In this document: one piece after another, positions 1 through 32,000 of the stretch
How the letters are laid out: every line of letters begins with the position of its first letter
Position numbering within the stretch: the first letter of the stretch is position 1
Assembly: GCF_000021865.1 (NCBI RefSeq)
Contig: NC_014034.1
Location: forward strand, 2,610,001-2,642,000
DNA length: 32,000 nucleotides
Direction of reading: 5' to 3'
From: Rhodobacter capsulatus SB 1003
GTDB taxonomy: Bacteria; Pseudomonadota; Alphaproteobacteria; Rhodobacterales; Rhodobacteraceae
Translations under genes and position numbers: made by a program
The notes under the pieces: model-generated
What the model was told of the DNA's origin: nothing
The model's database searches: none
The model's input: only the letters and a program-made list of their open reading frames with translations

Positions 1-396
1 CAGAAACAGCGGCCCCGAAAGACCGAGGGACAGCACCTCCTCGGCGCACATCGCCGCCAGATGCAGATGGGTCTTTGCCCCGGGCTTCACCACCATATGC
101 CCCGAGCGCAGGCCGTAAAGCGGCTGATCGGGGCCGAGTGCCGCGGCCAGCGCCGCAAAGGGCGCATAGCCCTGACAACTCCAGATCAGCGGCGGGCGCG
201 AGCCCGCGACATTGACCCCGAAGATCAGCCCGTTCGCGCTGACCACCTCGCCCCGCCACCAGGGCCTTGTGACCGCCGCGATCTTCTTGCGCAGATCGGC
301 CACAAGCGTCGGATCGATCAGCCCCGCCCCGACGGGGGCGGCGGCGGCGGCGGCGGCCGGGCTGTCCTGCGGGGCGGGAGGCGCGATCTTGCTCAT
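1..396 (-). CDS. Thioesterase-like alpha/beta hydrolase. Only the N-terminal 132 codons are present; the gene continues past the left edge.
   Basis: The minus-strand frame is open from the ATG (complement of 394-396) to base 1. It is not in the ORF track because it is truncated. There is an ATGA overlap with the stop of the upstream gene (393-395). The translation MSKIAPPAPQDSPAAAAAAAPVG...SRPPLIWSCQGYAPFAALAAALGPDQPLYGLRSGH...LSGPLFL resembles the N-terminal part of PKS/NRPS-associated thioesterase domains. The nucleophile elbow would lie outside the window. Confidence 0.5.
   Translation of the reverse strand, partial: MSKIAPPAPQDSPAAAAAAAPVGAGLIDPTLVADLRKKIAAVTRPWWRGEVVSANGLIFGVNVAGSRPPLIWSCQGYAPFAALAAALGPDQPLYGLRSGHMVVKPGAKTHLHLAAMCAEEVLSLGLSGPLFL
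337..357. repeat. (GGC)7 trinucleotide repeat encoding Ala7 in the N-terminal linker of the thioesterase-like gene
   Basis: Read directly: ggcggcggcggcggcggcggc at 337-357. On the coding (minus) strand this is GCC x7, giving PAAAAAAAP. Confidence 0.9.
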
Positions 397-1859
397 GTTC
401 GCCGCAACCAGCCGTTGAAGTTGAACGTGGCATTATAGCCGAAGCGGTCGCAAGACTGCGTGTCGATCTCGTAATCGGCGCCGCGGCGGGCCAGAAAAGC
501 ATCGATCGCGCGCGAGGGCGGCGACAGCGCCGAGGCCACCGCCGCGCTGTCGGCGGCGTCGCGAAACGCGCCATCCTCGATGATCACGTAATCGCCCCGC
601 GTCAGATGCGGATCGACATAGTCCAGAACCGCGGTGCAGGTCGCCTCGTCATGGGCGGAATCCTCGATCACCAGCAGCGGATGGCCAAGGCGGCGCAGCT
701 CCTCGGGCGGCAGCACCCGCGCCAGATCGCGGGCGTCGCCGATGCGGGCATCGACCTGCGGATGCGCGCTGGGGGGGCGCGGCAACAGATCGATGCTGAT
801 CACCGGCCCGGGCAGGCCCAGCGCCACCATCATGTCGGCCAGCCATTCGGTCCGCCCGCCTTCGAGACTGCCGATCTCGATCACCGCGGCCGGTTTCAGC
901 TGCCCCAGCAGCGCCAGATAATTCGCCATGTCCAGCGGGTTGAGCAGCATCGCCCGGCCCTTGTAGCGATAGTCAAGGCTGCCCTTGAGCAGGTCGGTCA
1001 GCACTGCGCCGGGCAGCGCGCTGGAAAATTCCCGCGCCCCGCCGCCCTGCCCCGCCGCCGGTCTTGGCCCCGATCCCGCGGGGGCCAGCATCGGGCGGCT
1101 GGCATCAAGCCGTTCCAGCTCGGCGATCTTGCACAGGCTGCGCAGCGGGGGGCTCAGTTCCAGCCCGCCCAGCACCGCCGAGAGCGCCCCCTCGCGGTCC
1201 GCCGCCAGCCGCGGCTGCGGCACGATCACCGCCAGACCGAACAGAAGCGGCAGCCAGACGACATGAAACTCTGCCCCGCGTCCGGCCAGAAAATCCTCGA
1301 TCGCGGTCTTGACGCCATTGCGCGGACCGCCCTCCTCCACGGCATGGGCAAAGCCCGCATTGTGCCCCCCCGGCGAAAGGCCGCGTTCCCGCGGCAAGAG
1401 CCCGCCGATGCGATGGGGCTGGCGATGCGCGGCGGGGATGCGGTCGGGGCAATAGTAAAGATCGCGGCGCGCATAGGGCCATTCGACATCGTGGCAGATA
1501 GTGATCGGCGCATCGGGTGCCAGCGGGCCGTCGCCGCCGTAGATCGCCTGCAGCTCGTGATACATCGTGTACCAGTTGTGGTCGCCATCCAGCAGCACGA
1601 CATCGGCGGGCAGAAGATCGCCCAGCACGTCCAGGCTGGGGCGCGGGTGAAACACCGCCACCCCGGCGAAGCGGTCGCACAGCCGCGCCACCTCGGGCCC
1701 CGGTTCGGGATCGACGATGTCAAGCCGCGCCCCGGCGGCCTTGGCCCAGCCGGCCAGAAACCGGGAATGGCGGCCCGCATCGGCGCCGACCTCGATCACG
1801 CGGCGCGCTTCGGCGGCGTCCAGAATGGGTTTGACGACACTGGGCCAGAATTGGAACAC
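393..1859 (-). CDS. Tandem methyltransferase-fold protein. The N-terminal half is a class I SAM methyltransferase (Methyltransf_24-like). The C-terminal half is CmcI / cephalosporin-hydroxylase-like.
   Basis: 488-codon ORF with a GTG start at 1857-1859 and GGAG about 9 nt upstream. N-half motifs: VIEVGADAGRHS and LLDGDHNWY. A Pro/Gly-rich linker follows. C-half motifs: YRYKGRAMLLNPLDMANYLALLGQLKPAAVIEIGSLEGG, VIEDSAHDE and YVIIEDG. Confidence 0.8.
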   Translation of the reverse strand: MFQFWPSVVKPILDAAEARRVIEVGADAGRHSRFLAGWAKAAGARLDIVDPEPGPEVARLCDRFAGVAVFHPRPSLDVLGDLLPADVVLLDGDHNWYTMYHELQAIYGGDGPLAPDAPITICHDVEWPYARRDLYYCPDRIPAAHRQPHRIGGLLPRERGLSPGGHNAGFAHAVEEGGPRNGVKTAIEDFLAGRGAEFHVVWLPLLFGLAVIVPQPRLAADREGALSAVLGGLELSPPLRSLCKIAELERLDASRPMLAPAGSGPRPAAGQGGGAREFSSALPGAVLTDLLKGSLDYRYKGRAMLLNPLDMANYLALLGQLKPAAVIEIGSLEGGRTEWLADMMVALGLPGPVISIDLLPRPPSAHPQVDARIGDARDLARVLPPEELRRLGHPLLVIEDSAHDEATCTAVLDYVDPHLTRGDYVIIEDGAFRDAADSAAVASALSPPSRAIDAFLARRGADYEIDTQSCDRFGYNATFNFNGWLRRT

Positions 1860-1880
1860 GGGGCTGTCTCCGAAAAAGGG

Positions 1881-3656
1881 TCACGACTTGCGCCAGAAGG
1901 CGCCCGTCCAGTCGATCATGCCAAGCGGCGCGGTGATGCCGCGCGCGGCGCGGAAGCGGTCCACCGCCAGCGCGCATTGGCCAAGGGCGCCGTAATCGTC
2001 GATGATGACGAAGCCCCCCGGCGCGACGCGGTCGTAAAGCGCCTCCAGCGCCTGCAGGGTGGAGCTGTAAAGATCGCCATCAAGCCGCAGCAGCGCCAGT
2101 TTTTCCACCGCGCAGCCCGCCAGCGTGTCGGCAAAGAAGCCGGGCAGGAACCGCACCCGCGCATCGAGCAGGCCGAAATCGGCAAAGGCCCGCTCCACCC
2201 GCGCCTGCGACACGGCCAGCGCCGGGGCGCGCTCGCGCGACAGATCCAGCCCCTCGTCTTCGGGCAGCGCGGGCGGTGGCAGCCCGGCAAAGGAATCCGC
2301 CACCCAAAGGCTGCGGTCCTGCGCCCCGGCCAGATCGAGCATCGCCTTCATCAGCAGGCAGGCCCCGCCGCGCCAGACCCCGCATTCCATCAGATCGCCC
2401 GGCACCGCCTCGGCCAGGACGGTGGCGACGCAGTCCTGCAGATGGTCCAGCCGCCGCCGCCCGATCATCGTATAGCCCAGCGGCGGACCGGCCTGCGCGG
2501 TCAGCGTGTCAAGCCCCTGCGCCCGCAACCGCCGCTTTTCCGCCAGCGCCGGGGCCAGCTGGCCGGGCACGTCGTAAAGCGTCTCGCTCCAGAAGGCGGG
2601 GGGGATGTCCTTTCGGCCCCGCAGCGCATCCAGCGCAACCTCGGTTTCCAGCCCGGTCTCGTTCAAAAGCACCGCCTTGAGCAGGTCGAGATAGCGCTCG
2701 CCCGCCTCGGGGCCGGGCCGCAAGGGCGTTGCCGCCGCGCGCGGGGGGGCCGTCTGCGCCGCGGCAAGCTGGCGGGCGTAAACCTCGGCGGCGCGGCGCG
2801 ACACCGGGCCGAAATAGCTGCGCTCGGTATCCACGACCCGGATCCGGCCGCGCAGGCGGTAATATTCCTTGGCGGCGCGCTTGTGCACCTCCAGCGCGGC
2901 GGCCCCGGCATTCGTGTGGGTGCCGCCATGGATCTGATGAAAGATCCCCTCGCCCAGAACCACCACCTGCCGCGTGCCCGGATGTTCCAGCGCGCGCCAG
3001 AGCAGATCGGCATTGGCCGCCCCGCCGCCCGGGCTTTCGAAGGCCGGATCGAAGCCGCCCAGCGCCTCCCAAAGAGCGCGCGGCAGGAACAGCAGATTGC
3101 TTTCGCTGAGCGGGCCGAACCAGCCGCGCCGGACATTCTCGGCAAAGGGGCTGATGTCGAACAGCCGGTAGCCGTCGGCCTGCCAGTCGATCCCGGCCAG
3201 CAGCCGGTCCTCCCAGGCGCTGTCATAGCCCTGCTGCTGGGTCAGCCATTGCGGCCCCGGCCCGATCTGGAACGAGAGCGTGCTGACGACCGGCATCGGA
3301 TCGGTCCGCGCCGCGCGGCGACAGGCCTCCAGCAGGCCGGGGCTGGCCATCCGCGCGCCGTCGATGCTGACGCCGATCAGCGGCGCCGCCGCAAGGCCCA
3401 GCCCGTGGTTGATCGCCCGCACCGGCGAGGGCGTCGGATCGGCAAAGCGCTCGATCCGCAAATTCAGGCCCAGATCGGCGAAATCCTCGGCCCGCGGCGG
3501 CTGGCGCGAGCCGTTGTCGATCACGATCACCTCGTAATCCTCGGCGGCGATGCCCTCCTGATAGCGCGGCGACAGGCTGTAAAGCGTCCGCGGCAATTCG
3601 CGCGCCATCTCGTGGCTGATCACGATCAGGCTCAGCTCGGGCGGCTTGCGGGTCAT
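1881..3656 (-). CDS. Bifunctional fusion of a family-2 glycosyltransferase (N-terminal) and a TylF/macrocin-type O-methyltransferase (C-terminal)
   Basis: 591-codon ORF. Its ATG overlaps the ACP stop (ATGA at 3653-3656). N-terminal motif: LSLIVISHEMARELPRTLYSL...YEVIVIDNGS (GT-A/GT2). C-terminal motifs: GDLMECGVWRGG, ADSFAGLP, LRLDGDLYSST and GGFVIIDDYG (TylF family hallmarks). Confidence 0.85.
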   Translation of the reverse strand: MTRKPPELSLIVISHEMARELPRTLYSLSPRYQEGIAAEDYEVIVIDNGSRQPPRAEDFADLGLNLRIERFADPTPSPVRAINHGLGLAAAPLIGVSIDGARMASPGLLEACRRAARTDPMPVVSTLSFQIGPGPQWLTQQQGYDSAWEDRLLAGIDWQADGYRLFDISPFAENVRRGWFGPLSESNLLFLPRALWEALGGFDPAFESPGGGAANADLLWRALEHPGTRQVVVLGEGIFHQIHGGTHTNAGAAALEVHKRAAKEYYRLRGRIRVVDTERSYFGPVSRRAAEVYARQLAAAQTAPPRAAATPLRPGPEAGERYLDLLKAVLLNETGLETEVALDALRGRKDIPPAFWSETLYDVPGQLAPALAEKRRLRAQGLDTLTAQAGPPLGYTMIGRRRLDHLQDCVATVLAEAVPGDLMECGVWRGGACLLMKAMLDLAGAQDRSLWVADSFAGLPPPALPEDEGLDLSRERAPALAVSQARVERAFADFGLLDARVRFLPGFFADTLAGCAVEKLALLRLDGDLYSSTLQALEALYDRVAPGGFVIIDDYGALGQCALAVDRFRAARGITAPLGMIDWTGAFWRKS

Positions 3657-3901
3657 GCGAGCAGGCCGCTTTCGCGCAGATCGGCGATCAGCTCGTCGAT
3701 CGTGGCATTGCGCAGGACCAGCGTCGCCTCGATCTCGGTGCCGAAATGTTCTTCCATCGCGCCCGCCATCACCACCGCATCGACCGAGTCGATCCCGAGG
3801 TTGTAAAATGGCGCATCGCCGGTGATGGCGGTCGCCTCTGCCCCCGTGAGCGACACGAGAAAATCGGTGATCCAGGTTCTGACGGCGGTTTCATTCAGCA
3901 T
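3653..3901 (-). CDS. Stand-alone acyl carrier protein (82 aa)
   Basis: Internal ATG at 3899-3901 with GAGG 5 nt upstream. The translation MLNETAVRTWITDFLV...PFYNLGIDSVDAVVMAGAMEEHFG carries the phosphopantetheine-attachment motif LGIDS. The longer 232-aa track ORF would overlap the P450 gene. Confidence 0.8.
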   Translation of the reverse strand: MLNETAVRTWITDFLVSLTGAEATAITGDAPFYNLGIDSVDAVVMAGAMEEHFGTEIEATLVLRNATIDELIADLRESGLLA

Positions 3902-3939
3902 CGGGGCCTCGCAGCAAGGTATTTCGGGGGCCATGCGGG

Positions 3940-5148
3940 TCAGACCTGCACGGGAAGATTGGTCATGCGGCGCTGGTTGTGCAGCGCCCGCCAGCCGGGC
4001 CGGTCGATGCACAGCCGCGGGCGCGGCCCGTCCAGCACGGTGCCCAGCGCGATTTCGGCCTCCATCCGGGCGACCCAGGCGCCCAGGCAGTGATGCAGCC
4101 CGCCGCCAAAGGATTGCACCGGCCGCCCGGTGCGCCCGGGCAGGTAAAGGTCGGGGTCGGGATAGGCCTGCGGATCGCGGTTGGCGGCGGCGATCATCAG
4201 CACGATCTGCTGGCCCGCCCGGATCTCCTGCCCGGCCAGGGTCATGTCGGTGGCGGCGCGGCGGCGGACCTGCTGGATCGGCGCCTCCAGCCGCAAGGCC
4301 TCTTCGGCGGCACTGGCCAAGAGCTTCCGGTCCGCCGCGACGCGGTCGCATTGATCGGGATGGTCGAGCAGCAGCCAGAGCGCATTGCCGATCAGCGCCG
4401 AGGTGGTCTCGAAGCCCGCCATGAAGACGAAACTGGTCAGGGCGGTCAGCCGGTCGTCGTCAAAGGGCGCCTCGGAGGCGTCATTGCGGCTGACCAGAAG
4501 CGACAGGCCATCGTCCCGCGGCGCAAGGCGGCGGGCCGTGATCTCGGCGCGCAGGAAGGCATGGGCCTCGGTCAGGCGCCGTTCGGCGGCGCGGAAATCG
4601 CGGATCGAGGCGCCGCGGTTGAGGATCACCGGCACCCCCGAAAGCGTCTTCGCCAGCCAGAGCGCATCGGCATCGGCCAGCCCCAAAAGCCAGCCCATGA
4701 ACAGCGGCGGCAGCGGATCGGCAAAGCCGGTCATCAGATCCAGACCGCCGTCGCGGACCAGCGGCGCATGAAGGCTGCGGGCGATGCGCGCCACCTCGGC
4801 GGCGCAGGCGGCCTGCGGGCGCAGCGCCAGAAGCCGCGCCACCAGCGCGCGCAGCGGCCCATGCGCGGGCGGGTTGCGGAAAAAGATCGCCATGTCAAGC
4901 AGCCGCAACAGCTCGACCGGGTGGTCGCCCAGCGCCTGCGAGACATCGGCGACGAACTGCCCCAGATCCAGCGTCAGCAGGCCGGGGTTGCAAAAGGCCG
5001 CGCTGACCTCTTGATGGCGCAGCAGCACCCAGGCCTGTTCGGTCTCGGTCCAGAACACCGGCGCGCGGGCGCGCAGCTGCGCGTAGACCGGATAGGGGTC
5101 GTCGCGCAACAGCGGCGCAAGACTGTTGAACGATCCAAAATCAACCAT
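3940..5148 (-). CDS. Cytochrome P450 monooxygenase (402 aa)
   Basis: ATG at 5146-5148 with AGGAGG 5 nt upstream. Heme-thiolate loop FGGGLHHCLG, I-helix AGFETTS and ExxR (EALRLE) are all present. The start overlaps the stop of the ligase gene by 8 nt. Confidence 0.9.
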   Translation of the reverse strand: MVDFGSFNSLAPLLRDDPYPVYAQLRARAPVFWTETEQAWVLLRHQEVSAAFCNPGLLTLDLGQFVADVSQALGDHPVELLRLLDMAIFFRNPPAHGPLRALVARLLALRPQAACAAEVARIARSLHAPLVRDGGLDLMTGFADPLPPLFMGWLLGLADADALWLAKTLSGVPVILNRGASIRDFRAAERRLTEAHAFLRAEITARRLAPRDDGLSLLVSRNDASEAPFDDDRLTALTSFVFMAGFETTSALIGNALWLLLDHPDQCDRVAADRKLLASAAEEALRLEAPIQQVRRRAATDMTLAGQEIRAGQQIVLMIAAANRDPQAYPDPDLYLPGRTGRPVQSFGGGLHHCLGAWVARMEAEIALGTVLDGPRPRLCIDRPGWRALHNQRRMTNLPVQV

Positions 5149-6874
5149 CGGAACCTCCTGAAAATGAAAGATGATCTGTCTTCGTGACCGGGCAGCGGGC
5201 CAGCTCTCCGGCCAGATGGGCGGCGCGGCAGGCGCCGCGGCGGATCTTGTTGCTGGTGGTGCGCGGCAAGGTGCCCGGCCGCACCAGCACGACTTCAAAC
5301 GGGCGCACCCCGAAGCCCTCGCAGATCGCCGCCGTGACCGCCTGCGCCGCCAGATCCAGCGCCGGATCGGCCTGATGGCCGCGCCGGACCTCCTGCACCA
5401 CGACCAGCGCCTCGGCCCCGTCTTGCGGCACGGCAAAGGCGGCGGCAGTGGCGGAAAGCGCGGGATGGGCGCGGGTGGCGGCGGCCTCGATATCCTCGGG
5501 GTGGTGCTTGGCGCCGCGGATGATGACGATATCCTTCAGCCGCCCGACGACGGCCAGCCCCTCGCCCCGCATCTGCCCCAGATCGCCGGTGCGCAGGAAG
5601 GCCGGGCCATCCTCGTTCGCGATCCGCGCCCCGAAACTGTCCCGGCTGCGGTCGGGCTGCTGCCAGTAGCCCGCGCCGACATGCGGCCCGGCCACCCAGA
5701 TCTCGCCCACCTTACCCTCGGGCAGGCGTTCGCGGGTTTCGGGATCGACGATGGCCAGCTGCTGCCCCGCGGCGCCAAGGCCGCAGATCACCCGCTCGGG
5801 CTGGTCGGCAGATCCGGGCAGCGTGGCAAGCCCGCTGCCCGCCGGCCCGCCCGAGACGAAAAGCGTCGTCTCGGCCATGCCGTAACAGGGAAACAGCGCC
5901 TTCGGGTCGAAGCCCGCCGGGGCAAGACGGGCGGCGAAGCGGCGCAGATCCTCGGCCCGGACCGGCTCGGCGCCGCAAAAGGCGACGCGCCAGCTGGAGA
6001 GGTCAAGGCCCTCGATCTGCTCGGGGCGCAGGCGCTCGGCACAGAGCGCATAGGCGAAATTCGGCCCGCCGCTGCTGGTGGCGCGGTGGCGCGCGATCGC
6101 CTGCAGCCAGCGCAGGGGCCGCTGGATGAAATCCATCGGCGCCATCAGCACCGTCTCGGCCCCCAGATAAAGCGGCTGCAGCATCCCGCCGACCAGCCCC
6201 ATGTCGTGAAACAGCGGCAGCCAGCTGACCATCCGCGTCGTGCTGTCATGGCCAAAGGCGCGGCGGATCATCTCCATGTTGGCGATCAGATTGGACTGGG
6301 TGACGATCACCCCGCGCGGATCGGCGGTCGAGCCCGAGGTATATTGCAAGAAGGCCGGATCTTCGGGTTGCGGCGGTTCGGGTTGCGGCGGATCGCCCGC
6401 GGGGGCGGGCCCGTCGGTGGCGATCCAGTCCAGATCGGGCCGCAGCGCGGCCACCGCGTCGCGGATCGTCGCCTCGGCGGCCAGCGCAGCCGAACACAGC
6501 ACCAGACGGGGCCGCGCATCGGCGGCAATCGCGGCGATCCGCGGGGCAGAGCGCGCAGGCGTGATGAAGGGCGTCGGCACCGCGATGGCGCCTGCGTAAA
6601 GACAGGCCCAGAAGCCGATGACAAAGGGCAGACCCGGCGGATAGACCAGAAGCACGGTCCGCCCGCGCGCGCCCCGCGCCAGCAGCTCGGCCGCCCAAAG
6701 CCGGGCCTGACGGTCAAGCCCGGCATAGGTCAGGCAGGTCCCCTCGCCCTCGCCGCGGTCCAGAAACCGCAAGGCGATCTTGTCGGGGCAGTTCCGGGCG
6801 TGCCGTTGCAGCACCTGCGCCAAGGTGGCATCGGGCCGCGTGCCGGGAAGGCCCGGCGATGTCCCCTCTGTCAT
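5141..6874 (-). CDS. Fatty acyl-AMP ligase (FAAL-type adenylate-forming enzyme, 577 aa)
   Basis: ATG at 6872-6874 forms an ATGA overlap with the radical SAM stop. Motifs: FLQYTSGSTADPRGV, LPLFHDMGL, YGMAETT, LRTGDLG and GRLKDIVIIRGAKHHPEDIE. There is no fused carrier or condensation domain. Size and motifs resemble the FadD32/FAAL class. Confidence 0.9.
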   Translation of the reverse strand: MTEGTSPGLPGTRPDATLAQVLQRHARNCPDKIALRFLDRGEGEGTCLTYAGLDRQARLWAAELLARGARGRTVLLVYPPGLPFVIGFWACLYAGAIAVPTPFITPARSAPRIAAIAADARPRLVLCSAALAAEATIRDAVAALRPDLDWIATDGPAPAGDPPQPEPPQPEDPAFLQYTSGSTADPRGVIVTQSNLIANMEMIRRAFGHDSTTRMVSWLPLFHDMGLVGGMLQPLYLGAETVLMAPMDFIQRPLRWLQAIARHRATSSGGPNFAYALCAERLRPEQIEGLDLSSWRVAFCGAEPVRAEDLRRFAARLAPAGFDPKALFPCYGMAETTLFVSGGPAGSGLATLPGSADQPERVICGLGAAGQQLAIVDPETRERLPEGKVGEIWVAGPHVGAGYWQQPDRSRDSFGARIANEDGPAFLRTGDLGQMRGEGLAVVGRLKDIVIIRGAKHHPEDIEAAATRAHPALSATAAAFAVPQDGAEALVVVQEVRRGHQADPALDLAAQAVTAAICEGFGVRPFEVVLVRPGTLPRTTSNKIRRGACRAAHLAGELARCPVTKTDHLSFSGGSDG

Positions 6875-7834
6875 GCCGCCCCCCCTTGCGAAAACCGCGT
6901 CACCGCCTCGGTCGGGGGGCCAAGCCCCCAGTCCGCGCCCATCTCGCAGCGGTTGCAGACCGGCATCGCCGCCCGGCGCGTTTCCAGCGCCCGCAAGAAG
7001 GCCGCGCGCCGGTCCCCGGCCCGCAGCATGCTCAGGCGGTCCTGCCCCAGATTGCCAAGCAGCGCCGCCCCCGGATGAAAGCAGCATGGCACGATGTTGC
7101 CGCGATGATCGACGTAAAGATTGCCCGGATCGGCGGCGATCGCACAGCCGCCCGTGCCCATCGTCACCCGATCGCGGGCGCGGTCGCGCAGGCTGTCGGG
7201 CAGCTGGATCCAGCCGCGGAATTCGGGATGAATGCCGAAAGGCCCCAGCACCTCTCGCCAGCGCTGCCGGTACTCGGGCGCCTCGATCACGCAGCGCGCC
7301 TGCAGGCGCAGGGCCGGATATGTCGCCGCCAGATCCCGGGCAAAGGCCAGAAACGTCATCAGTTTCGACCACCTGGCCGGTGGCCGCAGGGCTTCGTAGC
7401 TGGCCGGCGTGCCGTCGCCGTCGCAGCTGACCGTCAGCAGATTGAGCGCCCCCATCGCCACCAGCGCCTCCAGCCGGTCGCGGGCCTCGGATTGCGCATT
7501 GGTGGAAATCTCCACCCAATGCCGCCGGATCGGGCTTTCCAGCAGGATCCGGCCCAGCTCTTCCAGCGCGGGATGCAGCAGCGGCTCGCCGTAGTTGAAC
7601 AGCCGTATCAGCGTGATCTTCGGCACGTCGATGTTGGACAGGCAGCGCGCGAACAGCTCGGGCGCGATGAACTCGGGGCGGGGATCAAGGCCGGAATTCG
7701 GGCAGCCGACACAGCGCAGCTGACAGCCGCCGACGATGTCGAAATGCAGCGTGGACAGCGACAGCGGCCTCCCGGCTCCCCCCCCCGGCCAAAGCCCCGG
7801 CCCGACTCGTCTGTCGCGGCGACGGATGTGTCAT
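6871..7834 (-). CDS. Radical SAM enzyme with a C-terminal SPASM/twitch-like Cys cluster. The N-terminus is out of frame at a G9 tract, so this is a possible frameshift, sequencing indel or phase-variable start.
   Basis: The core frame is open from 7830 to the stop at 6871-6873. Motifs: HFDIVGGCQLRCVGC (CxxxCxxC at 7702-7725), FNYGEPLLHP, ISTNA, VSCDGDG, then GGCAIAADPGNLYVDHRGNIVPCC...PVCNRC. No ATG/GTG/TTG lies in frame between the TGA at 7831-7833 and the Cys motif. The nearest ATG (7832-7834) is in another frame. The 5' boundary is therefore uncertain. Confidence 0.7.
7778..7786. repeat. C9 (plus strand) / G9 (coding strand) homopolymer, the longest in the window
   Basis: Read directly: ggct ccccccccc ggcc. 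It lies 17 codons upstream of the CxxxCxxC motif, at the point where the reading frames change. Confidence 0.95.
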
Positions 7835-8149
7835 GGGCTTTCGCAGCCTCCCGAAGTTGCGCAACCCGCGGCTGCAGATGGCGGACATGACCAAAGACGA
7901 CCCGGTCGGCTGGCTTGTTGATGAGTTTGCCCTTCAACACCGACCCCCGGACGTCTTTGGCAAAGGTCGGACCAACGGCGTCACGGCACAATCCGAAACG
8001 ACACGCCCCGCAGGACATGCCCGGCAAGTACAGGAAGACCATCGTAAATCCCGGTGGTCAAGGGGGATTCGTCGGCGCTTGCGCGGCGTCGCCCGCAGTT
8101 GCCACAGCCGCGGCAAGCACGCCCCGCGCCCCCCGGCCGTCGTCGCCAC

Positions 8150-8200
8150 GCATAAAAAATACCAAAACTCGATAAACGCAGTGGACTTTTTTCCGAAGAT
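8150..8200. promoter_or_regulatory. AT-rich patch, a candidate shared divergent promoter / Lrp-binding region
   Basis: This is the only AT-rich segment (cataaaaaataccaaaactcgataaacgcagtggacttttttccgaag) in the roughly 400-bp gap between the biosynthetic operon and the Lrp gene. No transcription start can be derived from sequence alone. Confidence 0.3.
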
Positions 8201-8239
8201 GGCATTCCCTTGCCAAAGACGCAGCTTCGGAGAGCCCGG

Positions 8240-8713
8240 ATGGCCCAGCTTGACCTGATCGACCGCAAGATTGTTTCTGAACTGATGCGCGACGCGACGC
8301 TGCCGGTGGCGCAGATCGCCGACCGGGTCGGGCTGTCGCAGACGCCGTGCTGGAAGCGGATCCAGAAACTGGAAGCCTCGGGGGTGATCGAAAAGCGCGT
8401 CGCGCTGGCCAATCCGCAGGAACTGGGGCTGGGCCTGACCGTCTTTGTCGCCATCGAGGCCCCCGATCACGGCCCGGAGTGGCGGGCCGCCTTTGCCGCC
8501 GCGGTCGAAAAACTGCCCGAAATCATGGAGGTCTGGCGCATGGCGGGGGAAATGGATTACCTGCTGCGCGTCGCGGTCTCGGACATGGCGGCCTATGACC
8601 TGCTTTACCGCCGCCTGACCGATGCGGTGCCGATCCGCAACATCACCTCGCATTTCGCGATGGAGCGGCTGCGCCACACCACCGCCTATCCGATCGACAC
8701 CAAAAGCTGGTAG
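8240..8713 (+). CDS. Lrp/AsnC-family transcriptional regulator (157 aa)
   Basis: ATG at 8240 with GGAGAG 5 nt upstream. The N-terminal HTH is LDLIDRKIVSELMRDATLPVAQIADRVGLSQTPCWKRIQKLEASGVI. The C-terminal part is an RAM/AsnC_trans_reg-like domain. Confidence 0.9.
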   Translation: MAQLDLIDRKIVSELMRDATLPVAQIADRVGLSQTPCWKRIQKLEASGVIEKRVALANPQELGLGLTVFVAIEAPDHGPEWRAAFAAAVEKLPEIMEVWRMAGEMDYLLRVAVSDMAAYDLLYRRLTDAVPIRNITSHFAMERLRHTTAYPIDTKSW

Positions 8714-8719
8714 GCGGCT

Positions 8720-9436
8720 TCAGCGCGCCGACAGCACCGACACCAGATCGCCCCCGGCAGGTGCCCTGCCCGACAGGTCCAGCGTCGCGGCGATGTCTTG
8801 CAGATGCGCCGCCATCAGCCGTTCCGCCGCCGCCCCGTCGCGCGCGCGCAGCGCCTGCAGCAGCGTGGCATGGTCATGGTCGCGGCAGGTCTCCAGCCCC
8901 GGCGCCCCGTAAATCGCCACGATCAGCGAGCTGCGCGCCACCAATTCGCGCAGCATCCGTTCCAGCGTGGCATTGCCGCTCGCCTCGGCCAGCTGCAGAT
9001 GGAACTGCCCCGAAAGCCGGATCGCCTCGTGGCGGCTGCCGCGCTCATGGGCGGCGGCCTCTTCGGCGATGAACCGTTCCAGCGCGGCGATTTCCGTGGC
9101 GCCCGCGCGCTCGGCCACCAGACGCGCGATCGCCGGTTCCAGCGCCGCGCGCGCCTCGAACACGTCGCGCGCCTGCGCCGGGGTGGGGCTCGCCACATAG
9201 GCGCCGCGGTTTTCGCGCAGCTCCACCACCTCGCGGCTGGCCAGAAGCAGCAGACAGCGGCGGATCCGCATCCGCCCGACCCCGAAGGCCTTGCACAATT
9301 CCGATTCGGACAGCTTGGTCCCCGCGGCCAGCCGCCGTTCCATCACTGCCTCGAAAATGCGCTCGACGATCTCGGTTTCGGTGATTTCGTCACCAGCACC
9401 GGAACCGTCTGTCTCTTGTGCGGGGCTCTCGTTCAT
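8720..9436 (-). CDS. GntR-family regulator with an FCD (FadR C-terminal type) ligand domain
   Basis: Winged HTH: ERIFEAVMERRLAAGTKLSESELCKAFGVGRMRIRRCLLLLASREVVELRENRGAYV. An all-helical FCD-like domain follows. The start was chosen at ATG 9434-9436; the alternative at 9478 cannot be excluded. Confidence 0.85.
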   Translation of the reverse strand: MNESPAQETDGSGAGDEITETEIVERIFEAVMERRLAAGTKLSESELCKAFGVGRMRIRRCLLLLASREVVELRENRGAYVASPTPAQARDVFEARAALEPAIARLVAERAGATEIAALERFIAEEAAAHERGSRHEAIRLSGQFHLQLAEASGNATLERMLRELVARSSLIVAIYGAPGLETCRDHDHATLLQALRARDGAAAERLMAAHLQDIAATLDLSGRAPAGGDLVSVLSAR

Positions 9437-9540
9437 CACACATGGTCCGAAACATCCTGTCTTCACAGGCAAATACATCCGCCCCCCGATGCCAGCAAGC
9501 GTCGCGGCGGTCACAGTCAGGATAACAGGATGGTTGACAG

Positions 9541-9554
9541 GATTGTTAACAATC
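9541..9554. promoter_or_regulatory. Perfect 14-bp palindrome GATTGTTAACAATC, a candidate GntR-type operator
   Basis: Read directly. It lies in the 204-bp divergent region between the GntR gene and the ABC binding-protein gene. It contains the GT-N-AC core typical of GntR-family operators. ACAGGAT repeats flank it at 9525-9531 and 9537-9543, with an inverted copy at 9454-9460. Confidence 0.4.
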
Positions 9555-9640
9555 TTTTCCCTGACCTCAGGCAACCGCGTCAGAGCGCCGGATCATGGCT
9601 CTGGTGCAAACATAAAGACGGTCCACAGGGAGTTTCCACG

Positions 9641-10828
9641 ATGAACAGACGCACCATGCTCACCACCTCCGCGCTTGCGGTCGTGGCGGCGCTTTCGCTT
9701 TCCGCCACGCTGGCCCGGGCCGAGGAGACGCTGAAGATCGGCTTCGTCGGCGTCACCTCGGGTCCGGCGGCGGCCTGGGGCACCTCGAACGTGCGCTCGA
9801 TGCAGACGCTGGCGGCGATGCTGAACGAAAAGGGCGGCGTCGAGATCGGCGGCACCGCCTACAAGATCGAGATCGTCACCTTTGACGACCAGAAGGACCC
9901 CAAACGCGCGATTGCCGGCATGGAGCAGATGGCGCAGCAGGGCATCCATTATGTCGTCGGCCCGAATGTCGATGACGGCGCCGCCGCCGTGCGCCCGGTG
10001 GCCGAGACGAATGACATCATCTACATCCCCTATGCCTTCCCGAAGGAACTTTACACCAAGCCCGCCGAAAACGCGATCCTGGGCATGGTGGCCAGCTATC
10101 AATCCGGCCCGGCAATCTACAAATACCTGAAAGAAAACAAGGGCGTCACCAAGGTCGCCTTTGTCGCGGCGAATGAATCCGACCCGCTGAGCCAGCGCGA
10201 CAGCGGCGTTGCGGCCGCCAAGGCGCTGGGCCTTGAGGTGACCTCCGCGGACGTGACCTATCAGGTCGACACCACCGATTTCACCCCGGTCCTGCTGCCG
10301 GTGCTGAAATCGCAGCCCGACCTTCTGGTGCTCTCGGGCGTCGCCCCGGCCGCCGCGCCGCAGCTGATCCGTTCGGCCCGCGATCTGGGCTACACCGGGC
10401 TCATTTCGACCGAGACCGCGCAGGATGCCAAGGTGATCGAGGAAGGCGCGGGCGAGGCGGCGAATGGCTTCATCTCGGTCGGCGGCGCCTCGACGCCCGA
10501 GATCGCCTCGGATTACATGAAGGACTTCGTCGCGAAATACACCGAGATGTTCGGCGAATACAACGACGAGTCGAACACCAAGGTCTATGCGCTGGAATAT
10601 ATCCTGCAGACGCTGAAAGCCGATCCGAAGGGCCTGACCGACATTGCCGCCTTCAAGACCGCGATCGACAGTTTCGCCGCGCCGAACCCTAACATGAAGG
10701 GCGATGCGAAGCTGAGCTATGTCGGCACCACCTCGTTCGGGCAGAAGCGGCAGCTGTCGGTGCCGCTCGTGGTGAACGAATACAAGGACGGCGCCTTCCA
10801 GACGCTGTTCGTCGCCACCGTCGATTGA
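9641..10828 (+). CDS. Periplasmic substrate-binding protein of a Liv-type (branched-chain amino acid family) ABC importer
   Basis: ATG 9641 with AGGGAG upstream. Signal peptide: MNRRTMLTTSALAVVAALSLSATLARA. The mature part is Peripla_BP_6-like (LKIGFVGVTSGPAAAWG...). Confidence 0.9.
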   Translation: MNRRTMLTTSALAVVAALSLSATLARAEETLKIGFVGVTSGPAAAWGTSNVRSMQTLAAMLNEKGGVEIGGTAYKIEIVTFDDQKDPKRAIAGMEQMAQQGIHYVVGPNVDDGAAAVRPVAETNDIIYIPYAFPKELYTKPAENAILGMVASYQSGPAIYKYLKENKGVTKVAFVAANESDPLSQRDSGVAAAKALGLEVTSADVTYQVDTTDFTPVLLPVLKSQPDLLVLSGVAPAAAPQLIRSARDLGYTGLISTETAQDAKVIEEGAGEAANGFISVGGASTPEIASDYMKDFVAKYTEMFGEYNDESNTKVYALEYILQTLKADPKGLTDIAAFKTAIDSFAAPNPNMKGDAKLSYVGTTSFGQKRQLSVPLVVNEYKDGAFQTLFVATVD

Positions 10829-10896
10829 CAAGCCCGACTGACAGGCCCCGGCCCGGCCGCGACCGGCCGGGCCATCCTTTGATCCGGGGAGAGGAC

Positions 10897-11766
10897 ATGG
10901 AGCAGATCATCGTCAACGGGCTCTTTCTTGGCGCATCCTATGCGCTGATCGCGCTCGGCCTCACGCTCATCTTTTCGCTGATGAACGTGCTCAATTTCGC
11001 CCATGGGCAGATGTATGTGATCGGCGGGTTCATCACCTATACGGTGGTGGCGCAGTTCCATCTGCCCTTCGTCGTCGGGCTGATCTGTTCGGCCGTCGCC
11101 TTGGCGGCGCTCGGCGCCTTTGTCGAAAGGTTCCTCTTTGCCCCGGTCATCCGCCGCTCGAAGCGCGAGGAATCGACGATGCTTCTGGCGGCCGGGATCG
11201 CGTTTTTCCTTGATGCGGTGACGCTTCTGGTCTTTGGCGAAAAGCAGCGCGGCATTCCGAAGCTTGTTCCGGGCGTCTTCAACTGGGATTTCCGCATCGT
11301 CATGCCCTATGACCGGATCCTGATCGGGGTCCTGGCCGTGGCGCTGATCGGGGCCTTCATCCTCTTCATGCGCCAATCCCGCACCGGACGCGCGATGCGG
11401 GCCCTGGCGCAAGACCGGATGGCGGCCGAGCTGATGGGGGTCGATGTCGCGCGCTATTCGATGATCGGCTTTGCGCTGGGCGCGATGCTGGCGGGGCTGG
11501 TGGGCGGGCTTCTCGTCTCGATCGTCGGCGTGAACCTTGGCATGGGCGGCCCGACCTCGATCAAGGCCTTTCTGATGATCATGATCGGCGGCGCCGGGGT
11601 GATTTCGGGCGCCATCGCCGGGGGCTTCATTCTGGGCATGCTGGAATCCGTGGGCCTGTCGCTGCTCGCAGCTTACGGCGACATCACCTATCTTGTCATC
11701 TTCGCCTCGCTGATGATTTTCCTCGCCTTCCGCCCGCAGGGGCTGATGGGCAAACCCTGGGGCTGA
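10897..11766 (+). CDS. LivH-type ABC permease
   Basis: ATG 10897 with GGGGAGAGG upstream. The translation is MEQIIVNGLFLGASYALIALGLTLIFSLMNVLNFAHGQ. It is a polytopic membrane protein. Confidence 0.9.
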   Translation: MEQIIVNGLFLGASYALIALGLTLIFSLMNVLNFAHGQMYVIGGFITYTVVAQFHLPFVVGLICSAVALAALGAFVERFLFAPVIRRSKREESTMLLAAGIAFFLDAVTLLVFGEKQRGIPKLVPGVFNWDFRIVMPYDRILIGVLAVALIGAFILFMRQSRTGRAMRALAQDRMAAELMGVDVARYSMIGFALGAMLAGLVGGLLVSIVGVNLGMGGPTSIKAFLMIMIGGAGVISGAIAGGFILGMLESVGLSLLAAYGDITYLVIFASLMIFLAFRPQGLMGKPWG

Positions 11767-11769
11767 GCC

Positions 11770-12741
11770 ATGATCCGTGCCGTTTCCCTCGCCGCTTTCC
11801 TGCTGGCGCTTTACATCGGCGTGCCGGGGCTGATCGCCCTCACCGGCCGGTGGGATTTCTACTACACGCTGACCTCGGTCGCGCTTTTGTCGATCGGCTC
11901 GGCCGGGGTCTGGCTGACCTTCTACATCGGCCGCATCAACATCGGTCAGGGCGCCTATGCGCTGGCGGGCGGCTATGTCGCCGCCATCCTGATCACCAAG
12001 CTGGGGGTCAATTTCTGGGCCACGCTGCCGCTTGCGGGGCTGTTTTGCGCCGGGCTGGCGGTGCTGATCGGCCTGCCGATCCTGCGGCTGCGGGGCGTCT
12101 ATTTCTCGATGGTGACGCTGGTTCTGACCGAGGTCGCCCGGCTTTCGGCCCTGGCCCTGCCGATCACCAATGGCGCGCGCGGCATCACCTCGATCCCGCT
12201 GCCGGGCGAGGTCTCGGTCTTCGGTCTGGTGCTCATCCCCGATTTCGCCACGCTCGAAAACCCGAAACTGGCGTTTTACCTGATGGCGGTGACGCTGATG
12301 TGCCTCGCCTATCTGGTGCTTTGGCGGCTGACCCGGTCGCGGCTGGGGCATCTCTTCCGGTCCCTGCAGCAAAACGAGGATCTGGCGGCCTCGATCGGGG
12401 TCAACATCGCGCTTCTCCGGGTGCTGGCCTATGCGATGTCTTCCTTCATGGGCGGCATCGCCGGGGCGGGCTTCGTGGTGATCTCGCAGTCGATCTATCC
12501 CTCCTCCTTTCAGGTCGCCGACAGCGTCAACTTCATGCTGAACTGCTTCCTGGGGGGCCTTGGCTTCGTCTTCGGCCCGATGCTGGGCACGCTGGTCCTC
12601 TACTTCGGCTGGTCGCTGCTTTTCGCCGCCGCGAAATACCAGATGCTGATCTATTCGACGCTGCTCATCGCCGCGATGCTGGTCGTGCCGAACGGCCTGC
12701 TCAGCCTGCCCGCGATGCTGCGCGGCAAGGGGGGGAAATGA
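11770..12741 (+). CDS. LivM-type ABC permease
   Basis: 323-codon hydrophobic ORF starting 3 nt after the previous stop. Its stop overlaps the next ATG (ATGA at 12738-12741). Confidence 0.9.
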   Translation: MIRAVSLAAFLLALYIGVPGLIALTGRWDFYYTLTSVALLSIGSAGVWLTFYIGRINIGQGAYALAGGYVAAILITKLGVNFWATLPLAGLFCAGLAVLIGLPILRLRGVYFSMVTLVLTEVARLSALALPITNGARGITSIPLPGEVSVFGLVLIPDFATLENPKLAFYLMAVTLMCLAYLVLWRLTRSRLGHLFRSLQQNEDLAASIGVNIALLRVLAYAMSSFMGGIAGAGFVVISQSIYPSSFQVADSVNFMLNCFLGGLGFVFGPMLGTLVLYFGWSLLFAAAKYQMLIYSTLLIAAMLVVPNGLLSLPAMLRGKGGK

Positions 12742-13520
12742 GCCCGATCCTGCAAATCCGCAATGTCACCAAGCGCTTCGACGGGCTGGTTGCGAATAAT
12801 GACATCAGCTTCGACGTCGCCGAGGGCGAGATCCTGTCGGTCATCGGCCCGAATGGCGCGGGGAAATCGACACTGTTCAAGATGATCTCGTCCTTCCTGC
12901 GCACCACATCGGGCGAGGTGCTGTTTCGCGGCGAACGGATCTCGAACCTGTCGCCCCATGCGGTGGCGCGCAAGGGCGTCGTGCGGACCTTTCAGGAAAC
13001 CACGATCTTCCGCGCCATGACGCTGCGCGAAAACGTCATCGTCGCGCATCACCTGCGCGCCCGGGCGACGCTGGCCGGGTTCTTTTTCGGATCGAGCGCG
13101 GCGCGGGCCGACGAGACCGCCTTTGCCGCCTCGGCCGACGAGATCATCGGCTTTCTGGGGCTGGGGGCGATTGCAAACGAACTTGCCTCGAACCTGCCGC
13201 AGGGGCATCTGCGGGCGCTGGGCATGGCGATTGGCCTCGCCACCAACCCGGCCGTGCTGCTTCTGGACGAGCCCTTCGCCGGGATGAACCATGACGAGAC
13301 GATGCGGATGGTGGCGCTGGTGCGGCGGCTGCGCGATGAACGCGGCATCACCGTGCTTCTGGTCGAACATGACATGCCGGCGGTGATGAAGATCTCGGAC
13401 CGGATCGTGGTCTTGAACTTCGGCGAAAAGATCGCCGAGGGCACGCCCGCGGAAATTCAGGAAAATCCGCGCGTGATCGAGGCCTATCTGGGCTCGGAAG
13501 ATGCTGCGATCGGGATGTGA
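12738..13520 (+). CDS. LivG-type ABC ATP-binding protein
   Basis: Walker A GPNGAGKST, Walker B LLLDEPFAGM, and a C-terminal IEAYLG motif. Confidence 0.9.
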   Translation: MSPILQIRNVTKRFDGLVANNDISFDVAEGEILSVIGPNGAGKSTLFKMISSFLRTTSGEVLFRGERISNLSPHAVARKGVVRTFQETTIFRAMTLRENVIVAHHLRARATLAGFFFGSSAARADETAFAASADEIIGFLGLGAIANELASNLPQGHLRALGMAIGLATNPAVLLLDEPFAGMNHDETMRMVALVRRLRDERGITVLLVEHDMPAVMKISDRIVVLNFGEKIAEGTPAEIQENPRVIEAYLGSEDAAIGM

Positions 13521-13523
13521 GAC

Positions 13524-14240
13524 ATGCTTCTGAGCCTTGAAAACATCGAGCTTTATTACGATCACGTCTATGCGCTCAAGGGCGTGTCGCTCAATCTGGC
13601 CGAGGGCGAGACGGTGGCCCTGATCGGCGCGAACGGGGCGGGGAAATCCTCGATCCTGCGCGCGATCACCGGCCTGCGCAAACCGCGCGCGGGCACGATC
13701 ACCTATCGCGGCGACCGGATCGACGGCAAATCCCCGGCCGAGATCGTGAAAATGGGCATCGCCATGGTGCCCGAGGGGCGGCGGGTGTTTCCGCTGATGT
13801 CGGTCAGGGACAATCTGCTGATGGGCGCTTTCACCCGCTCCGACACGGCCGGGATCGCGCGTTCGCTTGAGGCCGTGCTGACCCGGTTTCCGCGGCTGAA
13901 GGAACGCTATGGCCAGCAGGCGGGGACGCTTTCGGGCGGCGAGCAGCAGATGATGGTGATCGGCCGGGCGCTGATGGCGGCGCCGAAGCTTTTGTTGCTT
14001 GACGAGCCCTCGCTTGGGATCGCGCCGAAGCTGGTGCAGGACATCGCCCGCGCCATCGTGGCGATCAGCCGCGACGAGGGCGTGTCGGTGCTGCTGGTGG
14101 AGCAGAACAGCCGCATGGCGCTGTCGATTTCGGCGCGTGCCTATGCGCTCTCGACCGGCACTGTCGCGCTTTCGGGCGCCTCGGCCGACCTCATGCACGA
14201 CCCGCGGATCAAGGCGGCTTATCTGGGCGGAGACATCTGA
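13524..14240 (+). CDS. LivF-type ABC ATP-binding protein
   Basis: Walker A GANGAGKSS, signature LSGGEQQM, Walker B LLLDEPSLG, and a C-terminal AYLGG motif. Confidence 0.9.
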   Translation: MLLSLENIELYYDHVYALKGVSLNLAEGETVALIGANGAGKSSILRAITGLRKPRAGTITYRGDRIDGKSPAEIVKMGIAMVPEGRRVFPLMSVRDNLLMGAFTRSDTAGIARSLEAVLTRFPRLKERYGQQAGTLSGGEQQMMVIGRALMAAPKLLLLDEPSLGIAPKLVQDIARAIVAISRDEGVSVLLVEQNSRMALSISARAYALSTGTVALSGASADLMHDPRIKAAYLGGDI

Positions 14241-14971
14241 TGCGTCTGCTGGTGATCAATCCCAACACCACCGCCACGATGACGGAAAAGATCGGCGCCG
14301 CCGCGCGTCGGGTGGCCGCGCCGGGGACCGAGATCCTTGCGGTCAATCCGGGCCGCGGCCCCGCCTCGATCGAGGGCTATTACGACGAGGCGATCAGCCT
14401 CGCCGGTCTTCTGGAGGTGATCGGCAGCCGGTCGGATTATGACGCGGTGATCATCGCCTGTTTCGACGATACCGGGCTTGATGCCGCGCGCTGTCTGACC
14501 GACAAGCCGGTGATCGGCATCGGCGAGGCGGCCTTTCACATGGCGGCGATGCTGTCGAATTCGTTCTCGGTCGTCACCACTTTGGGCCGGTCGGTTCCGG
14601 CGATTTCGCACAATCTGGCCCGTTACGGTCTGGCCGCGCGCTGCGCCCGGGTGCGGGCTTCGGAAATTCCGGTGCTGGATCTGGAAGACCCGCTCAGCGA
14701 CGCCTCTGCGCGCATCGGCCATGAAGTCGCGCGGGCGATCCTTGAGGACCGGGCCGAGGCGATCGTGCTGGGCTGCGCGGGCATGACCGATCTGGCCCGG
14801 GCGCTGTCGCAGGCGCATGGGCTGCCGGTGCTCGATGGCGTCGTCTGCGCCGTGGCCCTGGCCGAGGGGATGGTGCGGCTTGGCCTGGCCACCTCGCGGC
14901 TGGGGGGCTATGCGCCGCCGCGGTTCGACAAATCGGCGCCGGTCCCGCCCGGGCGTGGGCCCGCCCCGTAA
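14240..14971 (+). CDS. Asp/Glu/hydantoin racemase family protein (hydantoin-racemase-like)
   Basis: The ATG shares one base with the LivF-type stop (TGATG). The translation starts MRLLVINPNTT. Two conserved Cys contexts are present, IIACFDDTG and VLGCAGM, matching the two-thiol racemase family. Confidence 0.85.
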   Translation: MRLLVINPNTTATMTEKIGAAARRVAAPGTEILAVNPGRGPASIEGYYDEAISLAGLLEVIGSRSDYDAVIIACFDDTGLDAARCLTDKPVIGIGEAAFHMAAMLSNSFSVVTTLGRSVPAISHNLARYGLAARCARVRASEIPVLDLEDPLSDASARIGHEVARAILEDRAEAIVLGCAGMTDLARALSQAHGLPVLDGVVCAVALAEGMVRLGLATSRLGGYAPPRFDKSAPVPPGRGPAP

Positions 14972-14995
14972 CCGGGACGGGCCGGGCCGGATCTG

Positions 14996-16495
14996 TCAGC
15001 CCAGATTGATCCAGACCGATTTCGTCTGGGTATATTGCGACAGCGCCTCGAAACACTTGTCGCGACCGTTGCCGGTCTGCTTGAACCCGCCCCAAAGCGA
15101 GGTCATGTCGCCGTGATCGAAGCAGTTCACCCAGCACACGCCCGCCTCCATCTCGCGCCCGAAGGTATGCGCCTTGGCCAGATCGCGGGTCCAGACCGAA
15201 GCGGCCAGCCCATAGGGCGAGTCATTGGCGATTTCGAGCCCGTCTTCGAGCCCGTCGATCGGAATGATCGTGCCGACCGGGCCAAAGATTTCCTCGCGCG
15301 CGATGGTCATGGCATTGTTGACCCCGGTGAACAGCGTCGGCTCCACATAGGCACCGTGCGACAGGCCCGCAGGCGTGCCGCCGCCCAGCGCCAGCACCGC
15401 CCCCTCGGCGCGGCCCTTCGCGATATAGCCCAGAACGCGCGCCTGCTGGTCGGTGGTGACCAAGGGCCCCATCGTCGTCGCGGGATCGAGCGGGTCGCCG
15501 AGGATGAAATTCTGCTTTGCCGTGGCGATGAATTTCTCGACAAAGGCGTCGTGCAATTCCCGCGCCACAAGGATGCGCGAGCCCGCGTTGCAGACCTCGC
15601 CCTGATTGCCGAAGATGCCGTTCACCGCATAGGTCGCGGCGGTGTCCAGATCGTCCCAGTCGCCCAGAATGATCTGCGGGGTCTTGCCGCCGCATTCGGT
15701 CGTCACGCGCTTCATGTTCGACTGACCGGCATAGATCATCAGAAGCTTGCCGACCTCGGTCGAGCCGGTGAAGGCGATCTTGTCGACATCCATGTGCAGC
15801 GCCAGCGCCTTGCCCGCCTCCTCGCCCAGACCCTGGACAACGTTCAAGACGCCGGGCGGACCGCCCGCCTCGATGAACAACTCGGCCAGCAGACAGGCCG
15901 AAAGCGGCGATTGCTCGGCCGGTTTCAGCACCACCGAATTGCCGGTGGCGAGCGCCGGGCCCAGCTTCCACGCCGCCATCATCAGCGGATAGTTCCAGGG
16001 CGTGATGATGCCGACGACGCCGAGCGGCTGATTGAGGATGTAATGCAGCGCGGTCGTCGCCGTCGCCGTCACCTGACCGTGGAACTTGTCGATCGATTCC
16101 CCGAAGAACTTGATCGTCGTGGCCGAAAAGGGCACGTCGATGTTCATCATGTCCATCACCGGCTTGCCCATGTCGAGGCTGTCAAGGACGGCGAATTCCT
16201 CGCCATGCGCCTCGATCAGCGCGGCGAATTTCTCCAGCACCGCCATGCGGGCGCGCGGCTCCATCTTTGACCAGACGCCGGAGCGAAAGACCTTGCGGGC
16301 GACCGACACGGCGCGGTCGATCTCGGCCTGACCGCCGCGGGCGACCTCGGCCAGAACGGCGCCATTGGCCGGGTTGATCGTCTGGAAGGTGCGGCCATCG
16401 GCCGAGGGCAGATAGTCGCCGCCGATGAAGTGGCGGGTGCGCAGCGTCAGCTTTTCGGCAAGCCCCTGCCAATAGGCCAAGGTGGTATCGGTCAT
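14996..16495 (-). CDS. NAD(P)-dependent aldehyde dehydrogenase (PuuC/aminobutyraldehyde dehydrogenase-like)
   Basis: 499 codons with AGGGAGAA upstream of the ATG. The catalytic Glu context is ECGGKTP and the catalytic Cys context is GEVCNAGSR. The cofactor motif is FTGSTEVGK. Confidence 0.9.
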   Translation of the reverse strand: MTDTTLAYWQGLAEKLTLRTRHFIGGDYLPSADGRTFQTINPANGAVLAEVARGGQAEIDRAVSVARKVFRSGVWSKMEPRARMAVLEKFAALIEAHGEEFAVLDSLDMGKPVMDMMNIDVPFSATTIKFFGESIDKFHGQVTATATTALHYILNQPLGVVGIITPWNYPLMMAAWKLGPALATGNSVVLKPAEQSPLSACLLAELFIEAGGPPGVLNVVQGLGEEAGKALALHMDVDKIAFTGSTEVGKLLMIYAGQSNMKRVTTECGGKTPQIILGDWDDLDTAATYAVNGIFGNQGEVCNAGSRILVARELHDAFVEKFIATAKQNFILGDPLDPATTMGPLVTTDQQARVLGYIAKGRAEGAVLALGGGTPAGLSHGAYVEPTLFTGVNNAMTIAREEIFGPVGTIIPIDGLEDGLEIANDSPYGLAASVWTRDLAKAHTFGREMEAGVCWVNCFDHGDMTSLWGGFKQTGNGRDKCFEALSQYTQTKSVWINLG

Positions 16496-16511
16496 GGTGT
16501 TCTCCCTGTGG

Positions 16512-17294
16512 TTATTTGCGGTCGCGCAGCAGCCCGACCGAGAGGATGATGAGCAGAAGCGAGACCAGAACGATCAGCGAGCCGATGGCGTTGATCTCGG
16601 GGGTGATGCCACGGCGCAGCGTGGAATAGATGTAGATGGGCAGGGTGATGTCGCGCCCGGTCAGGAAATAGGTCACCGGGATCTCGTCAAAGCTGAGGGT
16701 GAAGCTGAGAAGCCCCGCGCCAAGGATCGCCGGCCGGATCGCGGGCAGGGTGACGCGAAAGAAGGTCTCGACCGGCCCGGCGCCCAGATCGGCCGAGGCC
16801 TCCAGCAGCCGGTGATCGGTCTTGGCGAGCCGCGCCATCACCTGGCTGACGACCACCCCCAGCAGCGCCGTCGCATGGCCGATCACCACCGCGGTCAGGC
16901 TTTGGGGAATGCCGATCTGCTTGTAGAAATTCAGCATCGCGATGCCGGTCACCAGCCCCGGCAGGCTGAGCGGCAAGAGGATCGCATTGCGGAACAGCCC
17001 CTTGCCCGGGAAGTCGTGACGATCCAGCACAAGGGCCGCCAGCGTGCCGATGGTCAGCGTCAGGCCGGTGGCGCAGGTGGCGACGATCAGGCTGTTTTTC
17101 AGCGCCGTCAGCATCTGCGCATTGGCGAAGACCGCCTGATACCAATGCCAGGTGAAGCCCGACAGCGGGAAGGAGGTCACCTTGCTGTCGTTGAAGGAAA
17201 AGACGACGAGCACGACGATCGGCAGGTAAAGGAAAGCGAGCACGCCAAAGACGAAGCCGACCATCCCCTTTTGCCACCACAAAAGCTGTTTCAT
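16512..17294 (-). CDS. PotC/PotI-like ABC permease
   Basis: 260-codon polytopic ORF of the BPD_transp_1 type, last of three transporter components before the dehydrogenase. Confidence 0.9.
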   Translation of the reverse strand: MKQLLWWQKGMVGFVFGVLAFLYLPIVVLVVFSFNDSKVTSFPLSGFTWHWYQAVFANAQMLTALKNSLIVATCATGLTLTIGTLAALVLDRHDFPGKGLFRNAILLPLSLPGLVTGIAMLNFYKQIGIPQSLTAVVIGHATALLGVVVSQVMARLAKTDHRLLEASADLGAGPVETFFRVTLPAIRPAILGAGLLSFTLSFDEIPVTYFLTGRDITLPIYIYSTLRRGITPEINAIGSLIVLVSLLLIILSVGLLRDRK

Positions 17295-17303
17295 CGCCGC
17301 CCC

Positions 17304-18173
17304 CTATCGCAGATTGCGCGCCGAGGCGCGTTCGGCCCAGCCGGTGAGGCCCAGGATCGCCAGCACCATGATCAGCACGAGCGTGGCGAGCGCAGACCCA
17401 AGCGGCCAGTTCAGCGCCGCGCCGAATTGCGTTTGCAGCAGGTTCGCCACCATCGTCCCATCGGGGCCGCCGACCAGCACAGGGGCGACGAAATCGCCGA
17501 AACTCAGGCAAAAGGTCATCATCGCCCCCGCCACCACCCCGCCCAGCGACAGGGGCGCGATCACATGGGCAAAGGTACCCAAAGGCCCGATGCCAAGGTC
17601 TTCCGACGCCTCGATCAGCCCCTTGGGGATGTTTTCCAGCACGGCATAGATCGGCATCACCATGAAGGGCACGAAGATATAGGTGAGCGTGATCACCATC
17701 GCCGTCTGGTTATAAAGGAAGGCATCGAGCGGCGTGTCGATCAGCCCAAGCCAGATCAGCGCGGAATTGAGCGCGCCATCGGTGCCCAGAATGATCTTCC
17801 AAGTATAGGCGCGCAGCAGGTAGCTGACCCAGAGCGGCACGATCACCGCCATGTAGATCAGGTTGCGCAGCCGGTCGGAGCGGATGGTGAAGACCAGAAA
17901 ATAGGCCAGCGGATAGCCCAGGATCAGCGCGCAGGCGGTGACCATCGCTGCGATCTTCAGCGTGCGCAGGATCACCGTGGTATATTGCGGGTCCGAGAAC
18001 AGCTGGACGTAGTTGCCGAACTGGAAATCGGGGACGAAAAGCGGGAATTGCCGGGTCCAGAAACCGACCGCGATCATCAGCAGATAGGGCACGATCAGAA
18101 GCAGCAGCGCCCAGCCCAGCGGCAGCGAGAAAAGCCCCGCCGTCAGCAGCATCGAAGCGGAGGGGCGTTTCAT
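17304..18173 (-). CDS. PotB/PotH-like ABC permease
   Basis: 289-codon polytopic ORF. Its ATG overlaps the ATPase stop (ATGA at 18170-18173). Confidence 0.9.
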   Translation of the reverse strand: MKRPSASMLLTAGLFSLPLGWALLLLIVPYLLMIAVGFWTRQFPLFVPDFQFGNYVQLFSDPQYTTVILRTLKIAAMVTACALILGYPLAYFLVFTIRSDRLRNLIYMAVIVPLWVSYLLRAYTWKIILGTDGALNSALIWLGLIDTPLDAFLYNQTAMVITLTYIFVPFMVMPIYAVLENIPKGLIEASEDLGIGPLGTFAHVIAPLSLGGVVAGAMMTFCLSFGDFVAPVLVGGPDGTMVANLLQTQFGAALNWPLGSALATLVLIMVLAILGLTGWAERASARNLR

Positions 18174-19270
18174 GCCGCCACCTTGGCAAACAGCATGACG
18201 TCCTCGGGGGCAACGGCAAAGCGGATCGGCTGCCCCGGCATCAGCGCATCGGCGGAAAGCGCCGCGCCGCGCGGCAGCTGCGCAAAGGCCGGTTGCGTCG
18301 CGCCATCGGGCAGGAATTCCAGCCTTATGCTGTCACCGTGGAAAAGCGTGTCGACCACCCTGCCCTGCAGCAGATTGTCGCCCGCGGCGGGGCGCAGATG
18401 TTCGGGGCGAATGCCGATCAGAACATCCGTGCCCGGATGGAAGCCGCCATTGCCCGCGGTCTTGCGGCGCAGCTTCGCGCCGCCCGGCAGGGACATCACG
18501 TCAAACCCGGCCTCGCGCCCCTCGTAGCGCGCCTCGATCAGGTTCGTCGCGCCGATGAAATCGGCGACATAGGGCGTCGCCGGGCGGTCATACAAATCGT
18601 TCGGCGTGCCGATCTGGCGGATCCGCCCGGCCTCCATCACCACGATCCGGTTCGAGAGCGCCAAAGCCTCGGTCTGATCATGCGTGACCATGAGGAAGGT
18701 GATGCCCAATTCCCGGTGCAGCCGCTTCAGTTCGACCTGCATCACCTCGCGCAGTTTCACATCGAGCGCCGAGAGCGGCTCATCCAGAAGCAGCACCCGC
18801 GGCTTGCGGATCAGCGCCCGCGCCATCGCCACGCGCTGCTTTTGCCCGCCCGACAGCGCGCCGGGGCGCTTGCCGCCCATCTGGCTCAGCCCGACCATTT
18901 CAAGCACTTCGGCCACCTGGCGGGGAATGTCGGAGCGCGCGACGGTCGAGCCGCGCACGGTCAGCCCGTAGGCGACATTTTCCGCCACCGTCATATGCGG
19001 AAAGAGCGCGTAATCCTGAAACACCGTGTTCACCGGGCGGCGATAGGGCGGATTGCTGGTCACATCCTGCCCGGCAATGCCGATCTTGCCGGTGGTGGGC
19101 AGCTCAAACCCGCCAATGAGGCGCAGCGTCGTCGTCTTGCCGCAGCCCGAGGGGCCAAGCAGGGTGACGAATTCGCCCTCGCCGATGGAGAAGCTGGTTT
19201 CGTGCAGCGCCTTGAAACTGCCGAAGGATTTGGTGACGCCGTCGAGCGTCACGATAGGGCGTGCGGACAT
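18170..19270 (-). CDS. PotA/PotG-like ABC ATP-binding protein
   Basis: Walker A GPSGCGKTT, signature LSGGQKQRV, Walker B LLLDEPLSALD, and a C-terminal TOBE-like extension. Confidence 0.9.
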   Translation of the reverse strand: MSARPIVTLDGVTKSFGSFKALHETSFSIGEGEFVTLLGPSGCGKTTTLRLIGGFELPTTGKIGIAGQDVTSNPPYRRPVNTVFQDYALFPHMTVAENVAYGLTVRGSTVARSDIPRQVAEVLEMVGLSQMGGKRPGALSGGQKQRVAMARALIRKPRVLLLDEPLSALDVKLREVMQVELKRLHRELGITFLMVTHDQTEALALSNRIVVMEAGRIRQIGTPNDLYDRPATPYVADFIGATNLIEARYEGREAGFDVMSLPGGAKLRRKTAGNGGFHPGTDVLIGIRPEHLRPAAGDNLLQGRVVDTLFHGDSIRLEFLPDGATQPAFAQLPRGAALSADALMPGQPIRFAVAPEDVMLFAKVAA

Positions 19271-19298
19271 GGGCCAATCCTGTGCGATGCGGAAGGGG

Positions 19299-19323
19299 GC
19301 GACCCCGGGCGTTCCGGGGCCGC
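19299..19323 (-). other. Intercistronic GC stem-loop between the binding-protein and ATPase genes
   Basis: ccccgg gcgtt ccgggg, with imperfect flanking extension, sits in the 81-nt gap. No T-tract follows. It is compatible with an mRNA-stabilising hairpin after the binding-protein cistron. Confidence 0.35.
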
Positions 19324-19351
19324 TGATCTGGGTCGAAAGGGGGAAGCGGCC

Positions 19352-20404
19352 TCAGGGCGCCGCTTTCACCGCGTTCCAGACCTCGAGATATTTGTCGAGC
19401 CGCACCGGCTGTTGCCACATCACCAGGCTTTTGACGAAGTCGATGTTGTCGACCTTGCGCTCTGCCTTCATCGCCGCATCCATGCAGGCGGACACCGCAC
19501 CCGGGTTCACCGGGAAATAGCCGGTCGATTTGGCGATGCCGCACTGACCCTCGGGCGATTGCATGTAGGACATGAACTTGACCGCACATTCCTGGTTCGG
19601 CGTGCCCTTGACCAGCATCATCGAATCCATCCAGCCCTCGGCCTTTTCCTTCGGCGAGAATTCGGCCACGGTGAAGCCCTTGCCCAGCGCGTTCACGTCC
19701 TTGGAGGTCAGCCCCGTCCAGGCGTTCGAAACCCAGACCTCGTTATTGGCCATCAGATCGGTCAGCTCGCCCGCGCTTGACCAGTATTTGCGGATCAACG
19801 GCTTTTGCGCGATCAGCTTGGCCTTGACCGCCTCCAGTTCCGCGTCGCTCAGATCGAAGATGTTCTCAAAGCCCAGATAGCGCGCCGTCCAGTAGATCGC
19901 CGATTTGTCGTCCCAAAGCGAGATCTTGCCCTTGTAGGCCGGGTCGAACAGCAGGCCGATGGAATCGGGCGTGCCGGTGACCTTGTCGGGGCGGTAGATC
20001 ACCGAGACCGAGCCCCAGATCAGCGGCACCGCCCAGGTTTCGCCTTCGACCACGATCTCGGGATGTTTGGCGAACTCGGGATAGATGCCCTCGGCTCCGG
20101 TCACCGTGGCGGGGTCGACCGGATCGACGAAGCCCGCCAGCCGCATCATCGACACCGTGTCGAGCGAGGGGGTGATGACGTCATAGACGCCGCCGCCCGC
20201 CGCAAGCTTGGCCGCGAAATCGTCGTTCGAGCCGACATAGGTGGCGCTGACGGCGCAGCCCGAGGCCTCTTCGAAGGGTTTGAGGAAGGACGGGTCGGCA
20301 TAGCCTTCCCAGGTGAGGATGTTCAGCTCGCCCGCCGCCGCGCCAAGCGGCAGGGTGGCAAGCGCGAACGCGGTCAGCGCCCGCGCGGTCCGTCTCCGAG
20401 TCAT
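19352..20404 (-). CDS. PotD/PotF-like periplasmic polyamine-family binding protein
   Basis: Signal peptide: MTRRRTARALTAFALATLPLGAAAG. The mature part is SBP_bac_8-like (LNILTWEGYADPSF...). Its ATG overlaps the stop of the regulator gene (ATGA at 20401-20404). Confidence 0.9.
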   Translation of the reverse strand: MTRRRTARALTAFALATLPLGAAAGELNILTWEGYADPSFLKPFEEASGCAVSATYVGSNDDFAAKLAAGGGVYDVITPSLDTVSMMRLAGFVDPVDPATVTGAEGIYPEFAKHPEIVVEGETWAVPLIWGSVSVIYRPDKVTGTPDSIGLLFDPAYKGKISLWDDKSAIYWTARYLGFENIFDLSDAELEAVKAKLIAQKPLIRKYWSSAGELTDLMANNEVWVSNAWTGLTSKDVNALGKGFTVAEFSPKEKAEGWMDSMMLVKGTPNQECAVKFMSYMQSPEGQCGIAKSTGYFPVNPGAVSACMDAAMKAERKVDNIDFVKSLVMWQQPVRLDKYLEVWNAVKAAP

Positions 20405-21741
20405 GGGGTTTCACTCCTTGTTGGTTGCGTGTCGCGTGACCTGTTCATCTTGCGGATCAGGGTCGCGACATCGATGCCGAGCGCCTTTGCGGCGCTTCGC
20501 TTGCTTCCGTGGTCGGCCACGGAATTCTCGATGGTCCGGATTTCGAATTCCCGGACCAGATCCTTGAGCGGCAGCCCGGTCCGGTCGGGGACCGGCGCGG
20601 CGGCCATGTCCCGGGCGGGCGGCAGATGCGCGGGCTCGGCCGTGGTCCCGGCGCAAAGCGCGGCGCAGCGCAGGGCCGCGATCGCCTCGCGCAGGTTGCC
20701 GGGCAGCGGCCGGGCGGCGAGCGCCTTGACGAACCGCGCCGAAAGCGCCAGCGGACGCGGCCGGGCCCGGTTGATCTCGGCCAGCCAGGCGTCGAGGAAA
20801 GGCGCCAGAAAGGCGGGCTCGGCGCGCAGCGGCGGCAGGGTCAGGGTCAGGTCGCAAAGCCGGAAATAAAGCGCCTCGGGCAGCGTGCCATTGGCGCAAA
20901 GCGGCCAGAGCGGCTGCGTGGCGGTGGACACGATCCGGGTGCCGCCGCTGTCCAGAACCGCATCGAGCGTCGCCAGAAGCCGCCCGGCCAGCGCCGGGGG
21001 CAGCAGATCGACTGCTTCCAGAACCAGCGTGCCGCCCGCCGCCGCCTCGATCCGGCCGATGCGGCCGGGATCGGTGGCGCCGGTGCCGAAAAGCTCTGCC
21101 TCGAAGCTGGCGGGATCGAGCGCGGCACAGAAGATCGTCGCCACCGGCGCCCCCTGCCCGGCCAGAGCACGGGTCAGAAGTGTCGTCTTGCCGGTGCCGG
21201 TCTCGCCCGAAAGATGCACCGTCAGCCCCTGCGCCAGGGCGCCCTCGAGCCGCTCGGCCAGCGCCTGCCGCGCCGGGCTGGTGACAAAGGGCGCCTGCGG
21301 CGCCAGATCGCGCGCCAGCCGGAACTGGCCCCGCGCCGGGCTGGCCACCGGATGCGCCCCCAACTCGCGCAGCGTCAGCAGCGCCGCATAGGGATCGTCG
21401 TCCTGCCGCAGGATCGAGAGCTGCGCGCTGACCGCCCGCCCCGAGGGCAGCGTGCCCGTGGTCTCGGTCCGCCGCAGCCGGATCAGCCCCTCGGACAGAT
21501 CCGCCGCCAGCCGCCCGGTGCCGCGCAGATGCCGCGCGAGATCCGCGCCCAGAAGATCGGCCCGGGTCGCGCGCAAGAGCCGCTCCATCGGCGCATTGAC
21601 CAGACGGATCCGCCCGTCCAGCTCGACCAGCGCCGCGCCATCGGTCAAGCCGTTGAGAAAACTGGGAAACCCCGGATCGTCGATGAAGCCCGGACGACGA
21701 CGACCCAGCCCGGCCTGGGGTTCGCTGCGATAAAACCTCAT
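20401..21741 (-). CDS. PAS-AAA+-Fis-HTH regulator related to bacterial enhancer-binding proteins but degenerate (446 aa)
   Basis: ATG 21739-21741 overlaps the upstream stop (ATGA). Walker A GETGTGKT is at 21184-21207. ELFGTGATDPG (21064-21096) stands where ELFGhekGAFTGA is expected. GGTLVLEAVD (21007-21036) stands where GGTLFLDEI is expected. LPGNLRE resembles sensor II. The C-terminal HTH is SKRSAAKALGIDVATLIRKM. Confidence 0.8.
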   Translation of the reverse strand: MRFYRSEPQAGLGRRRPGFIDDPGFPSFLNGLTDGAALVELDGRIRLVNAPMERLLRATRADLLGADLARHLRGTGRLAADLSEGLIRLRRTETTGTLPSGRAVSAQLSILRQDDDPYAALLTLRELGAHPVASPARGQFRLARDLAPQAPFVTSPARQALAERLEGALAQGLTVHLSGETGTGKTTLLTRALAGQGAPVATIFCAALDPASFEAELFGTGATDPGRIGRIEAAAGGTLVLEAVDLLPPALAGRLLATLDAVLDSGGTRIVSTATQPLWPLCANGTLPEALYFRLCDLTLTLPPLRAEPAFLAPFLDAWLAEINRARPRPLALSARFVKALAARPLPGNLREAIAALRCAALCAGTTAEPAHLPPARDMAAAPVPDRTGLPLKDLVREFEIRTIENSVADHGSKRSAAKALGIDVATLIRKMNRSRDTQPTRSETP

Positions 21742-22874
21742 GCCGGTTCCCCCGCCGATGCGCGTCGCCGCGCGGTCTTGCGGCGGCCGCGCAGAACGTA
21801 ACGGCGCGGCCCCTCGGGCATCAGCGTGACCCGGAAAAGCCAGGCCGCGCGGGGGTGATCGGGCTCGCGCAGCGCCAGTTCGGTCTCCGCCTCGCTGTCC
21901 TCCAGCGCCGCGCTGCACAGCCGCGCAAAGGCTTGCCGCGTCGCGGCCAGACTGTCGAAGGGCGCCCCCAGCAGCCCGCTGCCGCCCAGCGCGCGCTCGG
22001 CCGCGGCGTTGGTCGCCAGCACAAGCCCGGCCTCGGAAAGGACAAAGATCGGATCGGGCACGGCGCCCAGGATGTCGCGCATCACCTCGGCCTCGGCGCT
22101 GATCGCGCGTTCGCGGGCGCGGCTTGGCCCGATGTCGCGGGTGGTGCCCCAAAGCCGGATCAGCTGATCGTCGCGGATCAGGGCGCGGAAATCGTTTTCC
22201 ACCAGCATCGGCGTGCCGTCATGGCGCTGGTCGATCGCCTGCGCACCATCCAGCCGGTAGCCCATCCGCACCAGATCGCGGATCATCGCCCGGTTGACCG
22301 GCGTTTCGGGAAAGTAGCGGCTGACCGGCTGGGTGTTGAAATCCTGATCGGCGGGCACGGCGTAAAGCGCCGCCATCGCATCGTTGCAGGCCCGCCAGCG
22401 CGCGCGGTTGCGAAACACCTGATCGACGATCTCGTCTTCGGGGCGGCGCAGATCGACCGGGTCCAGAAAATCGATGCACCAGCAGGCGTCGCGGGCGGCA
22501 TCGATCATCTGCGACAGGATCTCGAGCCGGTCGAGCGGTTCGGCAAAGGCCGCAGGCAGCGGCTCGGTCAGGCGCAGCACGAACAGCCAAAGCCCGCCGC
22601 CGTCCCGGGGGGCGCAGTGCAGGGCGGCCGGAAGCTCCTCTGCCTGCAGCCGGGCGACAAAGCCCTGCGGCGCCGGTTCCCTGCCCGCGCAGATCGCCGC
22701 CAGCCGGTCGGCCGCCTCGGCGGCGAACAGATCCGAAAGCGCCCCCCCGGCCGCCAGACCCCGTGCCGCCAGCCAAAGCGCGGCCGCAGGATTGGCCGCG
22801 CGGGCGGTGCCGGGGGCGGCAAGCGCCAGCACCGGCAGCGGCAGATCGGCAAAGGCGGGGGGGCTGTGTGTCAT
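21738..22874 (-). CDS. PAS-repeat sensor protein without a recognisable output domain (378 aa)
   Basis: 378-codon ORF with good third-position GC. It contains PAS-like blocks, for example LEILSQMIDAARDACWCIDF...LVENDFRALIRDDQLIRLWGTTRDI and VMRDILGAVPDPIFVLSEAGLVLATNAAAERALG. No kinase, GGDEF, HTH or receiver motif was seen. Confidence 0.7.
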   Translation of the reverse strand: MTHSPPAFADLPLPVLALAAPGTARAANPAAALWLAARGLAAGGALSDLFAAEAADRLAAICAGREPAPQGFVARLQAEELPAALHCAPRDGGGLWLFVLRLTEPLPAAFAEPLDRLEILSQMIDAARDACWCIDFLDPVDLRRPEDEIVDQVFRNRARWRACNDAMAALYAVPADQDFNTQPVSRYFPETPVNRAMIRDLVRMGYRLDGAQAIDQRHDGTPMLVENDFRALIRDDQLIRLWGTTRDIGPSRARERAISAEAEVMRDILGAVPDPIFVLSEAGLVLATNAAAERALGGSGLLGAPFDSLAATRQAFARLCSAALEDSEAETELALREPDHPRAAWLFRVTLMPEGPRRYVLRGRRKTARRRASAGEPA

Positions 22875-22920
22875 GGCGCCGTCGGTCAGGGTTCATTTCC
22901 CCCGAGGATGCGACCTCCCG

Positions 22921-23006
22921 TCGCAGCGGCAATCGAAATTGCGCGATCCCGGCACGCTTTCGGATTTTCGCTGCGATATTGCGCATCTTTCGCAGCGATA
23001 TTGCAT
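22921..23006. promoter_or_regulatory. Repeated operator-like element TTTCGC(W)GCGATATTGC x2 (22-bp period) plus a degenerate third copy
   Basis: Read directly. The two good copies are tttcgctgcgatattgc at 22966-22982 and tttcgcagcgatattgc at 22988-23004. A related tcgcagcg...attgc lies at 22921-22942. All are 50-130 bp upstream of the PAS gene start (22874). Confidence 0.4.
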
Positions 23007-23035
23007 TTTCCCGCGGGGAAACCGCCGCAACGGGT

Positions 23036-23101
23036 CGAAAAATCCGGCACAGGCGGCGATGATGCCCGCGCGGCAGCGCAGAAGCGGCACCGCCTGTGCG
23101 G
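23036..23101 (-). terminator. Possible terminator after the FAD oxidoreductase gene
   Basis: A 10-bp inverted repeat (ggcacaggcgg / ccgcctgtgc) is followed on the minus strand by CGGATTTTT. The loop is long (about 33 nt), so confidence is low. Confidence 0.3.
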
Positions 23102-23167
23102 GCCGCAGCGCAGCGCCCGACGGGATCACGGACAGGGGATTCGGCGCAGGCGTCCGTCGGCGCCGGC

Positions 23168-24556
23168 TCAGCGGCCGGTCAGCCGGTTCGCCAGCCGCGC
23201 AAGGGGAGAGGTCCGCGGATCGCCGCCCGCCGCCTCTTGCCGGTCGGCCAGAGCGTAAAGCTGATACATCCCGTGCACGCCCAGCCAGCGCAGCGGCTCG
23301 GGCTCCCATTTGCGCGGATGCCGGTTGACCCAGGGCAGCCCGGTCCGGTCCGTGTCGCGCCCAAGCACCAGATCGGCCAGCGTCCGCCCGGCCAGATTGG
23401 CGGTGGAAACCCCCAGCCCGACATAGCCCCCCGCCCAGCCGATCCCGGTCGCCGGGTCCAGCCCGACCGTCGCGCACCAGTCCCGCGGCACGCCCAGCAC
23501 GCCGCACCAGGCATGATCCAGCCGCAGCCCCCGCACCTGCGGCAGCATGCGATAGAGGATCTCGGTCAGCTTCGCGATCGTCGCGGCCTGGGTCTGCCCG
23601 TTCCGGTCGGTGCGCGAAGCGAAGCGATAGGGCACGCCGCGCCCGCCCATCGCGATGCGGCCCTCGCGGGTGCGCTGCGCATAGCAATAGGCATGCGCGG
23701 CATCGCCGAAAAGCTCGGCCCCCGTCCAGCCGATCTCCTCCCAAAGCGCGGCGGGAAGCGGTTCGGTCACCACCATCGCGCTGTTGAGCGGCAGCCATTC
23801 GCGTTCCTGCCCGGGGATGCCATGGGTGAACCCCTCGGTCGCGCGCAGGATCCGCGGCGCCCGCACCGTGCCGCGCGCGGTCGTCACCCGCCCCGGGGCA
23901 AGGCCGGTCACGCAGGTGTCCTCGTAGATCGTCACCCCCAGACGCTCGACCGCCGCGGCCAGACCGCGCACCAGTTTCGCGGGCTGCACCCGGGCCACGC
24001 CATGCGTCACCAGCGCGCCAAGCACCCCCGGCACCCGGATCCGCGCGGCGGCGGCAGCAGCGTCGAGCAGCTCCACCCGGTCGGGGCCGATCTCCCAGGC
24101 GCGTTCTTCGGCCAGGGTGTCGCGCAGCCGCTGCAGCTGCGCCGGATTGCGCGCAAAGGTCAGGCAATCGGTCTTCACGATATCGGCCGCGATCGCCTCG
24201 GCGCTGCAGACGCGCAGGATTTCCGCCACGCTGTCGCGCAGCTGCCGTTCCAGCGCGATCACCCCGGCGCGGCTGCCGCCTTGCAGATATTTCCCGCGGC
24301 TCCAGCCGAATTCGCCCGAGCACCAGCCGCCGTTGCGGCCCGAGGCGCCAAAGCCCGCGAAATCCCGCTCGAGCACCGCAATCGAGAGCGACGGCGCAAG
24401 CTGCTTCAGATAATAGGCGCTCCACAGCCCGGTGAAGCCCGCGCCGATGATGCAGACATCGACCGCCAGATCCCCCGGCAGGGGCGCGCGCCGGGGCGGC
24501 AGCCCGCCGATATCGGCAAACCAGAACGACACCTGCCCATTCGTCGTCACATCCAT
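23168..24556 (-). CDS. FAD-dependent oxidoreductase of the DAO family (PuuB/OrdL-like)
   Basis: 462 codons with GGGGGA upstream of the ATG. The N-terminal dinucleotide fold is VDVCIIGAGFTGLWSAYYL. A DAO-type core follows. Confidence 0.9.
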   Translation of the reverse strand: MDVTTNGQVSFWFADIGGLPPRRAPLPGDLAVDVCIIGAGFTGLWSAYYLKQLAPSLSIAVLERDFAGFGASGRNGGWCSGEFGWSRGKYLQGGSRAGVIALERQLRDSVAEILRVCSAEAIAADIVKTDCLTFARNPAQLQRLRDTLAEERAWEIGPDRVELLDAAAAAARIRVPGVLGALVTHGVARVQPAKLVRGLAAAVERLGVTIYEDTCVTGLAPGRVTTARGTVRAPRILRATEGFTHGIPGQEREWLPLNSAMVVTEPLPAALWEEIGWTGAELFGDAAHAYCYAQRTREGRIAMGGRGVPYRFASRTDRNGQTQAATIAKLTEILYRMLPQVRGLRLDHAWCGVLGVPRDWCATVGLDPATGIGWAGGYVGLGVSTANLAGRTLADLVLGRDTDRTGLPWVNRHPRKWEPEPLRWLGVHGMYQLYALADRQEAAGGDPRTSPLARLANRLTGR

Positions 24557-24733
24557 CGCATCCCCCGACCCGCCCGTCTGCCGCGCCCGGCAAGGGTCGG
24601 CCAGCCCCCCGGGGAATGCAAGAAGAACCGCAGGCCGGTCGCGGGCCGCCGCCGCCTCGCGGCATCTTTATGCATCGTGGCTTGACCTTTGCCCGCCCAG
24701 AGGCCAGCTTGCGCCGACTTTTGGGAGCGATCC

Positions 24734-26026
24734 ATGGCCACACGCACCGCGCCGTTTTCCGGCTTCGAATTCCTGATCGCCTGGCGCTACCTGCGCGCCC
24801 GCCGCGCCGAGGGCGGCGTCAGCGTGATGACCTGGATCAGCCTGATCGGCATCATGCTGGGCGTGGCCGCGCTGATCATCACGCTGGCCGTGCGCGCGGG
24901 CTTTCGCGCCGAATTCGTCGACACGATCCTGGGTTCGAACGCCCATGTCACGGTCTATTCCGCGCCGATGGAAGTGGCGCCCGAGACCGGGATCTTTTCC
25001 AGCCTGATGCCCGATTACGCCGCGCGCGCCGCGCGGATCGCGCAGGTGCCGGGCGTCACCCGGGCGGCGCCGCTGATCCGGGGTCAAGTGATGGCGACGA
25101 TGAACGACCGCTCGAACGTCGCGGAAGTCTATGGGATTTCTTATGAAAACCTGATGACCATTCCCCGCGTCGCGCATTCGGCGCAGATCGACGGCGAGAT
25201 CGAAAGCTTCGGTCAGGGCATCGCCATGGGGTCGGAACTGGCGCGCGAGCTGGGCGTGGCGGCGGGCGACACGGTCAAGCTGATCTCTCCGAACGGGGTC
25301 AAGACGCCGTTTGGCGTCTCGCCGCGGGTGAATGCCTATACCGTCGTTTATGTCTTCACCGCCGGGCGCTGGGACATCGACCGCACCCGCATCTACATGC
25401 CCTTTGCCGAGGCCCAGAGCTTCTTCAACCGCGAGGGTGGCGCCGACGAGATCGAGGTGATGGTCAAGGACCCCGAGCATGTCGATGACCTGACGCCGCA
25501 GCTGATCGCGGCGGGGGGCGCGGGCACGATGCTGTGGTCTTGGCGCGATGCCTCGGGCAGCTTCCTGCGCGCGCTGACGATGGAGGACAACGTGATGTTC
25601 GTGATCCTCTCGGTGCTGGTCTTGATCGCGACGATGAACATCACCTCGGGGCTGATCATGCTGGTGAAGAACAAGGGCCGCGACATCGGCATTTTGCGCA
25701 CCATGGGGCTGACCGAGGGCTCGGTGATGCGGGTGTTTTTCCTCTGCGGGGCCTTTACCGGCACGATCGGGACGGCGCTGGGCGTCGGGCTGGGGGTGCT
25801 TTTCGCGCTCAACATCAGCCATGTGATGGATGCGGTGAACTGGGTCAGCGGCGGCGGCGCCTGGGATCCGTCGATCCGCGGCATCTATGAATTGCCTGCG
25901 AAACTGCTGCCCTGGGACGTGGCCAAGGCGGTCGTCCTGGCGCTGGGGCTCAGCTTCGTGGTGACGATCTTTCCGGCCCGCCGGGCGGCGCGGCTCAATC
26001 CGGTGGAGGCGCTGCGCTATGAATGA
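24734..26026 (+). CDS. lolE: Lipoprotein-releasing system permease (LolC/LolE family)
   Basis: ATG 24734 with GGGAG upstream. The N-terminus is [14 protein letters not shown]. It has a MacB-like periplasmic domain and a C-terminal FtsX-type helix bundle. It overlaps lolD by 8 nt. Confidence 0.9.
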
Positions 26027-26702
26027 GGTGTTGCGGCTTGATCGGCTCGAAAAGGGCTACAACCGGGGCAAGGCGAATGAAATCATCGTGCTGCGCGGGG
26101 CCTCGCTGGTCATTCCGCGCGGGCAGGTGGTGGCGCTTGTCGCGCCTTCGGGGGCGGGGAAATCGACGCTTCTGCATATTGCCGGGCTGCTCGACACGCC
26201 CGATTCCGGCCGGGTGATCGTGAACGGGCAGGATCTGACCGGGGCGAAGGACGCGGCCCGCACCGTCGCGCGGCGCGAGGCTTTGGGCTTTGTCTATCAG
26301 TTTCACCATCTGCTGCCCGAATTCACCGCGCTGGAAAACATCGTGCTGCCGCAGCTGGCCAATGGCACCGCGCGCAAGGCGGCCGAGGCCCGCGCGCAGG
26401 AATTGCTGGCGCGCGTCGGGCTGGCGGCACGCGCCGGGCACCGGCCCTCGGCGCTCTCGGGGGGGGAACAGCAGCGCGTGGCCTTTTGCCGGGCGCTGGC
26501 GAACCGCCCTGCCCTGCTTTTGGCCGACGAGCCCACCGGCAACCTGGACCCGACCACCTCGGAAACCGTGTTCTCGGCGCTGATGGAACTGGTGCGCGCG
26601 ACCGGGCTTTCGGCGCTGATCGCGACGCACAATCTGGAGCTGGCCGCGCGGATGGACCGGGTGTTGCGGCTGAGCGATGGCCAGCTGGTGGAGGCAAAAT
26701 GA
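26019..26702 (+). CDS. lolD: Lipoprotein-releasing system ATP-binding protein
   Basis: Walker [10 protein letters not shown], the LolD-typical block [20 protein letters not shown], signature LSGGEQQRV and Walker [12 protein letters not shown]. Confidence 0.9.
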
Positions 26703-27019
26703 TCGTCTACGGCATCAAGACCTGCGGCACGGTGCAAAAGGCGCTGGCGGCGCTGACGGCGGCGGGCAAGGCGCCGGTGCTGCGCGATATCCGCAAGGCG
26801 CCGCTGACCGAGGCCGAGATCGCGGAATTCATCGCGGCCTTTGGCGAGAAGCTGATCAACCGCAGCTCGACCACCTGGCGGGCGCTGCCGGAAGCCGAGC
26901 GTGCCGCCCCCGTCGCGACGCTGCTGCAGGCCCATCCGACCTTGATGAAACGGCCGGTGATCCGCGGCAACGGGCTGACGCTGGGCTGGGATGCTGCCGC
27001 GCAAATGGCTCAATTATAA
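26699..27019 (+). CDS. ArsC/Spx-family thioredoxin-fold protein (YffB-like, 106 aa)
   Basis: ATGA overlap with the lolD stop. The N-terminus is [15 protein letters not shown]. The later blocks INRSSTTWR and LMKRPVI are typical of the ArsC family. Confidence 0.8.
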
Positions 27020-27147
27020 CTCTTTCTTACCTCTGACGCGTCGAAGTAATCTCAAAGTTGCGACGTCTTATAACTTCTGGACGATAGGATGGCGCGGCTT
27101 TTCGCGCTAAATTCCCCTGGGGAAGAGGCGAGAACAGGCAGGACGTC

Positions 27148-27429
27148 ATGACCGCAATTCCGAAGCCGCGGATAGAAATTCCGCGCGAGGAAATCCGTTC
27201 CCAGTCGCAAAGCTTCTGGACACAGCTCGCATGGATCAGCGCCGGGGCCTCGCCCCTGATGGCCTGGCGGCGCGCCGCGCGGATGAGCGTGGCGGATCTG
27301 GCACGGGAATCGGGCGTCTCCCCCGAGATCATCACCGCGATCGAGGCGCGGCGCCACAGCCCCAGCCGGCTGGAACTGGTCGCGCTGGCGGCCTCGCTGG
27401 GGCTGAGCGTCGGCGATCTGCAGGACTGA
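27148..27429 (+). CDS. XRE-family (Cro/C1-type) HTH protein (93 aa)
   Basis: The C-terminal part, LMAWRRAARMSVADLARESGVSPEIITAIEARRHSPSRLELVALAASLGLSVGDL, matches the HTH_3 pattern. About 40 N-terminal residues have no recognisable motif. Confidence 0.7.
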   Translation: MTAIPKPRIEIPREEIRSQSQSFWTQLAWISAGASPLMAWRRAARMSVADLARESGVSPEIITAIEARRHSPSRLELVALAASLGLSVGDLQD

Positions 27430-27450
27430 GCGGCCCCCGGAAAGAAAAAA

Positions 27451-27471
27451 GCCCGCGTGGGCGCCGCGGGC
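27451..27471. terminator. Bidirectional stem-loop between the convergent XRE and csp genes
   Basis: gcccgcg tgggcgc cgcgggc is preceded by aaaaaa. On the minus strand that gives a T6 run after the hairpin, which would serve csp. Confidence 0.6.
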
Positions 27472-27494
27472 CTTCTCGACGGCAGGAGCGTCGT

Positions 27495-27701
27495 TCAGAG
27501 AAGTTTCAGATCGCCCGCCGACGAGCGGCCGTCGCGCCCCGAGATCAGTTCGAAGCTGATCTTCTGGTTGTCGCTGAGCGCCTTCAGCCCGGCGCGTTCC
27601 ACCGCCGAGATGTGGACGAACACGTCCTTGCCACCCCCATCGGGGGCGATGAACCCGTAGCCCTTGGTGGTGTTGAACCATTTCACGGTTCCGGTAGCCA
27701 T
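27495..27701 (-). CDS. cspA: CspA-family cold-shock protein (68 aa)
   Basis: The translation is MATGTVKWFNTTKGYGFIAPDGGGKDVFVHISAV, with RNP1 KGYGFI and RNP2 VFVHI. GAGGAGAG lies upstream of the ATG at 27699-27701. A long lower-GC leader lies upstream. Confidence 0.95.
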   Translation of the reverse strand: MATGTVKWFNTTKGYGFIAPDGGGKDVFVHISAVERAGLKALSDNQKISFELISGRDGRSSAGDLKLL

Positions 27702-28020
27702 ATCTCTCTCCTCGTATTGGCCGAAGGCGACATTGCCCCCGGACGTGCAGCCAGGTCTTCCAAGTCTTCCGGCTGCCCCGAAAAGGGAGCGGTAGGAAAG
27801 TCCAAGTTCACGCAAGGGGAAGCGTGCCATACACATTCCAAAAATCAACGGCCAAAGCGCCGCAGGCGCTGATTTCAAAGGCTGCGACATTTTTGCATCT
27901 CCAAGTTGAAGATGGAATAATTTCAGGGCGTTGTCAGGCGGTCAAAAGCCGGAACAAAGCGGAAACACCGGCACCACCGGCCCGCCCCGCGCCATAGGCG
28001 CGCAGGGCTTGAAACGGAAC

Positions 28021-28049
28021 GGGACGCCACAGGTTTCCCGTGGCGTCCC
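28021..28049 (-). terminator. Stem-loop just downstream of thrS
   Basis: gggacgccac aggtttccc gtggcgtccc forms a 10-bp stem 29 nt past the thrS stop. On the minus strand it is followed by GTTCCGTTTC. Confidence 0.5.
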
Positions 28050-28077
28050 GCATGATCCGGCAGTCGTTTCAGCGCCT

Positions 28078-30024
28078 TCAGCGCAGGTCGGGCGGCGTCG
28101 CCTCGGCTTTCAGCGCCGCGACGATGGCATCAAGCGCCACGGTTTCGGTGCGGGTATCGCCCAGACGGCGGACCGAAACGGTGCGGGTCTCGACCTCTTT
28201 CGCGCCGATGGCGAAGATATAGGGCACCTTGCCCAGGCTGTGCTCGCGGACCTTGTAGTTGATCTTTTCGTTGCGGGTGTCGCATTCGGCGCGAATCCCC
28301 GCCGCGATCAGCGTCGCCGCAACCTCTTCCACGTAATCATCGGCCTCCGAGGTGATCGAGGCCACCACCACCTGCCGCGGCGCCAGCCACAAGGGCAGCT
28401 TGCCCGCATGCGATTCGATCAGGATCCCGATGAAACGCTCGAAACTGCCCAGACAGGCGCGGTGCAGCATGACGGGGCGGTGTTTCGCGCCATCGGGGCC
28501 GATGTAATTCGCATCGAGCCGCTCGGGCAGGTTCGGGTCCACCTGCAGCGTGCCGCATTGCCAGTCACGGCCGATCGCATCGGTCAGCACGAATTCCAGC
28601 TTCGGCCCGTAAAACGCGCCCTCGCCCTCGAAGATCTCATACTCATGCCCGGCCGCGGTGACCGCATTGGCCAGCGCCGCCTCGGCGTGATCCCAGCTTT
28701 CCTCGGTGCCGATGCGCTTTTCGGGCCGGGTCGAGAGCTTGATGCGCCATTTGTCAAAGCCCAGATCGGCATAGACCGCCGAGAGGAATTCGATGAATTT
28801 CTTCGTTTCCGCCTCGATCTGATCTTCCATGCAGAAGATATGCGCGTCGTCCTGGGTGAAGCCGCGCACCCGCATGATGCCATGCAGCGCCCCCGAGGGT
28901 TCATAGCGCGCGCAGGAGCCGAATTCCGCCATCCGCAGCGGCAGATCGCGGTAGGACTTCAGCCCGACGTTGAAGATCTGCACATGGCAGGGGCAGTTCA
29001 TCGGCTTGAGCGCGTTGATCACCTTTTCCCGCGCGCCCTCTTCATCGACTTCGACGATGAACATGTTCTCGCGGTAGTTTTCCCAATGCCCCGAGGCCTC
29101 CCAGAGCTTGCGGTTCACCACCTGCGGCGTGTTCACCTCGACATAGCCGTCGGCGCGCTGGCGGCGGCGCATGTAATCCTGCAGCGTCGTGTAGATCGTC
29201 CAGCCGTTCGGATGCCAGAACACCTGGCCCGGCGCTTCCTCCTGCATGTGAAACAGGTCCATCTCGCGGCCAAGCTTGCGGTGATCGCGCTTCGCGGCCT
29301 CCTCGAGCATGGTCATGTGGGCTTTCAGGTCATCGCGGGTGCGGAAGGCGATGCCGTAGATGCGCTGCAGCATCGGGCGCGTGCTGTCGCCCAGCCAATA
29401 GGCGCCCGCGACATGGGTCAGCTTGAAGGCGTCGGCGGGCACCTGGCCCGTGTGTTGCAGATGCGGGCCGCGGCAGAGATCCTGCCAGTTCCCGTGCCAA
29501 TACATCCGCAGATCTTCCCCCTCGGGGATGCGGTTCACCAGTTCGACCTTGTAGGGCTCGTTCGATTTTTCGTAATGCGCAATGGCGTCTTCGCGCGACC
29601 AGACTTCGGTGCGGACAGGCTCGCGGGCGTTGATGATCTGCTTCATCCGCGCTTCGATCTGGCCCAGATCCTCGGGGGTGAAGGGCTCGGCGCGGTCGAA
29701 GTCATAAAACCAGCCCGCATCGCGGACCGGGCCGATGGTGACCTTCACATCGGGCCAGATCTCCTGCACGGCGCGGGCCATGATATGGGCCAGATCGTGG
29801 CGGATCAGCTCCAGCGCCGGAACCGGGTCCTTCATCGTGTTGATCGAGATCCGCGCGTCGCGCTTGATCGGCCATTGCAGGTCCCAATGCGCGCCATCAA
29901 GCTGCGCCGAGATCGCCGCCTTCGCCAGCGAGGGCGAGATCGAGGCCGCCACCTCGGCCGCCGTCACCCCTGCGGGGTAATCGCGTTTGGCACCATCGGG
30001 AAAGTGGAGAGAGATCTGGGACAT
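28078..30024 (-). CDS. thrS: Threonyl-tRNA synthetase
   Basis: 648 codons with GAGGAGG upstream of the ATG. It has a TGS-domain N-terminus ([18 protein letters not shown]), class II motifs ([10 protein letters not shown]..., [20 protein letters not shown]) and an anticodon-binding C-terminus. Confidence 0.95.
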
Positions 30025-30083
30025 ATGTCCTCCTCGTCGGTTTGGCGGCTACAAAGCGCCCGGTTGCGGGTTATGATGCGCCG

Positions 30084-30112
30084 GGTATGCGACGCGGCGG
30101 CAGGCGTGTCAA
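30084..30112 (-). promoter_or_regulatory. Candidate sigma-70-type promoter for thrS
   Basis: On the minus strand, TTGACA (30107-30112) is followed by a 17-nt spacer and CATACC (30084-30089), about 60 nt upstream of the thrS ATG. The -10 element is weak. Confidence 0.3.
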
Positions 30113-30133
30113 CCGTGGCGCTTTTGCGCAGGC

Positions 30134-30154
30134 AAAAGGGGGGCGCTGCCCCCC
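30134..30154 (-). terminator. Rho-independent terminator ending the outer-membrane-protein transcript
   Basis: On the minus strand, GGGGGG CAGCG CCCCCC is followed directly by TTTT. Confidence 0.55.
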
Positions 30155-30255
30155 TCTTGGCTTCGGCCAATTCGCCCCCCGAGGTATTTGGAACAAGATG
30201 AAAAGACCATGGGTTCATCTTGCCTCAAATATCCCGGGGGGAGTCCTGAAAGGAC

Positions 30256-30272
30256 GGGGGGCAGAGCCCCCC
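30256..30272 (-). other. G6-N5-C6 stem-loop immediately 3' of the outer-membrane-protein gene
   Basis: ggggggcagagcccccc has the same architecture as the hairpin at 30138-30154 but lacks a clean T-tract. Confidence 0.5.
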
Positions 30273-30299
30273 TCCCGGGTCTTTCTCAAGCGTTCCGGC

Positions 30300-30929
30300 T
30301 CAGAACCGGAAGCCCGCGCGCACCTGCACGGTGTTGAAGTTGGTGTCGACGCTGCGCGCAGAGCCGTCGAAATCGGTGCTCAGCTCGCGGCGCATCAGTT
30401 CGGCGCCGACCGACCACTTGTCGTTCACCGCGTAATCGACGCCCAGACCGTAGTTCATGCCATCGGCCGCGCCATTCGTCTGGCCGTCGCCGTTCTTCCA
30501 GTCGCCGCGCGAATAGCCGACGAAGGCATAGGGCAGCGCCTTGCCATAGGCCATCCCGGCGCGGGCTTTCAGGTCGATCATGTTGTCGAACTTGCCCGGC
30601 GCCCCATCGAGGTTGAAATCGGTGGCCTGGGCCGCGATCTCGCCGCCGTAGACAAGCGCGCCCGACTGCAGGTTGTAGCCGCCAAAGACCCCGTAGCTGC
30701 CGCGGCCCATGCCAAAGGCGGCACCGCCGGGCGCGTAGCTGGCGCCGCCGCCGGTGACAGAGCCGCCGGTGATCCCGGCATAGAACCCGTCCCAGGCTTG
30801 CACGGGCGCCGGTGCCGGGGTCGCCGCCACCGTCGGTTCGCTTTCGACCACGGGCGGCGTCAGGCCACCGGCAAGGGCGGGGGCGGCAAGGCTGGCCATC
30901 GCGACGATCGCAACACTGAGCTTTTTCAT
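30300..30929 (-). CDS. Outer-membrane beta-barrel protein (Omp25/Omp31/OMP_b-brl family, 209 aa)
   Basis: ATG 30927-30929 with GAGGAAG upstream. Signal peptide: MKKLSVAIVAMASLAAPALA. It has Gly/Tyr-rich alternating strands and ends in the aromatic C-terminus VRAGFRF. Confidence 0.85.
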   Translation of the reverse strand: MKKLSVAIVAMASLAAPALAGGLTPPVVESEPTVAATPAPAPVQAWDGFYAGITGGSVTGGGASYAPGGAAFGMGRGSYGVFGGYNLQSGALVYGGEIAAQATDFNLDGAPGKFDNMIDLKARAGMAYGKALPYAFVGYSRGDWKNGDGQTNGAADGMNYGLGVDYAVNDKWSVGAELMRRELSTDFDGSARSVDTNFNTVQVRAGFRF

Positions 30930-31055
30930 CTTCCTCTTCCTTCGGCAAAGATGCGTCATGCCAGCAAGATTTGCATTTTTCCGAACAAGTTCAATATTTT
31001 GACCGGGAACATCGAAACACGATCGCTCAACAGCCCGTGCCCGTGACGTGAGGGA

Positions 31056-31084
31056 AAAGCCCGCGGCCTTGCGGCGCGGGCTTT
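31056..31084. terminator. Bidirectional rho-independent terminator
   Basis: aaagcccgcg gccttgcgg cgcgggcttt forms a 10-bp stem. TTTGTTTT follows on the plus strand and TTTTCCC on the minus strand. It lies between the RTX gene end and the OMP promoter region. Confidence 0.6.
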
Positions 31085-31171
31085 GTTTTCAATCGGTTCG
31101 CGGCCGGGACGGGCTCACGATCCGGTGTGAAGCCGCAGATCGCGGGCAGGCCCGGTGATGCGGCGGCAAGG

Positions 31172-31198
31172 CCCCGCCCGGGACATCCCCGGGCGGGG
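31172..31198 (-). other. Perfect 11-bp GC stem-loop 10 nt after the RTX stop codon
   Basis: ccccgcccggg acatc cccgggcgggg. No T-tract follows. Confidence 0.5.
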
Positions 31199-31207
31199 CG
31201 GGGCGCG

Positions 31208-32000
31208 TCAGATGAAGATCACGTCGCTGCCCGAGAGGCTGAAATCGGCCGCGGTGAAGCTGCCCGTCAGCCGGATCGTCAGATCCGCCCCGGCGGTGCC
31301 GTCCAGGCCGATCGCCAGCGTCGTCACCCCGCCCGAGGCGGAGACGGCGATCTGCCCGGCGCCCAGCGTCGTGCCCGCGCCATTGGCGATGCTGCTCAGC
31401 GCCAGCCCGCTCAGCCGCAGCCGGTCGCCGATGGCGCCATCGGCGATCGTGTCGATGCCGCAGCCGTAAAGGTTGGTGAACTGGAACACATCCGCCCCCG
31501 CGCCGCCCAGCAGCGTGTCATTGCCGTCGCCGCCGTTCAGGATGTCATTGCCGGCGCCGGTGCTGATCCGGTCGTTGCCGCCAAAGGCGTAAAGCCGGTC
31601 ATTGCGGGCCGAGCCGGTGATGTTGTAGGTCTCGAAGTTGTTGAAGGTGGCATCATAGCTGCCGTCGGTGGCATAGATGTGATAGGCGCCGTTGGAGACG
31701 TAATCCATCCGCAGCCCCGAGGTCGCCAGCGAGGCGTTCAGCGTCAGGCTGTCGGTGCCCGCGCCGCCATCCGCCCATTCCGACCGGCCACGCCCCAGAT
31801 TGACAGTGTCGTTGCCCTCGTTCGTCGCCACCGCGTCATTGCCGGTGCCCGCCGAGAGGTTGACGATATCGGCATTCTGCCCGGTGGTCAGCGACACCGC
31901 CTCGATCCCGGTCAGGACCGTGCCCGCCCCGCTGACCGTGGCCGCGCCCGCCGCGCTCAGCGTCAGACCGATCGCCACCGTCGCGCCCGCAAAGCTGGCC
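31208..32000 (-). CDS. RTX-type (hemolysin-type calcium-binding repeat) secreted protein. Only the C-terminal part is present; the gene extends past the right edge.
   Basis: The frame stays open to base 32000. Nonapeptide GGxGxD repeats are present (GGAGTDSLT, FGGNDRIST, GAGNDILNG, GDGNDTLLG, GAGADVFQF). The acidic-plus-hydrophobic C-terminus SGSDVIFI is typical of type I secretion substrates. Confidence 0.85.
   Translation of the reverse strand, partial: ASFAGATVAIGLTLSAAGAATVSGAGTVLTGIEAVSLTTGQNADIVNLSAGTGNDAVATNEGNDTVNLGRGRSEWADGGAGTDSLTLNASLATSGLRMDYVSNGAYHIYATDGSYDATFNNFETYNITGSARNDRLYAFGGNDRISTGAGNDILNGGDGNDTLLGGAGADVFQFTNLYGCGIDTIADGAIGDRLRLSGLALSSIANGAGTTLGAGQIAVSASGGVTTLAIGLDGTAGADLTIRLTGSFTAADFSLSGSDVIFI

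Follow-up and report, generated by a model that had tools for sequence, protein, structure and literature searches.

Gene organization of the locus

The window, the 32,000-nucleotide stretch of Rhodobacter capsulatus SB1003 DNA analysed here, carries seven co-directional genes on the minus strand at positions 1-7834, together with a divergent regulator gene. These features are, from left to right:

1..396, minus strand: gene 7, thioesterase-fold domain plus C-terminal Ig-like domain (codons 1-132 of 368 are inside the window, the remaining ones to its left)
393..1859, minus strand: gene 6, tandem class-I methyltransferase, N-terminal Methyltransf_24 half and C-terminal CmcI/rhamnosyl-O-methyltransferase half (Pfam)
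1881..3656, minus strand: gene 5, fusion of a GT-A (GT2) domain, at about residues 1-310, with a sugar O-methyltransferase domain of the TylF/MycF/NovP type (Pfam, PDB)
3653..3901, minus strand: gene 4, stand-alone acyl carrier protein (ACP), 82 aa (Pfam PP-binding, 52.8 bits)
3940..5148, minus strand: gene 3, cytochrome P450, 402 aa (Pfam p450, 88 bits)
5141..6874, minus strand: gene 2, stand-alone fatty acyl-AMP ligase (FAAL), 577 aa (Pfam, NCBIfam, PDB)
6871..7834, minus strand: gene 1, radical SAM protein with SPASM/twitch-type C-terminal Fe-S domain (Pfam), frameshifted here by one extra G
7778..7786, minus strand: poly-G tract (G9 as read on the coding strand) near the 5' end of the gene 1 reading frame; an indel hot spot that causes the frameshift
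7835..8209, no strand assigned: upstream intergenic region, presumed promoter, shared with the divergent regulator gene (ORF and Pfam context)
8210-8713, plus strand: divergent AsnC/Lrp-family regulator gene (ORF and Pfam context)

The genes of the run are joined by ATGA overlaps at 6871-6874, 3653-3656 and 393-396, by an 8-nt overlap between genes 2 and 3 at 5141-5148, and across gaps of 38 nt (3902-3939) and 21 nt (1860-1880). All junctions are exactly as described in the initial annotation, the same junction geometry was found in other genera, and the proposal that FAAL, ACP, P450, radical SAM-SPASM, GT2-TylF, tandem methyltransferase and thioesterase-like proteins are encoded by a single tightly coupled operon is supported. 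The motifs quoted there are all present in the translations, and the absence of ketosynthase, condensation and acyltransferase domains was borne out for the cassette. Its domain calls scored above the Pfam gathering cut-offs except for Thioesterase (25.1 versus 26.4 bits), for which the fold is supported by an AlphaFold model. The expected continuation of the cluster to the left of base 1 proved wrong beyond the remainder of gene 7, which is the last gene. Neither an exporter gene nor a nucleotide-sugar gene is present in the cassette, the proteins of which all appear soluble and cytoplasmic. No sigma-70 consensus site was found in the presumed promoter region 7835-8209.

Fatty acyl-AMP ligase, P450 and acyl carrier protein

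The gene 2 product matched Pfam AMP-binding with 248.7 bits, and its top NCBIfam matches were FAAL models. In PDB it matched the FAAL domain of 7R7E-G (1e-139), a domain of a cyanobacterial olefin synthase whose crystals also contained a long-chain acyl adenylate, as well as Legionella FAAL 3KXW (1e-107), FadD23 (3e-90) and, also strongly, FadD32. The identity to the 7R7E-G domain is about 50% over the whole domain length, and the ANL adenylation motifs YTSGSTADPRGV, YGMAETT and GRLKD are present, so that the ANL core motifs are combined with full-length similarity to proven FAALs. FAALs carry a specific insertion of about 20 residues, which blocks the CoA-ligase conformation. Gene 2 has an insertion, but a shortened one that is variable among orthologues: the segment from YGMAETT to IVDP is 48 aa long in gene 2 and 44 to 61 aa in its orthologues, whereas the 7R7E-G/7R7F FAAL domain has 65 aa. 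In all the cassettes, a stand-alone ACP gene is located in the same operon as the FAAL gene.

The P450 motifs FGGGLHHCLG, AGFETT and EALR are present in gene 3 and in most of its orthologues, and comparison with PDB places the enzyme as CYP107-like (5CJE, 3e-48; BioI, 2e-38). The motif LG(I/L)DS of the carrier protein, gene 4, is likewise found in most orthologues.

Glycosyltransferase, methyltransferases and thioesterase

The C-terminal part of gene 5 matched Pfam TylF with 344.4 bits over the whole profile, included the metal/SAM-region motif LDGDLYSST, and was similar to the O-methyltransferases 4CDZ, 5I10, NovP and MycF in PDB (1e-61 to 1e-52). The N-terminal match to Glycos_transf_2 was borderline (25.6 bits; cut-off 23.3), and a profile of this domain matched GT-A structures at 5e-5 in the N-terminal nucleotide-binding part only. 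In this GT2 domain D47 (in VIDNGS) is invariant, and an invariant IDGAR occupies the canonical DxD position. Gene 6 scored 47.6 bits with Methyltransf_24, and its CmcI-like half belongs to the CmcI family, with 70.5 bits for RMNT_CmcI (cut-off 23.2) and a match to the CmcI structure 2BR3 at 3e-13. It stays below the equivalog level for the mycobacterial rhamnosyl O-methyltransferase (NCBIfam NF045824, 56 bits versus a cut-off of 400).

The full 368-aa sequence of gene 7, taken from another assembly (L002), was used for the Pfam Thioesterase comparison given above. Its nucleophile elbow, GGNCQG, carries Cys and not Ser, and C136, D182, H191, D207 and H213 are invariant. In the AF2 model (pLDDT 82), the N-terminal domain matched by Foldseek the NocB thioesterase (6e-9) and the Pks13, fengycin and DEBS thioesterases, and the C-terminal domain matched CARDB/NBR1. 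With an alpha/beta-hydrolase fold, the elbow and the Asp and His residues, gene 7 is predicted to have the type I thioesterase fold. The family is small, consisting of about 25 protein clusters, all at least 54% identical, in 5.8 billion proteins. In an NRPS encoded on a plasmid, a 34%-identical copy with GGNCQG immediately follows a PCP domain.

Radical SAM gene and its poly-G tract

The upper end of the operon had been set at 8042 by inclusion of an ORF at 7608-8042. This ORF does not share the reading frame of the radical-SAM core, resembles non-coding junk and was rejected as a gene; the real start is the ATG at 7834-7832. In the window this natural ATG is out of frame with the gene 1 core because of the G9 tract at 7778-7786, and CQLRCVGC, although in frame with ORF 6871-7626, is encoded 5' of the first start codon of that ORF. 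The description of seven intact genes is therefore untrue for the SB1003 window, gene 1 being frameshifted and its boundaries misread.

Besides the window, the G9 tract is present in SRR7644044 and SRR7644041, two independent read-assemblies. The majority of other R. capsulatus assemblies, among them L002-L006, carry G8, and this allele encodes an intact gene 1 protein of 320 aa (P0054). Other forms of the tract are G11-C-G6 in strain B6, G6 in DSM 1710 and SP108, and a 12-bp deletion in CP198951. The G8 (in-frame) and G9 (out-of-frame) genomes are separated by 3 substitutions in 11.9 kb. The locus has one mark of phase-variable loci, a length-polymorphic repeat within the reading frame with in- and out-of-frame alleles among near-identical strains, and is a candidate for reversible switching within a clonal population.

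Gene 1 scored 31.8 bits with Pfam Radical_SAM and 30.1 bits with SPASM (cut-off 21.5), and the motifs CQLRCVGC (CxxxCxxC) and GEPLLH are invariant across 15 homologues. Besides C137, the invariant cysteines are C230, C250, C251, C293 and C296 in the C-terminal part, a set that appears more consistent with one auxiliary cluster of the twitch-like type. No sequence similarity of gene 1 to any solved structure was detectable. The nearest structures to its AF2 model (pLDDT 74) were BtrN (the best), BlsE, DesII and SpeY (E-values 1e-8 to 2e-7, TM about 0.5), EpeE and SkfB being also among the structural matches; judged from this model, gene 1 appears nearest to enzymes whose substrates are sugars, cyclitols or nucleotides. 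Relatives of 42-48% identity are found in Wzm/Wzt glycan loci beside CmcI-type methyltransferases. The neighbours of gene 1 homologues included Wzt (21 loci), Wzm (17), CmcI-like methyltransferases (14) and GT2-methyltransferase fusions (14), and most of this radical-SAM family occurs without FAAL or ACP.

Distribution and genomic context

The full cassette was found in R. capsulatus, Sinirhodobacter, Nitrospirillum, Bradyrhizobium, Rhizobium oryziradicis, Fuscovulum and Neotabrizicola and on one metagenomic contig, and the catalytic motifs are kept in the orthologues from the seven genera. No flanking genes were common to different genera among those carrying the cassette; the flank comparison detected the AsnC/Lrp-family regulator beside it in R. 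capsulatus only. From this pattern the cassette appears to be a self-contained, horizontally mobile seven-gene unit of soil and water bacteria. Because the cassette is closed and its neighbours differ in every genus, an acceptor encoded next door was excluded. Searches of the literature by enzyme combination and by locus tag yielded no description of the operon or of its product, in agreement with the earlier view that this gene set is not a described pathway.

The GT2 domain of gene 5 has more than 1000 stand-alone homologues. Among the distant ones (<60% identity, upstream sequence present), 31 of 62 loci have a co-directional ACP gene whose end is no further than 150 nt upstream. Where long flanks were available (22 loci), FAAL was present in 13 and P450 in 12. 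Roughly one half of the GT2 subfamily has neither FAAL nor ACP nearby, and trios of GT2, CmcI and radical SAM genes without FAAL were found in L151, L160 and L166. In a glycopeptidolipid-like NRPS locus of Mycobacterium, a GT2 homologue of 52% identity adjoins a TylF methyltransferase. Judged from these associations, the GT2 domain appears to be the hub of the cassette.

Proposed pathway and alternative explanations

The best reading is still that an ACP-tethered chain is oxidised, glycosylated, O-methylated and released, as originally suggested, and it is strengthened by the ACP-to-GT2 adjacency in 31/62 loci. We estimate a probability of about 0.5 that the operon makes a small, ACP-templated O-methylated hydroxy-fatty-acid glycoside or glycolipid. 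As a first step, the FAAL would adenylate a free long-chain fatty acid and load it onto the stand-alone ACP, the enzyme family following from the data and the substrate being our suggestion. The P450 would then hydroxylate the ACP-bound chain, and the GT-A domain of gene 5 would glycosylate the new hydroxyl with a nucleotide sugar, presumably a housekeeping one; the cassette is without sugar-synthesis genes. The three methyltransferase domains (TylF, Methyltransf_24 and CmcI-like) may O-methylate the sugar, and the twitch/SPASM radical-SAM protein may modify it further, with oxidation, epimerisation and deoxygenation as conceivable reactions. Finally, the Cys-thioesterase/Ig-like protein would free the product from ACP by hydrolysis, lactonisation or transfer. 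The step order and the regiochemistry of the P450 are guesses. The radical-SAM step is probably missing in SB1003, because slippage from G8 to G9 frameshifts gene 1. As the GT2 match is borderline and DxD is replaced by IDGAR, we infer glycosyl transfer to the acyl-ACP hydroxyl only from context. The sugar part could also act on another acceptor, as FAAL and ACP do not accompany some half of the GT2 subfamily and the majority of the radical-SAM relatives. The lack of exporter and nucleotide-sugar genes in the cassette and the shortened, variable FAAL insertion likewise speak against this reading.

One such acceptor would be an existing cell-surface polysaccharide, the LPS O-chain or capsule. 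In this scheme the GT2, radical-SAM and methyltransferase proteins add and modify a terminal methylated sugar, FAAL, ACP and P450 supply a hydroxy-acyl group, and the thioesterase-like protein transfers this group onto the glycan in the manner of the Pks13 thioesterase. The Pks13 enzyme, an acyltransferase, is among the structural matches of gene 7, the Ig-like domain of which belongs to a type that many glycan-binding proteins carry, and the radical-SAM homologues in Wzm/Wzt loci (including L010 and L070) and the trios without FAAL point in the same direction. We consider this scheme unlikely: the cassette is located in every genus away from Wzm/Wzt or other shared glycan genes, its proteins all look soluble and cytoplasmic, and the ACP-to-GT2 gene pair is kept far beyond glycan loci. 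Less likely still, the operon of SB1003 is a decaying remnant without product. The gene 1 frameshift in the window and in both read-assemblies would fit decay, but most assemblies lack it and the G tract that holds it varies in length; the six remaining genes are intact and (near-)identical across strains, with the 3 substitutions in 11.9 kb noted above, and orthologues in seven genera retain all catalytic motifs.

It is improbable that the ligase activates an acid other than a fatty acid, leading to a glycosylated and methylated non-lipid small-molecule natural product. The shorter FAAL-specific insertion (48 versus 65 residues in 7R7E-G), a P450 closest to CYP107-type tailoring enzymes and a TylF domain closest to antibiotic sugar O-methyltransferases are consistent with such a product; against it stand the identity of about 50% to the 7R7E-G FAAL domain, the strong matches to FadD23, FadD32 and Legionella FAAL, and the absence of genes for making an alternative acid. 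A RiPP-type peptide pathway marked by the radical SAM/SPASM protein, in which the remaining genes tailor a lipopeptide, is very improbable. Peptide maturases typically carry a SPASM domain, and EpeE and SkfB were among the structural matches, but the intergenic gaps are only 21 and 38 nt, no small ORF is conserved across genera inside the cassette or in the 600 nt 5' of gene 1, and the top structural matches and genomic contexts of gene 1 are carbohydrate-related.

Taking the ACP-templated glycolipid together with the wider GT2 subfamily, we tentatively suggest, as a possibility that we regard as doubtful, a widespread and undescribed kind of lipid pathway in which a GT-A enzyme works directly on an ACP-tethered, P450-hydroxylated chain without ketosynthase or condensation domain; soil metagenomes commonly contain a FAAL-ACP-GT2 core, in most cases together with a P450. 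The R. capsulatus type would then be its richest form, with glycan-type radical-SAM and methyltransferase tailoring of the sugar and release by a Cys-thioesterase/Ig-like didomain, and its fully tailored form would be switched on and off by poly-G slippage in gene 1.

Comparison with known systems

The analogy with mycobacterial glycolipids (glycopeptidolipids and phenolic glycolipids) holds at the level of enzyme families only. In mycobacteria a FAAL of the FadD type passes a fatty acid to a carrier protein, and rhamnosyl and fucosyl sugars are O-methylated by enzymes of the TylF and CmcI families; the cassette would work likewise, and has three methyltransferase domains, the number expected for tri-O-methyl sugars. 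The locus is not of the mycobacterial type, however, since PKS, NRPS, PapA-type acyltransferase and MmpL exporter are all absent from the cassette and its flanks. Its glycosyltransferase is GT-A/GT2 in contrast to the GT1 Gtf type of mycobacteria, it includes P450, radical SAM and Cys-thioesterase in addition, and its hosts are Alphaproteobacteria.

Systems of the WbdD/Wzt type are ABC-transporter-dependent O-antigens with chain-terminating methyl caps. Distant gene 1 homologues adjoin Wzm, Wzt (with Wzt_C) and methyltransferase-GT2 fusion genes, whereas the cassette is without Wzm/Wzt, kinase and coiled-coil terminator and carries FAAL, ACP and P450 instead. The best structural neighbours of gene 1, the twitch/SPASM enzymes BtrN, SpeY, DesII and BlsE, act on sugars or cyclitols, and its family is embedded in glycan loci, but its Cys pattern fits neither the full 7-Cys SPASM motif nor BtrN exactly. 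P450 BioI, which acts on acyl-ACP (PDB 3EJB complex), is comparable to gene 3, a soluble CYP107-like P450 whose gene accompanies that of an ACP. Gene 3 is closer to 5CJE, its best match, than to BioI, and the cassette has no biotin genes and no sign of C-C cleavage.

In the sophorolipid pathway of yeast, a P450 hydroxylates a fatty acid and the new hydroxyl is glycosylated, followed by tailoring and lactonisation. The logic proposed for the cassette, from hydroxylation through O-glycosylation and sugar tailoring to a possible lactone-forming release, would be the same, the likeness being at the level of mechanism only: the cassette would operate on a carrier-protein-bound chain, with unrelated bacterial enzyme families and with methylation in place of acetylation.

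Organization of the seven-gene operon

The seven genes are aligned on the minus strand and are listed below in the order in which they would be transcribed, gene 7 being represented by its first 132 codons.

Features of the operon (window coordinates)
6871-7834, minus strand, gene 1: radical SAM/SPASM protein
5141-6874, minus strand, gene 2: FAAL, 577 aa
3940-5148, minus strand, gene 3: P450, 402 aa
3653-3901, minus strand, gene 4: ACP, 82 aa
1881-3656, minus strand, gene 5: GT2 + TylF, 591 aa
393-1859, minus strand, gene 6: Methyltransf_24 + CmcI-like, 488 aa
1-396, minus strand, gene 7: first 132 codons of a 368-aa protein

Exact matches for six of the operon proteins were found among ADE86163-ADE86169, in agreement with the origin of the window from R. 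capsulatus SB1003. The junctions described in the initial annotation, with an ATGA overlap at three of them, an 8-nt overlap at one and gaps of 38 and 21 nt at the other two, were confirmed, and its domain calls all scored above the Pfam gathering score except for the Thioesterase domain of gene 7 (25.1 bits against a cut-off of 26.4). The operon thus includes three methyltransferase domains, the TylF domain of gene 5 and the Methyltransf_24 and CmcI-like halves of gene 6. In a promoter and terminator scan, sites of either type were no more frequent within the operon than in shuffled sequence. From the gene arrangement, it is reasonable to infer a single transcript for genes 1-7.

Elsewhere in the window, the segment 8210-22152 looks ordinary, carrying divergent AsnC/Lrp and GntR regulators, a branched-chain-amino-acid-type ABC transporter, an aldehyde dehydrogenase, a second ABC importer and a sigma-54 activator. 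The Pfam search was negative for the ORFs at 22893-25822 and 27931-31046.

Frameshift within the poly-G tract of gene 1

The upper limit of the operon, initially set at 8042, turned out to be the start of a 144-aa ORF (7608-8042) in a frame other than that of the radical-SAM core, which rules out gene 1 as 6871-8042. The translation of this ORF is low-complexity and junk-like, and it is probably not a gene. The CxxxCxxC motif (CQLRCVGC) is in frame with the ORF 6871-7626, yet lies 5' of the first start codon of that ORF. Alignment of the R. capsulatus genomes located a poly-G tract at 7778-7786, nine G long (G9) on the gene 1 coding strand in the window and eight (G8) in 5 of the 6 other genomes; the G8 genomes differ from the window by 3 substitutions in 11.9 kb. 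With eight G, translation from the ATG at 7834 would yield an intact gene 1 protein of 320 aa. An error in the reference sequence was ruled out, because the same G9 was present in assemblies of the SRR7644044 and SRR7644041 reads, which are independent sets. The gene 1 allele of SB1003 is out of frame, and negative results obtained in this reference strain would therefore mislead. Gene 1 was called as an intact 338-aa protein on 97 contigs and as a truncated 251-aa protein on 4.

The tract is located within the N-terminal leader of gene 1, which is not conserved. Its further alleles include G11-C-G6 in strain B6, a 12-bp deletion in CP198951 and G6 in both DSM 1710 and SP108; since the tract-length alleles differ between strains, the tract is a hot spot for indels, and it may act as a phase-variation switch or be a mere hot spot. 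Two complete-genome assemblies, L001 (CP198954.1) and L005 (CP198942.1), have additional homopolymer indels at several places in the operon, and their gene calls are fragmented. These indels are most likely sequencing errors, so that the tract lengths of both assemblies are unreliable, and the G12 allele of L001 was discounted on account of the other homopolymer indels in the same assembly. The sole further homopolymer of at least 8 bases in the window is a G8 at 26459-26466 on the plus strand.

Conservation of the cassette as a closed unit

The seven-gene cassette, with its order and junction geometry kept, was detected in Sinirhodobacter ferrireducens, two Nitrospirillum species, Bradyrhizobium sp. 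SRS-191, Rhizobium oryziradicis, a Fuscovulum MAG and Neotabrizicola, as well as in a metagenomic contig where it is flanked by gyrA, serC and pheA. Past gene 7, every R. capsulatus genome has a convergent AAA-ATPase gene and then DksA- and UbiH-like genes. Comparison of the cassette neighbourhoods identified no flanking gene common to different genera, nor any conserved accessory gene for an exporter, sugar synthesis or a regulator. The expectation that the cluster continues to the left of base 1 is refuted by the gene order past gene 7 and by these unshared flanks. The identical gene set within unshared flanks indicates that the cassette is a closed, mobile unit. As had been noted, it contains no ketosynthase, condensation domain or acyltransferase; exporter and nucleotide-sugar genes are also lacking from it.

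A six-gene variant without gene 7 and with a convergent radical-SAM gene was found in three loci (L012, L049 and L031), the first of which is flanked by three sulfotransferase genes. Sulfotransferase genes recur beside variants and part homologues of the cassette (L012, 5730-9790 and 17382-18779; L070, 6787-7800; L097, 6863-7903), hinting that some products of the cassette family may be sulfated. In Nitrospirillum sp. BR 11828 (L007, 14384-16148), the GT2 and TylF halves appear as two gene calls, whereas they form one gene in the other Nitrospirillum (L018); the split is due either to a frameshift or to an error of assembly.

Relatives of the encoded enzymes

Across its full length, the FAAL shows about 50% identity with the 7R7E-G FAAL domain from PDB (1e-139), with further matches to the Legionella FAAL 3KXW, FadD23 and FadD32. 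Its FAAL-specific insertion is shortened (48 versus 65 residues) and variable among orthologues. The P450 is of a generic CYP107-like type with complete heme motifs; its matches include BioI, an enzyme acting on acyl-ACP, though not as the top match. The TylF domain matched structures of sugar O-methyltransferases (1e-61 to 1e-52), and the CmcI-like half of gene 6 matched the CmcI structure at 3e-13.

The GT2 domain is a member of a large family, with more than 1000 matches, whose proteins stand alone and are about 285 aa long. In a metagenome scan, 31 of 62 GT2 homologues of less than 60% identity had an ACP gene ending at most 150 nt upstream on the same strand; among the 22 GT2 loci with long flanks, FAAL was present in 13 and P450 in 12. 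The minimal form, P450 followed by FAAL-ACP-GT2, is that of Reyranella (L098). Soil and peat metagenomes (L103-L161) commonly contain the FAAL-ACP-GT2 module, usually with P450 and often accompanied by a TPR/alpha-beta-hydrolase protein, polysaccharide pyruvyl transferase and PhyH dioxygenases; in one locus (L149), GT2 is fused to a PhyH-like domain. A second recurrent module of the same GT2 subfamily is the contiguous GT2-CmcI-radical SAM trio without FAAL or ACP (L151, L160 and L166). The R. capsulatus cassette thus unites two recurrent modules, FAAL-P450-ACP-GT2 and GT2-methyltransferase-radical SAM, which have this GT2 in common. In a Mycobacterium, a glycopeptidolipid-like NRPS locus contains a GT2 homologue (52% identity) adjacent to a TylF methyltransferase, a sulfotransferase and a GT28-type glycosyltransferase.

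As a sequence search of PDB with the gene 1 protein gave no match, its structure was predicted (pLDDT 74). The nearest structures were BtrN, BlsE, DesII, SpeY, viperin and AbmM, the peptide epimerase EpeE also being present. The substrates of these six enzymes are sugars, cyclitols or nucleotides. About 65 more distant radical-SAM homologues (42-48% identity) are located in beta- and gammaproteobacterial glycan loci, where Wzt is among the neighbours in 21 loci, Wzm in 17, and CmcI-like methyltransferases and GT2-methyltransferase fusions in 14 each. The gene order in Ectothiorhodospira is sulfotransferase, GT92-like, CmcI, radical SAM and GT2, and one homologue (P0133) is fused to TPR and TylF domains.

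The gene 7 protein is an orphan: among 5.8 billion proteins, its family comprises only about 25 clusters, with identities of 54% or more throughout, and a gap separates these from generic thioesterases. Its model (pLDDT 82) consists of two domains. The N-terminal one has the fold of type I thioesterases, with matches to that of NocB (6e-9) and to those of Pks13, fengycin and DEBS, and the C-terminal one is an Ig-like sandwich of the CARDB/NBR1 type. The nucleophile elbow, GGNCQG, is invariant, with Cys in place of Ser. A relative of 34% identity with the same GGNCQG lies directly C-terminal of the PCP domain in a plasmid-borne Methylomagnum NRPS of the architecture C-A-PCP-[thioesterase-Ig]-sulfotransferase-TPR, supporting a probable role of gene 7 in off-loading from a carrier protein. 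This NRPS is encoded at 8764-14820 of L179 (Methylomagnum ishizawai plasmid pRS11DPr2), with ACP, TauD dioxygenase and radical-SAM-like genes upstream and, further downstream, genes for the ATP-binding part of an ABC transporter and for several glycosyltransferases. The radical-SAM-like gene was rejected as a relative of gene 1.

Candidate pathway

The best-supported reading is a pathway of FAAL, ACP, P450, GT2, methyltransferases, radical SAM and thioesterase. FAAL would load a fatty acid onto ACP, P450 would introduce a hydroxyl into the bound chain, and the GT2 domain would glycosylate the resulting hydroxyacyl-ACP. The sugar would then be O-methylated by the three methyltransferase domains and modified by the radical-SAM enzyme, and the Cys-thioesterase would release the product from ACP. 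The analysis establishes the families of the enzymes, the operon structure, the conservation and self-containment of the cassette and its associations with neighbouring genes, while we infer the substrates, the step order, the hydroxyacyl-ACP as acceptor of GT2 and how release takes place.

In the main rival reading, the cassette decorates an existing surface polysaccharide, the thioesterase serving as an acyltransferase. The location of gene 1 relatives in glycan loci is in agreement with such decoration; the cassette itself, however, is independent of any glycan locus. A RiPP pathway is unlikely, because a search for precursors detected no conserved precursor ORF.

If the proposed pathway is correct, it would represent a new class of O-methylated glycolipid for Alphaproteobacteria, give a function to the large GT2 subfamily that accompanies ACP and FAAL genes in soil metagenomes, and provide the first handle on a radical-SAM family common in O-antigen-type loci. 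Since R. capsulatus is a genetic model organism, this orphan operon of clear enzymology is directly testable by deletion or by repair of one G.

Comparison with known systems

The initial annotation did not recognise the gene set as a described pathway, and the main texts of the literature, searched for the enzyme combination and for estimated locus tags, were likewise silent. All the enzymes of the operon belong to known families, and a carrier-bound lipid, tailoring and thioesterase release follow a familiar logic. What is unusual is the direct coupling of FAAL, ACP and GT2 without a chain-building enzyme, together with the orphan Cys-thioesterase/Ig didomain, the radical-SAM enzyme of glycan type and the poly-G frameshift in the reference strain SB1003.

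Follow-up and report, generated by a model that had tools for sequence, protein, structure and literature searches.

A one-base difference in a poly-G tract separates in-frame and out-of-frame forms of a radical SAM gene among Rhodobacter capsulatus SB1003-type datasets

The radical SAM gene and its operon

The window analyzed here is a stretch of 32,000 nucleotides of the R. capsulatus SB 1003 genome (NC_014034.1, positions 2,610,001 to 2,642,000), and all coordinates are positions within it. A gene encoding a radical SAM enzyme is the first of a conserved, tightly packed operon of seven genes on the minus strand. Its place at the head of the operon, proposed in a first-pass annotation of the sequence, was supported by gene content and by neighbor order in other genera. 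The order of genes 1 to 6 is shared by Sinirhodobacter, Nitrospirillum, Bradyrhizobium, Rhizobium, and Fuscovulum, in which the loci compared end within gene 6. The genes at the locus are as follows.

6871..7830, minus strand: open enzyme frame of gene 1, 319 codons, with a radical SAM core and a SPASM domain, BtrN-like (Pfam PF04055 and PF13186; family profile)
5141..6874, minus strand: fatty acyl-AMP ligase (FAAL), gene 2; its ATG overlaps the stop of gene 1 as ATGA, and the two are putatively coupled
3940..5148, minus strand: cytochrome P450, gene 3
3653..3901, minus strand: acyl carrier protein (ACP), gene 4
1881..3656, minus strand: GT2 glycosyltransferase (GT) fused to a TylF-type O-methyltransferase, gene 5
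393..1859, minus strand: double methyltransferase (Methyltransf_24 plus rhamnosyl O-methyltransferase/CmcI-like), gene 6
running off the window start, minus strand: 368-aa protein after gene 6, with no family assigned
8210..8713, plus strand: Lrp/AsnC-type regulator, divergent

The enzyme frame scored above the Pfam cutoffs for both the radical SAM core (PF04055, 31.3-31.6 bits versus 29.5) and the SPASM domain (PF13186, 29.8-30 bits versus 21.5), and Cys 230, 250, 251, 293, and 296 of the SPASM region were invariant among 30 homologues. The top NCBIfam matches lay far under their cutoffs (e.g., TIGR04317, 29 bits versus 380), and the gene was therefore assigned to an unnamed radical SAM subfamily. 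A single-sequence search of the PDB found nothing; only the family profile reached the closest solved relative, the radical SAM 2-deoxy-scyllo-inosamine dehydrogenase BtrN (PDB 4m7t; E=4.8e-12). Both proteins combine an N-terminal CxxxCxxC motif with a C-terminal auxiliary-cluster domain. However, the profile match lies mainly over the N-terminal third, and the enzyme described here has a Pfam SPASM domain and is encoded in a FAAL/ACP/P450/GT/methyltransferase (MT) operon.

The intergenic region between gene 1 and the divergent regulator (7835-8209) contains an AT-rich stretch at approximately 8145-8200, from which the minus- and plus-strand ORFs diverge. The leader at 7935-8075 (minus strand) is well conserved across divergent R. 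capsulatus clades, with frame-breaking indels further down, and its sequence suggests a role in regulation, as a leader or promoter region, rather than coding DNA. A riboswitch or a recognizable promoter was considered for this leader and set aside, as no Rfam match at an E value of ≤1 and no sigma-70 or terminator consensus was found. Likewise, a small upstream ORF (8152-8057) was rejected as a RiPP-type precursor, given its lack of conservation in DSM 1710 and SP108. At the opposite end of the gene (6871-6890), some 2025 complete-genome annotations (P0127, P0133) fuse the 3' end of the radical SAM gene to the FAAL gene. These fusions arise via indels in the G-rich ...CAAGGGGGGCGGCATGA stop/start overlap (also in locus L018), a short G run that is miscalled by long-read assemblies. 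A survey of the literature on the SRR read sets discussed below, on SB1003 resequencing, on Rhodobacter phase variation, and on the enzyme combination of the operon found no paper on the locus.

Reading frame and start of the radical SAM gene

The features that determine how the 5' end of gene 1 is read are listed below.

7847..7852, minus strand: GGGAGG, a Shine-Dalgarno-like motif 12 nt upstream of ATG 7834 (putative function)
7832..7834, minus strand: ancestral ATG of the radical SAM/SPASM gene as judged from homologue N termini and GC3, one base off the enzyme frame in the window
7831..7833, minus strand: TGA closing the enzyme frame upstream and overlapping ATG 7834, read from the sequence
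7778..7786, minus strand: poly-G tract of 9 G that lies 16 codons past ATG 7834 and contributes to a stretch of Gly codons in the variable N-terminal leader
7756..7758, minus strand: in-frame CTG (Leu26), a possible weak near-cognate start that would spare the whole conserved core, as suggested by sequence and alignment
7702..7725, minus strand: CxxxCxxC radical SAM cluster motif (CQLRCVGC), its columns invariant in 30 homologues
7685..7687, minus strand: TGA ending translation of the G9 allele from ATG 7834 (ORF 7685..7894 and frame translation)

The frame encoding HFDIVGGCQLRCVGC on the minus strand has its cluster Cys codons at 7725-7702, ends at TGA 6873-6871, and is closed upstream by TGA 7833-7831. 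ATG, GTG, and TTG are absent from all 36 codons between that upstream stop and the first Cys; these codons hold near-cognates only, namely, ATC 7827-7825 and CTG at 7764, 7758, and 7749. The earliest canonical in-frame start, GTG 7626-7624, is located 25 codons past CQLRCVGC. The first-pass annotation had reported a frame shut by TGA 7831-7833 without any start before the motif, a first in-frame start (GTG 7624-7626) about 25 codons beyond the Fe-S motif, and a G9 run at 7778-7786 between stop and motif, and all three statements were confirmed when the coordinates were rechecked. The gene models available for the reference are a 251-aa protein from GTG 7626 and a 318-aa protein from ATC 7827 (MRRRDRRV..., P0130).

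The number of G residues in the tract sets the product made from ATG 7834. With 8 G, this start yields MTHPSPRQTSRAGALAGGGAGRPLSLSTLHFDIV..., identical to the database protein P0122 (320 aa). With 9 G, translation from the same ATG stops at TGA 7687-7685 and gives a 49-aa product ending in ...AALCRLPEFRP.

Several lines of evidence bear on which reading is ancestral. All relatives start 25-33 residues ahead of the first Cys. The MTHPSPRQT read from ATG 7834 matches N termini found among the relatives (MTSPLPRQT, MTSALPRH, and MTSPLPPRT); those of R. capsulatus relatives are MTSPLPRQT, MTSALPRH, or MTHPSPRQT, with the shared pattern MT[HS]P[SL]PRQT. GC3 was highest in the ATG 7834 frame over approximately 7875-7815 and moved to the enzyme frame at the tract. 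In addition, GGAGG at the Shine-Dalgarno position was invariant in an alignment of five R. capsulatus strains and recurred at the remaining R. capsulatus loci inspected, and the RefSeq protein of G8 genomes (P0122, 320 aa) starts at ATG 7834. On the basis of the homologue N termini, the GC3 frame signal, and the conserved GGAGG, the ancestral and predicted functional gene is the 8-G reading from ATG 7834, with 320 aa. The first-pass annotation had named this reading (ATG 7832-7834 with eight G) as one of two ways to restore a start, and the exact product P0122 lends it further support.

The second way, ten G, by which the ORF from ATG 8042 would read through into the enzyme, held up mechanically, as the two frames do fuse, but not as a biological reality, as neither a homologue nor a product was found. 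When homologues were searched for the N terminus that they carry, the ATG 7834 start was recovered and the ORF-8042 part was carried by none. A search with the 390-aa conceptual fusion retrieved 313 relatives at a coverage of approximately 75%, and its N-terminal 88 residues were matched by none of them. No exact match to a G7, G10, or G13 fusion product was found in the sequence collection, and the ORF-8042 frame is interrupted by indels between strains. The fusion was therefore rejected.

We also considered whether the G9 form might still yield a functional enzyme, by initiation at ATC 7827 or CTG 7758, by a +1 ribosomal slip on GGG-GGG-GGG-A, or by RNA polymerase slippage. Decoding of G quadruplets and slippage on homopolymers are both known to occur, a 318-aa product from ATC is annotated for this genome (P0130), and CTG 7758 encodes the invariant Leu26 and lies 9 nt after GGGAGG 7773-7768. 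However, near-cognate starts are typically very inefficient, and ATC 7827 is without a Shine-Dalgarno motif at a useful distance. In the homologue comparison, neither the N terminus of the ATC frame nor the in-frame peptide HIRRRDRRVGPGLW resembled any homologue N terminus. All orthologues examined are single-frame from their own ATG, which argues against a conserved programmed shift, and the tract has no in-frame stop or rare codon as a stimulator. Nor does the arrangement correspond to prfB-type +1 programmed frameshifting, as the two-frame layout is not conserved and the 0-frame codon after GGG GGG GGG is AGC. Given single-frame orthologues and no stimulator, expression of the enzyme from G9 would amount to leakiness at most, and we regard a functional G9 product as very improbable. 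Ribosomal frameshifting, one of four explanations initially offered for the missing start, is not upheld for the same reasons.

Tract length across datasets

The G9 run at 7786-7778 had been described as the longest homopolymer in the window, and a sequence scan bore this out, the runner-up being a G8 run at 26459-26466. At the window G+C content of 67%, however, at least one G9 occurred in 52 of 100 dinucleotide-preserving shuffles (mean, 0.97), and the run is not beyond chance expectation. The finding thus rests on the position of the run and on its variation in length between datasets.

Two further observations concern G runs in the window. The G8 run at 26459-26466 (plus strand) is in frame and belongs to the codons for the LSGGE signature of a LolD-like ABC ATPase, whose gene spans 26019-26702. 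The coding strand at 7768-7801 (GGG CC GGGG CTTTGGCC GGGGGGGGG AGCC GGG AGG) has G runs sufficient for a G-quadruplex just past the start, and it is speculated that such a structure might favor polymerase stalling or slippage.

The tract lengths found were as follows (the G6 loci are L020, L001, and L002).

G8, in frame: Logan SRR3634671 and SRR6916991; assemblies VIBE01 and AYPR01 (loci L014, L015, L021, and L022)
G9, out of frame: the window; Logan SRR7644044 and SRR7644041 (L016 and L017)
G12, out of frame: CP198954.1 (L013), a noisy assembly
G11-C-G6, in frame: strain B6 (L019)
G6, 12 nt shorter, in frame: CP198951.1
G6 in a different linker, in frame: DSM 1710 and SP108

The exact G8 product (P0121/P0122), which otherwise matches the window protein with 100% identity, was indexed in 100 blocks and 97 contigs. 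Over 4 kb, one missing G was the sole difference between the G8 loci and the window, and the SRR7644044 contig differed from a G8 contig by 0 mismatches and 1 gap over 20,756 nt, all G7 runs included. In this comparison of assemblies, tract length thus differed, as G8 versus G9, between otherwise identical datasets. The out-of-frame 251-aa gene call was present on four Logan contigs, and the two that were examined come from runs with close accession numbers. Exact look-ups of the G5, G7, G10, G11, G13, and G14 products in the collection (approximately 100 datasets) found none, and a JGI metagenome scan for the tract flanks with a variable tract gave no matches. Two G9 runs with close accession numbers and no other lengths in the collection fit a stock-specific allele rather than random error.

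Three other bases (10691, 10690, and 3131), all within 18 kb, differed between the window and resequenced SB1003-type datasets. Positions 10690-10691 (minus strand) read TA in the window versus AG in L013, L023, L025, and L026, and position 3131 is C in the window versus G in L023, L024, L025, and L026. Probably, either the reference is in error at these bases or its clone has acquired changes of its own. Position 3131 falls in the GT/TylF gene and 10690-10691 in a gene for an ABC substrate-binding protein. SRR7644044 has the non-reference bases at 10691, 10690, and 3131, and the SRR7644041 contig, which spans only 3131, is non-reference there. The G9 runs match the G8 datasets at these other differing bases and therefore are real read sets and not copies of the reference.

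The 3.85-Mb assembly CP198954.1 contains two copies of the locus approximately 60 kb apart (L013 at ~2.73 Mb and L018 at ~2.67 Mb). L013 carries G12 together with two more homopolymer indels, and the second copy has G8 and 15 indel or substitution sites in 3.9 kb; the double locus is either a poorly polished real duplication or an assembly artifact. The homopolymer indels of CP198954.1 besides the tract are in C5/C6/C4 runs. Its G12 was considered as a third real allele and rejected because of the other homopolymer indels and the very noisy second copy.

It is unlikely, in our judgment, that every SB1003-type stock in truth has a G8 tract and that the G9 of the reference and of the SRR76440xx runs reflects homopolymer miscalls. 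Such an artifact would be in keeping with G8 in approximately 100 dataset blocks, with a reference that departs from the resequenced data covering it at three other bases in 18 kb, and with the clear homopolymer noise and implausible G12 of the long-read assembly CP198954.1. However, G9 was present in two independently assembled read sets, of which SRR7644044 otherwise equals the G8 contig over 20.7 kb, with all of its G7 runs. An error at the same base and in the same direction would be needed in both the reference and a whole run series. Other tract lengths were not found among the ~100 datasets. The simple assembly indel initially listed among the possibilities is likewise disfavored, since two read-set assemblies also carry G9. 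Judged from these sequence comparisons, the G9 form is most likely present in the reference as well as in one or more stocks that were sequenced independently.

The G9 allele and known homopolymer systems

Among the four explanations first offered, recent inactivation by a slipped-strand change fits best. We consider it probable that G9 is a real slipped-strand +1 loss-of-function allele of some SB1003-type stocks, the reference included. The common ancestral state in the SB1003-type lineage would be an in-frame G8 within a poorly conserved, Gly-rich leader, to which replication slippage would have added one G. Indeed, in-frame variants of this leader include G6 (12 nt shorter), G11-C-G6, and other linkers in other strains, and the segment between the conserved start and Leu26 appears to be slippage prone and tolerant of changes in length. 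In G9 stocks, ribosomes from ATG 7834 would leave the enzyme frame and terminate after 49 codons, so that the Fe-S enzyme would be lost. Approximately 290 codons would then go untranslated, and given this long untranslated stretch and the ATGA overlap, expression from the FAAL start and of the downstream operon genes would probably be reduced as well. The G9 state would be heritable and present in a minority of SB1003-type stocks, and a -1 slip could in principle restore the frame. We thus infer loss of function, polarity, and reversibility for this allele.

Some observations weigh against the slippage allele. The G9 tract was seen in assemblies, and the platform of SRR7644041 and SRR7644044 could miscall long homopolymers systematically. 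The other probable reference errors within 18 kb raise the prior of a reference error here, and as G9 occurs in one run series and the reference, it could reflect either a single event or two coincident errors. Against the loss of function, some enzyme could still arise from weak starts at ATC 7827 or CTG 7758 or from slippage of RNA polymerase or the ribosome on G9.

Poly-G tracts in surface-glycan genes are well known from the contingency loci of Neisseria, Haemophilus, and Campylobacter, where they are conserved across strains and over-represented in the genome and have measured high switching rates. The R. capsulatus tract resembles them in that the length of a poly-G run close to the 5' end sets the reading frame of a gene that is part of a glycoconjugate-type cluster. 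The tract might be an evolved contingency locus kept for bet-hedging, with a surface glycolipid-type operon ON at G8 and G11 and OFF at G9 and G12. The G9 tract, which exceeds a minimum of 7-8 bases for such loci, lies toward the 5' end of the coding sequence of the first gene, where a change of ±1 moves the gene in or out of frame, and the operon encodes glycosyltransferase and sugar-methyltransferase domains. ON and OFF lengths both occur inside one clonal lineage (as seen in assemblies), strain B6 has a longer tract (G11), and reversible homopolymer switching has been proven in R. capsulatus at copA. In contrast to the loci of those genera, however, the R. capsulatus tract failed the conservation test: the remaining R. 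capsulatus clades show G6 or another linker at this place, and the tract is missing outside the genus. Long tracts were likewise not over-represented, a G9 run being within chance (52 of 100 shuffles). Moreover, the OFF allele is confined to one run series and the reference, so that the data fit a single G8-to-G9 event; G12 stems from a noisy assembly; and the surface location of the product is a guess. We therefore think it quite improbable that the tract was maintained for switching. It seems equally doubtful that it is a contingency switch in a free-living phototroph, recently expanded from G6 to G8 to G11 in SB1003/B6-type alleles and toggling the rSAM-FAAL-P450-ACP-GT-MT operon. If it were, SB1003 lab stocks would differ in an unrecognized lipid or glycolipid product.

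To our knowledge, Mycobacterium tuberculosis is without canonical mismatch repair. Homopolymer-tract phase variation that recurs over thousands of genomes is reported for the M. tuberculosis complex (PMC10334774). The likeness lies in short coding G/C tracts in a G+C-rich genome and in frameshift variants among close isolates (PMC10334774), whereas approximately 105 datasets of one lab lineage, with one or two events, were compared here.

The closest parallel in the same species is the C10 tract of copA: changes to C9 or C11 inactivate copA and can be reversed under selection (Ekici et al. 2014, mBio, PMC3903287). Both genes have a G/C homopolymer of 9-10 bases in a 5' coding part, where a frameshift by a ±1 indel inactivates copA and is predicted to inactivate the radical SAM gene, and the copA changes were also found by comparing sequenced lab derivatives (PMC3903287). 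However, the copA switch was selected, PCR verified, and reverting under counterselection, whereas the slippage allele proposed here is represented by two lengths in different datasets only. The genome tracts listed in the copA paper (PMC3903287) are those of at least 10 bases, and the G8/G9 tract is not among them.

For annotation, the current 318-aa ATC model and the older 251-aa model, which lacks the Fe-S ligands, both work around a frameshift, and the real gene would be the 320-aa G8 form. With this tract, R. capsulatus has a second candidate homopolymer hot spot besides the proven copA C10; no new mechanism is involved. As regards work with SB1003, the reference probably carries a null allele of the operon's first gene, possibly with polar effects on the remaining genes. 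The gene is intact in most other sequenced stocks, and stocks may therefore differ in an uncharacterized lipid or glycolipid product.
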